DNA of 64,000 nt, taken from positions 62,001-126,000 of IMG/VR virus record IMGVR_UViG_3300032516_000001; one strand, written 5' to 3'. Numbering within the stretch: position 1 is the first letter of the stretch; the number at the start of each line of letters is the position of its first letter. Below the pieces are notes generated by a model that searched no databases, had not been told where the DNA came from, and was given only the letters and a program-made list of their open reading frames with translations. This document shows, one piece after another, positions 1-64,000 of the stretch. The translations under genes were made by a program, and so were the position numbers.

Positions 1-37
1 CGCCTACAGTAATAACTGATCTTAATATTCTTTCCAT
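1..37 (-). CDS. 5' end of a gene running off the window (MERILRSVITVG...), product unknown
   Basis: ATG at 37-35 overlaps the TAA of the upstream ORF (TAATG coupling); frame is open to the window edge. Confidence 0.55.
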   Translation of the reverse strand, partial: MERILRSVITVG

Positions 38-924
38 TAATCCCTATTCCCAAACCTCTTGGGTTTATTTACCCCGCTACCATACATTGCCAATGGATCC
101 ACACTTGCGTCAGAATCGGGTACGGACCGAATTTTCTTGGTGGGTTTTTCTTTGGTCTCCTTTGGGTTATCCTGGGCTTCACCCACTATAGCTTGATAGT
201 CAGCCAGGTCGGGTCTAAAGCCCCCGGGAGCGGGTGCGGAAATCCCAGAAGAAATAGAGACTGCCATGATGTTTTGCGAATGCCCTTTCTCATCCACAAA
301 ATCATTGACTATAGTCCTAGGTAGAATTCGCGGGATACTCGTCTTCTGGAATGCCGTATTTAATAACTCAGAAATCGATTCTGACCAGGCGTGACTGCCA
401 TTTACGAATGGTTTATCGATATTCGATATGACCCATGTCGGCTTATCTCTGTCCAATCTATAGGATAGAGCTTCCTCTAGGGCTCCCGGGGCTGCCTTAT
501 TCTTATAATGCATTTCATTAAGTCTAACTGCCATGAGATCCGGCAGGTCCATCAAGTCTTGGAGACTATTATATACTTCAAGGTTTTCGTCATCATTCGA
601 CGATATGCCTCGAGCCGACCTCGAGGCCGCCCCCACATAAACATCTCTGATTTCTCGATCACTAGTTATTTTTATAAATTTATTCGGATATTTCAACATC
701 ATTATTTTGATGATAGCTTTGATATCATTCCAAGAGGATATTACATAGAGTGATCTATCAATTAACTTGATGACTGGAAGTTGTAAATGAGGAAAGGTTA
801 CCCGTGCCTTCCTTATGTATGGCGGCATCTCGGCCGCTCTTCTGCGAATATAGGCGCAGATACACTCATACAACTTACCGTCTTGTTCGATAATGCCCGA
901 ATCCCCACATTTTTCGCAGGGCAT
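37..924 (-). CDS. DnaC/IstB-like helicase-loader homologue with N-terminal Zn-binding motif and degenerate Walker motifs
   Basis: N-terminal CEKC...CIC; C-terminal half (PDLMAVRL...ALEEALSYRLDRDKPTWVISN) follows the DnaC/IstB pattern DLLILDD...R....PTIITSN; no GxxGxGKT. Confidence 0.5.
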   Translation of the reverse strand: MPCEKCGDSGIIEQDGKLYECICAYIRRRAAEMPPYIRKARVTFPHLQLPVIKLIDRSLYVISSWNDIKAIIKIMMLKYPNKFIKITSDREIRDVYVGAASRSARGISSNDDENLEVYNSLQDLMDLPDLMAVRLNEMHYKNKAAPGALEEALSYRLDRDKPTWVISNIDKPFVNGSHAWSESISELLNTAFQKTSIPRILPRTIVNDFVDEKGHSQNIMAVSISSGISAPAPGGFRPDLADYQAIVGEAQDNPKETKEKPTKKIRSVPDSDASVDPLAMYGSGVNKPKRFGNRD

Positions 925-1238
925 CAGCCCTTAGCCCTTCTGAAAAAATCCTCTTTCGGGCCCTCAAGCCCACAGGATAAGCATTTGGTCGCAAGCGAGT
1001 CTCTGCCTATACCTGCTTCATTATAATATATTACAGCTTTGTCTAAGAACACTACGTTGGTTCTACGACATCTAGGATCAGGACAAAACGGGCCAATGGA
1101 TGCCTCTTTATATTCTTCATACATCTCGCCACAAGTTCGACACGGATGTTTTTGCGGTTCTATTCCTGCGGCAACAGGGCAATCGCTTTCCCCGTATTTA
1201 CAACCATGGATTATGCAACAATGAGTAGCGTGTGACAT
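924..1238 (-). CDS. small Cys/His-rich hypothetical protein (probable Zn-binding)
   Basis: HCCxxHGCKYG..DCPV, CRTC, CPDPRC, CLSC; TGATG overlap with downstream gene. Confidence 0.7.
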   Translation of the reverse strand: MSHATHCCIIHGCKYGESDCPVAAGIEPQKHPCRTCGEMYEEYKEASIGPFCPDPRCRRTNVVFLDKAVIYYNEAGIGRDSLATKCLSCGLEGPKEDFFRRAKG

Positions 1239-1255
1239 ACCATCAAAAAATACAT

Positions 1256-4200
1256 CTAAATGGAACTGAGATCGATATCAATTAATTGGGCTGGAGGCAC
1301 TTCATGCTTTGCGGTTGAAATCTTCGGCTTATTCTTGGCGCTGTGTATTTTTCTTGCTGGCGTTGCTTTGTCCGAATGCTCTTCTCGTATAGATTTGAAA
1401 ATATCCATAGTATCAGAAACTTCAAGGCCGCCATGAAGTGTATCTCCGGCAACCTTGTCTATTAACTTTTTCTTGGATTTTAGTGTCTTCAGTACATGAT
1501 GATCTATAGTCTTCTTTCCATTTCTTCTGATCGCCATAAGATGCGTCACCATGACCATGAGGTGGTGCGATCCGATGCGGATCATGCGCCCAGTTGTTTG
1601 CGCGTAGTCTCCAAAGCTCCACGGCATGTCTACAAAAATTAAATGTTCAGCTGATTGCAGATTGATGGATTCGCTTCCTGCCGTCGTAATGAGTATAATA
1701 TTAGTGCCAGAATTCGGATCTTGGAAGATATTCTTCGCTATTTCTCTATCCTTTGCTTTATTCTCCTTACCCGTTATCCTGACACACTTAATATTATTCT
1801 TAATCAATTCTTTCTCGATAAGTGATACCATCTTCTCGAATCTAGAGAAAACGATCGTCTTGGTATCACAGAGTTCATTCTGAAACAAATCTAGCAGAGT
1901 ATTGAGTTTGGATGATTCTCCCTCAAACGGAACGCCATTCTCATCTGCGATGAGCTGTGGGGCGTTTGCCGCTTGCTGAACCATGACCATGGAAGATAAA
2001 ATCTCAGCAGACGATGAATCATCGTCGTTCTTATTTAGTAAACCGACTTCTGCCAAGTCGTATAGCTCTTCTTGATCGGCCGTAAGTTCGCAGACAAGTT
2101 CTCGAGTAACGAGCTGTGGTAACTCTTTTGCGACCTCATGTTTACGCCGTGAAAGATAATACGGTTCAATCAGCTCGATGAATTTATCCAAATTTTTGTA
2201 ACCGACGACGATCGGTACCTTTCTACCTCCACCGATAGGTTGCAGTTTAGTTACACAAAATTCATTCATGAAATGAGAGACTCTAGGAAACAGCTTGGGT
2301 TGAATTATTCTAAATATAGAGAAAAATTCCATGAGCCGATTTTTAACCGGCGTGGCCGTCATGCCGATGACTCTATTGCTTATTGCTGCCACATCATAGC
2401 ATGTGGCGTGGATTTTTCCTCTATAATTTTTGACAGTATGAACTTCATCCATTACAAACATTAACTTGGCATTAGGATGGAGTTTCTGCATTTCCAATAT
2501 ATAATTCATTATGCCCGGCACAATTTTGGGCGGAGCAATTAAGTCGCTCAGTGTTTTAATTGAATTATCGGATTCTTTAACTGCTTCTTTTAACTGTAAT
2601 GTATTGAGCAGCATCTGCTCATCTTTATCATCCCACATGCCCGGTCTGGTAACAGGAGCAGAGGCGCCAAATTGAGCAGCTATGTTAAGCCTATCTTTAA
2701 CATGTTCTTGGATACCAAATGGTCTCTCATTGAAATGCGCTTGAAAAGCAAACTTCCCACTCTCGAAATTAGATAAGATTTGCTTATGCTTCAATTTTGC
2801 TTGTTTAAGTTTATTCTTCGTATCTTTATCGGGCTTTTCCGATCTATCCTTGACCACAGATTCACGTAAATCCTTAAATAGAATTTCGTATGTCAGAATT
2901 AGAAGTCGTTTGCTATCTTTGTTGTAGTTGAGAAAGAAATCCTGATAAATATTATCGCGTTCAAACGGTTGGCCTTCAACTGTGACGGTGCTCATACCGA
3001 CTAGAAATTTTTGGACTTCACTTCCCCATTGATGCAAAGCTGACTTTTTGGCTATGATAATAGGTACATACTCGGGTTCTTTAAGCCAAATATAACCAAT
3101 AGCACTTAATGCTTCCAACGTATTGTGGGTAACAATGAAATGATTCGTTACATATAAATCATTCTCAGCTTCTACACTAATACATACACATTCTGCTTCA
3201 CGAGATAACTCAACCTTGGCAATATAACGAATTGGAGGGTATTTGGTTCTTGGTACCCATCTCGATACTTTTCTTGGAAGATAAAACGGGAGAATACTGT
3301 TTGGAAGAGAAATCGTGACTGTATACGCAAGCCGTCCATTCTTTGCTCTAGATTTACCACGCAAAGTCGGCATTTTAGATTTGACTTTAGCTACACCTCC
3401 TAGCGATTGAATGAGATGAACGAAGTCGTCAACAAGAGTTTTGTTTGATGAATAGAATTGTGTAACTTTTCCATCTTTAGATACATAACCGTCTGTATCC
3501 ATCAAACCTCGTAACAATTCAATTCTCTGTGATACCGATGCTAACAAATATATTGATGGAATAAATTTAGTATACCAATTCTTTTTCATCAGACCGAGTT
3601 CTATAATTCCACGTTGTAAAGAATTTCTCACTCCGGCTCTTCCGATTACGCTTATTGTTATTCCGTCTTTTTTTCTAGTTCCGAATCTACAATCGGCTGG
3701 GAGCCTAGATCGAACTAAATCAAAAAGCTTTGGATCTCCATTCGATACAGCTATAGTTCCGGGCAAAGACCCGCCCCCCAGCAAAACTCCTAGTAAATAC
3801 GGATCAACTGGGAGATGTTTTTCGGTAAACTGGACTGGTTCAACCATTGGGATGGACCACCGACGACCAGTTAATCTATGACAACGTAACAAACCTGCAG
3901 CCACAATGTGTTTTAAGGAAAAAACTTTCCAACCACCGGAACGGCGGGTGTTTCCAGTACGAACTGTCCAAAGGTGATCTTCGCAACATTCTGCACTTGA
4001 GTCATCAGACATTGTAACTTTATATATGTCTTTACGACCTTGGGGGAAAATCCCGCAAATTTTAGTCGGTTTTCCATCAGATCCGATGACACAATCGCCT
4101 ACAGCCAGTTTTCCGATTTCGGTCCAGCCAGAAGGCGTTAAAACGTTCGCATCAATAGGCTGAGCCTTCCCAAGTCCACAGTCGTCCCCCAAAAGAGACC

Positions 4201-4369
4201 GTTCCACCATCAATAAATTTAGAATGCCTGACTTTTGATAATTACGAAGAGCGACCGGATTCGTATTATCATATTCATCGACATATTCGGATTTCAAATA
4301 TGGCGACGGTTTTAACTGGGGGTCAGCAAGGGTGCGGATGGATCTAAGTTTTTCGAGTACTTCGTTCAC
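1256..4369 (-). CDS. SNF2-family (SF2) helicase/ATPase containing an intein
   Basis: LRNYQ Q-motif, LLGDDCGLGK|T motif I (split by intein), FVMDEVH motif II, GMTATP motif III, IVFS motif IV, TAGSESINLQ motif V, QTTGRMIRIG motif VI. Confidence 0.93.
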   Translation of the reverse strand: MNEVLEKLRSIRTLADPQLKPSPYLKSEYVDEYDNTNPVALRNYQKSGILNLLMVERSLLGDDCGLGKAQPIDANVLTPSGWTEIGKLAVGDCVIGSDGKPTKICGIFPQGRKDIYKVTMSDDSSAECCEDHLWTVRTGNTRRSGGWKVFSLKHIVAAGLLRCHRLTGRRWSIPMVEPVQFTEKHLPVDPYLLGVLLGGGSLPGTIAVSNGDPKLFDLVRSRLPADCRFGTRKKDGITISVIGRAGVRNSLQRGIIELGLMKKNWYTKFIPSIYLLASVSQRIELLRGLMDTDGYVSKDGKVTQFYSSNKTLVDDFVHLIQSLGGVAKVKSKMPTLRGKSRAKNGRLAYTVTISLPNSILPFYLPRKVSRWVPRTKYPPIRYIAKVELSREAECVCISVEAENDLYVTNHFIVTHNTLEALSAIGYIWLKEPEYVPIIIAKKSALHQWGSEVQKFLVGMSTVTVEGQPFERDNIYQDFFLNYNKDSKRLLILTYEILFKDLRESVVKDRSEKPDKDTKNKLKQAKLKHKQILSNFESGKFAFQAHFNERPFGIQEHVKDRLNIAAQFGASAPVTRPGMWDDKDEQMLLNTLQLKEAVKESDNSIKTLSDLIAPPKIVPGIMNYILEMQKLHPNAKLMFVMDEVHTVKNYRGKIHATCYDVAAISNRVIGMTATPVKNRLMEFFSIFRIIQPKLFPRVSHFMNEFCVTKLQPIGGGRKVPIVVGYKNLDKFIELIEPYYLSRRKHEVAKELPQLVTRELVCELTADQEELYDLAEVGLLNKNDDDSSSAEILSSMVMVQQAANAPQLIADENGVPFEGESSKLNTLLDLFQNELCDTKTIVFSRFEKMVSLIEKELIKNNIKCVRITGKENKAKDREIAKNIFQDPNSGTNIILITTAGSESINLQSAEHLIFVDMPWSFGDYAQTTGRMIRIGSHHLMVMVTHLMAIRRNGKKTIDHHVLKTLKSKKKLIDKVAGDTLHGGLEVSDTMDIFKSIREEHSDKATPARKIHSAKNKPKISTAKHEVPPAQLIDIDLSSI
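3122..4165 (-). mobile_element. 348-aa class 3-type intein with LAGLIDADG homing endonuclease domain, inserted in Walker A of the SNF2 helicase
   Basis: Starts AQPIDANVLTP right after GLGK, ends FIVTHN followed by Thr; block B EDHLW, block F CVCISV; LAGLIDADG motifs YLLGVLLGGG and LLRGLMDTDG. Confidence 0.92.
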
Positions 4370-4390
4370 ATCATAATGTACAATTAACGA

Positions 4391-5011
4391 TCAAGTATCT
4401 TGTATGGTTTTTACTTTGATCAAATTTAATAGGTCTTGAATTTGTTCTCTGCTGGCAGGTCGAGTCGCTACCGGTTCTTTGATTCTATATTTATAGGAAC
4501 GGTTAATTTTATCTATAGAGTTATTGATTAATATAAACAATGACTTAACCTTAATCCCTCCCTTGATCTGTGCATACCATGCCATGGTTTTGTCTATGGA
4601 CGCCCCGGATATCTTAGTGACATCCTCCAATAATTCAATTTTCTCGGGATAGGTTAAAAAATCACAGGTTATAATCGCATCTTGGACCTTTTTAACATTC
4701 ATATGTTTAATTTTGGCTATAATAACAATAGAACTTGGGGTAGTAAGTTTATTTTTAATCCTATAGATAGTCTCGGATATTAATCTGTCTTCTACTCTGG
4801 ATAAATCACCTTTTCCTATTTTGATTGCGCGCTCGCAACACCAAAGATTGATATTATCAGACGACAATAGTTTATCGAGTAATGCATCTAGTATTTCTGG
4901 ATGAGTAACTTCCTCTAATAACTTGGTAATAGTATCCGGTCTACCAACTCCATCGATCAATACTCTTCTTAATCTTTGAAGCTGATTAACCGATAATTCA
5001 CATTTTACCAT
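4391..5011 (-). CDS. hypothetical protein, helical
   Basis: 206-aa ORF filling the gap between neighbours on the coding strand. Confidence 0.7.
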   Translation of the reverse strand: MVKCELSVNQLQRLRRVLIDGVGRPDTITKLLEEVTHPEILDALLDKLLSSDNINLWCCERAIKIGKGDLSRVEDRLISETIYRIKNKLTTPSSIVIIAKIKHMNVKKVQDAIITCDFLTYPEKIELLEDVTKISGASIDKTMAWYAQIKGGIKVKSLFILINNSIDKINRSYKYRIKEPVATRPASREQIQDLLNLIKVKTIQDT

Positions 5012-5018
5012 CGATCCG

Positions 5019-5045
5019 AAAATACACCGATCATTGGTGTATTTT
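5019..5045. terminator. inverted repeat, possible intrinsic terminator at the boundary of late and replication genes
   Basis: AAAATACACC-7 nt-GGTGTATTTT, 10-bp perfect inverted repeat in the intergenic gap. Confidence 0.45.
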
Positions 5046-5356
5046 CATTTGACATTGCAGACTGTTTCAATTTCTGAACATGTTTTTACTTGTGTTAGAC
5101 AATCGGTATTCCAAAACACCCCATTTGCATGCTGATATTTACAAAAATCCACACATGACATAATCCCACCATCTGTTACAACAACGGGTTTCGATTCTTC
5201 GCATGCTATCATTGCTATATGATCACATGCCGCATTACATTTATCAGCACCAGAAACCGGTGTCACATGCGGATTAATCGGAGGAGCAGGAGGAACAACA
5301 GGAGATGGGCACCCACAGCAAGCCATCAAAACAAATACGAGAAATATGTTTCTCAT
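5045..5356 (-). CDS. Cys-rich lipoprotein
   Basis: MRNIFLVFVLMACCGC signal peptide with lipobox-like Cys, Pro-rich linker, then 8 Cys (CxxxC pairs). Confidence 0.7.
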   Translation of the reverse strand: MRNIFLVFVLMACCGCPSPVVPPAPPINPHVTPVSGADKCNAACDHIAMIACEESKPVVVTDGGIMSCVDFCKYQHANGVFWNTDCLTQVKTCSEIETVCNVK

Positions 5357-5380
5357 CTTCCAGTCCTGTCCTATAAAGGA

Positions 5381-6010
5381 CTAGTACAGTGCGAAGTAAA
5401 CACCTAAGTTCATAGTAGGTATGAATTCTGGATAAATCTTATCATACTTAACGAGGAAATCAACATTCGTACCAAAATTTTTGGTTATATCAATACCAGT
5501 TCCTAATCCAAAACCCGCGGTACCAGCGTTTATTGCCAGATTCCAAATCCCAACATGGAAAAAATCGATCCCAAGTGCTGTATGATAAAATACCTCAAAT
5601 TCCTTGTCCCTGATACTACGAACAATTTCAGGAGCAAGAACTCCAAATTGCGCTCGAAGTCTAAATCTGAATACTGGATCTTCAGGTTCTTCTCGATAAT
5701 ATACTCTAATCGGTAATTGCGCTTCTAAGTCCCTGCTTATAGTGTCTCCGATTGTTAGCTTTAACTTTATCGGGTTCTTCTCACCACCATTTATATATAC
5801 TCTCTGCTCCCAATCTTCGATAATAGTTATGGGTTCAATATCTAACTGAGCTGGAGAATCTTTAATATTTTTCAGTTCCTTAAGAGCAGCCACGATCTGC
5901 TTCTGCTCTTCTTCAGTAAGACACACCTTATAAGGTGGAGGGCATTCAGGTTGTTGAGAATAGGATACGGACGGAATTAATAAAATAAATAGTGGTATTG
6001 CACGTTTCAT
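5381..6010 (-). CDS. secreted / outer-membrane-type protein with C-terminal amphipathic beta strands
   Basis: Sec signal peptide (MKRAIPLFILLIPSVSYS), short coiled coil, about 6 alternating beta strands, aromatic C-terminus LGVYFALY. Confidence 0.6.
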   Translation of the reverse strand: MKRAIPLFILLIPSVSYSQQPECPPPYKVCLTEEEQKQIVAALKELKNIKDSPAQLDIEPITIIEDWEQRVYINGGEKNPIKLKLTIGDTISRDLEAQLPIRVYYREEPEDPVFRFRLRAQFGVLAPEIVRSIRDKEFEVFYHTALGIDFFHVGIWNLAINAGTAGFGLGTGIDITKNFGTNVDFLVKYDKIYPEFIPTMNLGVYFALY

Positions 6011-6528
6011 TTATTAATTTTACCTAACAAATCATCGAGTTCGTGGGAACTAATACCGCCATCATTCCGTTTTACTTCATAGATATTGGGCGTGATCCTA
6101 ATCACTTCCTTAACGTCTTTATTGGTAACTCCGATGGGTAACGGGATTGCAACCTCACCTTTTTCCGGATCAATAATTTCAACAACATTAGGATCGCTAA
6201 AGATCCCAGGTTCTTTAATATCAGTCGATACTGGAGCTTGGACATACCCACCAGTATCTGAGTGTCCTGGCTGAACGGGTTTTCCGTTTTCATCGACCCT
6301 GCCGGTGGGAACAACGTCTCGAGTCGTTGGTTTGTTGCTTACACTCTTACCCCAAAGTTTAGCGAGCAATCCTCCGATTTGTAACTTTTTACCATAAACA
6401 AGGAATGCAGTCGCAATGATAATTATGAATATAGTGATGATCGTTGCCGCGGGATAGCGAAGAAACCACGTAAATAGCGTCTTGAAGAACGACTTAATAG
6501 CTTCCCAGATCTTTATCAGATAGACCAT
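6007..6528 (-). CDS. membrane protein with a single N-terminal TM helix
   Basis: PAATIITIFIIIIATAFLVY hydrophobic helix; overlaps both neighbours. Confidence 0.7.
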   Translation of the reverse strand: MVYLIKIWEAIKSFFKTLFTWFLRYPAATIITIFIIIIATAFLVYGKKLQIGGLLAKLWGKSVSNKPTTRDVVPTGRVDENGKPVQPGHSDTGGYVQAPVSTDIKEPGIFSDPNVVEIIDPEKGEVAIPLPIGVTNKDVKEVIRITPNIYEVKRNDGGISSHELDDLLGKINK

Positions 6529-9500
6529 AATACTCCAAGGTTAGCACTCATTCTCACTATGTGCCCAAAGGTAAAAGCCGCCGGACTTGCGGCTGATTGT
6601 CCAGTATGACACCCCATCAACGGAGGAGCAAAGGTAGGAGACACGAGACCCGCAGGTGCAGCCCCGCTAATTATATTAACCCAGAGTACGTTCCAAGCGG
6701 TGTTGCCAAATACATTGCCCATTATCATACCTTGGGGTGCACTGTCGATATTGAAATCTATAGTTTGGATTCGCATTTGGAAAGCACCAGCAGTGCTGTT
6801 ATCACCACAATAGTTATTCGTTATTTGTATCCATGAACCACTTCCCCATTGACCAGATCCTATATACACTCCTGGGATACCGAAACCAACAGCATTATTG
6901 TGTACATTATTATCTTCTAGAACGATCTTCAAGACTTGAACGGCAGCCGTATTCATATGTATGCTTATTCCTTGTAAAATATTATTATAAATATGGTTAT
7001 TTCTGAATGTTACGCCTATTTGTTGATTGGCCTCAGCGCTAGTAAGTTCGAAACCCTCCTTATTAGCGGCAAAGGTACTATTTTGAATTACTAAATTATC
7101 GGTAACGACGGGCGATCCGGTATAAAATTGGTTAGTACCCGCTTGAGGAATGAGAAAAGCGTATGAACCATTGCTGAGATCGGAGCATTCGAAACCACTG
7201 ATAAATATGTTAGAAAAATCGACAGCATTTGCGCTTGGTTCATAAGATATGACAGAATCAGAGTGTAACGTACCTGGATCACACGGATTAACACGTATAC
7301 GCCAGTCTCTAATTGTCCCGCCCCTTGTGGTAACGGTTCCCGTTGCGGGCCTCAATCTGACCCTTTGCGGCGGATAGACACCGCTTCCAGCTAACACTAT
7401 GTCTTCCATCGAAACATCATTTACATAAATCCGATTATACCTAATAAATACATCACCGATCGCAGATGCACCAGCAGTGAGTCGCACCAGGTTCTTAAAT
7501 TTAACATGTTCTAAAATCAATTTGGTGCTGGCGTATAACGCGAAAGCCCCCCATTCAGTACCTGGAATAGTAGTATCTACGCCAGTAGCCCAATAGCCTA
7601 CTTCACCTGTAGCTATACCATAATGAGGAGATCCATTACTGAATCCTAATTCAACATTCTTAATTGTTATATTCTCTACACCAAGAATAGTAAATGGATT
7701 AAATAAAGTATTGACTGATGGGCATAACCAACTACCACCATCAATTATGACATTCCCAACACGTGCAAATTCAGTGGTTGTGTCAGATACTATGTTGCCA
7801 TTATTGACTGGCAGCAAATGGATTAATACGCTGACGGTAGAAGAACCGCGATTGGCGACAACAGTACAGTCTTTCCATTTCATTTCTTCTATATTTATAC
7901 CGGTGCCAGTGTTGTAACAACTTCCAATCGGAACTAAATCAATTACTCCGCAATTTCCAGCCAACATCCCACCACTGTTAATAGTCGATCTCAATCCAAT
8001 ATTGCATCTCTCAAATAGCACTCTCGAAATGGTTGTAATCGGGATATCGAAAGCATCCGCATATACTCTAAGAATAGGCTTGCTATTAACCATAACAGTA
8101 AGATCGCAGTCTATACATGTTATTTGTTTGATAGTATCACCATCTCTAAGTATTACACTAATATTCTCGAACCAATTCGTTAAGAATGAACACCGATTCG
8201 CCATAAATTCGGCATTAGTTAATTGCATCGTAACGTATGTCACATCACAATCGGTCATACATACGAATGGGATGGTACCGGAACCAGGGGATGTGACCTC
8301 GACAGCAGAATATGCACCGGATTTACCGTAAAGAGTGATGTTATTCAAATATAAATCTGCCCCTACGGTATTCGTTATGATTGGTGTAGCATCAGTCGAA
8401 TTTCTGATAGTTACTCCACCACTTCCTTCGATTGTCAATCTGCCAATAGTGGCTGGCACAGTAATGGAAGTATTGGCTGCGCTTACTATGTATGTTCCTT
8501 CTTTGCATTGGATCCGCATCGTATTAAGTACAGATGCTGGTGCAGCTGAATAGAATGCTATCGCTTGTTGGATGGCATTCGTTCCATTAAAATCACCGAA
8601 ACTATTTATTCCATCGCCAACAGTCACGGTCCAGGCAGCATTGACTTTTCGAAGTAGACTTGGGCTCTGCATGTTCGCATATTTTTCGAGTATGCGAACA
8701 TATTTAGAATTAACATCAGATAATGTGAGATATTCGGGTCCACCAGTTGATATTCCGGCTGCAACAGTATTATCATCTGCGAAGACTAAATCTGGATCAC
8801 CATATAAAAGCGTACTAGCAGCTAAGGTTGCCTGATGATTATACCCCGCAGCAGATCTTTCAACCCGGAATGGAATGACGCCGCCACCGACATCACGATG
8901 TATCCGAACATTAAACGCTACTGTTGCTGCATAAGAATTATCAGGATCAACATCTACTGTAAATGATGCCGACTTCGCTACCGGGTTGCCATTAGTTCCT
9001 GGCGTTTCAATAATACTGGCGACCAAAGCAGCTACAGTGTTATAACCAGATTTAAAATTACCACGAATGAATTTTGCAAATGTTCTACGCGCTTCTTCAT
9101 ATGCTGGTCTCAATAACTGAGCGTCAATTTGACCATATTGATTTATTAATACGGACTTACCTATATCGGCTACCCCTCTTGACATTCCATTAGTCATGCC
9201 ATAATATCTAATATCAGATAAGGTTGGATCAGAAAAAATCAAGCCAGCTGATAGAGCTCCCTCTTGATTTGCCCCGGCTGTATCATTATTAAATTGTTCG
9301 ACAATTGATTCAGCAGCAGGATCAACTTCACCAAATTCCAAAGCCTCTGGAATCAGGGCTTGAATTTGAACTTGTGTCGTTATAGGGATCGTCGTAGTTG
9401 GAGTGACTCTTAGATCGGGGAAGTTTATTTTTTGCTCACCATTATCTATACCAACAGTGGTAGCAGCGGTAAGGCCCATTCGGGTGAGTGTGATAGCATT

Positions 9501-10859
9501 GACACTGCTCACAACAACACTGCATGAAGATCCCCGACCCAATCCTCTGATTCTGATTTCTGCATCTCCAAACTGTTCGGCTACTATCGTGCCTCGATAC
9601 AGGCCTGGGGTTATGCCCAATCTGGACCAATTGCTTGGAGAATATAAAGATGAACTATTGAAAGCGGGGGTTCTTCCACAAAAATTCAACGAAGAAGTTC
9701 TACCAGTAGTATTAGTACTATTAAATGAAAGATACGTATTCCCATTGCCATCACTTATAGGAACCACATTTAACCCAACTATCGGGGTTCCCGTGATTGT
9801 GGCTGCCACTTGAGCGGCCGTTACATCTGCTGCTGTGAGAACGAATGATTGTATAGCACCTTCATCTACTATTATTGCAAAACGATCTAAAGTCGGTAAT
9901 CCACCGAAGCTATATGGCTGACAAATTGATCCTGTTACTGTAGCAGTTTGCAGTCCTCCGAGTAAAGTACCAAATGCTGTATTTATTGCATCAACTACAT
10001 CATCTCTAGTAAGTCCCGGACCACCAGGGAATATAACAGTTACTGGACCAACTGTCTGTGCCCCAAGTGTAAAAGTAAAGTCTATGGTATCTCCTGCAAC
10101 CAATAAATCGAAGCTGCTATTGAAGGTAATAACCTCTGGCTCAAGTGGCATTCTAGCATAATATTCTATAATGACTTCTGACGAAAAAGCATCATTAACT
10201 AATCTACCATGAATTGGAATTCCACCCGGGACATCAATTTTTCTATTCAAACATTGGATTAGTGCTGGATTATCAGTGAGAATATTTTTACCGTCGAGCG
10301 TCTTAAGACGCACGTACCCACCACGTAAATCAGCAGAATGAGTGACAACACCACGGGTAGGAGCAATAAATCCAGTATAGGTAGTATTAAGTCCGAACTT
10401 AAATAGAACTCCAGCAGTAACGTTGGCAAGGGTTATAGATGATGTTGCAGTAATTGTGGGAGTTGTGGGACTAGTAATTCTAAAACCATCATAATAATCC
10501 GCCGGTCCAAGATTGGCATTCCCGCCTAGGATAAACGCTATGGTAGAACCAAATGTGGTATTAATCCTATCTACAACTCTGGCTGCAGTGGTCTCAGTTC
10601 CGTCAAAAACTATTGGAGTTACAATTCCGCCATCAATCTGAACGGAAATCGTATCGCCATTCACCAATGGAATATTGATCCAAGCTTCTGCTGAAGCTGG
10701 AGTACTTTCCTGGGCCCCATCATATGTATCAGAAATTATATACGGTGCAATATTAGCATATGAAATACCGGTTATATTTACGCCGGCATCTGGAGAAAAA
10801 ACAAATCTGGCATGGCGTGTAAGAACGTCTTTAATTTGCTCTTTACGAGGTTGTGGCAC
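6516..10859 (-). CDS. large virion protein with C-terminal right-handed beta-helix (tailspike/receptor-binding-like)
   Basis: TVTVGDG..GDF..AIQQAI entry motif followed by parallel beta-helix-like repeats (ITNNYC, FRNNHIYNN, LEDNNVHNN); GGAGG SD before GTG. Confidence 0.65.
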   Translation of the reverse strand: MPQPRKEQIKDVLTRHARFVFSPDAGVNITGISYANIAPYIISDTYDGAQESTPASAEAWINIPLVNGDTISVQIDGGIVTPIVFDGTETTAARVVDRINTTFGSTIAFILGGNANLGPADYYDGFRITSPTTPTITATSSITLANVTAGVLFKFGLNTTYTGFIAPTRGVVTHSADLRGGYVRLKTLDGKNILTDNPALIQCLNRKIDVPGGIPIHGRLVNDAFSSEVIIEYYARMPLEPEVITFNSSFDLLVAGDTIDFTFTLGAQTVGPVTVIFPGGPGLTRDDVVDAINTAFGTLLGGLQTATVTGSICQPYSFGGLPTLDRFAIIVDEGAIQSFVLTAADVTAAQVAATITGTPIVGLNVVPISDGNGNTYLSFNSTNTTGRTSSLNFCGRTPAFNSSSLYSPSNWSRLGITPGLYRGTIVAEQFGDAEIRIRGLGRGSSCSVVVSSVNAITLTRMGLTAATTVGIDNGEQKINFPDLRVTPTTTIPITTQVQIQALIPEALEFGEVDPAAESIVEQFNNDTAGANQEGALSAGLIFSDPTLSDIRYYGMTNGMSRGVADIGKSVLINQYGQIDAQLLRPAYEEARRTFAKFIRGNFKSGYNTVAALVASIIETPGTNGNPVAKSASFTVDVDPDNSYAATVAFNVRIHRDVGGGVIPFRVERSAAGYNHQATLAASTLLYGDPDLVFADDNTVAAGISTGGPEYLTLSDVNSKYVRILEKYANMQSPSLLRKVNAAWTVTVGDGINSFGDFNGTNAIQQAIAFYSAAPASVLNTMRIQCKEGTYIVSAANTSITVPATIGRLTIEGSGGVTIRNSTDATPIITNTVGADLYLNNITLYGKSGAYSAVEVTSPGSGTIPFVCMTDCDVTYVTMQLTNAEFMANRCSFLTNWFENISVILRDGDTIKQITCIDCDLTVMVNSKPILRVYADAFDIPITTISRVLFERCNIGLRSTINSGGMLAGNCGVIDLVPIGSCYNTGTGINIEEMKWKDCTVVANRGSSTVSVLIHLLPVNNGNIVSDTTTEFARVGNVIIDGGSWLCPSVNTLFNPFTILGVENITIKNVELGFSNGSPHYGIATGEVGYWATGVDTTIPGTEWGAFALYASTKLILEHVKFKNLVRLTAGASAIGDVFIRYNRIYVNDVSMEDIVLAGSGVYPPQRVRLRPATGTVTTRGGTIRDWRIRVNPCDPGTLHSDSVISYEPSANAVDFSNIFISGFECSDLSNGSYAFLIPQAGTNQFYTGSPVVTDNLVIQNSTFAANKEGFELTSAEANQQIGVTFRNNHIYNNILQGISIHMNTAAVQVLKIVLEDNNVHNNAVGFGIPGVYIGSGQWGSGSWIQITNNYCGDNSTAGAFQMRIQTIDFNIDSAPQGMIMGNVFGNTAWNVLWVNIISGAAPAGLVSPTFAPPLMGCHTGQSAASPAAFTFGHIVRMSANLGVLWSI

Positions 10860-10901
10860 GAGTATATCCTCCTGAAACTGCGGCTCCGGTCCTATAAGTC
10901 G

Positions 10902-13900
10902 CTATAGAAGCATGAACCAGGCTTCGAGTGTATCTGTGGTTAGTAATGGCGGATTCGATCCACTGACTATGTATGTAACAGTCTGATCTGTTATTCCTCC
11001 AACCGTGTAATCGATTCCATAAACTAATTTAACGCCACGAACAAATAGCATGACTGTTGTTGGATCTATAGGTCTATTCGAAAGAGTGAATACCGTCTGC
11101 CCATTTACCGTTATGGGCAGTAGTTCCTGTTTAAGAGAAGCCAGATTCATATCACTCGATCCATAGAAAATTGGATCATCATAGATGTTATTCACAAATA
11201 ATGGTTTATCCGTAAGCGTCGCAGTGCTAACATCGAGTTGCGCGCGACGCTTTTCAATGGGACGACCCCAAATTCTAAACCTATCGAGAGCGGTGAAACC
11301 TTCATTAGTTCCATTAGCCGAATGCAAAATATCTGTATCTCGGAAATAGGCTGGAGTGGCCTGGGTCACTATAACCATTTGAAGTTCATGACCTGGATGA
11401 ACTTCGATATTATTAAACAATTCGGGCTGCGATCGCACTAAGTATGCCGTGCCTACTAATACTGATCCTACCTCAGAATTAGGACGGGCTTTTGGTAGTC
11501 TGGAAGAAATCGCTCCTCCGGGCCACGGCTCAGTTAGCGACCATCCGGCTCCGCCACGAGCCGTCTTGAATTTAGTAATATCGGAGAAACTAGAAGTACC
11601 ATCGACTTTGATTATAACTTCCCCACCGGCCCCGGATGCACCGTTGGTCTGACCACAAATGAATTCTGTGCCTTCCCATGTAGAATTCCCAGCAGTTGCT
11701 GGATTTGCGGGAGCTTGATACGGTGGAAACGATATTGCTCCCTGTGTGATCATGCCAATGTTACTGGTACTTCTCGTCTGATATAGAGTCTTCCCTATGA
11801 AATCTTTGTCGCGGAAATAAGACCCAAGGGGAAGATGTGATACGCATCCAGCAAACTCTGTATTCATATCTCTATCAAATATCTCCGACATCGCCCCCCT
11901 CTTGATACTGGGACGAGTTAATACTGATGCATCAGTTACTGGGAATTTCGGAGTAACCCAATCCTCAAAACCAACCCTATTCAAAGAGAATCGTCTATTC
12001 AGATCTGGCAACGTACCAGTATAATCCGGTGCTCCATTTGGATTCTCAACTGTATTGAGTAACTTTATCGGAACTGATCCAGACAAACGACCGGTTCCAA
12101 GTGATGTTACGAAATTCGTTGCAGTCAGAACTTCATAACCAACCTTATTCGGCATAGACAGAGTACTGACCGGACCCAATGGGTTTAATTTGAGACTTGT
12201 CGCTTCGGAAATTGCCAGTGGACCGAGACGCTGGACATCATCAGAATAAGCATTCTGACTGCCAAATACATCTCCCTGATATGGTTGACGACTATAATAA
12301 ATAGTGACTTCATTATTGGTAGCATAGAGCGAAAGCGGAGCAGGGGCAATCACTCCAACTCTAGAATCGGATGTATCTATGAAATCATTAGCAGCAATGA
12401 TCCAATCACGAGTATTGAGTACTCGCCCGTTGGTCTCCAAGAAACCTCGATCAAAGCCAAATAACGTGCATTCAATCAGGAATTCAGAGTTATCGAATGT
12501 CGTTCCCGGTGTTGATTTTGTTAAATCAATAACATCTGAATTCAAGATAAAATAAAGATCCCCATTCACGTCGACATCAAGTAAGAATGTCGGACCATCG
12601 AAATCATCACGTAGTAAGTTAACATCAGTACCGACTCCACCAACAAATACGCGATCCAGATTAAATGGAGACGAAGTCGGAACAAGAGCTGGAATGCTGC
12701 GCTTATACACACCAGTAATTCGTGCTGGAGCATAAAATGGCGGGAATTGAATACCCTTGAATGGGCCGCCATTTACGGATCGCAATTTGTTGTTTGTGTA
12801 TTTTTTGCCAAATATCGATGGCAGGGCACCAGTACCGTAAGTTTCACCGACAACAGGAGTTACGATGTAATACCCCGGAGTGGCGGCAGGATAGCTTACC
12901 AGTCCTCTATTCCAATCTGAAGAATTCGATGCCCCAAATGGCCCTTCTTTTGACATCAATACAAAATTGATGCCAGATGGAAAAATAGCGTTTGTTACTG
13001 GAATAATCGGAACATGGTGCAAACCCGGTTTTGGTAAAAAGTTGAGTGGTATTTCAGCATATACAGTTGCACCTGGGCCATTCCAGAATAAACTAAGCGG
13101 GTCAACCGTTGTGTGAACTACATTTATTCCGCTTTGATCCCTTGTCGGCATCGCCCCCCAATAGTTGCCCATTGGGTCCCAATTAAGTCTATTTCCATCC
13201 CGAAACACGACAGCAGGGACTAGAATATTACGATATGGAGCTATATGTATAGTCTTGGAACCAGGATCTACCATCATGTCAGATGTGCGAGATAGATTAC
13301 GGTTCGTTCCAGTCTGAATGCATGGAGATTCATTCAGGTAGGTCGGTATGAGCCTGCTTCGATCGGAAAGACCTGGGCGAAGCATCACCTTTGATGAATT
13401 GGTTGGATCACCACGATAATGAGCAGTATGAATATAATCAGGCTTATGAGATAAACCGCGACCAGCTCCGTATACAACCGCAAATTCTACATGCATGACA
13501 GTAGAAACGGCTGTATCGAGCGCAATAACAGGAACTGCATCACCAAATTCTTGAAATGGGGTCGCCGGAACTACGGGTGGGATTGTTGCATCTGAATTCA
13601 ATTCGATTATTAAGTTTCCTGAACCATCGAGTGATACTGCGATTCCCTGACCATTTTTTAATATTCTATTGCCAGCAATGGGGGTATTTGGATTTGAAGC
13701 CGTTGGGGTGGTGGTACTAAAAGGCACTCCACCATTAGGATCAGTGGTCATGCCTTCAAAATGAATTAATATAGCATCCGGATCTTCACTAGGTAATATA
13801 AATCTGACTTGATCGCTGTCAGTTACTGGCAAACCAGCTCTGAATTCAGCAATGTTTATTTGAATCTTATCACCATTCCACCACCACGGAGCGGCACCGT

Positions 13901-15515
13901 TTAGTCGGGAACCTGGACCGCGACCTGGAGCGGCGGTGTTCCAAAGGACGTTGATATTATATGGAGCGATTGCTACCTGTAACGGATCAGTGACTGATGA
14001 TCCGTTACCTGGAACTTGAACAGCTGCTGAATAGCGTTCGGTAATAACAGAGTCAGACCATGTACGGCGATTGCCGCTTGGGCCATCGAGCCGGCTTAGA
14101 CCGCCAACAAATATTGTGCTGTCGGTAACTCTATCACCATAAAAAACAACTGGGCCAGCCGAAAAAGTTGATCCGAATCGTTTCCATGTGGTGCGCAAAT
14201 TTCCGCGCAAAAGTTCGATCAAATTGGTACGTAAAATTGAATCATAATCAAATTTATCGGCAATTGAATGCCGTAAATCTAGTATATCAGTTAATGTGAC
14301 CTGATCTGAAAATAGTCCGTCAGGTCTAACAGTATATAAGGTAAGCTCCGTCCCTATATTATGTGCTCTGATCGTTGTCTGTAACTGTCCACGATCAACT
14401 GTGACGACATAATTCAAGCCAACCTGGACAACGCTATTTATACGGATTATTTCGTCATCAATTCTAAAATAAGCTTCACCATATGAATTGATCGTAGACA
14501 ATACCGTTCCGGTTATGCTAGCTAGAGTAAATTGTGTATCAACTTCTGCAAATACCGCAGGAAGAGATATGCCGCTTGTAAATTCAGTAGCGTCATTACG
14601 AGTAATGGCAACACTGTTTCGATCGAATGCACCAGCTATATTGCCAACATCTGAAAATCCGGCGCTATTACGTCTGAATACGGCACAAATTGGGATCGCG
14701 TAAACGTACCCATCGACAGTTCCTAAAATCGCCGGATCCCCGGTTCCAGCTCTCCACAAACCGGGGTCGCCCAATTCATTCCGCATATTAGTAAAGCATA
14801 AAGCACTCGGCGCTGATAAAGCTCCTTGAGCGAATACGAGGGTTGAATCAAACCCTTCTGGATATTGTGATATACTGACATTTGGAACTGTCCTAATTCT
14901 ATATTGGATTTGAACCCGCTTTGTAGTCTCATAATTAATGTCAGGGTCTATTAGATCATCGGCGAGATATGAAAATCCGCCTTCGACATTACCAAACCGG
15001 TACAAAAATCCGCGTTGAGGTTTGCCCGGGGATACAGTTGGAGGAGCAGGATCGACATCAATTCTCTGAAGCCAAACCTCGAGGAATGCGAATTCTGCTT
15101 TATTTCCGCCTACTGAATTGTTAGAAGGATTGAGTAATATTTTATTGTGAGTATCAACATTATTTGGGGCTAATGGCGGAGCTCCAGTATTGGTGCCGGT
15201 AACTGGAATGACCCATCCATTTACTATTGCCCAAACAGGATTCCGTGTTTCTCCTGAAGTATTTCTACCGAAATAAAAGAAATTGGATCTATCGGGGTCA
15301 GTATTGAAATCCTCCCGTGGATTGGATTCATTGAGCAACCATCCGGATGGGAAAGTGGAACGTACGGCTTCCGCACGAGCCTCTAATTCCATCAATCCGA
15401 ATAAATTTAATTCTGAATCCAGAGGGGGGCGAGTGGACTCCCATACGACAGCAGCCAGTTGCTTATCGCGACCATCGACATATCGAGAAACACCAGGACC
15501 AAGAGGATTAGGCAT
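10902..15515 (-). CDS. large virion structural protein (tail/baseplate-associated), paralogue of 17394..20051
   Basis: 1537-aa beta/Pro-rich ORF in tail module; shares [20 protein letters not shown] and RPDGLFSDQ blocks with 17394..20051. Confidence 0.7.
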   Translation of the reverse strand: MPNPLGPGVSRYVDGRDKQLAAVVWESTRPPLDSELNLFGLMELEARAEAVRSTFPSGWLLNESNPREDFNTDPDRSNFFYFGRNTSGETRNPVWAIVNGWVIPVTGTNTGAPPLAPNNVDTHNKILLNPSNNSVGGNKAEFAFLEVWLQRIDVDPAPPTVSPGKPQRGFLYRFGNVEGGFSYLADDLIDPDINYETTKRVQIQYRIRTVPNVSISQYPEGFDSTLVFAQGALSAPSALCFTNMRNELGDPGLWRAGTGDPAILGTVDGYVYAIPICAVFRRNSAGFSDVGNIAGAFDRNSVAITRNDATEFTSGISLPAVFAEVDTQFTLASITGTVLSTINSYGEAYFRIDDEIIRINSVVQVGLNYVVTVDRGQLQTTIRAHNIGTELTLYTVRPDGLFSDQVTLTDILDLRHSIADKFDYDSILRTNLIELLRGNLRTTWKRFGSTFSAGPVVFYGDRVTDSTIFVGGLSRLDGPSGNRRTWSDSVITERYSAAVQVPGNGSSVTDPLQVAIAPYNINVLWNTAAPGRGPGSRLNGAAPWWWNGDKIQINIAEFRAGLPVTDSDQVRFILPSEDPDAILIHFEGMTTDPNGGVPFSTTTPTASNPNTPIAGNRILKNGQGIAVSLDGSGNLIIELNSDATIPPVVPATPFQEFGDAVPVIALDTAVSTVMHVEFAVVYGAGRGLSHKPDYIHTAHYRGDPTNSSKVMLRPGLSDRSRLIPTYLNESPCIQTGTNRNLSRTSDMMVDPGSKTIHIAPYRNILVPAVVFRDGNRLNWDPMGNYWGAMPTRDQSGINVVHTTVDPLSLFWNGPGATVYAEIPLNFLPKPGLHHVPIIPVTNAIFPSGINFVLMSKEGPFGASNSSDWNRGLVSYPAATPGYYIVTPVVGETYGTGALPSIFGKKYTNNKLRSVNGGPFKGIQFPPFYAPARITGVYKRSIPALVPTSSPFNLDRVFVGGVGTDVNLLRDDFDGPTFLLDVDVNGDLYFILNSDVIDLTKSTPGTTFDNSEFLIECTLFGFDRGFLETNGRVLNTRDWIIAANDFIDTSDSRVGVIAPAPLSLYATNNEVTIYYSRQPYQGDVFGSQNAYSDDVQRLGPLAISEATSLKLNPLGPVSTLSMPNKVGYEVLTATNFVTSLGTGRLSGSVPIKLLNTVENPNGAPDYTGTLPDLNRRFSLNRVGFEDWVTPKFPVTDASVLTRPSIKRGAMSEIFDRDMNTEFAGCVSHLPLGSYFRDKDFIGKTLYQTRSTSNIGMITQGAISFPPYQAPANPATAGNSTWEGTEFICGQTNGASGAGGEVIIKVDGTSSFSDITKFKTARGGAGWSLTEPWPGGAISSRLPKARPNSEVGSVLVGTAYLVRSQPELFNNIEVHPGHELQMVIVTQATPAYFRDTDILHSANGTNEGFTALDRFRIWGRPIEKRRAQLDVSTATLTDKPLFVNNIYDDPIFYGSSDMNLASLKQELLPITVNGQTVFTLSNRPIDPTTVMLFVRGVKLVYGIDYTVGGITDQTVTYIVSGSNPPLLTTDTLEAWFMLL

Positions 15516-15593
15516 CTCAGAGAGACTCCCTCATCAGAAGGCGACTAATATTCACATGTGCTACCACATAAGTGGCTTATATAATAATACCGG

Positions 15594-16253
15594 TCATCCG
15601 TACATGAGTATCCAATCTGATAAATGATATCTAACAGCCCCGATATTGGTAAATTTTAATCTAATTGGTGAGGTTATTCCGGGTGCGGGTGTATCGATAG
15701 CATCAGCATGAGTAAACGTGTGTCTTGAAGTATACGGAGCAGCAGCATCCACTATTTCCACTAGGAAAGACGCATCAGGGTCAAAATCAAAGAAACTAGT
15801 CGATGGATTATAATTATATAATAATCTACTCGGTGCTGGATGAGATACTACGGCTCCTGGATCAGAATATAGAGTGAACCCGTGAAAATGTATGAGAACA
15901 CCAACAACAGGGGGAGCAACTGCTAATACCATTGGGTTAGTATATACATATCCGGCTGGAAGTACTTCGGTTCTTTTATTTGGACCTAAAAAATACCCAG
16001 ACGAAATTGTCGGATCTATTGCATTTGCAGCGAGCGGATCTAAAAGTTCATCATTAAGAATATTTACAAGATTGGGATGGTATGACCCATAGATACCTAG
16101 TTTATCCGTTATAGCATCGGCTACGACATCCGTCTCTGGATAGATCCCATTCGGAATATCCAATACATATCTACCAGATATTGAGAAATCGAGTGGTTCC
16201 TCATAATATCCACGAATTTTGTTAGTTTGTGTATCAACTAATAATTTGGCCAT
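15594..16253 (-). CDS. hypothetical virion-associated protein
   Basis: 219-aa ORF, GAGG SD, within structural cluster. Confidence 0.7.
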   Translation of the reverse strand: MAKLLVDTQTNKIRGYYEEPLDFSISGRYVLDIPNGIYPETDVVADAITDKLGIYGSYHPNLVNILNDELLDPLAANAIDPTISSGYFLGPNKRTEVLPAGYVYTNPMVLAVAPPVVGVLIHFHGFTLYSDPGAVVSHPAPSRLLYNYNPSTSFFDFDPDASFLVEIVDAAAPYTSRHTFTHADAIDTPAPGITSPIRLKFTNIGAVRYHLSDWILMYG

Positions 16254-16362
16254 AGTTATTCCTCACTTCACTGATGGTGATTCCGGTCCGATGCAATATC
16301 ACTAACCCAGTGTCAAAAGTCTGATCGTAGAGTCCCAGATGACGTGCTTGGATATAAGCATC

Positions 16363-17394
16363 TCAACTTGCTCCTATATAGACTTGATGCACCGTGCATT
16401 TCCATTCAAATGAATTTTGAGTTCCTCCTTCGATACCCGCGCACGTGATCGATAAGCATTTATTTGTGTCATCAACATTTAGCACTACAGTGGCCGCAAC
16501 GAGCGCAGCGTCCGTCGAACCTCCGTCGTAGGCTATTGAACCCACAACGTAACACGTTCCACCCATTTGCTTGACGCCAGATCCAATACTCCATGTGGTG
16601 ACTTTGCCAGCGTCAGTTCCACCAAGGCAGACACCAACGAGTTCAACGGGATCATCGTCTATACTAGATCCATAGAGATAGACTTCAGGTGATGAACCAG
16701 GAGTACCAGCGGGACCAGTGTAACCAGTGACGCCATCAGGACCAATGGGACCTGTGTAACCAGTGACGCCGTCAGGTCCAACAGGCCCGGTGGCTCCTGT
16801 AACGCCATCAGCCCCCTGCGGTCCGGTGGCGCCTGTGACACCGGGCAATCCTTGTGGTCCAGTGGAACCAGTAACTCCAGCAGGCCCTGTAACGCCTGTA
16901 ATACCAGGATCTCCCTGTGGACCAGTTATCCCAGTTATCCCGGGGGAACCTTGTGGTCCAGTGGAACCAGTTATGCCTATCGGACCTGTAACGCCATCGA
17001 TCCCTGTGGCACCTTGAGGACCAGTGGCTCCTGTAATACCATATGGGCCAGTTGATCCTGTAACACCATCAATTCCTGTGGCACCTTGAGGACCAGTGGC
17101 TCCTGTAATACCATCAGCGCCCTGTGGCCCAGTGTAACCTGTGACACCATCTGAGCCAGTAGGACCGGTGGCTCCTGTGACGCCATTGGCGCCCTGTGGC
17201 CCAGTATAACCAGTTACGCCTATTGATCCTGTTGGACCAATAACTCCTGTAACACCTTCAGACCCAGTAGCACCTTGAGGACCGACAGGGCCCGTTGAAC
17301 CGCCACCTCCACCACCAGGAGGCCCTGGTTCACCGATAAGGCTACCAGGTCCTGAAACCAGTGCAGGGTTCACTTCACTAAATGGTCGTGGCAT
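16363..17394 (-). CDS. collagen-like (Gly-X-Y) fibre protein
   Basis: about 200 aa of [10 protein letters not shown] triplets plus C-terminal beta domain. Confidence 0.85.
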
Positions 17395-20051
17395 TAGAAC
17401 ACCGTCCTTTGCGGATTAATTAAATGCCCACGCACTCGATAAACGGCAGCAGATGATGAACTCAGTATTGAATTTAATTGAATAGTATTTTGATCATCGA
17501 ATTCCAGCCAATTGGTTAAAATAACTAAAACTAATGTTCCCTTCCTTCCAATGCTTGGCACATCTTCTGCTAGCTCCATTAAAACTGGGGAAGCTACCTT
17601 ATGCCGTTGTTTAGCTGTGAGGAGGTGACCGAATACAACAGGAGAATAAACTGGCGTTACGCCATCATCGGATTTTGGCCAAAAATGCCGACCATCACCA
17701 TCAGTTACAATATCTGGAGCTGATTTGTAGAGAGTTACGATGGCATCTGGAAAATATGGAACTTTGGCATCTAATTTAATAAAGCCAGTATTTATTCCAA
17801 ATCCGATGATGCTAACTGGATTCGGATTATCCAATCTGGATTCTGGGTATGTCGAAGATGGTAGTAACCCGACTGGAATTTGTGCACTCGGTGATTCAAA
17901 TGGAAATGAATCATCAGGACTACCAGATCCACTTGTTATTACATAAATATTGTCCGGATTAGTTCTTGGTATCAAATGAAGAGTTTCAGGAGCCATGCCC
18001 CCGGATGCAGGCAGTAATGATTGAATAGCTCGAGATTGATAAAATACTTGATATGAATCATCCGGTGGTGGTCCAACCATAGGAAGCGGTCGGTAAGCAT
18101 AATAATTAGCTTGTACCCATGGATAGGGCGGACCTGGTGGTACTGGCAAAGGAAAGGTTAATGTTACTTCAGTGTAAGCGGTATTGAATGTGTAATTTGT
18201 AGTTGGATATGGCGGATTTATGCCGTCAGTAATTAAGATTGGATCAGTTATTTTATCGGGGATATAAATATGAATTCCATCGGTACATATACAAGGGTTT
18301 GCTATCATTTCTATTGTTTTAAGTCTAATGAACGCTTCCCTATGGGGTTTATCTATCGCCCATAAGGTGGAATCTAGACTGAATCTGTTTGCATCAGAAG
18401 TAGCCGTAAACAGAGTAGCATCAACAAGTAGCACAGCACCATATAATGCATCGATATCTGCCGCGCTCGGGGTCCACACAGCATGATCATCAATAACGTT
18501 TCTGGATAATCCATTCCCAGCAGGATATTCAATGGCAACTTCTACGTAAATATCTGTAGTTCCGTTATAACTATAACCTGGGGGGATCAAATTTATAGTA
18601 GCAATATCAATCGGACCGCCAGGTACTGATGCCGAGTATTGAATGTCCGATACGCCAGTTCCAGGAATCGGAGACGCAAGCATGTCAATTTCATTCAATA
18701 ACACAGATTGATCTACTAATCTAACTTTATTTACTGATACAATATTGGTCCCTGCTGGCGCAACAGACAACAAGTTGAAAGGCGCAAACCATAACTTAAA
18801 TGCTGACAAATCAACCTGAACGGAAAGTATCGGCCATACTCCGGGCGGCCACGGAAAATGAAAATGACAAACTATAGTTTCGGTTATGCTTCGATCACTA
18901 AAATATTGGCGGACGCCATCAGTGTTTATTATGCTGTCCTGGACAGACAATGATGTGCCACCAGGACCTGCTGGTATTAAAATTTCGTGCTCTGTGGAAA
19001 GTGAGTTATTAAATATTTGCTGCACAGCTTTTTGAATGGTTTCGCCATAATCACGAGCAGAACCTTTGCGAAGATCCTTAATATCGCTAATAATAATTTG
19101 ATCTGAGAATAATCCGTCAGGTCTATCAGATGCACCGGCTACAATCAGTGCGCCGCCATTTATGTTGGTTGTCCTATCATATGCAGTGTTGTTCCGTCGA
19201 AATACGGCACAGATCGGAATAGCATACATATAGCCATCAACAGTGCCTAAAGCAGCAGCATCAACTGCAGTTCCAGTTCCTGCTGCCCAGAGACCGGCAT
19301 CATTCGTAACTGGGGAATAGGTGTATGCCGTTGGAGTACCATCGGCCCCGGGTCCCGTGAAATCCGATACGGTATTGGCTGTTACTGATGGATCATCTAA
19401 CCCATCCGGGTATGTATTCGGATCGATGCCACCAATTACTCGATATCGATATTGAATTTGAACACGAGCACTTGTTTCAGCAGCCTCGGTTGGATCGATT
19501 AAATCATCTGCGAAATTCGGGGTCGTATCAGGGGATTTAACATTCCCATGTCTAAAAATTAAGCCCCCGGCACTTTTATTTGCTACTGATGGAACAGCTA
19601 ATACAAGTGCTCGCCACACTTCTAGAATGACCAAATCAACTCTGTAACTCCCTATACCCACAGGAGGCATGGGGAGATTTATAATATTGGTAGAAGTAGA
19701 ATCTGAGCATTGAAATTTAAGATTCCAGCCATTAACTATTAAATTCTGCGGACTGATTAAAAATATATTTTCGGCCCCTGGTAATGGGACAGGAAAAGAA
19801 TATGCATTACTAATATCTGGACTATCAAGAAAACCAGGATTTATCCAACAGGATGGTAACTGTCTACTATTGGAAAGTCTTACACCATGATCGGAAGTTA
19901 TCTCACTTCGTAAATTCATCTCCCAGTCAATGACTGGTTTGGTCGTTTGGATAACTACCGATTCAAAGGATTTCTCTTCACCGGAGAATTGATCTCCAGG
20001 CATTCCTTGTGGGAGTTGACTAACACCAATACCAAGGTTCTTGTATGCCAT
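17394..20051 (-). CDS. virion structural protein, paralogue of 10902..15515
   Basis: shared blocks VNGW, LEVW, ADDLIDP, RVQIQYR, GLWx[33 protein letters not shown]. Confidence 0.7.
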
Positions 20052-20196
20052 GGGTCAAATTGACTTCTGTATAAGAGCTGGAATAATAAACATTACCGAT
20101 ATTAGATCCTAGATAAATAAGATCCGATTCGGATAATCGCCAATTTACGTCAAATTGCAATTGCAATTGAAAATTCAAAACTAACAACCGGGAGCA

Positions 20197-20394
20197 CTAA
20201 TCTTCCATTACTGATTCTATTATAGTCTGATCGCAATCCTTAATGGGTCTTTCATTCTGGTTTATGGGATAATCTGACATTTGTCCGCATCTATCACAGA
20301 TTAATACGCCTCCAGTTTCCTGATATGAACTAGTATCGATTTTTATATATATGTCACTCCCGCAATACCTATATAACCGCCATTGATGTGCCAT
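20197..20394 (-). CDS. small hypothetical protein with CxxC (start probably MAHQW at 20394)
   Basis: ICDRCG motif; the ORF-track start at 20424 lies inside the post-tmRNA hairpin, so the downstream ATG is preferred. Confidence 0.5.
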   Translation of the reverse strand: MAHQWRLYRYCGSDIYIKIDTSSYQETGGVLICDRCGQMSDYPINQNERPIKDCDQTIIESVMED

Positions 20395-20407
20395 ATCTAA
20401 ATAAAGC

Positions 20408-20452
20408 GACGAGGCGCTGACCATTGGGGGGAGGACGGATCAGCGCCTCGTC
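20408..20452 (-). terminator. stem-loop directly after the tmRNA CCA end (terminator or processing hairpin)
   Basis: 13-bp perfect stem GACGAGGCGCTGA/TCAGCGCCTCGTC followed by GCTTTATTT on the minus strand. Confidence 0.7.
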
Positions 20453-20791
20453 TGGTGGACCCGGGGGTATCGAAACCCCGTCCGCAAAGTTCCGAATTCG
20501 TCTTCTACGTGCGTATCTGGTGAGACTGCACCAGCACAATATCGCCGAAGCGCGACTCCATCACCTGCTGTTTCTCATCCTATGTCGCAGGAATTCATAG
20601 GACCAGTTCGTGTACTCACGCCAGTAGCACTACTCGAACTCCTCATGCTACCAACGGCGTCACGGTTTCTTAGGCCGCGACGCGAACAGCATTGTCATTC
20701 GCTGCTATTGGTTGCTTGCTTGGTCATGGCAGGGCAAGCACTGCCAGCACGCAGACGTCTTCTTCCCTCCACGTCGAAACCTGTCGGGCCC
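20453..20791 (-). ncRNA. ssrA: tmRNA (339 nt), tag peptide ANDNAVRVAA* at 20702..20670
   Basis: 5' GGGCCCGACAGGTTTCGAC pairs with 3' CGGGTCC-A-CCA with G3.U70 Ala determinant; T-arm GGGGTTTCGATACCCC; pk1 TGGCAG/CTGCCA + TGCTTG/CAAGCA; helix 2 TGCGTGC/GCACGTA; tag ORF GCG AAT GAC AAT ... GCG GCC TAA. Confidence 0.95.
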
Positions 20792-20794
20792 TTT

Positions 20795-22564
20795 CTAACA
20801 TAACTTACAATCAAAACCCGAAACAGTTACATTCCGTTTTAACATGAACTTGATTTTTTCTTTACCAAATGACTTGTGATAATTATGCTTATCTGCATAT
20901 TCCTTTTCTTTCATACTCATTTTACATGCCCTGTTATACAATGTCTTCTTGTGTAATATGAACCCGTCTTCCCCGATATAATAATAATCTGGACGAACTA
21001 TTCCTATTTGATCCCAATTTGCAGCTTTGTATATGGTCCCAAAATGACCATAGGTTTTATCAGCGAATGAAACTAGACACACAATCTTACCAAAATTCGG
21101 ATCTTGGAAAATAGACCTGGAAATTCTGGATAGAAACCAAGAAGCGAAATTCTTCTTCTGATATCCAGGGTGTATGCAAAAACGATCAAGTTCCAAAACT
21201 TGTCTCGGATTTATATTCATGGAAGTGGCCACTTCCTCTCGTATTACAGACGAAAACTTACATATGGCAATGCATTGTGATTCAAGAAAAGCCCCGTATA
21301 TTATTTTTGAAGACCTCCCGAAAGCAGCATAATGATATGAGTTTAGGAAATCTACAGCATCACCAGCATTAACTGTAAAAATTCTGATGTCTGATAAATT
21401 GAATTGTTTCTGCTCAATTTCTGGTTCATGGCCGACAATGAAGTTATTGATCTTTGATGTGATGGCATGTGGATTGGAAAATTCATGTTCATACAAATAC
21501 AAAATTCTTGCAGATGGATCAAATTTCTCTAAATAAGTATACTTGGATGCATCTCTACACTGTCTATTAGGCAATGAGTGCCAATATTCCCCTTGACATT
21601 CTATGTATACATTATGATCGGGTAAGAAATAATCAAATAAATATGGCCCGATTGGAACCTGAGATTTATGTTTGATTTGCACACTATTAAGAATTAACTC
21701 AGTAATTTTCTCGATAGACGATTTTCTACCCATTTGAGCAGATCGGATCTTACCCATTTTTTCTCGAAATTTATCATCTTTCCATAATTCCTTACTTTGC
21801 AATATCTTCAATTCTCTATATTCCGGATCTTGCCATCTTCTCTTCAATCCAGAAACCACGGAATCTCTATATTCTGAATTATTCCATTTATTTTTTGCTG
21901 CTTTACAAGCTTTTATCTGAAATTCTGGATCTTGCCATTTGGTCTTAGCTATATTCGATAATTTAGTTTTATATTCTTCGGTCCGCCAAAGATCTTCGTA
22001 GTGTTTTCTATACTCTGGATCTTGCCATCTATCTTTTTGAAGCGTTTTTTGATGATCTTTATACCCTTCCCTTTGCCAAACCGATTTCTGTTGTTTAGAT
22101 TGATTATCTCGATATTCTTCATTTTGCCAAATCAGTGTTTGTTGTTTGGATTGATTATCTCGATATCCTTCTCTCTGTACAACTAACTTTTGTTTTTCTG
22201 ATTGTCCTGTTCTAAATTCTTTTGTTTTAAATTTTCTTTGATTTTCTATATATTCCGGAGTCTGCCACAAGTCTTTTTTTACTTTGATCTGATTTTCTCT
22301 AAATTTCGGATTTTCCCATAGTTCTTTAGTTCTATCAGACAATTGTTTTCTTCGTTCATCAGTATATACACGTTTCCTATTACACACACTGCATAATAAA
22401 ATACCACGTCTTTTAAGTCTCGCTTTTAAGCACAGAATTGATGTTATGATTGTGACATCACAATCATAACATCTTATTATAACATTTGATGAGTTATTCT
22501 GAGGCTGGCCAAACTGTGCTAAGGTCAAATCCCAAACAATATGTTCTTTTATATTTAATTCCAC
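20795..22564 (-). CDS. fusion protein: CxxC..CxxC + 17-aa W..PEYR repeats + Vsr/DUF559-like endonuclease + Mom-like GNAT DNA-modification domain
   Basis: SSIE...FDYFLPDHNVYIECQGEYWH...RDASK (Vsr/DUF559 pattern); FLNSYHY, VLELDRFC, NFASWFLSR, LVSFADKTYGHFGTIYKAANW (Mom-family pattern). Confidence 0.75.
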   Translation of the reverse strand: MELNIKEHIVWDLTLAQFGQPQNNSSNVIIRCYDCDVTIITSILCLKARLKRRGILLCSVCNRKRVYTDERRKQLSDRTKELWENPKFRENQIKVKKDLWQTPEYIENQRKFKTKEFRTGQSEKQKLVVQREGYRDNQSKQQTLIWQNEEYRDNQSKQQKSVWQREGYKDHQKTLQKDRWQDPEYRKHYEDLWRTEEYKTKLSNIAKTKWQDPEFQIKACKAAKNKWNNSEYRDSVVSGLKRRWQDPEYRELKILQSKELWKDDKFREKMGKIRSAQMGRKSSIEKITELILNSVQIKHKSQVPIGPYLFDYFLPDHNVYIECQGEYWHSLPNRQCRDASKYTYLEKFDPSARILYLYEHEFSNPHAITSKINNFIVGHEPEIEQKQFNLSDIRIFTVNAGDAVDFLNSYHYAAFGRSSKIIYGAFLESQCIAICKFSSVIREEVATSMNINPRQVLELDRFCIHPGYQKKNFASWFLSRISRSIFQDPNFGKIVCLVSFADKTYGHFGTIYKAANWDQIGIVRPDYYYIGEDGFILHKKTLYNRACKMSMKEKEYADKHNYHKSFGKEKIKFMLKRNVTVSGFDCKLC

Positions 22565-22583
22565 ACATAACTATACATTCGAA

Positions 22584-23246
22584 CTATGAACTTACGCGCC
22601 AGGTCCATCCAAGAGTACTTGTCGCTGGTTTATTTATAACTTTGAACGTGACGTAATTAACTAATGCGTCTTTCACCCTAACGTCTACAGTTGGATCATA
22701 TAACCCATTAGGTGGTAATATCGGATTTGTAATCGCCATATTCGTATCAATATCGCCGCCAAGTAATCCCATTTCTACCAATGGACCAACCGCTTCTGAT
22801 TCCGCAAATATTGTAGTGTAATCAACTACATTAGTCGGTTTTGCACTAATAGCCCCAAAGCTATCAATAAAATTAGATGTGGCGACTTGCTTGCGTCCTA
22901 TTTCATCATAAAGGGACCGTTGAGTAGGCTGACCGGATGGTGGGTTCATTGGATCCCAACCAACATCGCCGATCCCAACAGCCAAAGCATAAATTCCAAA
23001 TTTTGGCTCCGATACATTAGCCACCACTCCAGATTTCAGGAGCCTGGCAACTAATATACTAGCATCAATAGTAATGACATTCGTTATGTGACCTTGATCT
23101 TGGATTTCTCCGGTTTTCCCATCCCGCATAACCCAAAATACTTCACCTCTAAGTGATGGTATGCGTTCATGGCCATTGAAATGCATATTCATTCTCAAAT
23201 CCGAGTCAACACATTTGCGAATTTGTTCCTTCATCATACTAGTCAT
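22584..23246 (-). CDS. tail/baseplate structural protein (fibre-anchor type)
   Basis: AVGIG...SLYDEIGRK...FAESEAVGPLVEMGL...TFKVINK...WTWRV pattern typical of myovirus tail-fibre attachment domains. Confidence 0.6.
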   Translation of the reverse strand: MTSMMKEQIRKCVDSDLRMNMHFNGHERIPSLRGEVFWVMRDGKTGEIQDQGHITNVITIDASILVARLLKSGVVANVSEPKFGIYALAVGIGDVGWDPMNPPSGQPTQRSLYDEIGRKQVATSNFIDSFGAISAKPTNVVDYTTIFAESEAVGPLVEMGLLGGDIDTNMAITNPILPPNGLYDPTVDVRVKDALVNYVTFKVINKPATSTLGWTWRVSS

Positions 23247-23249
23247 CCA

Positions 23250-26200
23250 TCACAAAATCTTGAAAATTGATACCACAGGATTAGAGGCAGTTGGTGGTAA
23301 AAACAACAAAGGAGGCGTCCAGGGATTCACATATATTGAACCATTAAGCGTAAAATGAGTTGGATCAACAAACGTAATAACCCAACTACCGTTCGCTTCA
23401 ATTGTACCAATTACATTCATAATTATGATAGTATATCCTGTTAGAAATCCATGAGCGGAGGTTGTTTCAATTTCGACCTCTCCCCCATTATTGGCTGTAC
23501 CAATGATTTCTTTACCCATTGTACCCACAACCGTATATGCCTTGGGAGCTGTTACGAAATTGGAAGTATTGGTTAAACCTATTGATGGCGATGGCAACAA
23601 TGGTGTAGGACCCCAAGTAAATACTCTACGATTTTTGATTACTGGTGGATAATACGCTTCTGTTGGTGGTACGGGACGTGTTACAATAACCCCGCCACTC
23701 ACCCAAGGATTTATATACGCTGAACCATTAAGTGTAAAATGGGTTAACCCCCACAGACCTGGGGCGACTGTTATATCCCAATCACCATTTGCTTCGATTG
23801 TACCAAGTACATCAGTAATTGTAATATGATAACCAGTTGTAAGTTTATGTGGACTTGCTGTCTCAATTTCAATTTCTCCCCCACTATTATCCGTACCTAT
23901 GACATATAAAGTTTGATTGATATTCCAATGAATCCAATAGGTTTCATCATCAGATATTGGATGGAGATGACCAACATCCCCAGTTGCAAATTGCCAGAAT
24001 TTTATATTATCATATAGAACTCGAGATGGTGGATCTATTCTGATGAATATTGATGAACCATGAACTCCAGGCTCTACTCTATGAGCCTCATATCTGATTT
24101 TAATCTCGTTTGATAAAGTAACTAATGTAGCTGGATCCGAAGCATCTGGGGATATGATAATATTAGTTAAGTCATCGTTGGTATGAATTTTTTGAGTCTC
24201 TTTAATAATTCCAGATATGTGTTCATTGAACATCAATTTAGAAACATTAGCTAAATCAATGGCCGTGAGAAGATTGGAAGCTGGTGCTGGTAGAACAATA
24301 TTAAGTATATCATTAGCAAGATGCACTCTATACTGAATAACATGTAATAGATATTTGATCCTAAATTCATTCAAAATATCTATAGATGTTAATAGATCAA
24401 TCGCTACCGGAGAGATCATTATATTTGATGTATCGTCCTCGAGATCAGTAATATACCCACGTGTATTAATTAAATCTATGGACGAGATTATGTCCAAAGG
24501 TGTGGCAGTTTTCCTTAATCCACCACGTGATTGAAGATCCTGAGTCATCGGAACAGGGACAGTGTCCTCATATAATTCTGTATACGAAGATACTGTCTCA
24601 TCGGCCATGAAGTCATCTACCGGAGTTCCACCTGAATATACCTTAAATCCGAAATGTGGATGGACAACTTGGGTTCTCAAGTGATCTGGCGATACTACGA
24701 CATTGGCTTGATTTAAAACCTGATGAGGAATGATCATTCTTTCATTTAGTGTTATCTTTCCGATCGAATATCTAAGATATGACCATCGAGTCCTCGATAT
24801 TTCTTCAGGATCAAAGCTGCCGAATGAAATTGTAGGTTGTCCATAAACAATCGGACTTATGAAACTAGATGAGAATGGCGGCAATCTCAAAACATCATAT
24901 GATGCTGATATGACCGGGACTGCTCCACCATCTACATAAATAGATAATGAGCTGACTGGGTCTCTTACTATTCTATAAATGTGCGAAGACGTCCAGTCTA
25001 TTTGATGCAAATAGTATGAGCTTAAAAGAGTAGTGTCTCCTCCTCTGTAAATGCCGATATATCTACGACTAGCGGCAGTCAGATCATTAATCTTACTATC
25101 TCTAAATATGGCAATTGATTCCCAATCCACTACAGACTTGGCAGCTCGCATGTCAGAACTAGCAAGCTGATCACTACCAGACCCAAATGAAATGGATGCA
25201 GTTGATACACCAGAATTTAACCCAGAATACGTTGGTGCTGGGCCAAGGGCTGTCAGCGGTAATCCATCAGCATATACATAAACATTATCGATAACTTTCG
25301 AAGTGTAAATATTGAATGTATGAATTTGTCCGTCATTCCATGCAAATGCATACTGAGCCATTACATCTAATGCATCCGTAAATGAGTTATATGATGCTAA
25401 ATTCAAATATTGATCATTTGTAACTGGATCCATCATCAACTGTAATTCAGCATTTTTACCACCGGTACCTTCATTAACAAATATTAGAGCCCCCGCAAAT
25501 CTTAAAGTCAGCAGTGGACCGAGAGCCGGTATCCAATCCCCAGGAACGAATGATTTGACAGTAAGTCTTGCATCCAATTTCCAGTCAACGCTTGGACCAA
25601 ATGCTGGAGTAGTAACTAGCGTATCTGATTGGGTATACGCTAAATAATCAGATGTACTCGAATCGGTAATTCTGAGAACACGTCCCAGCATCGTAGATAA
25701 CTGAGTGCCAGAAACCGCCCACGGTTGACTATCTAGATCTGGTCTGTTAGCCCCAAACCATGAAACTTTTGGTTCCGGATTAGAATCCAACCCCAAATAA
25801 ATGCCGGGACTAAACCCTAATTTTGCAAGAGCACTTCCTTGCACAATTTCAAAACTAGCAGTGACGCCTAGATTTGCAGAAGTGAGTTTAATTTTTCCAC
25901 CATCGTCACTAGCAAATGCAAATCCGACATCCGGATGAATGTTTATTCTTGCTACAACAGCTGCAGCTGTTGTATCACCAGCCTGAAATATAATATTTAC
26001 GTCCGGACCATTATTGATTCTGATAACTAACAAGTCACCAAGAATAATTGTGAATAATTCATGGGCCGTTCCTAGGGTCGTTGCCGCTGATGGGGAATAC
26101 TGTAGGAAAGCGAACTGAATCGAAAAATCTTTATCATCTATGAATAACCCGGCAGACTTGTTGCTCAGCCCAAATGTGTAATAATCAACACTGGTCTGAA

Positions 26201-28652
26201 ATTCGATACTAGAAGCCGTGTCAACGGATAAAATGGGTTCCAAACGTGTATAACCACGATAAGCACCAGAGCTCAACCCCAATGCTGATATCTCAGCATC
26301 GGCTGCTTTGGCTGTTGAATCCAATAATAGAATATCACCCGGTAAGATTCTTTCATGTCCGCCTTGACCGATAGTCATCCAGGGAGCAGTCGGGTCTAAT
26401 TCCGGAATAACTGATGCTGCATAATCGACAAATTTATTGTCCTCAATTAAATTTGCATCTAACGGAGTCAAATTGGCGTATACAAGTTGCCATTTACTTA
26501 TCGATTTGGCATCTCTACCAATCGACCCGAAGAAAATTTGCTGTATCGGATCAAATTTACCATCTATATCAGATATGGCTGGGAGATCTATAACGTCAAC
26601 TTGCACGACTGGAAACACGCTAGCACTTAAATATAGAGACGCGTTACCACTCGGATCACGATAAATTCTATACGATTTGTATTCCGTCCAATCGGTAGCA
26701 TATGATTCCCATGCACTGTCGAATTCAGCATAATTTCTATTGGTCAAAATACCAACTTGTTTAACTTGTTCAACGCTATTTACTGTATCCTCAACAAAAT
26801 GCACCCCAGTTTGTTCACGATGTGCATTGAATTTAGTTCTAAGTTCATTCACTAAACCGATGGCTGTTGTTAAATTTGAAGCATTAGTTGACATAATGGG
26901 ATTCGTTATATCAACCAACTGATGTATTAGGCCTGCCCCACTCCCTTTTGCAATATGGGAATTGAATGTTGACTTTATACTATTCAGTAATATTACTAAT
27001 GATGTTAAATTAGTAGCATCAACGATAGGAATATAGCTACCAACATCATTTGGTTCATGCGATCCGATGTTAGTTAAATGAGCTTCGAATTTAGCTCTTA
27101 TATCATTAGCCATAACTATAGATGACGAGAGATTTGTAGCATCGGTTATGATGAATCCTACAATAATTACTTTTCTGCCATCAGAAATACCAAGAGATAC
27201 GCCAGTTGCCACTCCATCTGGAGTATATTCGCCAATTTTGACTCTAAAAGCAGCCGATATGACACTAGATGTCTCAATTTCAATATCATGAGTAAAGAAT
27301 GGGGGCATACTGTCCGCCCCCGTTTGAATATTCGAGTCAGTTATCATTAGCTCTGTCCCGCCGGAGGCAAGAGACAACACCCCATCACCTTCCAAAATCC
27401 ACGGATCGACTGCATTTTGAGGGAGCGTTGCTGGAATGTATCTAATGATAACTTCCGATATTTTTTGTGATAGAACTGGGAATGTCAATTTATTGATCGG
27501 AACATTTAACAATAAAGTAGTAGGATCATTCAGAGCGGCTGTATATGCGCGCTCATATCCCTTATATTTCCATCCGATTTTCCTAGGTTGGAAAGCAGAA
27601 ATTAAATCTGGAGTATGCCCTGGATTTATTAAATAAGATCTACAACGATATTTATGCTGTGGATAACCACAATAGTTCTTGTTGCCGTCTTGATTGAGAC
27701 AAAACTCTGGGGTGTTCAATCTCAAAAATCGAGCAGGAGGATTACTTATCCAGTCATAATCAACTGTTACAATATCTCCAGAATTTGGTTTAACGGACAA
27801 TACTATGGCTCCGAGCAAGCCAAATACAACATCAACAGCAACTGGATTTCCATTGACATAAGCTCGAACATCTGTTGGGTCATCTGCCACGGTGCCAAGA
27901 CGTGGATTTTGTAATGTCCAAGTTAATGGACCAGTAAGTAGACTCGGATAAGTGTCTGTCACTATTATTATTCTGGGAAGCGTGATGCGATTGATCATAT
28001 CGTCGTCAACATGAAAGTATCTATTCTTTCTATGGGTTTCGTATTTGCTCAAAATTTCATTCGCCAGAACCACAGCATCTTTTAATTGAGTGGCATCGTG
28101 TGCAGTAATAACTTTTCCTGTCAATGGATCAACGTCATCTTCGAATTTATGAACTGGTGGCGTTCCAGATATCATTATTGCATGTGCATTGAACTGAACT
28201 TTGATATCATTTAATAAATCAATAGAAGTGAGTAAATCGATAGCAATTGGCTTAGTTGTTATATTAGTCGTATCATCTGTACCATGAACGCCAGATTCTA
28301 TTCTGTGTTTGTTATAGTTATCTCTAAGAGTGTTTGCCATTGCCACAACCTTAGTAGTTGTAGCAGCAGGATCTGACGTATCTAAATTAGCATTGCGAAG
28401 AGTTAAACGGGTTGGACTACTAATATCAACAGTAAATGTTCCATCATTTCTGGCACCATCACTACCAGAAATTACTAGAAAGTATTCATTATATGCTGAA
28501 GTAAAACTGCCAGTTGGGACCTCAACTTCAGTCTCGGATATGACCTTAAGATTGGCTCCGGTAAGTATATCTAACGGTCTTTTTACAATGGGACCTTTGT
28601 TAGTGAATACGGTGCGGTCCCAAACGGAAGATAGACCAGTAAAAGCAACCAC
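23250..28652 (-). CDS. 1800-aa virion structural protein with three clusters of His-pair helical repeats and two C-terminal FCCH-like beta domains
   Basis: 9 copies of LxNxxxxx[FY]xxHx6-12HxxxD; duplicated ETxxxHxxxTGxxIxIxxVxGTIEANGxW domain. Confidence 0.75.
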   Translation of the reverse strand: MVAFTGLSSVWDRTVFTNKGPIVKRPLDILTGANLKVISETEVEVPTGSFTSAYNEYFLVISGSDGARNDGTFTVDISSPTRLTLRNANLDTSDPAATTTKVVAMANTLRDNYNKHRIESGVHGTDDTTNITTKPIAIDLLTSIDLLNDIKVQFNAHAIMISGTPPVHKFEDDVDPLTGKVITAHDATQLKDAVVLANEILSKYETHRKNRYFHVDDDMINRITLPRIIIVTDTYPSLLTGPLTWTLQNPRLGTVADDPTDVRAYVNGNPVAVDVVFGLLGAIVLSVKPNSGDIVTVDYDWISNPPARFLRLNTPEFCLNQDGNKNYCGYPQHKYRCRSYLINPGHTPDLISAFQPRKIGWKYKGYERAYTAALNDPTTLLLNVPINKLTFPVLSQKISEVIIRYIPATLPQNAVDPWILEGDGVLSLASGGTELMITDSNIQTGADSMPPFFTHDIEIETSSVISAAFRVKIGEYTPDGVATGVSLGISDGRKVIIVGFIITDATNLSSSIVMANDIRAKFEAHLTNIGSHEPNDVGSYIPIVDATNLTSLVILLNSIKSTFNSHIAKGSGAGLIHQLVDITNPIMSTNASNLTTAIGLVNELRTKFNAHREQTGVHFVEDTVNSVEQVKQVGILTNRNYAEFDSAWESYATDWTEYKSYRIYRDPSGNASLYLSASVFPVVQVDVIDLPAISDIDGKFDPIQQIFFGSIGRDAKSISKWQLVYANLTPLDANLIEDNKFVDYAASVIPELDPTAPWMTIGQGGHERILPGDILLLDSTAKAADAEISALGLSSGAYRGYTRLEPILSVDTASSIEFQTSVDYYTFGLSNKSAGLFIDDKDFSIQFAFLQYSPSAATTLGTAHELFTIILGDLLVIRINNGPDVNIIFQAGDTTAAAVVARINIHPDVGFAFASDDGGKIKLTSANLGVTASFEIVQGSALAKLGFSPGIYLGLDSNPEPKVSWFGANRPDLDSQPWAVSGTQLSTMLGRVLRITDSSTSDYLAYTQSDTLVTTPAFGPSVDWKLDARLTVKSFVPGDWIPALGPLLTLRFAGALIFVNEGTGGKNAELQLMMDPVTNDQYLNLASYNSFTDALDVMAQYAFAWNDGQIHTFNIYTSKVIDNVYVYADGLPLTALGPAPTYSGLNSGVSTASISFGSGSDQLASSDMRAAKSVVDWESIAIFRDSKINDLTAASRRYIGIYRGGDTTLLSSYYLHQIDWTSSHIYRIVRDPVSSLSIYVDGGAVPVISASYDVLRLPPFSSSFISPIVYGQPTISFGSFDPEEISRTRWSYLRYSIGKITLNERMIIPHQVLNQANVVVSPDHLRTQVVHPHFGFKVYSGGTPVDDFMADETVSSYTELYEDTVPVPMTQDLQSRGGLRKTATPLDIISSIDLINTRGYITDLEDDTSNIMISPVAIDLLTSIDILNEFRIKYLLHVIQYRVHLANDILNIVLPAPASNLLTAIDLANVSKLMFNEHISGIIKETQKIHTNDDLTNIIISPDASDPATLVTLSNEIKIRYEAHRVEPGVHGSSIFIRIDPPSRVLYDNIKFWQFATGDVGHLHPISDDETYWIHWNINQTLYVIGTDNSGGEIEIETASPHKLTTGYHITITDVLGTIEANGDWDITVAPGLWGLTHFTLNGSAYINPWVSGGVIVTRPVPPTEAYYPPVIKNRRVFTWGPTPLLPSPSIGLTNTSNFVTAPKAYTVVGTMGKEIIGTANNGGEVEIETTSAHGFLTGYTIIIMNVIGTIEANGSWVITFVDPTHFTLNGSIYVNPWTPPLLFLPPTASNPVVSIFKIL

Positions 28653-28672
28653 GTTCTGCGCTCCCTATTACC

Positions 28673-31222
28673 TCAATAGATTGGGTTGCCTGCTTCATCA
28701 GTCAAATTTATTGCTACGACTGTGTATGAAACAGGTCCCATGTTAATTACTCGTACTGAGGCTCTATCACCACCTATCCAGTCTGCTTCCTTCTGAAGAA
28801 TACCACCTCCTGAAATGGTTAGGTTTGATAAAGATAACGGGAGTTTGCACATTTCTTTAGAGAAAAATACCTCCACAGCATCAGATCCAAACCTCATTCC
28901 ATCCACATTCCCAATAAGCCCTATTCTTGGTATTGCTGATGCTACAGATGGTCTTATAGCCAACCCGATAAATGATGATGTGAAATTAAATCCATGAAAA
29001 AAATCCGTACCAGCATATCCATAATTGGAAAATGGTGGAGGATCACCAAATAAATTATCGTGATATGTATCTTGAAGAGTACCAGAAATTGTATATATCT
29101 CCCCATTTATCATTGAATCGACATCAACAACTATTGTATCATTAATAGGGGCAGAAATCACCCTAAATCCGCGGACTCCATGCGGACCAATCCTAGCTAT
29201 ATGATCCGAACAAACTCGCCTCATATCAGATACTAAATTAGACAAAGATCCAATGTCGGTGGCATCAACCGCTTGCACGATATCGGAATCTGCACATTGC
29301 CAATGCTCAGATGAATTGAGCATATGTCTATTTAGCTTAAATTTGAAACTATTTGCTGCAATAATAATGCTGGGTAAATCAGTATGATGAGCATATTCAC
29401 CGGAAGATGCGAAATCCGAACCGTCTACATATCTATGCATAAGTGGAGGCCACGATAGGTGAAAATCATATGCTTTCACGATATTATTCAAGGCCCACAT
29501 CGATACTGGCAGTGAAGTAATGATATGAGATCTAGTTGCAATAGGTTCATCATCCACTTCAGCTTGGATAGATCCTGGAAGAACGATTTCACGATCAAAT
29601 AAAATAGATGCTGATATTTCAGGTTCAACCAAAATAGATTGTACTCGAGCCGTTCCAATACCTCGCGAACGTGCAGTAATACTACCAGTGTAATTAGCAG
29701 GAGATGTTATACTGAATCCATCTTCACTTGTTACAGTGGCCTCAAGTCGTACTGAAGGGATGTTGGATCGCATTATGAAACGTAAATCGGCGAATAACGT
29801 ATAAGGTCCACGAGTTTCAAATGCCATGTTCGGTGCACCATAACTCGCAAAAACTGCTATTTGATTTATCGGTGAGCCATATGCTGAGCTAAATGAAAGC
29901 GGATATTCGGTCAATAATACATGATTATTATATGCTAATTTTAGACCTATGTTCGGTGGATTTGGTGTATAGCCAGCGAACACACCGCAAGCAATTACTA
30001 AAATAGGATCCGTATAAGATCCGAAGACATCTCTAAAAGTCATGGTATTAATGCTATCATCATATAGATGAACCCCGGCCTGATGCAAGTGATTTATATA
30101 TTTTCTCTGTACTTCATTTACTAGATTGTAAGCAGTGGTGGCATTAGTTGCATCGGCCATCGTGATACGATTAACAGTATCCATATTGGCATGAACAAGA
30201 TCTGAAGAAATGTGCGCATTAAAATCAGCTTTGAATTCATTTACTATAGTTATTAACACTGATAAAATTGACCAACTAAAAATCGGAGAAGTTACTTCAT
30301 TAGCAGTGTCCGCTACAATATGCACCCCGCTTTGATATGCCGCCCAGTTAATTTGAGTATCAGCGTCTAATACTGGTCCATTGAAATAAACTCGTACCAC
30401 TCCCGTGTTGAAATAATCATTACTAACATCTGATACATAAGCATCAATGATTTCAAGTTGAGTCAAACTAGTATAGCTATATGGTAAAGGCGCTCGCGAT
30501 GCCAACGTTAAAGGAACAGTTCCAGTTGCAGTATTTAAAGACCAATCAGTGACTCCAATAAAATCGATAACAAATGAATTAGCCGCCGGCATGCCTCCTG
30601 GTAATTGCACACGAAAAGTCGTTTCAGGTATGCCTTCAGCAGCCCATGGTAATAAAGCCATGGCCACCCCAGGGCCGGGAATACTGGCATCTCGGATGGT
30701 GAATGTTGCCGGTACTATTGCTGATTCGGTCGTTGGACCCACAGACCGATCAAATAAGATGTCAACACATCCGCGTTCTGATTGCCAGGCACCAATAACC
30801 ATTGGCGGGTCTATCACATTAGCATCAAAATTTTTAGCTCCCGATATGATCTCTTCTCCTAAAATACTAAGCACGCCGGCCGTGCCCAAAGAATATGATG
30901 TTCCTGTAGTTAATGGTTGAGCTAAATTCAATACTACGGACCAATGATCAGCATCGTAAAAATCAACTGAATTAATAGTCGGTATTATGGCTATAGGTGG
31001 AGCTGGTGGTACTGTAGGAACAGTCAATGTTAAGATATAATTTACAGGATTGAGAGCTGTATCTGTCAATTCATCATTGTAATAAACACGAACTCTTTTG
31101 GAAGATATTTGATGAACATTAAAATCAAATGTTCCTGGACCAGATGATAAAAATACCGCTCCAGGTACGATTCTGCCAAATCTAGAGCTTGGTAGCCCCA
31201 ATCTCCCGGTTAAAGCAACCAT
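28673..31222 (-). CDS. virion structural protein with Ig-like domains and His-pair repeats
   Basis: VRVYY/VDILFDR/VRVYFN/VEVFFS Ig-like strands; two clusters of the same His repeat as 23250..28652. Confidence 0.7.
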   Translation of the reverse strand: MVALTGRLGLPSSRFGRIVPGAVFLSSGPGTFDFNVHQISSKRVRVYYNDELTDTALNPVNYILTLTVPTVPPAPPIAIIPTINSVDFYDADHWSVVLNLAQPLTTGTSYSLGTAGVLSILGEEIISGAKNFDANVIDPPMVIGAWQSERGCVDILFDRSVGPTTESAIVPATFTIRDASIPGPGVAMALLPWAAEGIPETTFRVQLPGGMPAANSFVIDFIGVTDWSLNTATGTVPLTLASRAPLPYSYTSLTQLEIIDAYVSDVSNDYFNTGVVRVYFNGPVLDADTQINWAAYQSGVHIVADTANEVTSPIFSWSILSVLITIVNEFKADFNAHISSDLVHANMDTVNRITMADATNATTAYNLVNEVQRKYINHLHQAGVHLYDDSINTMTFRDVFGSYTDPILVIACGVFAGYTPNPPNIGLKLAYNNHVLLTEYPLSFSSAYGSPINQIAVFASYGAPNMAFETRGPYTLFADLRFIMRSNIPSVRLEATVTSEDGFSITSPANYTGSITARSRGIGTARVQSILVEPEISASILFDREIVLPGSIQAEVDDEPIATRSHIITSLPVSMWALNNIVKAYDFHLSWPPLMHRYVDGSDFASSGEYAHHTDLPSIIIAANSFKFKLNRHMLNSSEHWQCADSDIVQAVDATDIGSLSNLVSDMRRVCSDHIARIGPHGVRGFRVISAPINDTIVVDVDSMINGEIYTISGTLQDTYHDNLFGDPPPFSNYGYAGTDFFHGFNFTSSFIGLAIRPSVASAIPRIGLIGNVDGMRFGSDAVEVFFSKEMCKLPLSLSNLTISGGGILQKEADWIGGDRASVRVINMGPVSYTVVAINLTDEAGNPIY

Positions 31223-34200
31223 TAGTCGTGGTAAATCTCCAGACGGGCCATATAAACCACTACCGCATCTGAGCCGGTGGGACCAGTGGCTGAACTACCA
31301 AGACTGACCTGAACCTCATAATCTTGTTCCCCAGCGAAAGTCAAATCCGGTGACTTTATATACGTAGGAACACTACTAGTTGTAGCTAGTATCGAATTAC
31401 TAACAAATGTTCCAACCCCGACATCATAGAGCCGAGCGGATCCAGTCAATCCCGACGAAGACCCGAAGTATGCGGCGAATTGAAGATGTTGATTACCTCC
31501 AGTTGGGACCGTCGGTCTATAGTCTGCAGGATCAAATCGAAGAGCACCAACAGTTATATATCCGGTAGCAGAAGAAGACTGCGGGCCGGCAACCCCTATG
31601 ACATAGTGCTTTCTAGCAATTGTTTGTATTATATATCCGGTAAATCCGCCACTAGGACCTGTATACCCAGGAAGTATAATCCCCTTCAGTCCATCAATAG
31701 CTCCCTGTACATTAGTAAAACCAAACGCGGGAAGTGTATCGACAGCTGAAATCAGATCAGCAGAATCGCCCCCAGATGGACCAGTCGCCCCAGTTACTCC
31801 ATCGATTCCTGTTGCGCCTTGGACCCCCGTAGCGCCTTGTGGTCCTGTCGCACCAGTTGCTCCGTCAGGACCAGTGGCTCCAGTTACCCCGCCAATCCCA
31901 GTAGCGCCTTGTGGCCCTGTAGCACCCGTCTCACCTTGTGGTCCTGTTGGTCCAGTAGCTCCTGTTACGCCATCAACGCCTGTCGCGCCTTGTGGACCTG
32001 TCGAGCCCTGCGGACCCGTCGCTCCAGTTACTCCTCGTGGTCCAACCAATTCGGAAGATATCGCTGATTGAAGAATCGAAGGGGAATCGCTAACGATATC
32101 CCCGGACTCCATATTTGTCATGCCGCCGTTATAACCTGACGGACCACTATCCTTTATAGTTGGATATGTATCGCCATCGCCCATTCTCCACCAGGCGACC
32201 AAATTTGGCGGAGCATCGGCTCTATTTACTGCTTTGCCAGTAGCAAGCCACGTTACTTCCGTGCTAGTCAGTACTCTATTATAAACAGTTATTTCGTCAA
32301 GATTGCCTGGGAATGGTGCATAACCCATGCCTGGCACTGCTCCTGCAATCGTAGCACTGGCTGTATTTAATATACTTTGAGTTAGATTACTTTGAATAGT
32401 AAGTATCCCAGTTATAGATCCGTCTATGTAGAATTTAACACCACTAGCGAGTGAAGTCCCCGCGTAGGTGACAACACAATGATGCCAAGTTCCACTGTTT
32501 AAAACTGACACATTATCAGTTACGTATAATTGGCTATTATCGGCCCCGTTCAAAAAAAGAAAAAAGCATCCACTTCGATTACCAACCGCATAACCCGGAT
32601 AGTAAGTGGGCCCATTCTGCATCTTTGCAAAAAATCCATAAGAGTAATTGGTGGTTTTAACCCATAGAGATATAGAGAACGAATCCGTGCGCTCAAAATT
32701 GAGCACATTACCTAGAACCACATATTCATCAGTACCGCCAAAGAGAATGGATTTTTCAGAATTTCCCGCAACGCCCTTCGCACCTGTAGGACCAGTTACG
32801 CCAGTGGATCCTGCCGGTCCTGTGGCACCTCGCGGTCCAGTTGGACCAGTCGCTCCAGTAACACCCTGGGAACCGGTAACGCCTTGCGGGCCTGTTGGTC
32901 CAGTGGCTCCAGTTACTCCGTTGATTCCTGTAGCACCTTGCGGGCCTGTTGGTCCAGTCGCTCCGGTTATTCCATCAATACCCGTAACGCCTTGTGGTCC
33001 AGTGGCTCCTGTCTCCCCCGCGGGTCCTGTTGGTCCAGTGACGCCGGTAACTCCGTCAACACCTGTGGCGCCTTGTGGTCCTGTCGGCCCCGTGGCCCCG
33101 GTAACTCCATCAACGCCTGTTACGCCTTGCGGCCCCGTCGCACCTTGCGGGCCTGTGACACCTGTGACACCGCCGATTCCAGTAGCACCTTGTGGTCCTG
33201 TTACACCTTGTAAACCCGTTGCGCCTTGTGATCCTGTTGGTCCTGTAGCCCCGGTTATTCCATCAATACCCGTAACGCCTTGTGGTCCAGTGGCTCCAGT
33301 TACTCCTGGAGATCCTTGTGGGCCGGTAGACCCAGTTACTCCGTCAACCCCGTTAATTCCTGTCGGTCCAGCAGGACCCGTAGCCCCAGCAGGACCCGTA
33401 GCCCCAGCAGGACCCGTTGGACCAGCAGGACCCGTTGGACCAGCAGAACCCGTTGGACCAGCAGAACCCGTTACTCCGTCAACCCCGTTAATTCCTGTAG
33501 CGCCTTGTGACCCTGTGGCTCCTATCCCCCCCGTGGGTCCTGTTGGTCCAGTAACGCCGGTAATGCCATCAATTCCTGTAGCACCCTGTGGTCCAGTGGC
33601 TCCGGTTGCTCCATTAGGACCTGTTGGACCAATAGCTCCTGTGGCACCACCAGGTCCGGTCGCCCCGGTTACTCCGTCAATTCCTGTGGCCCCCTGTGGA
33701 CCCGTAGGACCTGTAGCACCAGTTGCTCCATCAGGACCCGTAGGACCTGTGATTCCTGGAGATCCCTGAGGACCAGTAACACCAGTTGCTCCATCAGAAC
33801 CAGCGGCTCCAGTGACTCCTGGAGATCCCTGTGGGCCAGTAGCCCCCTCTGGGCCAGTAGTTCCTGTGACCCCGGGTGATCCTTGCGGTCCTGTAGCTCC
33901 AGTAATTCCATCAGAACCTGTAGCACCTGTAACACCATTAGACCCCGTCGCGCCTTGTGGTCCTGTCGCTCCAGTGACTCCTGGTAAGCCTTGTGGTCCT
34001 GTCGCTCCAGTAACACCGTCCGGCCCTGTTGGTCCACCATAAGGACCCGTTGCGCCCTGCGGACCAGTAGCTCCGATTACTCCCGGCTCTCCTTGCGGAC
34101 CAGTAGCTCCGATTGGACCTGTTGGACCAGGTGAACCCTGTGGACCCTGAGGACCAGTTGGTCCACCATAGGGTCCCGTAGCACCGACGGGACCTGTTTC

Positions 34201-36132
34201 TCCTTGCGGGCCGGTCGGACCTGTTGCCCCATCTGGACCTGTAACTCCAGTGACTCCAGGACTACCCTGTGGGCCAGTAGCTCCAGTGACGCCAGTAACT
34301 CCATCGATTCCAGTTGCTCCGATAGGGCCTGTTGCTCCTACTGGTCCAGTTGCACCTGTAACTCCATCAACACCAGTGGCTCCGATAGGACCGGTAGATC
34401 CAGTTACGCCATCGATACCGGTAGCGCCCTGTGGGCCAGTCGATCCCGTGACTCCATCGATACCGGTCGCGCCAATTGGCCCTGTCGGTCCAGTCGCACC
34501 TGTGACGCCATCGATCCCTTGAACACCAGTGGCGCCTATTGGGCCAGTCGCTCCTGTAACGCCATCAATTCCTGTGGCACCTTGTGGTCCTGTCGATCCT
34601 GTAACTCCATCTATACCAGTCGCGCCAATCGGCCCGGTTGGACCAGTAGCTCCTGTAACTCCATCGATTCCTTGAACCCCGGTCTCGCCTTGAGGACCGG
34701 TCCAACCCGTCTCACCAGCTGGTCCCGTTGGTCCAGTAGCGCCTGTAACACCGTCTATACCAGTTGCTCCTTGAACACCAGCCCCTGTAGCACCTGCCGG
34801 TCCCGTCGCTCCGGTAACACCAGCTATTCCTGTAGCACCTTCAGCACCGGCAGGTCCTGTGGGTCCCATTGGGCCTTCCGGACCAGTAGGACCTATTGGC
34901 CCGGTAACTCCATCAGGACCTGCCGCTCCTTGTGGTCCTGTAACGCCTGTAACGCCAGTATAGCCTGCTGGTCCTGTCGGTCCGGGCGCGCCTGTAACAC
35001 CGTCCGCGCCTGTTGCGCCTTGGATCCCATCGGGTCCGGTTGCTCCTGTAACTCCGTCGTTACCTGGTAACCCTTGGACGCCGGTTTCACCTTGTATACC
35101 TGTGACACCATCTGGTCCCGTTGCACCTGTAATGCCTGGTGATCCTTGGGGACCAGTTGCTCCTGTTACACCAGGACCCCCCTGCGGACCTGTTGAACCA
35201 GTAACACCTTGTGGTCCTGTAGCGCCGGTTCCCCCTTTCGGTCCCGTTGATCCGAAAATTCCTTGTGAACCTGTGGCCCCACGCGGCCCGGTTGATCCTG
35301 TGACACCGGTTGCACCTTGGGGGCCTGTAACTCCTATACCCGTAGCCCCTTGCGGGCCAGTTCCACCTTGTGGGCCAGCAGGACCAGTAACCCCCTGCGG
35401 TCCCGTAGAACCAGTAACCCCCTGCGGTCCTGGAGGACCACCAAATGGTCCAGTAGCTCCTGTAATCCCATCTGGTCCAATTGCGCCAGTTACACCAGGT
35501 GATCCCTGTGGACCGGCAGTACCAGTTGCGCCATCAGGGCCGGTGGCTCCTGTGACTCCAGGCGATCCCTGCGGTCCTGTAGCTCCGATAGTTCCATCAG
35601 GTCCCGTTGCGCCTGTAACACCTGGGGATCCTTGAACACCTTGGGGCCCCGTAGAACCAGTAACCCCCTGCGGTCCTGGAGGACCACCAAACGGTCCAGT
35701 AGCGCCTTGTGGTCCGGTGGGACCAGTAGTCCCTGTGACACCAATAGGGCCCGTTGATCCTGTAACTCCAGGAGATCCTTGTGGTCCGGTGGCTCCAGTA
35801 ATACCGGGACTACCTTGCGGTCCCACCGGACCAGTATGGCTTGAAATATCAAATGCAAATTGTGATAAACCGCCGGCAGTCAATACGTGGGTTACAATTG
35901 ATCCGAATGTATGAGCTGCGGCAAGTGTACCCTCTATATGTCTAACAATATCAAATACATTGCCGGCTACCCCGGTAACGAGCATTAACTCATTATCTAT
36001 TTTAATACGGAATTGAGGTAACGGAGGAAATAATGCAGCACTGGCAACTGTAACACTAAGAGCAACTGGACTTATACCGCCCAGTTGATCTATGGTCGTC
36101 TGTGCTGTGTTTGCGAAACGTTCGGTAGGCAT
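31222..36132 (-). CDS. giant collagen-like fibre protein with internal LamG/concanavalin A-like domain
   Basis: about 1000 aa Gly-X-Y; then FSISLWVK...WHHCVVTY...FYIDG...[12 protein letters not shown]...LVAWWRM (LamG); second collagen block; C-terminal beta domain. Confidence 0.88.
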
Positions 36133-36189
36133 CTGTCTACTTCGATGATTTATGTCTATCTACGTAATGGAATAAAGACCTGAATTAAA

Positions 36190-36990
36190 TTAGAATAGGT
36201 GTATTTCACCTGTTACCGATTTTATTTTTTTGAATCCTAATGGATCCACCCCATCTATCCCCTCAACGAATTTACGAAAATCTTCATACCCATAATTAGA
36301 TAATGTCCAGTTGAAAGCATCCTTAATTTTGCTAAATTGACCTTTGGTTTCATCCTTCTGACCAATATATTCATCTCTAATGATGAACCGCAGTCTATAT
36401 AAGGTATGAGCTGGTCTAATTATATTAAGAAGGATTCTAATATTCTTCTCTGCCAATATTACGTCCGTACTGCCCGGAGAGTCTAGTATTACATCAACAG
36501 TGAATCCAAATTGATCTGATATATCAAAGAATGATCCAGATTTTCTCGCCTCTTCGAAATTTTCCTTGATGATTACCTGACCATTTACCAATAATTCAAC
36601 GACATCTTGAATTGAAGATGGGACACTACCCTTAAAATATGCATTTAGAATCTGAATAAGGAAAGCACGAAAATCTTTATCATTAAATTCTGGATCAGGA
36701 ATTTCTCCAGGGAACATCATAGATGAAATTACTTGGTACATGAATTCTGTGCGAGTATTGGTGTATGCAATGTCAGCTCTTACATCATCTAAAGCAAGAC
36801 GAATTCTAGATAACTCTATGACCATCGCTTTAATTTCACGAGTATAATTTGGACCATCAATAGTAGACTGCCAATACGAGGATAACATAGCCAAAAATAT
36901 TTTAAATTCCCGGCTTGCTTCTTGGATCAATCTGTTTTGATATTCCTCACCCTCCTCAAAAGTATTAAAGTTAATTCGAGCAAGAGCCAT
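36190..36990 (-). CDS. baseplate wedge protein, P2 gpI / Mu gp48-like
   Basis: DFRAFL..AYFKGS..SIQDVV and LLNIIRPAHTLY motifs; follows the gpJ-like gene. Confidence 0.65.
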   Translation of the reverse strand: MALARINFNTFEEGEEYQNRLIQEASREFKIFLAMLSSYWQSTIDGPNYTREIKAMVIELSRIRLALDDVRADIAYTNTRTEFMYQVISSMMFPGEIPDPEFNDKDFRAFLIQILNAYFKGSVPSSIQDVVELLVNGQVIIKENFEEARKSGSFFDISDQFGFTVDVILDSPGSTDVILAEKNIRILLNIIRPAHTLYRLRFIIRDEYIGQKDETKGQFSKIKDAFNWTLSNYGYEDFRKFVEGIDGVDPLGFKKIKSVTGEIHLF

Positions 36991-36991
36991 T

Positions 36992-39900
36992 TCACACCTT
37001 TTTGTACGTAATTGTTAAATCGCCAGGTGTCAGATATTCTATTTGAGACGTATCAACGTCCTCATACCCAGTTTCGCCATTCACTACATATGACGCTGAA
37101 AATACATGATCAGATGGAACATCGGGTGGTGTTAATCCGTAATTTAACGATACAACAACCTTATTCGCAGTTCTTCTAATTCTCTCTGTATCTATGTCGT
37201 CCTGAGTGATAAATATTGGAGCTAATGTAGCGTCATCAGAGTATCCATCTATAATTGCCCCGTCTTTACCTATGATCCAAGATCGATTAAGACCATTACC
37301 AATATCTGATAGAGAACTCGCCATTTCTATTTGCAATTCATCCATAAATATACCGTGATGCATGTTATCAGGGCCGCCACCATCCATAGTATTAAATGGT
37401 AATGACTGAGTTAATAAATAAACAGCATTAACAGATTTGCTGAGCGACTGAATAAATTCATAATCGGACGATAAAACCTTATCTCTGATTCGTAATGCCC
37501 CGTCTTTAAGTGAACATTTGGAAAATGGTTGGACAACAAAATCAACGCCGCTCGTGTTATCTATGGTGGCAATAACATCTGACACATGTATGGATCCCCC
37601 AATACCCTTAGAATCAGTCAAAATCGTATATGCTGTTCTAACATTTTGATCTACAGTCGCCTGGTCTTGGTTGGGTTTAAGCTGTACAATAGCCTCAACT
37701 GACATCGGATTTTCAAGAGCTTGCTTAACTAAAGCATCAGCTGTTGTGTGCTTCTGAGCACCAATTCTTGTTTGAAGTTGTTGTAATACGTCATTAATGA
37801 CATACACTATAGTGAAATTCTCATCATGTTGATAATCAACTGATATTGTGGAACCTGTCGGAATATTAGAAGATGTTGTCCTAATTATTTTCACCGGGGT
37901 AGTCTGAGTTCCCGCAATGACTAAATAATCAGGATTCGGGTCATTTGGCCCGTTATACTCTAGCGTTCTATTTTCATCATATATAACTAATGTAAAAGTA
38001 TTGATACCAACAGAGTTAAGTGACTCTTCATATTGTCCTATGACAACATGCTTTTCATCATTAATTTGAATAGAATCACCAGATGGTATTCCATCAACCT
38101 GATTAATAGCAACATAATTACTAGCTCGAGTGCTTTCTCCTTCAAGTAATGGATCTTCAGTTTTATACAAACTGAATCCAGATGCTGGGTTGAGAGTACC
38201 TGATACTTCACCAGTCACAGACGTAATTCTAATGATTGGTTGCTTACTCGCTACAAATTCATTATTACTTCTAAATCTATAATCACCTTCCACGAAGTCA
38301 TCTAACATTGTGGTGGGCTGAGGCAGTATTGTATTTAATTGAATAGTTTGATAATCAACAACTGTCACTCCAGTCAGATCATATGATGCTGTTGGCGTTA
38401 TCGAATGGTTCCTGAATCCATAACCACTATTTGGATCATCCAGCATTTCAGAAATCGGATTAGACTCAGTTAACCTCGAGTCTCTAGCCCTGAATACTAA
38501 ATTGATTGGATCGATAACATCAAATCTAACATTTTTAGCAACTTTGAATTGGAATGCGAATGATTCTGAAATAGTCCTCTCCATTGTGCCTTTAACATAT
38601 ATATCAACTTTCCCACCAATATGCTTTTTACGCACATCATCGTAATCCCGCATCATATCGGAATTACCAGATTCAACAATTCTAGTTTCTAATAGTCCAG
38701 GAGTACCAACAGCCGTTCTCTTATATCCACCAGTAGTTCCAGTGTCTAATGAATAAAGAGTTCTCGATGCATTCTCAGCTAATTCCAGATTGCTTTGAGT
38801 ATCCCGTCCAAAATCGGAAGCTACTTCATTTATTGTTTGAAAACCGTCGGCTCCGGATACCACAGAATCTAATGTTTCGGCAGACAAATTCCCAATCGAG
38901 CCTGCAACATCAGCTACCATCTGAACCCTAACTTCGTATCTCTTAGTTTCTGGATTATAAAATGATGCTGCATTTTGTAATGGCATGGTGGCGGCACCCA
39001 TGGATTTAAATCTTGGAGCAGTAGAATTAGAAGACGATGAAACTATGGCTCCTTGTGCAATAATGAGGTTTTTTACTGGAGTAGTAGTTGTATAGAATGT
39101 TTGATATACAATCGCAGAACGTCTACCAAGACGAGGAACACCGAAGTTACCCGCTAAAGATGTGAATGCTCCATCGACTAGTGACTGGACAGCAGAATCA
39201 CTACTAAGGCTCAATGCGGAACGCAACGATTGTTTGTATGCCGAATTTGCTACAGGGATACTGGTTCCAGTTCTTCCCGGATCATCAATTTGTAGCAATG
39301 CTTCAAAAGATTTAGCTCGATGAACAAAATCCATCAAGAAATATGCTTTTTGAATTTCATTCGCAAATGGTTCGATATGGACTTCCCTGACAGTCGAAGC
39401 AGGGATCAATGCTAAAGTCGGCTGTGCTCTTTGCACTTCATCAATGTAGTCTTGAACAACGAGAGCTTGTTCTCTAATTCTAACTCCTCGAATCGTAGTA
39501 TCAATCGGTAATGGAGATCCTGATACTTCTTGAGAATATCTACTTTCAGTTAATTGTCCGGTTGCTTTATTAAAATAAACGGTTGTTACGACATAAAATA
39601 ATGGAGCAGTTCTATCAACTACACCAAAGGTTTCAGAATTCTGAATGCCATTATCAATTCCGTCATCCCTATTATGACTGAATGTATAAAAATTATTAGT
39701 TAATAGACTACTAACACTAACATTTAATTTGAAATTTGATATTCCGATCAGATCATACGTGGTTATGGAAGAATATTGAGATGTAACCGTTGGATCCAAT
39801 TCACCAGTATCTGTTGGTTGTAATCGAGATGATATAACCAACAAGTTTGTTTGTTGGTTGTTTGGATTTCCTGGTGTTCCAGGAACCGGATTTTGTAGAT

Positions 39901-40471
39901 TGTATGAAACCGCATCCCCAATTGGAAATTCTTCAACGACTGTTTTGGTCGGAGATGCGAATGGGACAGTATCTCTATTAACTCTTAAATACCCACTTTC
40001 TGAGCCACCTTGTCCAGTAGAAGCATATATATTATATCCGGTAACCGTAGTTTGAGAATAATCAGACCAAGATAATTCTATAGAAGATGCATTTCTCTGC
40101 AAGTTTATGCCAGTTGGTGGAGAGATGTATGTTTGAGTTTCAACAGAAGAAATGACATTTGCATTGATAGTAGAAATTGCACTATAGGATCCGGATATAT
40201 CCACAGCCCTCAATAATATTGTGTTTTGCCCTTTTTCTAATTCAAGCCCATTTGGATAAGAGGAAGGGTTTGGAATAGTAAAATTGGGAGGAGATACCAA
40301 CACCAAAGCTGGATCAGATACGAATCCGGCTCCATTGATATTTATTTGGACATCAATTGTATTTGGGTCGATTGTCCCCGTGAATACAAGTCCAGATAAA
40401 TTGGTAGTGATGGTCAGTGCAGAAGTAGTACCTGAACCATCGAAATAATTGATTTGTGGAGCCTGTGCCAT
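36992..40471 (-). CDS. baseplate wedge protein, P2 gpJ / T4 gp6-like, with N-terminal Ig/FN3 domains (start probably MAQAPQ at 40471)
   Basis: LAGNFGVPR, AGSIGN, GRDTQSNLELA, GGKVDIYV, IGGSIHVSDVI..I....GVDFV pattern of baseplate J family. Confidence 0.75.
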   Translation of the reverse strand: MAQAPQINYFDGSGTTSALTITTNLSGLVFTGTIDPNTIDVQININGAGFVSDPALVLVSPPNFTIPNPSSYPNGLELEKGQNTILLRAVDISGSYSAISTINANVISSVETQTYISPPTGINLQRNASSIELSWSDYSQTTVTGYNIYASTGQGGSESGYLRVNRDTVPFASPTKTVVEEFPIGDAVSYNLQNPVPGTPGNPNNQQTNLLVISSRLQPTDTGELDPTVTSQYSSITTYDLIGISNFKLNVSVSSLLTNNFYTFSHNRDDGIDNGIQNSETFGVVDRTAPLFYVVTTVYFNKATGQLTESRYSQEVSGSPLPIDTTIRGVRIREQALVVQDYIDEVQRAQPTLALIPASTVREVHIEPFANEIQKAYFLMDFVHRAKSFEALLQIDDPGRTGTSIPVANSAYKQSLRSALSLSSDSAVQSLVDGAFTSLAGNFGVPRLGRRSAIVYQTFYTTTTPVKNLIIAQGAIVSSSSNSTAPRFKSMGAATMPLQNAASFYNPETKRYEVRVQMVADVAGSIGNLSAETLDSVVSGADGFQTINEVASDFGRDTQSNLELAENASRTLYSLDTGTTGGYKRTAVGTPGLLETRIVESGNSDMMRDYDDVRKKHIGGKVDIYVKGTMERTISESFAFQFKVAKNVRFDVIDPINLVFRARDSRLTESNPISEMLDDPNSGYGFRNHSITPTASYDLTGVTVVDYQTIQLNTILPQPTTMLDDFVEGDYRFRSNNEFVASKQPIIRITSVTGEVSGTLNPASGFSLYKTEDPLLEGESTRASNYVAINQVDGIPSGDSIQINDEKHVVIGQYEESLNSVGINTFTLVIYDENRTLEYNGPNDPNPDYLVIAGTQTTPVKIIRTTSSNIPTGSTISVDYQHDENFTIVYVINDVLQQLQTRIGAQKHTTADALVKQALENPMSVEAIVQLKPNQDQATVDQNVRTAYTILTDSKGIGGSIHVSDVIATIDNTSGVDFVVQPFSKCSLKDGALRIRDKVLSSDYEFIQSLSKSVNAVYLLTQSLPFNTMDGGGPDNMHHGIFMDELQIEMASSLSDIGNGLNRSWIIGKDGAIIDGYSDDATLAPIFITQDDIDTERIRRTANKVVVSLNYGLTPPDVPSDHVFSASYVVNGETGYEDVDTSQIEYLTPGDLTITYKKV

Positions 40472-40498
40472 CTGATACAATACGACAATAAGCTCTTA

Positions 40499-41677
40499 TT
40501 AAGCTCTAGGCAAGAAATTGAATCTAGGATCTAACCGCAAATTTTTAATAGGATCATTCTGCAACGAATATGGATTCGGATTTCCAATTATTCTCTTAAA
40601 AGTCAATGGCTCTCGAGAACGACTCACTATAGTTGATGTCACAACGGCTACTGTTGGATCCTGAGGGGATATTTCAACATTTATCCCGGCTAAAGCGTAT
40701 GGGAATTCAGCATCCGATATTTGCTGAAATCTGAATCTTTGATCTTGTTGTGTTTTGATATTCTGATACGTTTGGAATGCTTGGTTTATGTCCATTGCTA
40801 TTAAAGAATTCATGGATACCCCACCAGCATTCCCTTTACCTCCGATTCGATTAACTATCGCGGATCCAAGCCACCCCCACTTAAAATGGGAGCCGATTTT
40901 AGTAAATACAAACTTATCGAATTCCTGGGATAATAAATCAAGATCAGTTACAATTTCATATTGCCCATCCAATACTCGATAATCGAATTCAATTCTTGAT
41001 CCATGACATCTTCTACAATTTACAGAATCAGTGACATAACTAGCTTGGAATAACGGGGAGTCATTTGGAATTGGATACTCAAGTATAATAACTCTGTCTT
41101 TCCCATCTAATGTAAATGGACTCATTACCAATTGCCAGGAAGGAAAAATCTTTCTACCAGTTATTACACGACCCGGGGTAATACCAAGAATTGAGTATGC
41201 ACCTAAGACTCTAGCGGTTGATATTAAAGAACTTGTAGTATCAGTCCATCTTGGGTCAGGAAATGAAAATGCGGCTCCAGACGTCGGATTTTTAGACCGG
41301 AAAAATATTCTTTTATTTTGTTCATAAATAGATAATTCCGGAATTTTATTTTGCAAATCTTGAGCTAAATCCTTAGCTCTAACCCGAGAACCAGGAATTA
41401 ATTGAACAAATCTTGGAGCGTCAAATCCTATCCTGATATATAATAAATCGTTAACATTAGATTCGATTCGATACGGTTCTGTCTTAATAATTGGTAATTC
41501 GGCATATGAATATAAACCGGTCTTAGGAACCAATACGCCATCAACATATAATGATATATTCTGATTACTCGGCGGTCTTTGAAAATAAAGTGTATTGAAG
41601 GCGTTTGGATCCAATGTCAAAGTCTCAAAAAAGACCTCATGTGGACATATCTGTTGTGTCCCAAAGTCATATGACAT
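40499..41677 (-). CDS. gp25/GpW-like baseplate protein with N-terminal extension and CxxC
   Basis: CRRCHG then LLSQEFDKFVFTKIGS...LGS and QDPTVAVV gp25-like segment; immediately upstream of gpJ-like gene. Confidence 0.6.
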   Translation of the reverse strand: MSYDFGTQQICPHEVFFETLTLDPNAFNTLYFQRPPSNQNISLYVDGVLVPKTGLYSYAELPIIKTEPYRIESNVNDLLYIRIGFDAPRFVQLIPGSRVRAKDLAQDLQNKIPELSIYEQNKRIFFRSKNPTSGAAFSFPDPRWTDTTSSLISTARVLGAYSILGITPGRVITGRKIFPSWQLVMSPFTLDGKDRVIILEYPIPNDSPLFQASYVTDSVNCRRCHGSRIEFDYRVLDGQYEIVTDLDLLSQEFDKFVFTKIGSHFKWGWLGSAIVNRIGGKGNAGGVSMNSLIAMDINQAFQTYQNIKTQQDQRFRFQQISDAEFPYALAGINVEISPQDPTVAVVTSTIVSRSREPLTFKRIIGNPNPYSLQNDPIKNLRLDPRFNFLPRA

Positions 41678-42424
41678 TATTCGGCCCCTTGATTTGAACC
41701 AGGGCCCCCTCTTTGGGCCCCGGCTTCTGCTAACTCTTCAGCAGCTGCTAATGTTCTATCAGCCACATTTCCGATATTCAATCCAAAGAGATCTTGCTGA
41801 TTTTTCACAGTATTAGCTGTATAAGGTGTGTTAGCTTGGATTTCGATCTTCCTAATTAACGTGTCTACTGATGTAGATTCGGTTAGTAATTTATCAATGA
41901 GAACGACTTCTTGTTGTAATTGATCGGAATAATCTAACGCTCTTTTAATCTTGAATTCTAATTTTTCTCGTTTGGATTTTATAATCTCAAGTTGCCATGC
42001 TTTCATTCTTTCAACTCTTAACCCTAAATCTCTGTCATATCTTTGACCACCTCTCCATCGCCTGCTATCAGTATAGGTTTCAGAGTATCCACCAGAAACT
42101 AAACCGTCTTGTCTGACAGTAATAGGTTCTCCTCTAGTCAAAAATACTGGAACATCACGAGTCCTCAATAACATTTCTTTTTCCGGATATCCACCTAATA
42201 TTCTATATGCGGAGAGTAATTTGGCTCCGTAACTATTCAAAGGCGATACCGAAAAAGATTTCGGATAATTATTATCATCGTATTCAGTAGTAAACACACC
42301 GGCTCTTAGTAACTCCTTTTGAAGCCATTTCTTCCGTAATTGCAAATCAAGTTTTTGAATCTTAGAAAAAGCCTTAAATGCCTCCCATTGACCTTGAGTG
42401 AAATGTGCCGAAGAAATTATACAT
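41677..42424 (-). CDS. hypothetical baseplate-region protein; true start probably ATG 42424 with a +1 frame break at 42403-42400
   Basis: Perfect SD AAGGAGGT 8 nt before ATG 42424; that frame stops after 16 codons while the +1 frame is open to 41677; coiled-coil C-terminal half. Confidence 0.6.
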
Positions 42425-43388
42425 GTTCTTCTACCTCCTTCCTCTTATGAATGCATATTCCATTACCGATATATTTACTAAAATTGCAATTCCAACACAA
42501 AATTTGATAAAGATTTCTATCCAATGTCTCGTCAAGCAGCCGACGATAAAAATACGACGTTCCACATTTATTCATGTGTCTGACCAAAGACCCATCGTTA
42601 TTAACATGATCTATATTTAATTTAAAAATTTCAGTTTGACCACAACAAGCGCAATGATCTCCTAATAAAGTAATGACCTTAGATCTCAAAATCATATTAT
42701 TTTGTTTTTGACAATATGGACAACCACTACGTTTTCTTGTTCCATATTTCAAATGATATGAAGTCCTTGTTAATTTCGGTCTACCACATGTTTTACACGA
42801 ATCACCATTGAAAGGATGAATAGAAATCGGGTCTTTAAAAAATAATAATTTATTTGCCTTCTCACCATTGCAGTTTCTACATAAAATTTGATAGTTAGTA
42901 ATATCCTGTATACCGCTCGCGATCTTAGAATACAAGCACTTATGATGCATTGTTTTACGTTCAATCGCGCCATCATTATTTATATGATCTATAGTTAAAA
43001 ATTCTATTTCTTTCCCCCCACATTTTACACAAACTCCGCCAAGAAGTTCTATTGTCCGTAATTTATTTCGATAATGCCTGTCTCTGTCTTTCTTATTTAA
43101 TTCTGTTTTATTTACGATTCTATATTTTGCACCATAATTGATCACATACTCTCTATTTTCATGTTTTTTTCTCCAATTCTTAAGATTCAGTAATATCTTA
43201 TCTCTATTGTTTGCTTTATATTTAGGTAACCACTTAATATTATATTTATTCATGTAAGCACGAGTACATTTTCTACATACTGAATTGAATCCGCTTTTCC
43301 TATTGCTTCTCCGACAGAATTCAGAGATACTCTTGATTTCTTTACATTTCGTGCACGTTTTCAGCTGATCAGTTATCTGATCAATCAT
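42417..43388 (-). CDS. HNH homing endonuclease with two tandem nuclease domains
   Basis: CTKC..CRKC N-terminus; CxxCG..LTIDHINNDG..YQILCRNCN and CACCG..LNIDHVNNDG..YQILCWNCN. Confidence 0.85.
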   Translation of the reverse strand: MIDQITDQLKTCTKCKEIKSISEFCRRSNRKSGFNSVCRKCTRAYMNKYNIKWLPKYKANNRDKILLNLKNWRKKHENREYVINYGAKYRIVNKTELNKKDRDRHYRNKLRTIELLGGVCVKCGGKEIEFLTIDHINNDGAIERKTMHHKCLYSKIASGIQDITNYQILCRNCNGEKANKLLFFKDPISIHPFNGDSCKTCGRPKLTRTSYHLKYGTRKRSGCPYCQKQNNMILRSKVITLLGDHCACCGQTEIFKLNIDHVNNDGSLVRHMNKCGTSYFYRRLLDETLDRNLYQILCWNCNFSKYIGNGICIHKRKEVEEHV

Positions 43389-45655
43389 AAATTCACTTGT
43401 CCAGCGGTCAATAAGAAGAGAATAACTTTGATGGCGGCTACAAAACCTTCTCCCGGTCCACCAGCAGTAGCAACAATGCCAGAATATAAATTTGCTGATG
43501 GTTCCGGTTTATTTTCGGATTGCGTCAGTAATCCGACCAATGATTCGGCACTACCCTGTCCAGACACCCCAAGAATGCTAGCAGTAAATGAAATATTTAG
43601 TATATCCATAATGTTTATAAGTGTCTGAACGATTTGTTTTAAAGCTTCTACTTTTTGTATCAATGTCTCGATAATTTCAGTAATGGCCTGTAGTGCACTA
43701 TTTACAGCTCGCAATAAAGATAATAGAAATTGTTCAAACTGGAACATGAATGGTAATAATGCTGGAAACAAATCACCAACAATTACAGATTGCCAAACTA
43801 AATATGAAGATTGAGCACCGCCAGATCCGCCAATCGCCAGTCTGAGGAAGTCTGCTAAATCAAGTCTTTCCTGCAGAGTAGCATAGGATAAAGTCGAGAT
43901 GCTAGGGGATAACGGTATAGGCCCACTCAACAGTTCTTTTCCTTTTTTGTATGATTCTTCTTTAGCTAAATATGCGTCTATCCTAAGAGCAGCATGGGTA
44001 GTCATTCCACCGAGTATTCCGATATATGACCAGTCTCTATCAAACATAGCTTCGTTAGCAAATGTGATATCAGCAGAATCTGCTACGTAAAATCTCCTCA
44101 CTAGCACCTTTACATTGTTATTCCATTTTGTGGCAAGCATATCGAGAAGCTTTGGTTTATCGTATATGCTTTCATTTATCATGTTAGCCAGTCTACGCGC
44201 CGCAATGGTGAATAAATAATTACTATTCAATGTTGAGGCAGTGTAAAAAGACGCTTTTATTTGACTAATTTGCCCGCCAAGCATTCCCAATGTGCCCCAA
44301 CCAGTCCTTTGTTGATTTCTATATTCAGTATTCTCCAATCCAGGATCTAGAAATACGTTTCCATATGCATCCGTCTTGTTTTGTCCTGGTGGATAAATTG
44401 GGGGAAATTCGAAATTCAACAACAAACCCATTCTTACAGCATCAAGAACGTCATAATACGGATCAAATGCCGCTGTTTCCGGCATCTTTCTCGGTACAAA
44501 TCCAGCAACGACCGGGCTTGGATTTCCAAGAGTTATTCCATTGAAGTCAACATATACAAAATTCTGATCTTTTTTGACAAGTCCTTTAACTCCATTCTTA
44601 ATACCAACCATTTTATCTCTATATTCCATACCATTTCCAAAATATGCACGAACCCTGTAGTAATAGTTCTTCCCAGGCTGTAATTCTGGATCCTCATCAA
44701 TATACGAATAGGACCCAGTTATATACCCTTCCACAAGACTGGGTTCTGAAACGTCAATAACATTTGGGAAATATCTAAATGGAATGCCTCCTCTTTTTTC
44801 TATGATCGGTGTTTTAGAGTTAATATTCGAAAAACTATATCTCGAGGCCAAAGTCTTTGGTTGTGCCCCCATAGTTGAGGATTCTATTTGAGTATATAAT
44901 ATTTCTCCGTTTGGATCCAATTGAGGACCTGAGTCTTGTGGGAATGGTCCCGTTCTCTCTATTAAGAAACTTGGGAATCTAAAACTGTTGTAGAAAGCTA
45001 TGGCTTGATTCATTATGCCAGAAGAATCCTGCCCGGACGGAGCTTCAGGCATTCTCCATTCAAGAGCTATGGCTTGATTTAGATCAGAATCAAATAAATT
45101 CCTGAATTGTCCAACAATGTCTCCACTTTGTTTAACTGGGCTAGCCTTAACGCCGATAGGCGCCGGTAAAGCCATGTCTATCGGTTGTCCGAACAATCTT
45201 GATATTTTATCTAGTAGAGCAAAAAATTTACCTGGATCCGATGCTTCCAAATAAAAAACCGCCATCGCAATACTAGAACCCGGTGGATATTGAGGTCTAA
45301 ATGAATCAGAAGTGTCGAAGAATTTACTTATTACTTTGGTTTCAAATCCTTGATACCCACCACCAACAGAATTTAGAGTAGCGCTAAAATCAGCTTGACT
45401 AAAATCTGGGTAAACAAACAATAGCGAAAAGCCACTTGATTCAATTTGCTTGATCAGTGCCCGTAGCGCAGCAATTAACGAATTGATGATAGCAGAAAAT
45501 GGATTTGTCAGATCAAGTAAAAATATCTTAATCAATGCGAGAAGCGCCTCTAATACAGCCTCAACAATCTCGAGTAACTGTAAAAATAGTTCTAGAGGTG
45601 GCTTCAGTGGATTGAAGATATCGAACTTAAACTGGATCTTCGACCAAGATGCCAT
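43385..45655 (-). CDS. hypothetical virion protein with amphipathic helical termini and central FN3-like region
   Basis: PAPIGVKA..IALEW..YIDED..PGKNYYYRVRAY (FN3-like); Leu/Ile heptads at both ends. Confidence 0.65.
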   Translation of the reverse strand: MASWSKIQFKFDIFNPLKPPLELFLQLLEIVEAVLEALLALIKIFLLDLTNPFSAIINSLIAALRALIKQIESSGFSLLFVYPDFSQADFSATLNSVGGGYQGFETKVISKFFDTSDSFRPQYPPGSSIAMAVFYLEASDPGKFFALLDKISRLFGQPIDMALPAPIGVKASPVKQSGDIVGQFRNLFDSDLNQAIALEWRMPEAPSGQDSSGIMNQAIAFYNSFRFPSFLIERTGPFPQDSGPQLDPNGEILYTQIESSTMGAQPKTLASRYSFSNINSKTPIIEKRGGIPFRYFPNVIDVSEPSLVEGYITGSYSYIDEDPELQPGKNYYYRVRAYFGNGMEYRDKMVGIKNGVKGLVKKDQNFVYVDFNGITLGNPSPVVAGFVPRKMPETAAFDPYYDVLDAVRMGLLLNFEFPPIYPPGQNKTDAYGNVFLDPGLENTEYRNQQRTGWGTLGMLGGQISQIKASFYTASTLNSNYLFTIAARRLANMINESIYDKPKLLDMLATKWNNNVKVLVRRFYVADSADITFANEAMFDRDWSYIGILGGMTTHAALRIDAYLAKEESYKKGKELLSGPIPLSPSISTLSYATLQERLDLADFLRLAIGGSGGAQSSYLVWQSVIVGDLFPALLPFMFQFEQFLLSLLRAVNSALQAITEIIETLIQKVEALKQIVQTLINIMDILNISFTASILGVSGQGSAESLVGLLTQSENKPEPSANLYSGIVATAGGPGEGFVAAIKVILFLLTAGQVNL

Positions 45656-46254
45656 TATTGTATCCTCTTATGACGACAAATCCCGCCACCATAATGTTTA
45701 CTTATATTGCAATTCCAACACAATAATTGATAATCAGAAGTATTTTCGGCATCCCTAACTATACGATAAACGGCCATACCACTTTTCCCTAAAGACCGTA
45801 ATTGACGTCGATGAACTCCGCCATTTTCATGAATGTGATCAACAGTCAAAAATTCTTGTTCCGATTCGCCGCAACAATTGCACCTTCCACCCAATTTCAT
45901 AATGACAGATGACTTTAGTTTATGCCTATATGCTTTACAGGCGTCTAACATCTTTATCTTTTCATCAACGTCGGAATATTTTTCAATAAAATAACCGTGC
46001 ATATATTCTTTTATGGAATTATAATTTTTCCTATAATATTCTTTCCTATTCTTCAATATCTCATTTTTATTGTTTGTATACCATTCATGTTTATACTCTG
46101 TTATCAATTCCTTATTTTGAGCCACATATTTATTATGTGAACTTCGGGCTTTGTTCGTGTTATTGACGTAATATTTTCTACTTCTTTCTTTAATTTTCTT
46201 TTTATTTACTTCATAATATTTTTTCATATATTCTTTTCTATGTTCTTTATCCAT
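45655..46254 (-). CDS. HNH homing endonuclease
   Basis: K/Y-rich helical N-terminus; CNCCGE..FLTVDHIHENG..YQLLCWNCN. Confidence 0.85.
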   Translation of the reverse strand: MDKEHRKEYMKKYYEVNKKKIKERSRKYYVNNTNKARSSHNKYVAQNKELITEYKHEWYTNNKNEILKNRKEYYRKNYNSIKEYMHGYFIEKYSDVDEKIKMLDACKAYRHKLKSSVIMKLGGRCNCCGESEQEFLTVDHIHENGGVHRRQLRSLGKSGMAVYRIVRDAENTSDYQLLCWNCNISKHYGGGICRHKRIQ

Positions 46255-46302
46255 ATCAAATTTAAAAGATTAAAAATTCATAAATTTGACATCTTTAACA
46301 AT

Positions 46303-46584
46303 CTACGGTTTGAAATTTTTTAATACCTCTCTGTAATTTTTGATTTGATCTTCTGTTTGTTTGATACTTCCCTCAACGCTTTCCTTCAATATAGTTAATA
46401 ATTCCATCATCTGATTATTCGACACCTTTTGATTATGCGCCCATTTTGGTTTTACAAACTCTTCACTATTAATAATTTCTGCTGATTTGCTGCTATTTGT
46501 GTTAGACTGGTCTGGCGTGTCAACTCCGCTCTCACTTTCCTGACCAGTGATCCGTACTCCCGATTTGTTCTCTGTTGAATCCAT
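46303..46584 (-). CDS. small coiled-coil hypothetical protein (start uncertain)
   Basis: C-terminal heptads fill the 46303-46451 gap; GAGGT upstream of ATG 46584; overlaps upstream gene by 133 nt. Confidence 0.45.
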   Translation of the reverse strand: MDSTENKSGVRITGQESESGVDTPDQSNTNSSKSAEIINSEEFVKPKWAHNQKVSNNQMMELLTILKESVEGSIKQTEDQIKNYREVLKNFKP

Positions 46585-49500
46585 AAATACCTCGCGTCAT
46601 AGAGTCTATCGCTATTTGTAAGTATGCCAGACAAATTATCCTTAAACGTCGTGATCTTTGCTTGACGATCACTGATGGCAATCATTCTGGCGGCCTTGCC
46701 GGAATCAGTATGGAAAGAAATAAATGCTTGAGTCGAATTTAAAAATGAGATGGTTTCACGTAAGAACTCTGTTACGAATTCAGACCCTCTACTGCTCATA
46801 AACGAATATGGACGAATTATTATATATGGAGTGGATCCTATTGCAGGAAATTCAGCGTATGGAGTATCTCCAATTATTGTTATGTCATTAGCAGTCACGG
46901 AGTCAATTTTATACAATCCATGGTTGTTACCAGATGATGCAAATAATAGACACCCATTATCGACGCCATCTTGTGTAAAAGTTGCCGTCGGATCATTTAA
47001 TATAGTAGTCGACGTCGTATTACCAGTCCCAGAGACTACCTGTCCCCCCGAATTTAAAATACTATCATCAGAACTTTTAATTTCAGAATCGATTTGTGGC
47101 AGCTGGGCTAATGGGGGAATAGGTCCATTCACATTAGAATCGATGACCAATACTTCTTGATTCCAGATTGAATCTAATTGATCTCCAGTATTCGGGTATA
47201 TTCTACAATCTCTACTAATTGGATCAGCAACTGAAAATTGAGCACTCACTTTAGAATGAGTTGGATCTGATATAGTATCAACTTGTCTTATCTGTCCGGC
47301 ATTTGGCCCATTTAAGAATTCGATCTGATACCCAACATTAACTGGAACATTCGATATTATATCAATCCTATTAGTGGCTACTATAGCTGTCCCTATCTGA
47401 GATAAATTTGCCAATTCTCGAGTCAATAAAAACGACTCAGACACCCTCTTTAATAATGGAGCTGGAACCCTGCCATCATCGTTTAATTCCAATCCATCCA
47501 GGACCGGGATCCTAGCCGGATCTACGTTTTGATTATTATATCTAATCAAAACATCTAATAATTCATCTCCCTTAATTGATGTTTGTGGAATATTGAATGG
47601 TGGAGGAAGAGAGAAGTTATTTATTTGTCCATTGTCGAAATCGACATTCAAATCCTTTCCGTCAACATAATAACTAAGAGTCGAATCTGATCCATCATCA
47701 ATGTTAATATTTCTTAGTATACTCCCAGCCGTTAAAGTGGTAGCAGTATCCAAAGTAACTATATCACCAATTACGTCTAATATTGTACCTGAAACATCGG
47801 GGGTTCCATCATATGCATAAACAGTGGCTTTTTGGTTAATTTCAAGAGGCGGTACTAACCGATCTGGATCCCCATTGGTTAGAACTTTGAATGCGACGCC
47901 TCCATATACTACTTCAAAGAATGATCTACCTTGAGAACTTGTTATTTGTAATACTTTGTTTATATTTTCAAATCCTAAACTCCCCATAGTTGCGCCGAAA
48001 TGGAGGAAGCTTGTAAGATCGTTGACCCCGGCTGTAACAGTTCTAAATGTTGGGAACAATCTTGATAGTTTATTTGGTTCCCCCATTCTAGCATAGACCG
48101 GAACTGAATTAAAAGTGACAAATCCGGTTAAAACTAAACGATCAAATAATTTAATACGGTCATCAATATCATTGGTAATTTGATAATAATTATCGATTGG
48201 CGGGTTATCTAGATTTCCATCAAATCTAAATTTTCCGTTATTACCACCGATAACTCGTCCATCCAGATTTGATAAAATATCTTCATATATGTTAATTGTG
48301 TCATTATAATGCTTGAGTAGACGAATTACCGTGACATCTATGTTGTATTGATGTTGCTCTTCAAAATATGGGCTAGGGCTACCATAATCCTTAGTAACCA
48401 TTGATGAGGCGTTGGCTATGTTTGGACCAGACGCCATAGATCCAACACTTGCCTCCAAAAGCTTCTGAACTTCAGGAATGAAAGTTTCGATGGTTTCTAC
48501 TCGATAGAAAAACGAATCGGGAGCATATAAATGATAAGTTGCTTTTAACTGTTGTCCTTGTATTCCATTAACGTCAATATCAGGAGCAATTTGATAGGCA
48601 TAATTGAATGTGAAATTAGTAAAACCAGGTTGATTTTCCCTATACACATATATAATATAAAGAGAATCGCCGAATTTAACATCAGCCGATAGTTTTATTA
48701 TTCCACCTTCTGAAATTGTGTAATCTACTCTATTAACAAGAATTGATCTAGTATTTCCCATTAATACCAAAGTAAATGGAAAATCGATATCGATCGGCTT
48801 TTCAGTTTCAAAATTAGAACTCGGAAACGTTATTGGGCGAATCGTCCTAGTAAGAATCGGAATTATGTAGTTTTTCTTTGCAGAAGTTGTGACCATCACT
48901 TCTGTTTTACTATTATCAGAATTGTATCTAGATGAACGAACCAAAAATGGATCGTTATTTACGGTTACTACTGTTCCACTTGGGTAATAAGCCGATTTAT
49001 CACCAGATATGTATATTGTAGTCGTATTCTTAGAAAATACGTCGATAGAATTTGTTTCCACTATTCTATACGGCCCATTGATTGGTCCGGTAGCTTGAAG
49101 AGGCGCGCCACTCGAGTTATTCGTTGGAATAGTTTCAAACTTAACATTCGTTACATCATTTGATGAATCATATGATACGGACTCGATTATTATTACTTCG
49201 ACGTTCCTTATTAGAATGGCAGATCCAGCAGATAAAATACTGGTTTGATTCCCATTGAATATCGCTGTTTGTTGTCCACTAATGATCTCAGGCGTGTCGA
49301 TATCGACTGGAGTGTATAACAAATCAAAGTTATTATCACCACCAGTCGATTCTTCTACCCAATAATCAAGTACTACCGTCTGTCCAGGTTGGATCGGAGT
49401 GGATAATTCGATTGTATTCGGTGCCTTATATATAAATTCCGATGCATCGAGTGGCATTCCACCAATATATACATTAATTGATTTTGTTGTACTAATTGTT

Positions 49501-51842
49501 CTGCCATCAGGATTAAAAGTAAAGACGCGAGGACCAGTAACTGGTTGACTTTCTTTCATCCCAAGAAATAAACTTCTTGGCATGCTTCCCAAAGCCGGTA
49601 TTTTCAACGGAACATTGACTGGAGTAGGATCAGGTGCAGCAGTAGCCGTCTCCTGTCTAACCTTAAATAACGCGGTTTCTGTTCTATTGGTTGGTGTCGT
49701 AGTTACTCCGCCATCTGTAGAATCAAGTGAGATATACGAAATGTGAAATACGTCATTCGGTCTAGTTTGAGTGTTTAAATTTACTTGACCGGTTGTTTTT
49801 AATATGCTGAATTGTGAATTATCTATAATTGAAAAAAGCGACGATCCATTAGCTTTCATTAACGTGAATTTTTTATATGGCGGAAGAAATTCAGTCCAGA
49901 ATCTATCGGTTATTATTTCAACATCAGCTTTCAAATCTGCGGTCGTATTTCCAGTAGACATGAATGATGGACTTACTCTTGCAATTTTATCCGATATAAT
50001 TTCCTCTATATGATAGATTCCAACATTATCACCGGATGATACTAATAAATATTTACCGGTATGAGAACTTATGAATATTGACTCATTAGACACGAATCTA
50101 TTAAGTAATGTCACTGCCCCAGTGATACCAAGTATATTTATAGGATCATTCTCTCCAACTGATCCTATGAATTCTATCGTTCCATTTGATGAATTGAAAA
50201 CGAAATCGATCCCGGGTGTTAATGAACTACCACCTGGAACAGATCCACTCCTAAACATAAGTAAACCATTTTTAGATATCTCAAACCCATATTCACTGAT
50301 AGCTGCATCATCAAGTTTAATAATCGGAGTTGGTTTTAATACTACTTGGCTACTAGTTTTTCTATTTGAGAATTTGAATAAATGATGATCTAAATCGAAT
50401 AGATATCCAAATCCGGTTTTAGTAGAATCAGTACCATCAACCAAATCAAAACCAGTTGGCCCCCCTGTTCCAGCACTAAAGTAGGAACTTATACCGGGCG
50501 CTACTTTATAATTAAGAAATGAGTCGATTATTGGAGTTGTAGGAAGCATCAAAAATGGTGAAGCACTTATTTTAGATTCTATAACTTGATCTGTCACTTC
50601 ATAGATTATTGTAAAATCTGGTGCCAATGGAGCATAACTTCCATTAGCACCACTTCTGTAAAATTGAATCGATACGCCATCTTCTATTTGGATAATGGTG
50701 TCAACATATAAGAAATTCCATGCAACATAAGCTATCGCATCAGCATACCTTAAATAAATGGCTCCTGTAGCTGGATCGAAATACACAGTCCCGGGAGGCG
50801 GAGACTTAAATGGCGGATCAGTCATATCAATAATAGTGACTGGAAAATATGATCTGGTAATACCAGATTCAGCAGCTATGATAAATCTATTTGGATCAGT
50901 GTTACCAATTGCTGCTGGGATTGTGAAAGATGGAATTGGATAACTGTTTCCGATCAATCCAACAACGGTTCTGTTTAATTGAATAGACTTGGTAAATACA
51001 CCATCATAATATATAGGTCGATTTATGTTTACTGTCACATCATCTACTGCAAAACGAATTCTGCCAGTATCAAGAGACCAAGTGAAGGTTCCGATGGCAG
51101 GGGATCCCAATGATGATTCATCAGGAACTTCAATTGGAGTCAAATATCTTTGATAGTCAATTTTGATAAGTGGATGTTGCCCAGTCGCCGGCTTTGGATT
51201 CATGAATAGGAAATAATCGATCGATGATGATTGTGGTAAATCTCCAATTTTTCCAGTAGATTGTTTTCTATCAAAGAATGTCTGTCTTGTAGCATAAATT
51301 ATCTGGTATCTATATTGATTTATATCGATATCGCTAAAATTCAGTTTACCATCAGCTTCCGATACTTCAACCGTTCCAGCTACTGGACCTGGTGGAGCAG
51401 TAAAATCGGTCTCTGTTGGAACACCTACTATATTGAATGTAATTGCTCGAGTTGTGGTGCCTATATACACACTAACCGGAGCACTAGTCAATGATAGGTC
51501 TGGTGGCGGAATAGATAATCTCGGGGAATTAGCTATGACTCCAATTCTGCTAGGTGTGCTACCTGGCATCGGGAAAAATCTGCGACCAAAATTGTCATAA
51601 TCAAATCTAACTGCCACCGATTCGTTTTTGGTTATTCTAAATATTAAATCTGGATCAGCAATATCCAATTCATATTTATTCGGATCTAAACTATCAGCTA
51701 TTATAGCGTATTCCGCTCTAGTTGTTGGCACATTAAACACAATTGAATCAGATATATAATTTCGAGGTGGAAATGTAAGAGAGTTGTTTCCAGAGCTAAC
51801 TCTGATGCCCTCAAGTAATCTGCCACCAGTGTCTAGAGTCAT
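46452..51842 (-). CDS. 1796-aa virion structural protein (baseplate-associated)
   Basis: beta-rich repeated modules (GKLNFS, TGRIRF, TGAIYL, NGTIEF, TGQVNL); located between spike and wedge genes. Confidence 0.7.
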   Translation of the reverse strand: MTLDTGGRLLEGIRVSSGNNSLTFPPRNYISDSIVFNVPTTRAEYAIIADSLDPNKYELDIADPDLIFRITKNESVAVRFDYDNFGRRFFPMPGSTPSRIGVIANSPRLSIPPPDLSLTSAPVSVYIGTTTRAITFNIVGVPTETDFTAPPGPVAGTVEVSEADGKLNFSDIDINQYRYQIIYATRQTFFDRKQSTGKIGDLPQSSSIDYFLFMNPKPATGQHPLIKIDYQRYLTPIEVPDESSLGSPAIGTFTWSLDTGRIRFAVDDVTVNINRPIYYDGVFTKSIQLNRTVVGLIGNSYPIPSFTIPAAIGNTDPNRFIIAAESGITRSYFPVTIIDMTDPPFKSPPPGTVYFDPATGAIYLRYADAIAYVAWNFLYVDTIIQIEDGVSIQFYRSGANGSYAPLAPDFTIIYEVTDQVIESKISASPFLMLPTTPIIDSFLNYKVAPGISSYFSAGTGGPTGFDLVDGTDSTKTGFGYLFDLDHHLFKFSNRKTSSQVVLKPTPIIKLDDAAISEYGFEISKNGLLMFRSGSVPGGSSLTPGIDFVFNSSNGTIEFIGSVGENDPINILGITGAVTLLNRFVSNESIFISSHTGKYLLVSSGDNVGIYHIEEIISDKIARVSPSFMSTGNTTADLKADVEIITDRFWTEFLPPYKKFTLMKANGSSLFSIIDNSQFSILKTTGQVNLNTQTRPNDVFHISYISLDSTDGGVTTTPTNRTETALFKVRQETATAAPDPTPVNVPLKIPALGSMPRSLFLGMKESQPVTGPRVFTFNPDGRTISTTKSINVYIGGMPLDASEFIYKAPNTIELSTPIQPGQTVVLDYWVEESTGGDNNFDLLYTPVDIDTPEIISGQQTAIFNGNQTSILSAGSAILIRNVEVIIIESVSYDSSNDVTNVKFETIPTNNSSGAPLQATGPINGPYRIVETNSIDVFSKNTTTIYISGDKSAYYPSGTVVTVNNDPFLVRSSRYNSDNSKTEVMVTTSAKKNYIIPILTRTIRPITFPSSNFETEKPIDIDFPFTLVLMGNTRSILVNRVDYTISEGGIIKLSADVKFGDSLYIIYVYRENQPGFTNFTFNYAYQIAPDIDVNGIQGQQLKATYHLYAPDSFFYRVETIETFIPEVQKLLEASVGSMASGPNIANASSMVTKDYGSPSPYFEEQHQYNIDVTVIRLLKHYNDTINIYEDILSNLDGRVIGGNNGKFRFDGNLDNPPIDNYYQITNDIDDRIKLFDRLVLTGFVTFNSVPVYARMGEPNKLSRLFPTFRTVTAGVNDLTSFLHFGATMGSLGFENINKVLQITSSQGRSFFEVVYGGVAFKVLTNGDPDRLVPPLEINQKATVYAYDGTPDVSGTILDVIGDIVTLDTATTLTAGSILRNINIDDGSDSTLSYYVDGKDLNVDFDNGQINNFSLPPPFNIPQTSIKGDELLDVLIRYNNQNVDPARIPVLDGLELNDDGRVPAPLLKRVSESFLLTRELANLSQIGTAIVATNRIDIISNVPVNVGYQIEFLNGPNAGQIRQVDTISDPTHSKVSAQFSVADPISRDCRIYPNTGDQLDSIWNQEVLVIDSNVNGPIPPLAQLPQIDSEIKSSDDSILNSGGQVVSGTGNTTSTTILNDPTATFTQDGVDNGCLLFASSGNNHGLYKIDSVTANDITIIGDTPYAEFPAIGSTPYIIIRPYSFMSSRGSEFVTEFLRETISFLNSTQAFISFHTDSGKAARMIAISDRQAKITTFKDNLSGILTNSDRLYDARYLWIQQRTNREYGSLVRKVRAELTRQTSLTQIAANQQKLLIVKSL

Positions 51843-51864
51843 GAATTTACCCTACGTAACGGAA

Positions 51865-52440
51865 CTATGATATTAACCCGCTACCACTACCAGATCCAGG
51901 AGAAGATCCGGCCGCTCCTGTTATGGTTACTACTCCAGTGGCCAATGATAAGGCTGAATCGAATCCAGTAGCTATAGCAGAGGCTAATATGTTAGCACTA
52001 ACACCGACTAGTCCAGCTCCAGCAAATGCTCCACTGAATGCCATGATTCCTGAACTAGGAACCAATGTAACTACCCCAGTACCCGATCCAACTCCAGCAT
52101 GAATGGTATTAATATTGGCCATTCCGAGAGCTTGAGAAAAGCCGGCAGCTAAAGCATTTGCCAGTTGAATAGCTGCGGTTCCTAACATTGACGCTCCAGC
52201 TAACGATGCTGATAATGTGCCCTGTAATACCGGTGTTGCTAATATAATTCCAAATCCAATACCGGTTCCGCTACCGGCGAGGCCGGTATCCACTGTCACA
52301 ACGGTAATACCTGAAGCGGCATGGGCAATTAATCCATTTGCAACAGCCCCGGCCAATTGTGGAATCGTAGCACCAAGCAATGAATTGGCATTCAAGCTCG
52401 ATGTAAAGATCCCTGTGAGTGTTACTGGATCTAGAGCCAT
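51865..52440 (-). CDS. Gly/Ala-rich protein with three internal repeats, directly after the spike gene (start probably MALDPV at 52440)
   Basis: three approx. 60-aa units each containing L.G....[QI]LA.A[VLI]A.G ... G.GSG. Confidence 0.7.
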   Translation of the reverse strand: MALDPVTLTGIFTSSLNANSLLGATIPQLAGAVANGLIAHAASGITVVTVDTGLAGSGTGIGFGIILATPVLQGTLSASLAGASMLGTAAIQLANALAAGFSQALGMANINTIHAGVGSGTGVVTLVPSSGIMAFSGAFAGAGLVGVSANILASAIATGFDSALSLATGVVTITGAAGSSPGSGSGSGLIS

Positions 52441-52460
52441 TAGGCAGCACCAAGCATATG

Positions 52461-54746
52461 TCAACCAAGACTAATCGTGGGCACTCCAAGAAGCGCCATA
52501 CCAGTCAAGCTATCAAAACACATAGCCGGCGGCCCAGGCGCTCCAGCTATCGCTGATCCAACAACAGTCATCCCAATCTTAGTCACAGGAGATGCAATAG
52601 CTGCTGTAGCTCCAGCAGAAATTGTCGTCGTAATGCCTCCTGTTACAGTAGCGTTTCCACCGCCCGCTGTTAACGATAAATTTCCGGTTCCAACATTGAC
52701 CGAATAATTCCCTGTTGCGACAGATGCCGTCATATTACCTGTGGTAACGGTAGCATTTATATTTCCTACAGTAGCAGTATCTGATATATCGCCAGCTACT
52801 ACAGTACGAGACATGCTACCGAGTAAAACAGTAGTACTATCAATACCTGCGATTATTGTTCTTTTGTTATTTAACGCGAAAGTGCTGTCTTTATCCTGGG
52901 CATATAACTCAGAAGTCTTACCCAACGTGGTTCTATTCACATCACCCGCAGATTTGAATTTTAATCCACCAAAACCAGCATTATGTGTAATACTAGTAGC
53001 TTCTACAGCCTCTTCACCCCCCACCTGTCGAACATAATTTCCCTGGATGAAATCTAGGGCGCTGCTGCCAACAGATCTAAAATCAGATCCATTAATGACA
53101 TTTTCTCTGCCTTGTATCCCAGCATATGTTGTTCTAATCTTCCCATGCAGTATCAAATCGACAGCTATAGATTCCGGCTGATCTGGATCTCTATTATTAA
53201 AGGCGCCGATGTCTAATTTAACGCCACCCTGAGTACGTAAATCTAAGGATAACCCACTATTGTCATCTCTTCCTATTATGGTCTTTACTGCACCAGCAAT
53301 ATTAGCATCAACAGATTTTCCTTTTTCATTTGAAGTTCCGGTTAATGATTTCGGTATGTGAAGAAATACTCTGCCTTCTTTCGTTATGCCAAATGCGTAT
53401 TGATTGCCACTCGTGGGGCTTGTGACCTTGAATAATCGACACAATGCCCTGGTATCAGCCTCAGTTTGACTAGTGACAGTATTCACTGGATCAAATTTAG
53501 GGCCTGTAGATACAAGTTTGTCATCAGGTGAATCGAATACCCGCATCTTTAGAATTTGCTTATATAAAGAACGACCGGATTGTGTATATGGATCATTTCC
53601 GACAACTGTCCCTAAAACATCTTCAATAAGTATTGGTGGAATTTTATCAATTTGAACTCCGTCACCATCTTCAGTAACGGCCATTATTCCATCATGAGTA
53701 TTACGAATTTCTTTTCTATCTTCAACATAGCATTGATCAGTCGAGTCAAAACTTATTTCGGGTTCTCCATGAGTTGCATAACTGATTCTTTGCCCATCAG
53801 GAGCAACCGTATATGGGTAGTATGTCGATGCACCTGGAACCGGTTTACTCGGATCATTCGGGAATACGGGTTTCCCATTACTATCAACTAGCCCAAATTC
53901 AGCTAATTTATCAAATGCGGGACCGTCAGTCGGAATTTGATTCACATAATTATATACAACATTCCCGTCTTTATCTTTTGCTACATTGAATTTTCCATCT
54001 AAAAATTCATCAATTGTCTTAGTACCATTGATATCGAATCCGGAAGCAGCAAGGTCTGGTAAGAAATTGAATGCGTTGCGCTTAATCAGTCCACGTCTGT
54101 AATATCCGGCTGAATTGCTTTCAAACACATTGACAGTCTGTAGTATTGCGGTTTGATCAGAATCGCGTAGTTTGAATTCATTTCCAGCTCTGTTGGTGAA
54201 AAATGCGTCCCTATCTAATAAAATATCGGATCCGGAACTAGAACTAGCTAAGAAATCTCCAGAATAAGCTTTTCGAAGCTTTATTCTAGTCACGCCTAGA
54301 TTGACATGAGGATCATCAGCAAGCTCTGGAGAAATGATCAGAGCTTCTTCAGCCTCCTTAGGATCAATAGTTGAAAATGGTTCAAATTCTCGAGCTGGAA
54401 ACACACCAACAGTTAGGAATTCGACTATATATGGCTTACATATATCACGAGCATACTGTTTCCATCCTAGAAGTACCTGTGTTCCAGGTTCTGGAATGGT
54501 CCCGGACCAGCATCGTGGACCAGCTCCACCGGGAGCTGGTAATGGAACATCGTGATGTTCTCCAGATCCGGTTCCTAATGCAACGGAACAGACCATGGTT
54601 TCAACATCAACATGTATAATCCTCCCGACCCATAAATATTTATGAGCATCAGATGTTTCCAAGGACATCTGACGGGCGCCACCCAGATATTTATGATCTG
54701 GAGTAGGTATTACCGGTGGGCCGTATTTGTTCCTATCTCTAGCCAT
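52461..54746 (-). CDS. central baseplate spike, gp5/gpV/VgrG-like
   Basis: N-terminal OB-fold pattern (GRIIHVD..PEPGTQVLLGW); C-terminal 9-aa beta repeats (GDISDTATV GNINATVTT GNMTASVAT GNYSVNVGT); follows hub gene. Confidence 0.75.
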   Translation of the reverse strand: MARDRNKYGPPVIPTPDHKYLGGARQMSLETSDAHKYLWVGRIIHVDVETMVCSVALGTGSGEHHDVPLPAPGGAGPRCWSGTIPEPGTQVLLGWKQYARDICKPYIVEFLTVGVFPAREFEPFSTIDPKEAEEALIISPELADDPHVNLGVTRIKLRKAYSGDFLASSSSGSDILLDRDAFFTNRAGNEFKLRDSDQTAILQTVNVFESNSAGYYRRGLIKRNAFNFLPDLAASGFDINGTKTIDEFLDGKFNVAKDKDGNVVYNYVNQIPTDGPAFDKLAEFGLVDSNGKPVFPNDPSKPVPGASTYYPYTVAPDGQRISYATHGEPEISFDSTDQCYVEDRKEIRNTHDGIMAVTEDGDGVQIDKIPPILIEDVLGTVVGNDPYTQSGRSLYKQILKMRVFDSPDDKLVSTGPKFDPVNTVTSQTEADTRALCRLFKVTSPTSGNQYAFGITKEGRVFLHIPKSLTGTSNEKGKSVDANIAGAVKTIIGRDDNSGLSLDLRTQGGVKLDIGAFNNRDPDQPESIAVDLILHGKIRTTYAGIQGRENVINGSDFRSVGSSALDFIQGNYVRQVGGEEAVEATSITHNAGFGGLKFKSAGDVNRTTLGKTSELYAQDKDSTFALNNKRTIIAGIDSTTVLLGSMSRTVVAGDISDTATVGNINATVTTGNMTASVATGNYSVNVGTGNLSLTAGGGNATVTGGITTTISAGATAAIASPVTKIGMTVVGSAIAGAPGPPAMCFDSLTGMALLGVPTISLG

Positions 54747-54783
54747 AATCTACGTTACACATTGGATGTAAAGTTTAATCATC

Positions 54784-55161
54784 ATGCCCATAATCCAATT
54801 TACCAAAATAAACGGTGGAATCATTGAAAAAGCCAGATGGGAAGTTGATACGCTAGAGAATTTAAGAGAAGGACACTGGGTCCAATTCAGTTTTAATATC
54901 AAAGAAGATCCTAATCTTATTTCTTATGTATCAAAACGTTCCAATATAGATTGCGTAGTCGAAAAAACAGATAAAGGACAATATTCAATAGTATTGACTG
55001 GAGTAATAAAAACTTTTCGCCATATGGTAGATGCATCTAAACTTGAGAGCATGGTAACAGTAATACCGGTCAATAGAGCAATTGAAAATGTGCTTCTTTA
55101 CATATTAGATAAGGATCAATGTGACCCCAAATTCATCGCTCTATTAAGACAGACTAATTAA
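54784..55161 (+). CDS. hypothetical protein; the only plausible plus-strand gene
   Basis: fills the gap between spike and hub genes; stop overlaps the hub stop; own TGTAAAGT motif upstream. Confidence 0.65.
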   Translation: MPIIQFTKINGGIIEKARWEVDTLENLREGHWVQFSFNIKEDPNLISYVSKRSNIDCVVEKTDKGQYSIVLTGVIKTFRHMVDASKLESMVTVIPVNRAIENVLLYILDKDQCDPKFIALLRQTN

Positions 55162-58100
55162 GGGACGTTTTTCCTTAGAACTGGCCCTATAATTATATTG
55201 TTGGGTGCAGTGATATTCAATTTAGTTCGTAATGTTGGATGAGATGGCGGTTGCCATTGTCCTTTTTGTAATGCTTTTGGTAATTCAGCGTTCTTCTTAC
55301 CCTTGATCGTTTGAATCGATATGGTAGGAAGTTTTGTGGATTGAGCATTACCAGAATCAATAGCCTTTGCCGTTTCTCCTTCTGCGGTAGAACCATCCGG
55401 TAATGAGCTAGACGCGTTAGCCGACCATTGCCCGGTTGGACTCTGCGACCATTGTCCACCCGATCCTGTAGTAGATGGTTGGCCTCCTGCTGATGGTTGA
55501 CCCCCTGTACTTGGGTATGTACTGGCGCCCCACCGTCCACTCGGTCCTACAGTCGATATTGACACGCCTCCGGGAGGCTGGAAATTTCCGGATCCTGGAT
55601 CATATAACTGTCCGGCCAAATCTTCAGTATTCTGCCAGAGTTTGCCGACTTGTCCACTATCTTTGAATTGATCTTTAAATGTCTTCAAACCCTCCGCACT
55701 TTGACCAAAATTGAAGTTGGTACCTCTCTTCAATGCATTTAATGCATCCGGATCACCTTGGGCCGCTCTATCAAATAGAGAATTACCAGGATGTAGTATA
55801 TTGTCTTGTTCAAATGCTGGTGGAGTAACAATGGGCATGTTTCCCGCTATTGCAAATTTTTCTCGTGGCGTATTCCCAGCAATATAATTTTCAGCGAATT
55901 GCAATGTTAAATAATTATAGAGTAATTCAAAGAATTTGGCACTATCCAACGAAAAATTATCGCCAGTAGTCAATAAATTATTTTGTTCTTCAGCTTTACC
56001 TTTCCCACCACTCTTTCTATTTCTATTTTCATAAGCATCAGTTGCTGCATCGACATTGCTTGCAACATTGTTTTCAACATTTGCTACAGACGTATCAGCG
56101 AAAGTTTTTTCAAGATCTATAGTAAACAAAATTGGGGCACTTGTACCGTAACCACCAACATACCATTTACCATTTTGTTTAGTAATGCAACGTTTAATTT
56201 TAGTTACTATTCCAGGAGAAGTCATAAGCACCCCGCGGGCTTGATTAAGAGAAAGTGCTCCACCAGCAGCTGCTTTAGCTGCTGCCTCTTCCTGTGCTGG
56301 AGTTAATTTTATACTACGATTATATGGACGTTGCCCGCCCTCAGTTGTTAAAACACAATAATCTTCTCCAGTAATTCCTTTTGTACTTCCTGCCGGTAAT
56401 ATCTCAGTTACAATTATTGTATGTTGAAAAGCTTTAGCCCCCGTACTATCATCCCCAGGTTTTCCACAAAATATTATATCTCCGGGTCTAAGATCCGGTC
56501 TTTCAGTCAATGGGTTATTATTCCCATTTTCAGTTATAGAACCATGTCGTCTACCAATATCTCTTATATCAGTAATTGCAGATCTAGTATTACTCTGTTT
56601 GTATGGACCCTGTAATTCAGGATCTTGCAGCCCTAACTCACGAAGCATTGCTCTTGCGACTAAAGCACATGATTGAGTTTTATCCCAATTAGGATCGACA
56701 CGCCATACGGGATCACGATCAGCTGGAAACAACAAATCCATATATTTTTGTTGAGTCCCCCCGGGGCCAGACATGAAATTTACCCATGAATTCGCCAAAT
56801 CTGCTGCCTTATTTCTAAGATCCCCACCTCCAGTCAAATTTTTAGGAGGTTCCACTAATTGTTTGGTCTCTTCATATGCATATTCTGGATCTTCGGATTC
56901 TGTTTGATGTGTTTCGGTAGCTGTTGTTGATGTCAATAGCTTTTGTAGGAATTCTTTTGGTAATACTGACAGCCACAAGAATCTGCCGATTCCGCATGCA
57001 CACTTAGTAAATGCTGACCTACCATCAATAGTGGAAAATCCGCTAAATGTCGGTTGTAATTCGGCTAATGTTATTGCTCTGCGGACGGCATCGGCCTCGG
57101 CATAGACACCTGTGGTATCCGATAACGTCTTGTTAATACTAGTAGTATACTGAGTTTCACCGGTTACTTTTACATTTTCGTATAATTCATTCTGGTTATA
57201 TTGTTTTCCCTTAAATGACGCCCCAGTTCTATAATCATCCGGCTGCAGTTCTTCAAAGGCCTTAGCGAATGAAACGGATTCGGGACCAAGTGTCTTATCC
57301 ATAATAACATCGGTTAATGCGCCGCCAGTAGATGCAAACTGAACATTCAATTGATTTATGACTTGCGGGTTCTTATTATTTGATCCGTCGGAATTATATA
57401 GCGTTTTGACTCGACCTCTATCGATAAACGTTCCACGTCCATAACGATAGTGTCCAATAACTTCAAATCCGTATTCATCCGATACGGGACGAATCATGGC
57501 ATTCAATGCCGACAATTTACCAGATCCAATTGCAAGATCTACTAATGCCATATTAGTCTTCGTGCTCATTATCTCTCCTTGTAAGGAGTTTATTTCTGTT
57601 TGAATTACATTGGCATTCGTTTCAGCACCTTTTGTACTTTTGTTCTGCTCATTATTAACTACTGGAGCACTTGAAGATTGTGAAGTCTGAGATGCTTGGG
57701 CACTCTTGAATCTTATTTGAGCATCGGATAATTTTTGCTCTAACTTAGCCAGATTAGCATTCAGTTCTTGTTTTTTCTTGATTGCATCATTTCTGGCCGC
57801 TTGGGCTTTAACTTCATCGGATTTTTGAGTTGTTTCCTTTCCGGCCCAACTAATGGATGTCGTCGGAACAACTGAAAACTCTTTTATTGTACTATCGACA
57901 TCATGGGCATAATCGTAGATCCCAGCACTAGACATTCCAGATTCGTATCTATGGGCCCTCAATTGATCTATTACTTTATATCTTTGTTCACTATTTAACC
58001 TTTCCAACGTCTGACCCTGTAAGTCCGGTCTCTTCCCTCTATTATCATATTGTGTGCCACCAGGCTGAGGGTTGTCACCTTTAACACTTCCAACCTCAGC

Positions 58101-59897
58101 TAATAATTTGGTCATTTTTACATTATCAATAACATTACGATAAACCATTACGGCATTAGGGAAACCGAGTAACCTGCCATTTTCTGGATCACGAACAATC
58201 GCTGGAGCATCAAATCTCAATCCATCGGTCTTTGCTTGTGATGCCCCTGAATTCTGGTCTCCACCAGTAGTTCCACCTGGTACTGCCGCTCCAGATGTTT
58301 CTCCAGCATTTGATGGAAACGATATTTCGTAAGTTACAGTATTTTTATCCTTAGGTACAGAACCAGGAGTTATCTTCATCATGCCTATATTCTTGGGCGC
58401 GATGAATTTCGATCTCTTAGCAGTCAGACTTAGAGTAGATGTCGCTTGTCCTCCGGGTGAAAAATTGTGCGCGATTCCTTGAACGTAGAAGAATGAATCA
58501 TACTTTGGTATCCAGACAGGAAATCCCATACGAAGTTCTGGTCGCATGGGAATAGTAATTGATCCGCTAATGCGTTTGGAGTTTATTTTATCCATTTGGT
58601 CAAGCAAATAATAGAATAGTTTCCGTGCATTACCGGCCCATTCAACCTGTATGTTTAGTCTTCTCCATCCATATCTTCTAAGCAAATGATAATCAATAAC
58701 CCCGGTTCTCGGTGTTGTGATATCATCATTCAATCCGTAATCCATAACACCGCCGAATGCATTCCCACTAGATGTTATGTGTGTATAAATTTCAGCCTCA
58801 GTATCAGTAATACCATCATCTATGATCTCAAAATCTTGTATCCACGAAATAGGCTTATTCGGTATTACATTCATATTATAGAATGGTGGCTTGAATATAA
58901 TATCCCCAGTTGTATCACAGTAAAATTCGTATGCCCCAGCTTGATCACGCGCGGTTAATGCAAGCGACAGTTTACTCTGAAATTCATTTTGGAAGAAATC
59001 AACATCACCAGCTCGAGAAAGCTCTTGTTTGAAAGCAGCGATTTCATGTGGCTGATTTTTAAATTGTGCGGTTTGAGCATTCAAATTCAGCGTCTTGGAT
59101 TCTTCCATAAATATTGCATTTGAAATTTCAGCCGGGGTTTTATTTCCCATTCCTTGAAATGTATAAGCTTGTCCAGAAGTTCCATATAAAACTAACCTAT
59201 TCCAAATATTGCTAAATTTCAATTGCCAATATGCCATTATGCTACTAGCAAACTCTTTTAATGCAAGTCCTTCTCTGCCTTTCTCGGGTATGGATGATAA
59301 GAATGACCCATCGGATAGTGGGAAATCTCCCATCGATTCCCTCGCTAATATCAATATCACGGTATATGGATTAGCACCGGCAAATTTATTCCCCCACATA
59401 TTATATCCAGAAGCCGATTTACCAATATCAAGAAATGCTGGGTTAACTATCGATTGTGTTAATTCCCACCATCTCAAAATATCCTTGCATTGAATTGAGA
59501 TAGAAGTAACCCCATTTGACCAATTCTGTGATACGGTGCTAACTAATCCCCAGAATATTTTGTAATATTGTGGAAATCCTCCTACAGTATAATAACCTTT
59601 GGCATAAATTTCGATTTCCATCATCGGAATGATGATGAATCCGTCATTTACATAGAACTGGTTTACTTGATTATCTGGGATCGATAAATTGATGGTAGCT
59701 GATCCTGGCGGAGAATCAACTGTGCTTTCAGTTGATATTCCGGTGACATATTTATTTATATCAATCTCTCGCCTACATTCACCACATCCAATTACAGTGG
59801 TTTCCCCTTGGACAGCAACATATGCATCCGGAGCCATTGTAACATATGGCCTCTTATTCGGTTTCCATGAACTCCTATATCCAGAAATACGTGGCAT
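55158..59897 (-). CDS. baseplate hub (gp27/gp44/gpD-like) with inserted NlpC/P60-CHAP-like peptidase domain
   Basis: SATINLS, ISIQCKD, YEFYCDTTGDIIFKPP, GSITIPMRPELRMGFPV..FYVQGIAHNF..TSTLSL hub motifs; QSCAL..RPGDII..QHTIIV..TTEG. Confidence 0.8.
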   Translation of the reverse strand: MPRISGYRSSWKPNKRPYVTMAPDAYVAVQGETTVIGCGECRREIDINKYVTGISTESTVDSPPGSATINLSIPDNQVNQFYVNDGFIIIPMMEIEIYAKGYYTVGGFPQYYKIFWGLVSTVSQNWSNGVTSISIQCKDILRWWELTQSIVNPAFLDIGKSASGYNMWGNKFAGANPYTVILILARESMGDFPLSDGSFLSSIPEKGREGLALKEFASSIMAYWQLKFSNIWNRLVLYGTSGQAYTFQGMGNKTPAEISNAIFMEESKTLNLNAQTAQFKNQPHEIAAFKQELSRAGDVDFFQNEFQSKLSLALTARDQAGAYEFYCDTTGDIIFKPPFYNMNVIPNKPISWIQDFEIIDDGITDTEAEIYTHITSSGNAFGGVMDYGLNDDITTPRTGVIDYHLLRRYGWRRLNIQVEWAGNARKLFYYLLDQMDKINSKRISGSITIPMRPELRMGFPVWIPKYDSFFYVQGIAHNFSPGGQATSTLSLTAKRSKFIAPKNIGMMKITPGSVPKDKNTVTYEISFPSNAGETSGAAVPGGTTGGDQNSGASQAKTDGLRFDAPAIVRDPENGRLLGFPNAVMVYRNVIDNVKMTKLLAEVGSVKGDNPQPGGTQYDNRGKRPDLQGQTLERLNSEQRYKVIDQLRAHRYESGMSSAGIYDYAHDVDSTIKEFSVVPTTSISWAGKETTQKSDEVKAQAARNDAIKKKQELNANLAKLEQKLSDAQIRFKSAQASQTSQSSSAPVVNNEQNKSTKGAETNANVIQTEINSLQGEIMSTKTNMALVDLAIGSGKLSALNAMIRPVSDEYGFEVIGHYRYGRGTFIDRGRVKTLYNSDGSNNKNPQVINQLNVQFASTGGALTDVIMDKTLGPESVSFAKAFEELQPDDYRTGASFKGKQYNQNELYENVKVTGETQYTTSINKTLSDTTGVYAEADAVRRAITLAELQPTFSGFSTIDGRSAFTKCACGIGRFLWLSVLPKEFLQKLLTSTTATETHQTESEDPEYAYEETKQLVEPPKNLTGGGDLRNKAADLANSWVNFMSGPGGTQQKYMDLLFPADRDPVWRVDPNWDKTQSCALVARAMLRELGLQDPELQGPYKQSNTRSAITDIRDIGRRHGSITENGNNNPLTERPDLRPGDIIFCGKPGDDSTGAKAFQHTIIVTEILPAGSTKGITGEDYCVLTTEGGQRPYNRSIKLTPAQEEAAAKAAAGGALSLNQARGVLMTSPGIVTKIKRCITKQNGKWYVGGYGTSAPILFTIDLEKTFADTSVANVENNVASNVDAATDAYENRNRKSGGKGKAEEQNNLLTTGDNFSLDSAKFFELLYNYLTLQFAENYIAGNTPREKFAIAGNMPIVTPPAFEQDNILHPGNSLFDRAAQGDPDALNALKRGTNFNFGQSAEGLKTFKDQFKDSGQVGKLWQNTEDLAGQLYDPGSGNFQPPGGVSISTVGPSGRWGASTYPSTGGQPSAGGQPSTTGSGGQWSQSPTGQWSANASSSLPDGSTAEGETAKAIDSGNAQSTKLPTISIQTIKGKKNAELPKALQKGQWQPPSHPTLRTKLNITAPNNIIIGPVLRKNVP

Positions 59898-59901
59898 GAT
59901 T

Positions 59902-61542
59902 TCACCGAGCGATCCGAGTTTCGATTAATTGCGAACTATCGATATCCAGATCATATCTAACATCAAATGAAAAACTGTATGCCATGTTGAACGGCTTATC
60001 AGCGTTATCATCGATCGAAAAATCATTGAATGACCCGATATAAATATGATTGTCATAATAAATATAAATTGAGCACGTTAAAATTGGTATTCCGGCCTGA
60101 GATTCATTACCGGCAAAAATAACTCCATTGTTCTTATATATCATAAATAAGGACATTAAATTTTGATAACTTAAACTGTGTATTCTATTTTCTGTAGTCA
60201 GACCACCAAATCCACCACCAACTATTGCATATTGACCAGCGCTGACTCCACGACCATTGATTTTCATTGGCCTTTCCAACCATATTTGTACTATATGTCC
60301 GAACCTTCCTTTAATGCTACTATCGGTAGTATGTTCATAATTTCGAGTGAATTCACTCGGGTTAACAAGCATAATTAACGGCGGCGTAGCGTTAATGACA
60401 TCTATTTGTCTTTTCAATTCATTGGTTTGTAATATTGCAGCTCCAACACGATATGCGCTAGCAAGTTCGATATTTTTACCTAAACGCAGTGTAAGGTCAT
60501 CGGTTTCAGCTTGAGTTACTCTGCCATACGCCATCAATGAACGAGTTTCATCACCAATATTGTTGGTAAATCTTGTAGGCTGCGTGGTAGGAGTGTTATC
60601 CGTTTGTTGTTTTAATGCTTCTACCGCAGTTTTATATCCAGGATCATTTTTAATATTCTCAACACGCTGTTTCATATCTTTCATGGTTATTTTTCCATCA
60701 CCATCTAAATCTAATGCTTTATTGCCATTATAATCTTGATCATCCACAACTTGAGCAAGTGGATTATTGGTTTGATTAATAAGGCCGGCTTTGCCAGCAT
60801 TCATCAAATATAATTGCAAGGCATTTAATGGCTTATCACCGGCATACCCTGCCTTACAATTACCAATATATTGATCATAATATGTCAATTGCTGAGTAGC
60901 TGACATATTTGTAATATATGGTGCTATTTTTGCTGGCTTAGATAATTTATTAGCTTCACTTGGTTGTATTTGAAATATACCAACAGCACCTCCTTTGTTT
61001 TTAGCAGTTGATCCTAAATGACTCTCGCCCCAAAAAACAACCAATATGTCTTCAGGAGTGGTATTTTGTCTCTGTGCTACTGTATTTAGAGTACTGTAAA
61101 ATCCAGTATTAGCTAAAGTTTCTAGACTAGATTGATTGATTGTGCCAGCTTCGGCTTGAGTTTTGGGATATAAAGGAGTTACTGGATCATTGGCTGGACC
61201 AAGAGTTCCGTTTTTCGACTTTTGTACTAATTGTTCATTAGTAAATAATCCTCCAGCTGCTTGTGTTTGAGCAGTACTTGAGACACTACTTTTAGCGGAT
61301 CCTAAATCAGAAGTACTCCCTGGTTGTTTAGTTTCTACTGGAAGAAAATTCACAACATTATCGGGCGGAATTATTCCGATGATAAATGGTTTGCAATTTC
61401 GTTTAGCAGCCGTTAACGTCCCATATTGTTCAGGAGTGAAACTACCGGTACTAAGATTTAACTGTCTATTAAGTTGATCCAAATACCCAAGAATACTCGG
61501 GTATGGATTGAGGATCTTTTCAAAAATAGAAAAATCACTCAT
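59902..61542 (-). CDS. tail-tube-like baseplate initiator with inserted lytic transglycosylase (SLT) domain
   Basis: VVFWGES..GAVGIFQI..QQL.Y (lysozyme-like/SLT), LDLDGDGKIT EF-hand-like loop; C-terminal LVNPSEF..YIGSFNDFSI..PFNMAYSFSF tube-like domain. Confidence 0.75.
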   Translation of the reverse strand: MSDFSIFEKILNPYPSILGYLDQLNRQLNLSTGSFTPEQYGTLTAAKRNCKPFIIGIIPPDNVVNFLPVETKQPGSTSDLGSAKSSVSSTAQTQAAGGLFTNEQLVQKSKNGTLGPANDPVTPLYPKTQAEAGTINQSSLETLANTGFYSTLNTVAQRQNTTPEDILVVFWGESHLGSTAKNKGGAVGIFQIQPSEANKLSKPAKIAPYITNMSATQQLTYYDQYIGNCKAGYAGDKPLNALQLYLMNAGKAGLINQTNNPLAQVVDDQDYNGNKALDLDGDGKITMKDMKQRVENIKNDPGYKTAVEALKQQTDNTPTTQPTRFTNNIGDETRSLMAYGRVTQAETDDLTLRLGKNIELASAYRVGAAILQTNELKRQIDVINATPPLIMLVNPSEFTRNYEHTTDSSIKGRFGHIVQIWLERPMKINGRGVSAGQYAIVGGGFGGLTTENRIHSLSYQNLMSLFMIYKNNGVIFAGNESQAGIPILTCSIYIYYDNHIYIGSFNDFSIDDNADKPFNMAYSFSFDVRYDLDIDSSQLIETRIAR

Positions 61543-61544
61543 GA

Positions 61545-62357
61545 CTAAATAATGCCAGGTTCGACATAACCAGGACCGTGTTCCAATGACACATAACCAG
61601 GTGGCATGTCCACTACTTTGTTCTCTGGGGTAACAGGCGGCGGAGTCGGTACCTGAGCTGTTGGTTGAATTGCCTTTGACGCCTCCATTTCTTGTATAGC
61701 TTGAAGATCAGGATTCAATGGCTTTGCAAAATTGGGCTGATTGATTGAAAGTGGGAAGTTGTATATCGATTCTTCTATTTTGAACTCCCAACTCAAACTA
61801 AATAACCAGGGTTTGTCATCATTTTCCGCTACTTCAAATGTCGTAAAGTGGCCGAGATAAACGCCCCGGTCATACATACACATAACACGGCCGCGCAGAG
61901 CCGGTTGCCCCTCGCCATTAAAAATTAGGCCATTACAGCGGAAGGTATCCAACAAATCTTCCTGGCGTTCCCAAGCCATCGTGCCATGACGACCATGCTC
62001 TCCAGCTCGGACATATAACCCATCTTTGTCATTCGGATTAGCTATGCCCTCAGATCCAGCAGTCAAACCCGAAAATGGTCCTAAAAATCCACCAGTTGTA
62101 TGGGATGCTGATATTGTATCGAGTTCATCAGGCCATATGAATTCAACAAATCCACCATATGTCATAACAACATTCTTACTTTTGGTGAATTTCTCGCCAA
62201 AACTCTCCGGATTCGTATGTAAAGCCAACACATAACCAAAGATCGGACGGCCGATTGGATCGGTTATTTGAAACAGCATAGGGCGGCCACGCCGACTACC
62301 GCGCCCAGCTTGGAGTGTATCACCAACAAACGGATTTGGGGTATATGGTAATGGCAT
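61545..62357 (-). CDS. tail-tube-like baseplate protein (gp48/gp54-type), paralogous to C-terminus of 59902..61542
   Basis: LHTNPESF..W..ELDTI..YDRGVYLGHFTTFEV.E..DKPWLFSLSWEF. Confidence 0.7.
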   Translation of the reverse strand: MPLPYTPNPFVGDTLQAGRGSRRGRPMLFQITDPIGRPIFGYVLALHTNPESFGEKFTKSKNVVMTYGGFVEFIWPDELDTISASHTTGGFLGPFSGLTAGSEGIANPNDKDGLYVRAGEHGRHGTMAWERQEDLLDTFRCNGLIFNGEGQPALRGRVMCMYDRGVYLGHFTTFEVAENDDKPWLFSLSWEFKIEESIYNFPLSINQPNFAKPLNPDLQAIQEMEASKAIQPTAQVPTPPPVTPENKVVDMPPGYVSLEHGPGYVEPGII

Positions 62358-62361
62358 CTAA

Positions 62362-63156
62362 TTACTCATACTTCAAGATTGATTTATTATCTTGAATTGA
62401 TTTAGCACGACATGTGGTCCTAATGCGATGGCAGTTTGCACATACTAACTCACATTTCGCGATCTCTGCCATCAATTTTTCTCTCGATTGATGTACCATC
62501 GAACCAACACTACGAACTTTAGGTACCATGACATGATCAAAGTCCATCTGGCATGGTTCAAAAAATTCAAGGCAATCTATACATGGATTACTTCGTTTCA
62601 ATTTATCTAGAAATAAACGGTTTCTGATCTTGGTTTCATTGTTATTTTTACTCGGTTTATTTGTACGAAGTCTATGACAATTGGCACATATAACATCGCA
62701 TTTCTGAATTTCATTTAATAACTTCAATAGTGATGAGTGATAAACCATACGATGTATGTCACATGTCTTAATTTTATGACCACGATGATGGAAATCGATT
62801 GCACAAACTGGAAATATTTTTCCACAATCAACACACGGGACAGATTTTAATTTGCGTATTAAATTTATTCTTTCAGATTTTTGTTTTAAATGTGATCTTC
62901 TTTGTACTTCACGAGTTCTATTGGTATTCTTCGTTTTAATCCAACGTTCATGTCGTCTGTCTTTATGATTTAACGAATATTTATTAGCTGCAGCTCGACT
63001 TGCTTCTGGTGACTTCCGACGTTTCGGTAATTTAATTGACTCGTAATATTGATGATCATACGCCTTAAAACAATTATCACATCGTCTATCTCTAAATTTT
63101 AGACGTTTAAAAACAACATCAGGTTCGGATAAACCACATTTAGTACAAACAGTCAT
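62362..63156 (-). CDS. HNH endonuclease with two tandem HNH domains
   Basis: PCVDCG..AIDFHH..EIQKCDVICANCHRLRT and PCIDC..MDFDHV..EIAKCELVCANCHRIRT. Confidence 0.85.
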   Translation of the reverse strand: MTVCTKCGLSEPDVVFKRLKFRDRRCDNCFKAYDHQYYESIKLPKRRKSPEASRAAANKYSLNHKDRRHERWIKTKNTNRTREVQRRSHLKQKSERINLIRKLKSVPCVDCGKIFPVCAIDFHHRGHKIKTCDIHRMVYHSSLLKLLNEIQKCDVICANCHRLRTNKPSKNNNETKIRNRLFLDKLKRSNPCIDCLEFFEPCQMDFDHVMVPKVRSVGSMVHQSREKLMAEIAKCELVCANCHRIRTTCRAKSIQDNKSILKYE

Positions 63157-63182
63157 ATTATGTGATCCTATAAGGATCCTAT

Positions 63183-64000
63183 TTAGGATTTCCTAGCATG
63201 CCTATCCATCGCGCCGTATACTGCGTGTTCTAGTTGTTGTGGGCTTAGATCAGTTCCATTTATAGTTATATTATAAACGTTTCCTCCTCCACCTCCGCCC
63301 CCACCAATTCCTCCACCAGTTGTTGGCATTACCCTTTCACCACGATGCATCATATATGATCCAGTAGCTGGGATTATGCCACCAGTTGCTTTTCCGCCCA
63401 AAACATCCTTTTGTATTCTGCCCTCCGGTCCTCCCCAATCCCCCCCATGCCAAGGAAGTTGCACTATCTTATCTATACCAACTCCCGCTTCAGATAAAGC
63501 TTTCCCATTTTCAGTAAGAGCATCCCTGACCTCGGAATTCTCTATTGCAGCCATTAGTATTACATGTTCGAGTAATGCGATTCGCAAAACATCAAGCGTC
63601 ACATCTCTGTATTTCTTGAAGTATTTGGTGAAAAAGGTGCTTTTGAATACTATGCCGTCTCTGAGAGATCCAGAGACATCTACCATTGAATCAGCGGATT
63701 CACGCGTATTCTTGGCGGTTTCACCTGAACTTTCTACTTGTTCTACAGCAGCCTCCATTATTTGTTCATCTGTTGAAGCTGCGGCTATTTCAGCTGCAGG
63801 CGGTGCTCCAGCTGCAGGCGATGCTCCTCCACCACCCCCAAACATTCCAAGCATTGGGAATGTTTTTCCCAATAATTTTTGAGCTCCCTCTTTTTCTATA
63901 TCAGCCGCTGGTGATGCTCCTCCACCACCCCCAAACATTCCAAGCATTGGGAATGTTTTTCCCAATAATTTTTGAGCTCCCTCTTTTTCTATATCAGGGG
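63183..64000 (-). CDS. C-terminal part of probable tape measure protein (5' end outside window)
   Basis: KATGGII...MHRGERVMP..GGG.NVYNITING motif typical of TMP C-termini; lies upstream of tube-initiator/hub/spike genes; frame open to the edge. Confidence 0.7.
   Translation of the reverse strand, partial: PDIEKEGAQKLLGKTFPMLGMFGGGGGASPAADIEKEGAQKLLGKTFPMLGMFGGGGGASPAAGAPPAAEIAAASTDEQIMEAAVEQVESSGETAKNTRESADSMVDVSGSLRDGIVFKSTFFTKYFKKYRDVTLDVLRIALLEHVILMAAIENSEVRDALTENGKALSEAGVGIDKIVQLPWHGGDWGGPEGRIQKDVLGGKATGGIIPATGSYMMHRGERVMPTTGGGIGGGGGGGGNVYNITINGTDLSPQQLEHAVYGAMDRHARKS
63820..63997. repeat. tandem duplication, 85 bp identical, period 93 bp (31 codons)
   Basis: 63820-63904 is identical to 63913-63997; encodes DIEKEGAQKLLGKTFPMLGMFGGGGGAS twice. 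Confidence 0.9.

What the first reader, a model, noticed from the sequence alone, without database searches (positions are those of the whole stretch)
20453..20791. Phage-encoded tmRNA embedded in tail-fibre genes, 3 nt after a nuclease/Mom gene
Seen: complete single-piece tmRNA with encoded CCA, G3.U70, pk1 and tag ANDNAVRVAA. The C-terminal AA fits the ClpXP degron, but the usual aromatic/LA positions are replaced by VRV. The T-arm is 16 nt, one short of canonical. It has no room for an intergenic promoter (upstream stop at 20795), so it is probably processed from the fusion gene's mRNA and ended by a 13-bp hairpin. Inference: it backs up ribosome rescue against host anti-phage RNases, or retunes tagging.
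Basis: partly seen in the sequence, partly recalled or inferred. Interest (0 to 1): 0.65.

Follow-up and report, generated by a model that had tools for sequence, protein, structure and literature searches.

The report
Relocated tmRNA gene in huge phage
A giant bacteriophage carries its own complete copy of the ribosome-rescue RNA (tmRNA); phage tmRNAs are already known, but this one has moved from its usual place into the tail-fibre genes next to a selfish nuclease gene, and its degradation tag and T-loop are unusual.

Summary
ARAGORN and Rfam RF00023 (106 bits, cut-off 47) call a full-length one-piece tmRNA at 20453-20791 (-). It has tag ANDNAVRVAA, G3.U70, an encoded CCA, pk1, a T-arm of only 16 nt, a 3-nt gap after the upstream stop codon and a 13-bp hairpin. 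The window is part of a 241.6-kb IMG/VR phage contig.

New findings:
- The tmRNA, a multi-copy nuclease-Mom gene and about 400 nt of flank form a 2.5-kb insertion between two tail genes. Those two genes abut in a complete 393-kb relative.
- Two complete relatives keep their tmRNA (tags ANDNAIRAAA, ANDNASLAIAA) elsewhere, close to suppressor tRNAs. The matching region of this phage has only an ochre suppressor tRNA.
- The lineage groups with Polyangia-type (Myxococcota) tmRNAs, whose tags end in ALAA. Phage copies keep the terminal AA but change the protease-recognition positions.
- No SmpB gene occurs in this contig or in the complete relatives.
- 32 of 48 helix pairs covary across 14 sequences, and this copy keeps every helix. 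Its 6-nt T-loop is unique among 80 distinct tmRNAs compared.

Phage tmRNAs are already documented, so this is a new member of a known kind. Expression could not be tested.

The parts
20453..20791 (-). One-piece tmRNA gene (339 nt, 56% GC in a 42% GC genome), with encoded CCA
   Evidence: ARAGORN; Rfam RF00023 106.1 bits, full length; 32 of 48 consensus pairs covary across 14 related tmRNAs
20717..20746 (-). Pseudoknot pk1 (stems UGGCAG/CUGCCA and UGCUUG/CAAGCA)
   Evidence: Read from the sequence; the second stem is predicted with compensatory changes (columns 57-61/82-86)
20670..20702 (-). Tag reading frame GCG...GCC UAA encoding ANDNAVRVAA plus stop
   Evidence: closest tags are ANDNAIRAAA (relative G001) and ANDNAVALAA / ANDNAIALAA (Polyangia)
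20464..20479 (-). Atypical T-arm: 5-bp stem GGGGU/ACCCC with a 6-nt loop UUCGAU (16 nt instead of 17)
   Evidence: the only such case among 80 distinct tmRNAs compared; one search shows the one-base gap against all 13 aligned relatives
20408..20452 (-). 13-bp perfect hairpin followed by a U-rich tract; probable terminator and 3'-processing signal
   Evidence: dG -31.4, z -6.6; inverted repeat I9
20795..22564 (-). 589-aa fusion gene: Cys-rich N-terminus, about ten 17-aa W-x-[DN]PE[YF]R repeats, a weak PD-(D/E)XK (DUF559/MTES_1575-like) nuclease motif, and a C-terminal Mom-like domain. It belongs to a multi-copy family and is probably a selfish element
   Evidence: Pfam Mom 4e-20; PHROG Mom-like, homing endonuclease and HNH families; PDB 8bv8 Mu Mom 7.9e-5 and DUF559 3e-3, below cut-off; 4 strong paralogues (E 8e-53 or better, this gene included) plus weaker matches in this contig; 70 loci in IMG/VR, several per genome
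20052..22583 (-). 2.5-kb insertion relative to the closest complete relative: nuclease-Mom gene, tmRNA, hairpin and about 400 nt of flank
   Evidence: In G001 the homologues of the 220-aa and 885-aa genes lie 8 bp apart (L003 9993 and 10001). G002 has 1.6 kb of unrelated small ORFs in the same slot. No flanking direct repeats
20197..20424 (-). 75-aa ORF whose ATG lies in the hairpin loop; doubtful gene
   Evidence: No Pfam or PHROG hit; no homologue in relatives
22584..23246 (-). 220-aa tail-module gene bordering the insertion upstream
   Evidence: 55-61% identical homologues in G001 and G002; phrog_5417; weak hit to a baseplate-wedge tail-fibre-network family
17394..20051 (-). 885-aa structural-module gene bordering the insertion downstream
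   Evidence: 45-48% identical homologues in G001 and G002; followed by a collagen-like tail-fibre gene at 16363-17394

Best explanation
This is a genuine and probably functional tmRNA (ssrA) gene of a huge phage. It belongs to a tmRNA lineage shared by this phage clade and related to Polyangia-type (Myxococcota) bacterial tmRNAs. In two complete relatives the tmRNA lies in the early tRNA region, 0.6-4.4 kb from opal suppressor tRNAs. In this phage that region keeps only an ochre suppressor tRNA. The tmRNA now lies about 67 kb away, inside a 2.5-kb insertion in the tail-fibre module, directly behind a multi-copy nuclease-Mom gene of the homing-endonuclease type. Inferred mechanism: RNA polymerase transcribing the late structural block and the nuclease-Mom gene runs straight into the tmRNA. 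Host RNase P then cuts at G1, 3 nt after the stop codon. The 13-bp hairpin ends the transcript, and host exonucleases trim back to the encoded CCA. Host AlaRS charges the RNA through G3.U70, and host SmpB and EF-Tu deliver it to stalled ribosomes, since no phage SmpB gene was found. Translation resumes at GCG and adds ANDNAVRVAA. The tag keeps the terminal AA but replaces the bacterial A-L at positions -4 and -3 with R-V, so proteolysis of tagged products is probably altered. The likely benefit is extra ribosome-rescue capacity during infection, including rescue of non-stop complexes caused by the phage's own suppressor tRNA. Shown here: the gene, its structure, the insertion, the changed position, the multi-copy neighbour, the absence of SmpB and the tag pattern. 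Inferred: transcription, processing, charging, function and benefit.
For: Identity. Structural constraint: 32 of 48 consensus pairs have compensatory changes among 14 tmRNAs, and our copy keeps every helix; for example the acceptor stem is GGGCCCG/CGGGUCC against GGGGGUG/CACCUCC in G001 and G003, with G3.U70 kept. Phage origin: the contig is a 241.6-kb virus record, the window is one co-directional block of giant structural genes, and the identical arrangement occurs in a second contig. Insertion: the genes abut in G001; different content in G002. Ancestral position: G001 and G003 have tmRNAs at 67 kb and 76 kb, and their flanks map to 10.7-24 kb of our contig, which holds a tRNA(UUA) but no tmRNA remnant. 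Mobile neighbour. No SmpB in this contig or in three complete genomes that share the nuclease-Mom family, two of them tmRNA-bearing relatives. Polyangia-type affinity: (clade SH-aLRT 93, also with the tag columns removed). Tag divergence in phage copies. Suppressor read-through is a documented source of non-stop complexes handled by tmRNA (Ueda 2002, as cited in PMC8012679). Phage tmRNAs are documented (PMC7162821 and PMC4131195).
Against: The T-loop is one base short, unique among 80 distinct tmRNAs, and might impair folding, modification or SmpB/EF-Tu binding. The contig is only about 57% complete, so SmpB or a second tmRNA could lie in the missing part. The ML trees do not resolve whether this copy is orthologous to those of G001 and G003 (moved) or was re-acquired from another phage or bacterium. 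No promoter could be identified. Genome GC (42%) is far from that of Polyangia (about 70%), so the host is unknown and the tag cannot be compared with the true host's tag.
Confidence: 0.6

Rival explanations
1. The gene is a decaying passenger. It was carried into the tail module by recombination associated with the nuclease-Mom element and is no longer functional, with the one-base loss in the T-loop as the first lesion.
For: The 6-nt T-loop is unique. The position is derived and sits next to a selfish gene. Some huge phages that share the nuclease-Mom family lack a tmRNA, for example G005 (complete) and the incomplete G002 and G004.
Against: All other elements are intact: acceptor stem with G.U, CCA, pk1, the resume context AAUAGCA-GCG, an open 10-codon tag ending in AA plus stop, helix 5, and a strong terminator. 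The Rfam score equals those of the relatives and of Polyangia genes (104-112 bits). A U-A pair can close a 5-bp T-stem, so the arm is still stable.
Confidence: 0.17
2. The RNA acts as an inhibitor or decoy rather than a rescuer. It would bind host SmpB (or AlaRS/EF-Tu) and damp host trans-translation, as proposed for the TLD-only ssrA of mycobacteriophage DS6A.
For: No phage SmpB, so it must compete for host SmpB. The atypical T-arm could make it a poor substrate but still a binder. There is a precedent in PMC4131195.
Against: A decoy needs only the tRNA-like domain, yet the whole mRNA-like domain, the pseudoknots and an open tag frame are kept. The tag start ANDNA and the terminal AA are kept in all 13 ANDNA-selected phage tags, including those of both relatives, G001 and G003.
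Confidence: 0.1
3. It is not phage-encoded: either a host ssrA at a prophage junction, a chimeric assembly, or a partial ssrA copy serving as an attachment site.
For: ssrA is a classic integration site, and the gene is GC-richer (56%) than its surroundings.
Against: The gene is complete and flanked on both sides, for more than 20 kb, by co-directional phage structural genes with homologues in DTR-bounded complete phage genomes. The same junctions occur in an independent contig. No exact tag of this type exists in 185,579 bacterial species genomes. No family scan of the neighbouring genes returned an integrase.
Confidence: 0.03

Closest known systems
tmRNA genes of huge phages (Al-Shayeb et al. 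2020, PMC7162821) and of Bacillus phage G and Bxz1-like mycobacteriophages (Hudson et al. 2014, PMC4131195)
   Same: A complete one-piece tmRNA encoded by a large lytic-type phage genome that also carries other translation-related RNAs. It is detected by the same tools (ARAGORN and a covariance model).
   Different: Some huge phages also encode SmpB, whereas this clade has none in its complete genomes. This copy lies in the late structural module inside an insertion next to a nuclease-Mom gene, not in the tRNA region. The tag is short (10 aa) with R at -4, and the T-loop has 6 nt.
tmRNAs of the two complete relatives: G001 (IMGVR_UViG_3300012980_000004, 393 kb) and G003 (IMGVR_UViG_3300028920_000001, 427 kb)
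   Same: Same phage clade: tail genes are 45-64% identical between this phage and G001, and G003 shares synteny around its tmRNA. The G001 tag has the same length and an Arg at -4 (ANDNAIRAAA). The tag plus helix-5 segment is 86% identical to G001 over 50 nt. None of the three encodes SmpB.
   Different: Their tmRNAs lie in the early region, 0.6-4.4 kb from opal suppressor tRNAs, and have canonical 5-bp/7-nt T-arms. The acceptor stems differ by three compensated pairs. G001 lacks an encoded CCA and is 403 nt long.
Chromosomal ssrA of Polyangia (Sorangium, Polyangium, Chondromyces, Labilithrix; Myxococcota)
   Same: 10-residue tags ANDNA[I/V/L/Y]ALAA with the same frame and start; about 73% identity over RNA positions 11-138; the same helix-5 sequence; similarly low Rfam scores (about 104 bits); and the same ML clade, with SH-aLRT 93.
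   Different: The bacterial tags end in A-L-A-A, whereas ours ends in R-V-A-A. Bacterial genomes are about 70% GC, this phage 42%. The bacterial T-arms are canonical.
Free-standing homing-endonuclease genes beside tRNA genes in T4-like phages (for example segB in the T4 tRNA cluster; from my own knowledge)
   Same: A selfish nuclease gene lies next to a small stable RNA gene, and the pair shows presence/absence polymorphism between related phages.
   Different: Here the nuclease part is only weakly supported (DUF559-like, below cut-off) and is fused to a Mom-like DNA-modification domain. Homing has not been shown, and none of the other 70 loci of this family has a tmRNA within 10 kb.

Membership tests
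tmRNA (Rfam RF00023, one-piece) | Covariance-model score above the curated threshold over the full model | tested here: met
   106.1 bits against a gathering score of 47, model positions 1-374, E 1.8e-40 (repeated)
tmRNA (Rfam RF00023, one-piece) | tRNA-like acceptor stem of 7 bp with G3.U70 (alanine identity), discriminator A and a 3' CCA | tested here: met
   GGGCCCG/CGGGUCC, G3.U70, ACCA encoded
tmRNA (Rfam RF00023, one-piece) | T-arm of tRNA type (5-bp stem, 7-nt UUCGAnn loop) | tested here: inconclusive
   The stem and the UUCGA core are present, but the loop has 6 nt (or 4 bp plus 8 nt). This is unique among 80 distinct tmRNAs. Whether this form works cannot be decided from sequence.
tmRNA (Rfam RF00023, one-piece) | mRNA-like domain: Ala resume codon with a conserved upstream context, and a short open frame ending in AA plus stop | tested here: met
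   AAUAGCA-GCG resume context; ANDNAVRVAA-UAA
tmRNA (Rfam RF00023, one-piece) | Pseudoknot pk1 before the resume codon, and the long helix 2 joining the two domains | tested here: met
   Both pk1 stems were read from the sequence. Helix 2 and one pk1 stem are supported by compensatory changes.
tmRNA (Rfam RF00023, one-piece) | Expressed, processed, charged with alanine, bound by SmpB, and able to tag proteins | not testable with these tools
Phage-encoded tmRNA (as opposed to host ssrA at an integration junction) | A complete gene flanked on both sides by phage genes in a viral genome | tested here: met
   241.6-kb virus record; flanking structural genes are syntenic with DTR-bounded complete phages; an independent identical contig exists
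tmRNA-SmpB pair encoded together by a huge phage | An SmpB gene (PF01668) in the same genome | tested here: not met
   No match in this contig at E<=1 or in the complete genomes G001, G003 and G005 at E<=0.01. Our contig is only about 57% complete.
Mom-like DNA modification enzymes (PF25680) | A Mom domain above the Pfam threshold | tested here: met
   72.8 bits against a cut-off of 27.1, residues 393-562; PDB 8bv8 Mu Mom E 7.9e-5. Catalytic residues were not checked.
Homing endonuclease (HNH or PD-(D/E)XK type) | A recognisable nuclease catalytic domain | tested here: inconclusive
   The PHROG 'HNH/homing endonuclease' families match along the whole protein. Pfam gives only sub-threshold DUF559/MTES_1575 hits at residues 296-349 (E 3e-3). 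The multi-copy distribution fits a selfish element.

The most novel reading that the evidence does not exclude
In this huge-phage clade, suppressor tRNAs and the tmRNA form one functional module. The phage would drive stop-codon read-through in the infected cell (opal suppressors in the relatives, an ochre suppressor here). It would rescue the resulting non-stop ribosomes with its own tmRNA, whose tag has lost the host-type A-L-A-A protease signal, so that rescue is uncoupled from, or redirected in, proteolysis. In this reading the tmRNA gene is itself mobile cargo, moved into the late operon by a nuclease-Mom selfish element, which shifts its expression to late infection.
Probability: 0.12. 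Interest if true: 0.6.

Novelty: new member of a known kind. Interest (0 to 1): 0.3.

Why it matters
Phage-borne tmRNAs have been catalogued but never explained. This locus offers three concrete handles on the question:
- A natural relocation experiment. The same tmRNA lineage lies in the early tRNA region in two relatives and in the late tail module here, which gives a way to ask when during infection the RNA is needed.
- A comparative pattern. Phage copies keep the rescue-relevant parts and the terminal AA, but change the tag positions that proteases read. This points to rescue without normal degradation.
- A physical association with suppressor tRNAs. This suggests a reason for phages to need extra rescue capacity.

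None of this changes the classification. It is an ordinary, already known kind of gene in an unusual place.

Tried and rejected
- BLASTN ('distant' mode) of the tmRNA against 50,697 GenBank phage records found no match.
- The exact tag type ANDNA[V/I]R[V/A]AA found nothing in 185,579 bacterial species genomes.
- Sigma-70 promoter scan: 13 sites against 13.3 expected by chance, so it is uninformative.
- k-mer enrichment in 82 upstream regions of the contig gave no promoter motif.
- Shine-Dalgarno usage as a host clue: weak (26% against 11% in the control) and not decisive.
- Stop-codon recoding: rejected. Code 11 gives 86% cover by ORFs of 150 aa or more, and all three stop codons are used.
- High-GC island at 33-36 kb as foreign DNA: rejected. 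It is the collagen-repeat part of a tail fibre.
- Direct repeats flanking the insertion: none found.
- Homology of the 400-nt right flank or of ORF75 to anything in the contig or in relatives: none found.
- BLAST of the tmRNA against phylum samples: too insensitive (8 of 301 Myxococcota, 1 of 401 Pseudomonadota).
- Global pairwise identity does not discriminate between donors.
- Integration-site and prophage-junction readings were rejected (see the rival explanations).
- One genome (G834) is unpublished.

Full report
**1. Observation**

ARAGORN reports a single tmRNA in the window, at 20453-20791 on the minus strand, with tag ANDNAVRVAA. Rfam's tmRNA model RF00023 matches the same coordinates end to end (106.1 bits, gathering score 47, E 1.8e-40).

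- The acceptor stem is 7 bp, GGGCCCG/CGGGUCC, with G3.U70, discriminator A and an encoded CCA.
- There is an H-type pseudoknot pk1 (UGGCAG/CUGCCA and UGCUUG/CAAGCA).
- The resume codon GCG is preceded by AAUAGCA.
- The tag has ten codons and ends in AA followed by UAA.
- The upstream ORF stops at TAG 20797-20795, so only AAA separates it from G1.
- A perfect 13-bp hairpin begins 2 nt after the CCA (dG -31.4 kcal/mol, z -6.6).
- The T-arm is GGGGU-UUCGAU-ACCCC, 16 nt. Among 82 phage and bacterial tmRNA sequences parsed in the same way (80 distinct), 78 have the canonical 5-bp stem with a 7-nt loop, and ours is the only one with a 6-nt loop.

**2. Where it lies**

The window is bases 62001-126000 of a 241,648-bp IMG/VR virus record that CheckV rates about 57% complete. 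This is therefore a huge phage with a full genome of roughly 400 kb.

All but one of the 32 large ORFs (90 aa or more) found in the window are on the minus strand. They include collagen-like tail fibres (16363-17394 and 31222-36132), a baseplate-hub-like protein, and many giant proteins with no family match. The tmRNA is therefore inside the late structural block.

The upstream gene (20795-22564, 589 aa) has four parts:
- a Cys-rich N-terminus;
- about ten 17-residue W-x-[DN]PE[YF]R repeats;
- a sub-threshold PD-(D/E)XK (DUF559/MTES_1575-like) motif;
- a C-terminal Mom domain (Pfam 4e-20; Mu Mom structure 8bv8, 7.9e-5).

PHROG families annotated as HNH or homing endonuclease match along its whole length. 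The contig holds four strong paralogues (E 8e-53 or better, this gene included) and several weaker matches. Seventy loci in IMG/VR huge phages encode relatives, often several per genome. That distribution is what one expects of a selfish, mobile gene. None of the other 70 loci has a tmRNA within 10 kb. Two further free-standing HNH genes interrupt the same structural block.

**3. The locus is an insertion at a derived position**

Two contigs encode real relatives of the flanking tail genes, at 45-64% amino-acid identity: G001 (393 kb, direct terminal repeats, complete) and G002 (182 kb).
- In G001 the homologues of the 220-aa and 885-aa genes are 8 bp apart. Window 20052-22583, holding the nuclease-Mom gene, the tmRNA, the hairpin and about 400 nt of flank, is therefore an insertion.
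- G002 has 1.6 kb of unrelated small ORFs in the same slot, so the junction is a variable spot.
- No direct repeats flank the insertion.

G001 and a third complete genome, G003 (427 kb), do carry tmRNAs, but elsewhere.
- G001 holds its tmRNA at 67 kb (tag ANDNAIRAAA) and G003 at 76 kb (tag ANDNASLAIAA).
- The genes flanking both of those tmRNAs have their homologues at 10.7-24 kb of our own contig.
- That region of our contig contains a suppressor tRNA(UUA) but no tmRNA or remnant of one.

The position shared by the two relatives is thus the ancestral one, and our copy lies about 67 kb from it. The trees do not resolve whether it moved or was lost and re-acquired. The tag plus helix-5 segment is 86% identical to G001 over 50 nt.

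**4. Is it under constraint?**

RNAalifold on 14 tmRNAs (ours, G001, G003, four other phage copies and seven Polyangia genes) predicts 48 pairs. Of these, 32 have at least one sequence with a compensated double change. Our copy keeps all helices. Its acceptor stem differs from those of G001 and G003 at three pairs, all compensated, and G3.U70 is retained. The only blemish is the missing T-loop base. No SmpB gene occurs in our contig or in the complete genomes G001, G003 and G005, so the RNA must use host SmpB.

**5. Origin**

No bacterial species genome holds a tag of the exact type. A broader, structure-anchored pattern (tRNA-like domain, helix 2 and an ANDNA tag start) hit almost only Polyangiales (Sorangium, Polyangium, Chondromyces, Labilithrix). 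Their tags are ANDNAIALAA, ANDNAYALAA, ANDNALALAA and ANDNAVALAA, with the same length and frame as ours.

That pattern pre-selects such sequences. To reduce the circularity I added 120 Rfam-detected tmRNAs drawn evenly from four phyla and built ML trees.
- Ours, G001, G003 and eleven other IMG/VR phage tmRNAs fall in one clade with the Polyangia sequences and five of the unbiased Myxococcota sample (SH-aLRT 93).
- None of the 90 sequences from the other three phyla falls inside that clade.
- The result holds with the tag columns removed.

Only four phyla were sampled and the inner branches are weak, so this is a lead, not a proof. The host remains unknown. Our clade has 37-49% GC against about 70% for Polyangia, whereas the other ANDNA-tag phages have 55-65% GC.

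**6. The tag**

Within that clade, bacterial tags end in [A/V][L/V/M]AA in 68 of 69 cases. The 13 phage tags all keep the terminal AA, but only 5 have A or V at position -4 and only 6 have a hydrophobic residue at -3. Examples are RVAA, RAAA, AKAA, AQAA and RQAA. Fisher's test on distinct tags gives p = 6e-4 and p = 0.013, without correction for relatedness.

Established work places ClpXP, ClpAP and Lon recognition in this part of the tag (reviewed in PMC8012679). The pattern therefore fits altered or relaxed coupling of rescue to proteolysis.

**7. Link to suppressor tRNAs**

The suppressor tRNAs of the clade are homologous to one another: opal (UCA) in G001 and G003, ochre (UUA) here. In G001 two of them lie 0.6-1.3 kb upstream of the tmRNA. 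The genome is not recoded. Read-through by suppressor tRNAs is a documented source of non-stop complexes dealt with by tmRNA (Ueda 2002, cited in PMC8012679). That gives a plausible reason for the two genes to be kept together. It is an inference.

One curiosity follows: the tag's own stop codon is UAA, the codon our phage's suppressor reads. Read-through would add ETVTPLVA before a UGA.

**8. Most likely mechanism**

The gene is probably transcribed by read-through from the nuclease-Mom gene and the late operon, since there is no spacer and no terminator between them. RNase P would then cut at G1. The transcript would end at the hairpin, be trimmed to the CCA and be charged by host AlaRS. Host SmpB would take it to stalled ribosomes. 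A promoter inside the 3' end of the upstream ORF cannot be excluded; the scans were uninformative.

**9. Comparison with what is known, and verdict**

Phage tmRNAs have been listed for Bacillus phage G and the Bxz1-like mycobacteriophages (PMC4131195). They are also reported, together with SmpB, for huge phages from metagenomes (PMC7162821). This locus is a new member of that known kind.

Its particular features are of moderate interest:
- its position inside an insertion in the tail module, next to a selfish nuclease-Mom gene;
- the loss of the tmRNA from the ancestral site close to a suppressor tRNA;
- the R-V-A-A tag ending;
- the 6-nt T-loop.

Rival readings are less likely:
- A decaying passenger gene.
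- An SmpB-titrating decoy, like the TLD-only ssrA of phage DS6A.
- A host or chimeric origin, which is nearly excluded.

I score interest at 0.3.

Noticed in passing
G000:C1:15604-15679 (+), outside the window (L115:6605-6680): An ochre suppressor tRNA (anticodon UUA; Rfam tRNA 64 bits). It is homologous to opal suppressor tRNAs (UCA) that lie 0.6-4.4 kb from the tmRNAs of relatives G001 and G003. The genome shows no stop-codon recoding (86% ORF cover under code 11, all three stops used).
   Followed up: partly
window 20643-20672 (-): The tag frame stops at UAA, the codon read by the phage's own suppressor tRNA. Read-through would extend the tag by ETVTPLVA before a UGA stop. The two relatives combine a UAA tag stop with opal suppressors, so they have no such overlap.
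   Followed up: no
window 20795-22564 (-); paralogues at G000:C1:55275-56525, 134788-135306, 163253-163834 and weaker matches: The nuclease-Mom fusion is a multi-copy family: 4 strong paralogues (this gene included) plus weaker matches in this contig, and 70 loci in IMG/VR huge phages, up to four in a single genome. The N-terminal parts vary and contain 17-aa W-x-DPEYR repeats (51-nt DNA repeats at 21812-22326). It looks like a selfish DNA-modifying or homing element family of huge phages.
   Followed up: partly
window 33001-36000, within ORF 31222-36132 (-): A 57-60% GC island in a roughly 40% GC genome. It is the collagen-like Gly-X-Y repeat region of a 1636-aa tail-fibre protein (PHROG tail fibre, 1e-272), not foreign DNA.
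   Followed up: yes
window 42417-43388 (-) and 62362-63156 (-): Two further free-standing HNH / endonuclease VII-like genes interrupt the structural gene block.
   Followed up: no
L004:8397-10000 (relative G002): In G002 the slot between the 220-aa and 885-aa gene homologues holds five small unrelated ORFs (67-145 aa) instead of the nuclease-Mom gene and the tmRNA. This junction is a hot spot for variable cargo.
   Followed up: partly
window 6516-10859, 10902-15515, 23250-28652, 46452-51842, 55158-59897 (all -): Five proteins of 1447-1800 aa have little or no family assignment: three returned no PHROG hit, the 1537-aa one only a weak PHROG tail-protein hit, and the 1800-aa one only a sub-threshold Pfam hit. 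Only the three scanned were also run against Pfam. The 1537-aa and 885-aa proteins share a homologous N-terminal region of about 300 aa.
   Followed up: no
IMG/VR loci L090-L110 (other phage contigs): At least eleven other viral contigs (55-65% GC) carry Polyangia-type tmRNAs with ANDNA... tags, several of them at the end of arrays of 12-23 tRNA genes. Their tags also depart from the bacterial ALAA ending (AKAA, AQAA, RQAA, GLAA).
   Followed up: partly
window 22440-22473: A perfect 16-bp palindromic hairpin (2-nt loop) lies inside the 5' part of the nuclease-Mom ORF, in the region coding for the Cys-rich N-terminus.
   Followed up: no
window 1256-4369 (-): A 1037-aa protein combines a terminase-large-subunit-like / DnaC-like ATPase N-terminal part with a helicase C-terminal part (PHROG 62, 6e-70).
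   Followed up: no

What the first reader, a model, noticed from the sequence alone, without database searches (positions are those of the whole stretch)
20795..22564. Single-chain nuclease + Mom-like DNA hypermodifier: candidate non-methyl restriction-modification or self-protecting homing system
Seen: one ORF joining a Zn-finger-like N-terminus, a repeat array, an apparently intact Vsr/DUF559-type PD-(D/E)xK nuclease (D311, E322, YWH) and a Mom-type GNAT domain (ELDRFC, SFAD..GH.GTIY.A.NW). Established: Mu Mom converts adenine to N6-(1-acetamido)adenine and blocks restriction. Inference: a shared DNA-recognition arm could direct both cleavage of unmodified DNA and protective modification, analogous to type IIG R-M enzymes but with acetyl-CoA chemistry. 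Alternatively it is a homing element carrying an anti-restriction cargo. It has its own promoter-like motif and forms an island with the tmRNA inside the structural operon.
Basis: partly seen in the sequence, partly recalled or inferred. Interest (0 to 1): 0.78.

Follow-up and report, generated by a model that had tools for sequence, protein, structure and literature searches.

The report
Hef-type homing nuclease with Mom-like domain
This gene in a roughly 323-kb phage encodes a known type of selfish DNA-cutting enzyme (a Hef-like homing endonuclease) that always carries a Mom-like domain. It is an ordinary member of a large family, though no one has yet tested what that domain does.

Summary
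They are a CxxC..CxxC zinc ribbon, about twelve 17-residue helical repeats, an intact Vsr-fold nuclease and a Mom-family GNAT domain. A genuine tmRNA starts 3 nt after the stop codon.

The nuclease belongs to the EDxHD homing-endonuclease family (I-Bth0305I). The nuclease plus Mom-like cassette is the architecture of Hef-like homing endonucleases, found here in hundreds of sequence clusters, mostly on large phage contigs.

Copies at this intergenic site form their own clade. The gene is missing from the sister genome of an occupied one, and a paralogue sits beside DNA polymerase. This is the pattern expected of a site-specific, dispensable, free-standing endonuclease gene.

Its acetyl-CoA premise is outdated, because Mu Mom uses Gly-tRNA(Gly).

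The Mom-like domain is the best-conserved part of the protein and keeps six of seven Mom active-site residues. The essential R151 is replaced family-wide by Thr. The domain is therefore functional, but its chemistry is unknown.

The tmRNA linkage is specific to this lineage, and the "own promoter" is no better than chance. Verdict: new member of a known kind.

The parts
20795..22564 (-). Whole ORF, 589 aa, GTG start: Hef-like endonuclease (zinc ribbon + repeat arm + EDxHD nuclease + Mom-like GNAT)
22361..22564 (-). Residues 1-68: zinc-ribbon / treble-clef-like module with C32, C35, C58, C61
   Evidence: The four Cys are at least 90% conserved. A beta-hairpin plus helices is modelled at pLDDT >80. 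AFDB relatives are named treble-clef zinc finger proteins.
21734..22360 (-). Residues 69-277: about 12 helical repeats of 17 aa (W-x-x-P-E-Y-R type), the presumed DNA-binding arm
   Evidence: This is the least conserved part of the family. It is only 24% identical to the arm of the intragenomic paralogue, whereas the alignment covering the catalytic cassette is 42% identical. DNA binding is inferred, not shown.
21425..21733 (-). Residues 278-380: EDxHD (Vsr-fold) nuclease domain. Catalytic residues and codons: E285 (21710-21712), D311 (21632-21634), H329 (21578-21580), D338 (21551-21553).
   Evidence: 3r3p Z 13.8, 1cw0 Z 12.3. Profile against 3r3p E 1.8e-12 with the motif residues aligned. Conservation.
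20798..21424 (-). Residues 381-589: Mom-like GNAT domain. H411/Y412, R461, S475, D502 and Y512 correspond to Mom H58/Y59, R111, S124, D149 and Y159. T504 and H507 replace Mom R151 and R154.
   Evidence: Pfam PF25680 72.8 bits. 8bv8 Z 17.1. Residue mapping. Most conserved domain.
20453..20791 (-). Phage-encoded tmRNA, tag peptide ANDNAVRVAA. Starts 3 nt after the ORF's stop codon, so probably co-transcribed with it.
   Evidence: ARAGORN. Rfam RF00023 106 bits. Sequence.
20408..20452 (-). 13-bp GC-rich hairpin followed by a T-rich run, directly after the tmRNA 3' CCA. Terminator-like end of the Hef-tmRNA unit.
20197..20424 (-). 75-aa ORF of unknown status between the tmRNA and the 885-aa gene. 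It belongs to the variable slot downstream of the endonuclease gene.
   Evidence: No PHROG hit. No counterpart in L006, L014 or L015.
22584..23246 (-). Upstream flank: conserved 220-aa gene. Its stop lies 19 nt before the endonuclease start.
   Evidence: Homologues flank both occupied and empty sites.
17394..20051 (-). Downstream flank: conserved 885-aa gene of the large-protein, probably virion, module.
22440..22473 (.). 34-bp perfect palindrome (16-nt arms, 2-nt spacer) inside the ORF's own zinc-ribbon codons. Role unknown.
   Evidence: It is the longest short-range perfect inverted repeat in the 64-kb window.

Best explanation
This is a free-standing, site-specific endonuclease gene of the Hef-like class. 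It sits in the late large-protein (virion) gene string of a ~323-kb phage, between a 220-aa gene and an 885-aa gene.

Proposed working of the protein:
- The N-terminal zinc ribbon and about 12 helical 17-aa repeats hold a long stretch of DNA. This is inferred.
- The EDxHD (Vsr-fold) nuclease, probably as a homodimer like I-Bth0305I, cuts the matching locus of related phages that lack the gene during co-infection.
- Recombinational repair then copies the gene and its neighbours, here a tmRNA, into the cut genome or excludes the rival's markers. This is inferred from Hef of phage U5 and other T4-type free-standing endonucleases.

The C-terminal Mom-like domain is a constant, strongly constrained partner of the nuclease, so it has a function. 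My preferred reading, at about 40%, is that it is an active acyl- or aminoacyl-transferase. It would act on DNA held by the same arm and mark the carrier's own site so that the nuclease spares it. It would use a donor or geometry different from Mu Mom, because Mom's essential R151 is Thr here. The main alternative for this domain is given as rival 1.

The gene is a long-term, occasionally lost resident of this phage group, not a recent arrival.
For: Shown here:
- Nuclease fold and all EDxHD motif residues are present.
- The protein is colinear with annotated Hef-like homing endonucleases across nuclease plus GNAT.
- The family is large: 392 word-index hits, and 635 clusters at 50% identity with E<=1e-30. 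Almost all of the 150 listed matches span both the nuclease and Mom-like parts of the profile.
- There are several copies per genome. A 504-aa paralogue lies beside DNA polymerase A about 5.5 kb beyond the window. Campylobacter phages have 5-10 places per genome.
- Copies at the 220/885 site (window, L006, L007, L019) form a 100/100 clade. It is separate from copies at a sigma-factor site or the polymerase site.
- Presence is patchy. L014 has an empty site but is sister to the occupied L019 (support 99/99 and 91/94). L015 is also empty.
- In the paralogue comparison the alignment covering the catalytic cassette is 42% identical, but the arm is only 24%, so the arm is the variable, specificity-type part.
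- The Mom-like domain is the most conserved region, with 42 columns at 90% or more against 19 in the nuclease and 2 in the arm.
- H58, Y59, R111, S124, D149 and Y159 equivalents are kept in at least 93% of 232 fused proteins.
- GC and GC3 of the gene track each host genome. Divergence between the window and L006 copies (47%) equals that of the flanks (41-60%). Both point to long residence.

From the literature:
- Hef-type proteins belong to the EDxHD family, and I-Bth0305I is a dimeric homing endonuclease (PMC3239194).
- Hef of phage U5 cleaves nrdB (PMC2988022).
Against: No cleavage, homing or modification has been measured for this protein or any close relative.

Long co-divergence with the flanks is also what a domesticated, phage-beneficial gene would show.

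The empty-site DNA (L014, 64% GC) is too diverged to define a target or insertion boundaries.

For the preferred role of the Mom-like domain:
- R151, whose Ala mutant is dead in Mu Mom, is never Arg in 232 fused proteins.
- The Mom dimer residue W48 is not kept.
- Classical Hef-likes of T4-type and Campylobacter phages have lost further Mom residues, with Y59 changed to Leu and D149 to Asn in one of them. The domain can therefore persist without a full Mom active site.

Inter-domain geometry in the model is uncertain (pTM 0.60).
Confidence: 0.72

Rival explanations
1. Pure homing endonuclease. The Mom-like domain is a non-catalytic DNA-binding or base-flipping clamp that helps recognise or position the target. 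The carrier genome is immune simply because its site differs in sequence.
For: Mom's essential R151 is replaced by Thr or Ser in the whole fused family, and W48 and W181 are not kept. Classical Hef-likes have further active-site losses yet retain the domain. Mom's HTH-like insertion, proposed to lie in the major groove (PMC13219725), is retained and highly conserved here, including P525, H538 and K539. Free-standing phage endonucleases normally rely on target-site sequence polymorphism (general knowledge of T4 Seg and Mob enzymes).
Against: Six of seven Mom active-site positions, including the catalytic Ser and Arg, are at least 93% conserved across 232 diverse proteins. A new invariant His (H507) appears beside the Thr. 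That looks like a remodelled active site rather than a relic. The domain is more conserved than the nuclease itself.
Confidence: 0.35
2. Single-chain, non-methyl restriction-modification weapon (Iyer et al. 2021). The Mom-like domain modifies adenines across the phage genome. The nuclease degrades unmodified host or superinfecting-phage DNA at short, frequent sites.
For: This is a published prediction for jumbo-phage Mom-REase fusions (PMC7824862). Both domains are under strong purifying selection. The gene is a long-term resident. It lies within a late-type operon, and mom itself is expressed late (PMC13219725).
Against: The nuclease is of a family whose characterised members, I-Bth0305I and Hef, are homing enzymes with long targets (PMC3239194, PMC2988022). 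A ~200-residue variable arm argues for long, paralogue-specific targets. Paralogue clades are tied to particular genomic sites. The gene is dispensable in close relatives. Several paralogues per genome would be redundant for a genome-wide modifier. R151 is lacking.
Confidence: 0.15
3. Homing element carrying an anti-restriction cargo. The Mom-like domain protects phage DNA from host restriction as in Mu and is functionally unrelated to the nuclease, which only provides mobility.
For: Mom-family membership. Mom's known role in restriction evasion (PMC13219725).
Against: The fusion is obligate and ancient across hundreds of clusters and all paralogues. That is not expected for a separable cargo. 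Stand-alone Moms keep R151 in 110 of 110 sequences, whereas fused ones never do. This indicates a different function.
Confidence: 0.08
4. tmRNA-coupled system. The Mom-like domain uses the adjacent alanine-charged tmRNA, or another tRNA-like RNA, as acyl donor, so gene and RNA form a functional pair.
For: Mom uses an aminoacyl-tRNA as donor (PMC13219725). The tmRNA starts 3 nt after the stop codon and shares a terminator-like hairpin.
Against: No tRNA or tmRNA was found next to the homologues in eight other distinct genomic contexts. Three of these are at the same site: L006, L007/L008 and L019/L020. The other five are the polymerase-site paralogue (L009-L011), two sigma-factor-site copies (L021, L022) and two classical Hef loci (L016, L017). 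The slot downstream of the gene holds unrelated cargo elsewhere, such as HU genes, a 207-aa ORF or nothing.
Confidence: 0.03

Closest known systems
Hef and Hef-like free-standing homing endonucleases (phage U5 Hef; T4-like Proteus/Shigella phages; Campylobacter Eucampyvirinae; LIMEstone; PA5oct)
   Same: The cassette is colinear: an EDxHD nuclease followed by a Mom-like GNAT domain. Copies are free-standing between conserved phage genes, and there are several per genome. PHROG 3339 and 559 cover most of the protein.
   Different: Identity is only 24-28%. This clade keeps a near-complete Mom active site, whereas the classical Hef-likes examined have HL for HY and, in one of them, N for D149. 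The N-terminal arm differs: one zinc ribbon plus 17-aa repeats here, against tandem CxxC modules in Campylobacter Hefs.
I-Bth0305I (PDB 3R3P), prototype of the EDxHD homing endonuclease family
   Same: Same catalytic fold (Z 13.8) and the same motif residues: E170/D196/H213/D222 correspond to E285/D311/H329/D338 (PMC3239194). The DNA-binding region is N-terminal to the nuclease in both.
   Different: I-Bth0305I is intron-encoded, 266 aa, has NUMOD2/HTH motifs and no GNAT domain (PMC3239194).
Bacteriophage Mu Mom (PDB 8BV8), Gly-tRNA(Gly)-dependent adenine N6 carbamoylmethylase
   Same: Pfam family PF25680. Top structural match at Z 17.1, including the HTH-like insertion. H58, Y59, R111, S124, D149, Y159 and H183 are conserved.
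   Different: R151 is Thr, R154 is His, and W48 and W181 are not kept, all family-wide. The domain is fused to a nuclease rather than standing alone. There is no com-type translational regulator. Activity is untested.
Jumbo-phage Mom-REase fusions predicted as momylation-based restriction-modification (Iyer, Anantharaman, Krishnan, Burroughs, Aravind 2021)
   Same: Same architecture and same type of genome.
   Different: That paper assumed an acyl-CoA donor and a restriction role. It did not address the site-specific paralogue clades, the patchy presence or the R151 replacement shown here.
Type IIG / IIL single-chain restriction-modification enzymes
   Same: Nuclease and DNA-modifying domains sit on one polypeptide, with a candidate shared DNA-recognition part.
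   Different: Those use a SAM-dependent methyltransferase and a dedicated target-recognition domain, and they recognise short motifs. Here the partner is a GNAT-fold domain, there is a long repeat arm, and neither modification nor modification-sensitive cleavage has been shown.

Membership tests
EDxHD (I-Bth0305I / Hef) homing endonucleases | Vsr-like catalytic fold | tested here: met
   Model residues 280-379 against 3r3p Z 13.8 and against 1cw0 Z 12.3. Family profile against 3r3p E 1.8e-12.
EDxHD (I-Bth0305I / Hef) homing endonucleases | Conserved E, D, H, D catalytic residues | tested here: met
   E285, D311, H329 and D338 align with E170, D196, H213 and D222. They are invariant or at least 90% conserved in 85 homologues.
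EDxHD (I-Bth0305I / Hef) homing endonucleases | Separate DNA-binding region N-terminal to the nuclease | tested here: inconclusive
   A zinc ribbon plus 12 helical repeats is present. It is not NUMOD2/HTH, and DNA binding was not tested.
EDxHD (I-Bth0305I / Hef) homing endonucleases | Site-specific cleavage of the gene-less allele and gene conversion (homing) | not testable with these tools
   Only indirect evidence exists: site-specific paralogue clades, and an empty site in the sister of an occupied genome.
Hef-like endonucleases (nuclease + Mom-like GNAT) | Colinear match across both domains to annotated Hef-like proteins | tested here: met
   tblastn residues ~265-564 to Hef-like CDSs. PHROG 3339 covers residues 102-577. 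Alignment A2. BFVD and AFDB hits named Hef-like or homing endonuclease.
Mom family (PF25680) | Pfam model above the gathering score | tested here: met
   72.8 bits against a cut-off of 27.1, residues 393-562.
Mom family (PF25680) | GNAT fold with the Mom-specific HTH-like insertion | tested here: met
   8bv8 Z 17.1, model 390-580 against Mom 37-224. The insertion region is highly conserved.
Mom family (PF25680) | Active-site residues H58, Y59, R111, S124, D149, Y159 | tested here: met
   H411, Y412, R461, S475, D502 and Y512. Each is conserved in at least 93% of 232 fused proteins.
Mom family (PF25680) | Essential R151 (R151A is inactive in Mu Mom) | tested here: not met
   T504 in the window protein. 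The position is Thr in 213 of 232 fused proteins and never Arg. It is Arg in 110 of 110 stand-alone Mom homologues (PMC13219725).
Mom family (PF25680) | Dimer interface residue W48 | tested here: not met
   No Trp at this position in the fused family. It is Trp in 79 of 110 stand-alone homologues.
Mom family (PF25680) | Gly-tRNA(Gly)-dependent formation of N6-carbamoylmethyl-adenine in dsDNA | not testable with these tools
   Needs biochemistry. Only stand-alone Mom homologues were screened in PMC13219725.
Single-chain restriction-modification (type IIG-like logic) | Nuclease and modification domains on one chain | tested here: met
Single-chain restriction-modification (type IIG-like logic) | Modification by the same protein blocks its own cleavage | not testable with these tools
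   No data. This is the decisive experiment.
Vsr mismatch-repair endonuclease / DUF559 | Pfam Vsr or DUF559 model above the gathering score | tested here: not met
   DUF559 scores 14.1 bits against 20.6, and MTES_1575 scores 15.1 against 38.2. There is no Vsr hit. The fold is shared, but the family is EDxHD.

The most novel reading that the evidence does not exclude
The Mom-like domain of Hef-type endonucleases may be a catalytically active, site-directed DNA acyl- or aminoacyl-transferase. The family-wide R151-to-Thr and R154-to-His switch would reflect a donor or adduct different from Mu Mom's glycine. Tethered by the same repeat arm as the nuclease, the domain would mark the carrier's own target and make it immune. 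That would be a homing endonuclease with built-in, non-methyl, tRNA-dependent self-immunity: a true hybrid of homing and restriction-modification.
Probability: 0.3. Interest if true: 0.7.

Novelty: new member of a known kind. Interest (0 to 1): 0.35.

Why it matters
As an annotation it is routine. It is one more Hef-like endonuclease gene in a large phage that also carries a probable LAGLIDADG intein and a second Hef-like paralogue.

The useful residue is a sharper question. Hundreds of phage endonucleases carry a Mom-like domain that is more conserved than the nuclease, keeps Mom's catalytic Ser, Arg and Asp, and has systematically replaced the essential R151.

It is now known that Mom uses aminoacyl-tRNA. 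Asking whether these fused domains modify DNA, and whether that gives self-immunity, is therefore a direct and cheap experiment. A positive result would reveal a new DNA modification and a new way for selfish nucleases to spare their carriers. The variable 17-aa repeat arm might also be of interest as a modular DNA-binding scaffold.

Tried and rejected
- Megablast of window 15-30 kb against GenBank phages found no match, so no named relative of the phage is available.
- A single-sequence PDB search with the nuclease domain alone gave only spurious sugar-binding-protein hits. The family profile was needed.
- The promoter scan was at chance level, so 'own promoter' was rejected.
- tmRNA linkage was rejected as a family trait.
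- Low GC as a sign of recent acquisition was rejected, because GC3 matches the flanks and the homologues track their own genomes' GC.
- DNA alignment of the occupied locus against the empty sites (L014, L015) was too diverged to define insertion boundaries or a target.
- The GerD and GBP_repeat Pfam hits in the repeat arm are compositional and sub-threshold.
- A search for further copies of the palindrome half-site in the window found none beyond the palindrome itself, at chance level.
- Sandegren et al. 2005 (the original Hef paper) and Iyer et al. 2009 were not in the library. Statements about Hef's activity therefore rest on secondary citations (PMC2988022, PMC3239194).
- Foldseek against PDB with the whole model was swamped by GNATs. 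VIA-align wide recovered the nuclease matches.
Full report
**What is there**

The window is the reverse complement of part of a 323,057-bp metagenomic contig (ENA ERZ27248201, k141_3054732). It consists almost entirely of minus-strand genes, many of them very large. Some of these have tail-fibre or collagen-like PHROG matches. No GenBank phage matches at the DNA level.

The ORF named in the finding is real: 20795..22564, minus strand, GTG start, 589 aa. It begins 19 nt after the stop of a conserved 220-aa gene. It ends 3 nt before a genuine tmRNA at 20453..20791, supported by ARAGORN and by Rfam at 106 bits. A 13-bp GC-rich hairpin with a T-rich tail follows the tmRNA directly. A 75-aa ORF of doubtful status and the conserved 885-aa gene come next.

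**Anatomy of the protein**

An AlphaFold2 model built on 85 homologues is confident (mean pLDDT 92). Its pTM of 0.60 means the domains are well defined but their mutual arrangement is not. The protein has four parts.

- Residues 1-68 form a small beta-hairpin and helix module. It holds four Cys (C32, C35, C58, C61) that are at least 90% conserved.
- Residues 69-277 are 13 consecutive helices built from about twelve 17-residue repeats with a W-x-x-P-E-Y-R signature. A 51-nt tandem repeat in the DNA shows that units have duplicated recently.
- Residues 280-379 superpose on the catalytic domain of the homing endonuclease I-Bth0305I (3r3p, Z 13.8) and on Vsr (1cw0, Z 12.3, rmsd 2.0). The family profile finds 3r3p by sequence at E 1.8e-12. 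It aligns E285, D311, H329 and D338 with that enzyme's E170, D196, H213 and D222, which is the 'EDxHD' motif (PMC3239194). These residues are invariant or nearly so.
- Residues 381-580 are a Mom-family GNAT domain. Pfam PF25680 scores 72.8 bits against a cut-off of 27.1. Mu Mom (8bv8) is the best structural match in the PDB at Z 17.1 and Foldseek E 4e-11.

**What family it belongs to**

The closest named relatives in GenBank phages are 'Hef-like homing endonucleases' of Campylobacter, Proteus and Shigella phages. The match is colinear over residues ~265-564, covering nuclease and GNAT together, with 5-10 copies per Campylobacter phage genome. PHROG families named homing or HNH endonuclease cover nearly the whole protein. 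BFVD and AlphaFold DB neighbours carry the same names, including one from Pseudomonas phage PA5oct.

Taylor et al. (PMC3239194) had already placed Hef-type enzymes in the EDxHD family. Hef of phage U5 is cited as cleaving nrdB (PMC2988022).

The family is large:
- The word-index search returned 392 proteins, many on contigs of 200-430 kb.
- The exhaustive profile search returned 635 clusters at 50% identity with E<=1e-30. Almost all of the 150 listed matches span both catalytic domains.

The architecture is therefore known and common.

**Is it a mobile, site-specific gene?**

Four lines of evidence bear on this.

1. The same genome has a 504-aa paralogue beside DNA polymerase A, about 5.5 kb beyond the window. 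In the two paralogues the alignment covering the nuclease-plus-GNAT cassette is 42% identical, but the arm is only 24% identical.
2. Homologues on other large contigs fall into clades that go with genomic sites. The window, L006, L007 and L019 copies all lie between the 220-aa and 885-aa gene homologues and form a 100/100 clade. Two copies after a sigma-factor gene and the polymerase-side paralogue form the other clade.
3. Presence is patchy. In L014 and L015 the 220-aa and 885-aa homologues are adjacent, separated only by 413 bp or by a 105-aa ORF, with no endonuclease gene. Yet L014 is the sister of the occupied L019 in trees of both flanking proteins, with support of 99/99 and 91/94.
4. The gene is not a recent import. 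Its divergence between the window and L006 (47% identity) equals that of the flanks (41-60%). Its GC and GC3 follow each genome, at 0.34 in this 41% GC phage and 0.49-0.54 in phages of 50-54% GC.

This is the picture of a long-resident, dispensable, site-bound free-standing endonuclease gene. It does not distinguish continuing homing from a domesticated role in phage-phage competition.

**The Mom-like domain**

Mom transfers glycine from Gly-tRNA(Gly) to N6 of adenine in dsDNA, followed by an on-base rearrangement. Its key residues are W48 (dimer), H58, Y59, R111, S124, D149, R151, Y159, W181 and an HTH-like insertion (PMC13219725).

I aligned Mu Mom, 110 stand-alone homologues and the C-terminal 215 residues of 232 fused proteins.

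| Mom position | Stand-alone homologues (110) | Fused proteins (232) |
|---|---|---|
| H58, Y59, R111, S124, D149, Y159, H183 | conserved | each kept in at least 93% |
| R151 | Arg in 110 | Thr in 213, never Arg |
| R154 | Arg, Gly or Lys | His in 228 |
| W48 | Trp in 79 | no Trp |
| W181 | Trp or Phe in most (86) | Val or Ile in most (193) |

In the window protein the conserved positions are H411, Y412, R461, S475, D502, Y512 and H538.

The domain is the most conserved part of the protein. It has 42 columns at 90% or more, against 19 in the nuclease and 2 in the arm. By contrast, the classical Hef-likes of a T4-type phage and of Campylobacter phage CP30A have lost more. Both have HL for HY, and the T4-type one has N for D149.

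The domain in this clade is therefore certainly functional and looks like a remodelled active site. It fails one tested defining feature of a Mom-type enzyme, so I do not file it as a Mom orthologue.

**How it most likely works**

I commit to the following model:
- It is a site-specific endonuclease whose long, variable zinc-ribbon-plus-repeat arm selects the locus.
- Its EDxHD domain cuts related genomes lacking the gene during co-infection.
- Repair then spreads or favours the gene and its neighbours.

For the Mom-like domain I give about 40% to an active transferase that marks the carrier's own site. I give about 35% to a non-catalytic DNA-binding or base-flipping module. The remainder goes to genome-wide modification or anti-restriction roles. 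None of these steps has been measured; all are inferred from family membership, conservation and context.

**Side claims**

- The 'own promoter' is not supported: 13 sites against 13.3 expected, and none is placed to serve the gene. The gene is probably read through from the upstream operon.
- The gene and the tmRNA are plausibly one transcription unit, but the linkage is not a family trait. No tRNA or tmRNA lies next to the homologues in eight other distinct genomic contexts, three of them at the same site, nor at the two empty-site loci. The slot just downstream of the gene holds different cargo in different phages: two HU genes, a 207-aa ORF, or nothing.
- Phage-borne tmRNAs in very large phages are, to my knowledge, already described. 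I could not confirm this from a paper in the library.

**Verdict**

The object is a new member of a known kind. The remaining open question, what the Mom-like domain of Hef-type endonucleases does, is real and now easy to test, but it is not specific to this locus.

Noticed in passing
window 22440-22473: A 34-bp perfect palindrome (16-nt arms, 2-nt spacer) lies inside the endonuclease's own coding sequence, at the codons for the first CxxC knuckle. It is the longest short-range perfect inverted repeat in the whole 64-kb window (arm 16 against 9-11 in shuffles). It is absent from the homologues and the paralogue, and no further half-site copies occur. It forms a stable RNA hairpin. It could be a binding or autoregulatory site for a dimeric nuclease, an mRNA element, or chance.
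   Followed up: partly
window 33000-36000, within ORF 31222..36132 (-): A block of 57-60% GC sits in a 41% GC window. It is the collagen-like (Gly-X-Y type) repeat region of a 1636-aa tail-fibre-like protein, with PHROG tail fibre and collagen-like hits down to E 1e-272. The GC shift is compositional, not a foreign island.
   Followed up: yes
window 1256-4369 (-): A 1037-aa SNF2-family helicase gene has precomputed Pfam hits to LAGLIDADG_3 (weak) and Hom_end (faint). It is probably interrupted by an intein with a homing endonuclease, a second type of selfish nuclease in this phage.
   Followed up: no
L009 10001-11515 (same contig, about 5.5 kb beyond window position 1): A second Hef-like paralogue (504 aa) lies between DNA polymerase A and a DnaJ-like gene. 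The alignment covering its catalytic cassette is 42% identical to the window protein, but its repeat arm is only 24% identical. In a strain variant (L010) a GIY-YIG gene lies at the locus edge.
   Followed up: partly
window 20197-20791, compared with L006 11890-12162, L007 3865-4479 and L019 7899-8522: The slot immediately downstream of the endonuclease gene is a variable cargo position. It holds the tmRNA plus a 75-aa Cys-containing ORF here, nothing in L006, two HU-type DNA-binding genes in L007, and a 207-aa ORF in L019.
   Followed up: partly
window 22049-22194: A 51-nt tandem repeat (2.1-2.4 copies, 80% match) lies within the repeat arm. It corresponds to a recent duplication of the 17-aa units (near-identical YRDNQSKQQ stretches). 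Arm length evolves by unit gain and loss, and homologues range from about 330 to 760 aa.
   Followed up: partly
window 10902-15515 and 17394-20051 (-): The 1537-aa and 885-aa proteins share an N-terminal region of about 300 residues (33-34% identity in cross-matches between the window and L006 proteins). This suggests paralogous large structural proteins with a common N-terminal module.
   Followed up: no

What the first reader, a model, noticed from the sequence alone, without database searches (positions are those of the whole stretch)
24058..30335. His-pair helical repeat always present in triplets: probable pseudo-threefold metal-binding module
Seen: an approx. 40-aa unit A[TS][ND]LxxxxxLxNxx[KR]xx[FY]xxH-x6-12-H-xxx-D-xx-N. 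It occurs nine times in the 1800-aa protein as three clusters of exactly three (about 27980-28370, 26775-27145, 24058-24440), and about six times in the adjacent 849-aa protein as two clusters (about 29915-30335, 29176-29520). Established: trimeric fibres such as T4 gp37 bind iron octahedrally with six His from three chains. Inference: here three in-chain repeats supply six His in a three-helix bundle, a monomeric metal site inserted repeatedly into virion proteins. Possible roles are structural clamp, metal sensing or metal-receptor mimicry. I do not recognise this repeat family.
Basis: partly seen in the sequence, partly recalled or inferred. Interest (0 to 1): 0.7.

Follow-up and report, generated by a model that had tools for sequence, protein, structure and literature searches.

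The report
Six-histidine three-helix module in phage fibres
Two giant tail-region proteins of an uncultured huge phage carry five copies of an unnamed domain, in which three helix-loop repeats from one chain form a closed three-helix bundle with six conserved histidines; it is common in uncultured phages, has no known structural relative, and may bind a metal, which is untested.

Summary
A 41-50-aa helix-loop unit (A-T/S-D/N-L..L.N..K..[YF]N.H-x6-11-H-xxx-D-xx-N) occurs nine times in the 1800-aa protein, as 3+3+3, and in two modules of three in the 849-aa protein. A sixth module lies in a 1570-aa protein outside the window.

- **Fold:** AlphaFold2 on 101 aligned triplets gives a confident model (pLDDT 95): three 19-residue helices joined by long return loops, with the N and C ends paired.
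- **No known relative:** nothing in Pfam, NCBIfam, PDB or BFVD matches. PHROG "head fiber" hits are only weak.
- **Family size:** at least 1,149 clusters at 50% identity, almost all from uncultured phages.
- **New result:** 82 of 101 modules keep all six His. Of the 19 that lack the last one, 18 carry the loop motif ahead of helix 1 instead (p = 2e-12). The unit is therefore a closed ring of three helices and three loops.
- **Host proteins:** they look like monomeric strings of Ig-like domains. Small stand-alone versions sit next to major capsid genes.

Metal binding is plausible but untested, because no coordinates or metal model could be obtained. "Always triplets" fails family-wide: arrays of 4-13 units and helix-only units exist.

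The parts
23250..28652 (-). Protein A, 1800 aa (GTG start). It carries three six-His modules and ends in two tandem small beta-barrel (E1_FCCH-like) domains.
27972..28373 (-). A module 1, aa 94-227: three helix-loop units. His pairs are 116/123, 157/168 and 207/214.
26760..27149 (-). A module 2, aa 502-631. His pairs are 525/532, 566/577 and 611/618. This is the module that was modelled (aa 498-640).
24021..24413 (-). A module 3, aa 1414-1544. His pairs are 1437/1444, 1478/1490 and 1524/1531. It runs into a conserved strand, GVHGSSIFIRIDPPSRVLY.
24414..24500 (-). Truncated half-unit upstream of A module 3, aa 1385-1413. It keeps the start of the helix and the D..N loop end but has lost both His.
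28673..31222 (-). Protein B, 849 aa. It is modelled as Ig-like beta domains (aa 34-298, 477-568, 696-849) with two helical modules between them.
29912..30349 (-). B module 1, aa 292-437, circularly permuted. It has a leading loop (H301, D305, N308), units with His 337/344 and 378/385, and a third helix ending in H434. That helix is broken by a 14-aa insertion and modelled with low confidence.
29141..29527 (-). B module 2, aa 566-694: three full units. His pairs are 588/596, 633/640 and 674/681, all invariant in 12 B homologues. Model helices are 571-590, 616-635 and 657-676.

Best explanation
The repeat is a previously unnamed protein domain family.

**The unit.** Each unit is a 19-residue amphipathic helix whose last turn ends in an invariant His. 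A 20-26-residue return loop follows. The loop carries a second invariant His (usually G-V-H), an Asp four residues later and an Asn seven residues later.

**The module.** Three units from one chain close into a single-chain, pseudo-threefold three-helix bundle. The helices run the same way and each loop runs back along the bundle. The module therefore starts and ends at the same pole and plugs in between neighbouring beta domains.

**The host proteins.** The module sits in large, probably monomeric, bead-on-a-string virion surface proteins. Here these are two giant proteins in the tail-fibre/baseplate gene block of a huge phage. In small phages they are short proteins encoded right after the major capsid gene.

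**Most likely job (inferred).** The module is a compact, very stable clamp or knob. Its six His and their partner Asp/Asn hold the loops onto the helices, quite possibly by chelating a divalent metal.

**Shown and inferred.** The repeat, its conservation, the three-helix prediction, the closed ring and the family size are shown. The parallel topology, the virion location, the monomeric state and above all the metal are inferred.
For: **The repeat is real**
- Both His are invariant in the 14 window units.
- The jackknife HMM test rules out circularity.
- A sixth module lies in a third protein of the same genome.

**The fold**
- AF2 on 101 triplets gives pLDDT 95.2 and pTM 0.89, with helices 11-29, 52-70 and 97-115.
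- The connecting loops are non-regular but confidently modelled.
- The only two strands are residues 3-6 and 133-136, so they must pair with each other.
- B module 2 also comes out as three helices in an independent full-length model.

**Conservation over 101 modules with 27% mean column identity**
- H1: 101/101 in all three units.
- H2: 101, 101 and 82 of 101 in units 1, 2 and 3.
- Mid-helix Asn: 100, 94 and 90.
- Asp at H2+4: 94, 93 and 73.

**Closed ring of six His**
- 18 of the 19 modules that lack the last H2 have the loop motif with a His before helix 1. Only 9 of the 82 complete modules do (Fisher p = 2e-12).
- B module 1 is of this permuted kind, and its six His are conserved in B homologues.

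**Near-equivalent units.** Units at the three positions are almost equally similar to each other (0.35-0.39 identity), as expected for equivalent environments.

**Family size.** 1,149 clusters at 50% identity reach E<=1e-3, and 629 reach E<=1e-10. Arrays of three are the commonest (135), and arrays of six are also common (20).

**Host proteins and context**
- B's beta domains match S-layer Ig-like domains (SbsC, Z 14.9, rmsd 1.8 A).
- Neighbouring genes are a collagen-like tail fibre with a LamG domain, a Baseplate_J-like protein, an SLT/baseplate-hub-like protein, and a weak match to a baseplate-wedge tail-fibre-network component.
- Stand-alone triplet proteins lie directly after capsid genes in three unrelated contigs.

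**Metal reading (indirect)**
- Six invariant His in a threefold arrangement with a conserved Asp partner is what His6-metal sites of trimeric phage fibres and spikes look like. T4 gp37 binds seven Fe through HxH pairs, as summarised in PMC11705849.
- H1 lies on the buried face of the helix (helical-wheel reading).
Against: - No coordinates were available, so it is not shown that the His side chains face each other, or whether they form one site or three separate groove sites.
- The Zn complex job was not folded.
- An Arg usually follows H1, which puts a positive charge near the supposed cation site.
- Relatives contain 24-aa helix-only units that keep the Asn and H1 but have no loop and no H2. 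H1 therefore has a role that does not need H2.
- The parallel topology rests on loop lengths, the pairing of the termini, and weak structural matches (gp41-5 single-chain bundle Z 6.5, BARA domain Z 5.5). These Z values are below the level the tool calls meaningful for helical folds.
- Virion location is inferred from synteny only.
- The AF2 alignment was selected with an HMM that already had invariant His, which inflates the apparent invariance somewhat.
Confidence: 0.6

Rival explanations
1. The fold is the same but there is no metal. The His, Asp and Asn form a buried hydrogen-bond and helix-capping network that zips each return loop onto the helices. The module is then a purely proteinaceous stability or spacer domain.
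For: - The conserved Asp (H2+4) and the mid-helix Asn are natural hydrogen-bond partners.
- Helix-only short units keep H1 and the Asn without any H2.
- An Arg next to H1 disfavours a cation.
- AF2 reaches pLDDT 95 without any ligand.
Against: - Six invariant His are unusual for a mere packing role. His is rarely irreplaceable in hydrogen-bond networks.
- The complement of exactly six is preserved through circular permutation.
- Phage fibres and spikes repeatedly use His6-metal sites (PMC11705849, plus established knowledge of T4 gp37, gp12 and P2 gpV).
Confidence: 0.3
2. The module is a functional surface element rather than a clamp. It could be a receptor- or glycan-binding knob, a metal-dependent adhesin in the sense of the "Trojan horse" idea, or a pH switch that uses His protonation.
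For: - It sits in tail-fibre-region proteins and in head-fibre-like proteins, that is, in exposed positions.
- His titrates near neutral pH.
- The module projects from the chain because its two ends are adjacent.
Against: - The most conserved residues are the buried or structural ones, while surface positions vary freely. That is the pattern of a scaffold, not of a conserved binding site.
- The module is repeated up to three times per protein, and up to 25 units occur in relatives. That fits a building block better than a specific receptor site.
Confidence: 0.08
3. The bundles are not intramolecular. The proteins are trimers, like classical fibres, and equivalent helices of three chains pair up. 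The in-chain triplet model would then be an AlphaFold artefact.
For: - Most phage fibres are trimers.
- Weak PHROG hits are to short profiles of 67 and 76 positions that could represent single-unit proteins.
Against: - Units come in threes per cluster far more often than chance.
- Circular permutation keeps three helices plus three loops within one chain.
- The monomer model is very confident.
- B's other domains are Ig-like beads typical of monomeric strings.
- No convincing single-unit protein was found: there were two short hits, one on a 523-nt contig.
Confidence: 0.05

Closest known systems
HxH iron-binding repeats of trimeric phage fibres and spikes (T4 gp37 needle; also T4 gp12 Zn and the P2 gpV / phi92 gp138 spike tips, the latter from my own knowledge)
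   Same: Both have six His arranged about a threefold axis in an exposed virion protein. The motif recurs several times along the protein. A clamp role is presumed (PMC11705849 for gp37).
   Different: - The known sites use His-x-His on beta strands of three separate chains. Here the motif is His-x6-11-His, spread over a helix end and a loop, with all six His from one chain.
- There is no sequence similarity (no Pfam fibre family hit).
- Metal binding is not shown here.
PHROG phrog_6994 and phrog_20838 ("head fiber protein"), and phrog_37030 (unknown function)
   Same: - 24 of 101 family triplets hit phrog_6994 (best E 2.9e-7) and 17 hit phrog_37030. The match covers one helix plus H1.
- Stand-alone triplet proteins lie next to capsid genes.
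   Different: - The profiles are short (67 and 76 positions) and cover about one unit.
- The window's own units match only at E 0.009-0.18, and the same search also rings in 5 of 14 unrelated control genomes.
- Neither profile describes the three-unit module or the His pair.
Single-chain pseudo-threefold helical domains: gp41-5 (3o3x), a designed single-chain version of a trimeric core with return segments, and the BARA domain of Vps30/Beclin 1 (3vp7, 4ddp)
   Same: The topology idea is shared: three equivalent repeats in one chain arranged round a pseudo-threefold axis, with central parallel helices and return segments in the grooves.
   Different: - The matches are weak (Z 6.5, 5.5 and 5.0), below the tool's chance level for helical folds, with 3-10% identity.
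- These domains have no His cluster and no relation to phage virions.
Ig-like bead-on-a-string virion and surface proteins (T4 Hoc; S-layer SbsC/Sap domains)
   Same: B's N-terminal domains match SbsC/Sap Ig-like domains (Z 14.9 and 10.9). The overall architecture is a monomeric string of small domains, as in Hoc (PMC10385173).
   Different: Those proteins contain no helical six-His modules between the beads.

Membership tests
T4 gp37-type HxH metal-binding fibre repeat | His-x-His motif on a beta strand | tested here: not met
   The motif here is H-x6-H, or H-x10-11-H in the middle units. H1 ends an alpha helix.
T4 gp37-type HxH metal-binding fibre repeat | Six His contributed by three chains of a homotrimer | tested here: not met
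   All six His lie in one chain, and the monomer model has pLDDT 95. The oligomeric state itself was not measured.
T4 gp37-type HxH metal-binding fibre repeat | Octahedral Fe or Zn bound by the six His | not testable with these tools
   The structure tool returns no coordinates, and the Zn complex job was not folded.
T4 gp37-type HxH metal-binding fibre repeat | Sequence match to known fibre-repeat families (Pfam) | tested here: not met
   No Pfam hit covers the repeat in A, B or 10 stand-alone relatives at E<=0.1.
phrog_6994 head fiber protein | Significant match to the family profile | tested here: inconclusive
   24 of 101 family triplets match at E<=0.01 (best 2.9e-7). The window's own genome matches only at E 0.009-0.18, and 5 of 14 control genomes also ring. 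A and B have no PHROG hit at E<=0.01.
phrog_6994 head fiber protein | Encoded in the head module and forms capsid fibres | tested here: inconclusive
   Small relatives lie after capsid genes. The window proteins lie in the tail-fibre/baseplate block. No virion data exist.
Any curated domain family (Pfam-A, NCBIfam) or solved structure | Profile or sequence match over the repeat | tested here: not met
   - Pfam: none.
- NCBIfam: none.
- PDB by sequence: none below E 0.38.
- PDB and BFVD by Foldseek: no match with E below 1.
- AFDB clusters and ESM Atlas: only uncharacterised relatives.
Parallel trimeric coiled coil with a polar or metal core layer | Heptad a/d periodicity with His at a core position | tested here: inconclusive
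   Hydrophobic positions run 4, 7, 11, 14, 17, 21, 24, a 3-4-3-3-4-3 spacing with one irregular step. H1 (position 24) continues this series and lies on the buried face. Without coordinates, a core position cannot be told from a groove position.
BARA / single-chain pseudo-threefold bundles | Structural superposition well above chance | tested here: not met
   Z values are 5.0-6.6, below the tool's stated chance level for helical folds.

The most novel reading that the evidence does not exclude
Each module is a new fold that binds one divalent metal octahedrally through six His of a single chain. It would be a monomeric, circularly permutable mimic of the trimeric His6-metal clamp of phage fibres and spikes. 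Huge phages would then carry dozens to hundreds of such metal sites per virion on tail and head appendages, and a family of more than 1,000 sequence clusters would become a new class of viral metalloprotein domain.
Probability: 0.35. Interest if true: 0.75.

Novelty: new variant of a known kind. Interest (0 to 1): 0.62.

Why it matters
- **An unannotated family gets a definition.** At least 1,149 clusters at 50% identity, nearly all from uncultured phages, have no Pfam, NCBIfam or structural annotation. This work supplies a domain definition, a confident fold prediction and a testable function.
- **A closed ring shown from sequence.** The permuted and unpermuted forms are a clean natural experiment. 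They show that three helices plus three loops, with six His, make up the functional unit. Closed pseudo-symmetric domains are rarely demonstrated from sequence alone.
- **If the His cluster binds metal,** the known phage trick of stapling trimeric fibres with His6-Fe/Zn would also exist in a single-chain helical form. That bears on virion stability, on the debated role of phages as trace-metal carriers, and on protein design, as a small, stable, plug-in metal-binding bundle.
- **It helps annotation.** Giant "hypothetical" proteins of huge phages could be recognised as surface appendage proteins.

Tried and rejected
- **Zn modelling:** Complex prediction on the triplet with Zn was counted but not folded, so it gives no evidence either way.
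- **Coordinates:** none are returned by the structure tool, so His-His distances could not be measured.
- **Word-indexed searches:** the triplet profile found only 2 proteins. The unit profile found 2 short proteins, one on a 523-nt contig. The idea of single-unit homotrimeric ancestors therefore stays untested.
- **tblastn against 50,697 phage records:**
  - Three stand-alone triplet proteins were used as queries. Two of them hit one metagenomic phage, MW202476.1, and one found nothing.
  - Protein A hit other parts of six records, not the repeat family as such.
- **Mutual-information covariation** across 99 triplets was noisy. The top pair, K17 with D2 of the next unit, cannot be interpreted, so it was not used.
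- **Position-specific divergence** of units 1, 2 and 3 is marginal. It says nothing on whether the triplet is ancient or repeatedly re-formed.
- **Three literature searches** found no description of this repeat.
- **Rejected readings:**
  - Chance or low-complexity repeat.
  - Membership in the HxH fibre repeats.
  - A meaningful structural relationship to lyase helical cores, the Hook domain, IglD or TssK, whose Z values of 5-6 are below the chance level.


Full report
**Setting.** The window is G000:C1:62001-126000 of a 241.6-kb linear IMG/VR viral record that CheckV rates 57% complete, so it is a huge phage. Almost all large genes lie on the minus strand. The finding covers two adjacent genes:
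- protein A, 23250-28652, 1800 aa, GTG start;
- protein B, 28673-31222, 849 aa.

The neighbouring genes point to a myovirus-type baseplate and fibre block:
- Directly upstream lies a 1636-aa collagen-like protein with a LamG domain, matching many tail-fibre PHROGs.
- Further upstream are a Baseplate_J-like protein (E 2.5e-4, 20.9 bits against a 21.1-bit cut-off, so just below threshold) and an SLT/baseplate-hub-like protein.
- Downstream is a 220-aa protein with a weak match to a baseplate-wedge tail-fibre-network component.

Fourteen units align with both His invariant and the mid-helix Asn nearly so.

| Protein | Cluster (aa) | Content |
|---|---|---|
| A | 94-227 | three units |
| A | 502-631 | three units |
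| A | 1414-1544 | three units, preceded by a 29-aa half-unit (1385-1413) that has lost both His |
| B | 566-694 | three full units |
| B | 292-437 | permuted cluster, described below |

In each A triplet the middle unit has a longer His-His spacer (x10-11) than the outer two (x6).

An HMM built from A's first triplet alone recovers all other A units, two B units, and three units in a third protein outside the window (1570 aa, G000:C1:142222-146931). No other ORF piece of the genome scores below E 0.1. His is 3-8 times denser inside the modules than outside.

**The family.** An exhaustive profile search of 1.84 billion representatives found 1,149 clusters at E<=1e-3, 629 at E<=1e-10 and 97 at E<=1e-30.
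- In the best 150 proteins, arrays of three units are by far the commonest (135 arrays), and arrays of six are also common (20).
- Arrays of 4, 5, 7-13 also occur. So do 24-aa helix-only units that keep the Asn and first His but lack the loop.
- "Always triplets" is therefore true of this genome, with six modules of three, but not of the family.
- The listing is ranked by score, so proteins with one or two units would not have been shown.

No Pfam, NCBIfam or PDB sequence match covers the repeat. Among PHROGs only short profiles respond weakly: phrog_6994 "head fiber protein" for 24 of 101 triplets (best 2.9e-7), and phrog_37030 for 17 of 101. The window's own units reach only E 0.009-0.18 against phrog_6994. 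The same search rings in 5 of 14 unrelated control genomes, so I do not file the window proteins under it. Among 50,697 deposited phage genomes, only one metagenomic phage carries a stand-alone relative. Three literature searches found no description.

**The fold.** AlphaFold2 on A aa 498-640, with an alignment of 101 triplets, gave pLDDT 95.2 and pTM 0.89.
- It has three 19-residue helices (11-29, 52-70, 97-115).
- The helices are joined by 22-26-residue non-regular connectors that are nevertheless confidently modelled.
- The only two strands are residues 3-6 and 133-136, and they can only pair with each other.

I infer that each helix runs up and each connector runs back down. The helices would then be parallel, the three units equivalent, and the module's two ends adjacent, which makes it a plug-in domain. 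This is an inference, because the tool gives no coordinates.

It is consistent with three further points:
- The three unit positions are nearly equally similar to one another.
- The best, though weak, structural matches are single-chain pseudo-threefold bundles: gp41-5 at Z 6.5 and the BARA domain at Z 5.5.
- B module 2 forms three helices in an independent full-length model.

Foldseek found nothing in the PDB or BFVD. AFDB clusters and the ESM Atlas returned only uncharacterised relatives, at TM 0.70-0.78. By these searches the fold has no solved relative. The tools themselves warn that a missing match does not prove a new fold.

**Six His as the conserved unit.** Conservation over the 101 triplets:

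| Residue | Unit 1 | Unit 2 | Unit 3 |
|---|---|---|---|
| H1 | 101 | 101 | 101 |
| H2 | 101 | 101 | 82 |
| Asp at H2+4 | 94 | 93 | 73 |
| Mid-helix Asn | 100 | 94 | 90 |

The 19 modules without the last H2 are the informative ones. Eighteen of them carry a canonical loop motif (x-V-H-x-x-x-D-T-x-N) with a His 28-42 residues before the first helix's His. Only 9 of the 82 complete modules do, and mostly in a non-canonical context (Fisher p = 2e-12).

The module therefore exists in two circular permutations, (helix-loop)x3 and (loop-helix)x3. Both have three helices, three loops and six His. This is what a closed ring predicts, in which the loop before helix 1 can take the place of the loop after helix 3.

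B module 1 in the window is of the permuted kind:
- leading loop H301/D305/N308;
- helices ending in H337, H378 and H434;
- loops with H344 and H385.

Five of these His are invariant and one nearly invariant in 12 B homologues. In the window's B, a 14-aa insertion interrupts the third helix, and that stretch is modelled with low confidence.

**The host proteins.** The full-length B model (pLDDT 78) is a string of beta domains with the two helical modules between them. The N-terminal domains match S-layer Ig-like domains (SbsC Z 14.9, rmsd 1.8 A; Sap Z 10.9). The whole model aligns to strings of Ig/FN3 domains. This is the architecture of monomeric bead-on-a-string surface proteins such as Hoc (PMC10385173), not of trimeric beta-helical fibres.

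A-like giants of about 2,000 aa in related phages keep the same plan, with triplets near aa 100 and 500 and variable arrays from about aa 1400. B-like proteins vary in unit number at the first cluster.

Small stand-alone proteins with one module lie directly after the putative major capsid gene in three unrelated contigs: L013, L015 and MW202476.1. That is where decoration and head-fibre genes usually sit. I conclude that the module is a building block of exposed virion appendages. This rests on synteny and domain content only.

**Mechanism.** The most conserved residues are the structural ones. Surface positions vary. This points to a scaffold or clamp rather than a conserved binding site. 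On a helical wheel the first His continues the hydrophobic series (positions 4, 7, 11, 14, 17, 21, 24), so it lies on the buried face at the last turn of the helix.
- **For a metal.** Six invariant His about a pseudo-threefold axis, each loop His followed by a conserved Asp, is the signature of the His6-metal clamps of trimeric phage fibres (T4 gp37: seven Fe held by HxH pairs, as summarised in PMC11705849).
- **Against, or neutral.** An Arg usually follows H1. Helix-only units keep H1 without H2. I could neither measure geometry nor model a metal.

I put the metal reading at roughly even odds against a metal-free His/Asp/Asn hydrogen-bond zipper. Whether there would be one axial site or three groove sites is open.

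**Verdict.**
The in-chain three-helix module and the six-His unit are supported. Metal binding is untested. "Always triplets" fails family-wide.
- It works somewhat like the His6 clamps of trimeric fibres but is not a member of that family. The motif, the secondary structure and the chain number were tested and differ.
- It is a large, unannotated domain family with no solved relative. I rate it a new variant of a known kind.

Noticed in passing
window 31222-36132 (-): A 1636-aa collagen-like protein with a LamG domain has at least ten collagen-repeat stretches. Its G+C is 54-59%, against 38-40% around it, presumably because of Gly-Pro codons. It matches many tail-fibre PHROGs. A second, 343-aa Gly-X-Y protein lies at 16363-17394.
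   Followed up: partly
window 1256-4369 (-): A 1037-aa SNF2-type helicase appears to be interrupted by an intein: it has Hint and LAGLIDADG homing-endonuclease matches at aa 84-354.
   Followed up: no
window 20795-22564 (-): A 589-aa protein joins an HNH/homing-endonuclease-like N-terminal part to a Mom-like DNA-modification domain (aa 393-562). It sits between structural genes.
   Followed up: no
window 23250-23900 (-), protein A aa ~1588-1797: Two tandem small beta-barrel domains resemble E1_FCCH (weak Pfam hit, E 4.8e-4). They are about 30% identical to proteins annotated "phage stabilization protein" in Manatee Spring phages, and 48% identical over 64 aa to a protein of a Bradyrhizobium phage.
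   Followed up: no
G000:C1:142222-146931 (-), outside the window: A third giant protein (1570-aa open frame) of the same phage carries one more six-His module at aa 856-992.
   Followed up: partly
relatives P0014 aa 380-480, P0028 aa 100-210, P0004 aa 360-400: These stretches contain 24-aa helix-only versions of the unit (..L.NE.KADYNAH..), with no return loop and no second His, mixed into arrays with full units. Their structure is unexplained. They show that the first His and the Asn matter even without the loop.
   Followed up: partly
L015 9001-9756 (protein P0139): This stand-alone module protein has an N-terminal domain matching Pfam K1-lyase_C above the gathering cut-off (31.7 bits against 27, aa 32-112), ahead of the six-His module. 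It lies right after a putative SU10-like capsid gene.
   Followed up: no
window 28640-28652 and 31205-31222 (-), N-termini of A and B: A and B start with similar peptides (VVAFTG... and MVALTG...). This may be a shared attachment or assembly motif.
   Followed up: no
window 42417-43388 (-) and 45655-46254 (-): Two Lys/Cys-rich ORFs (323 and 199 aa) lie between large structural genes. By eye they look like mobile endonuclease-type genes. They were not searched.
   Followed up: no
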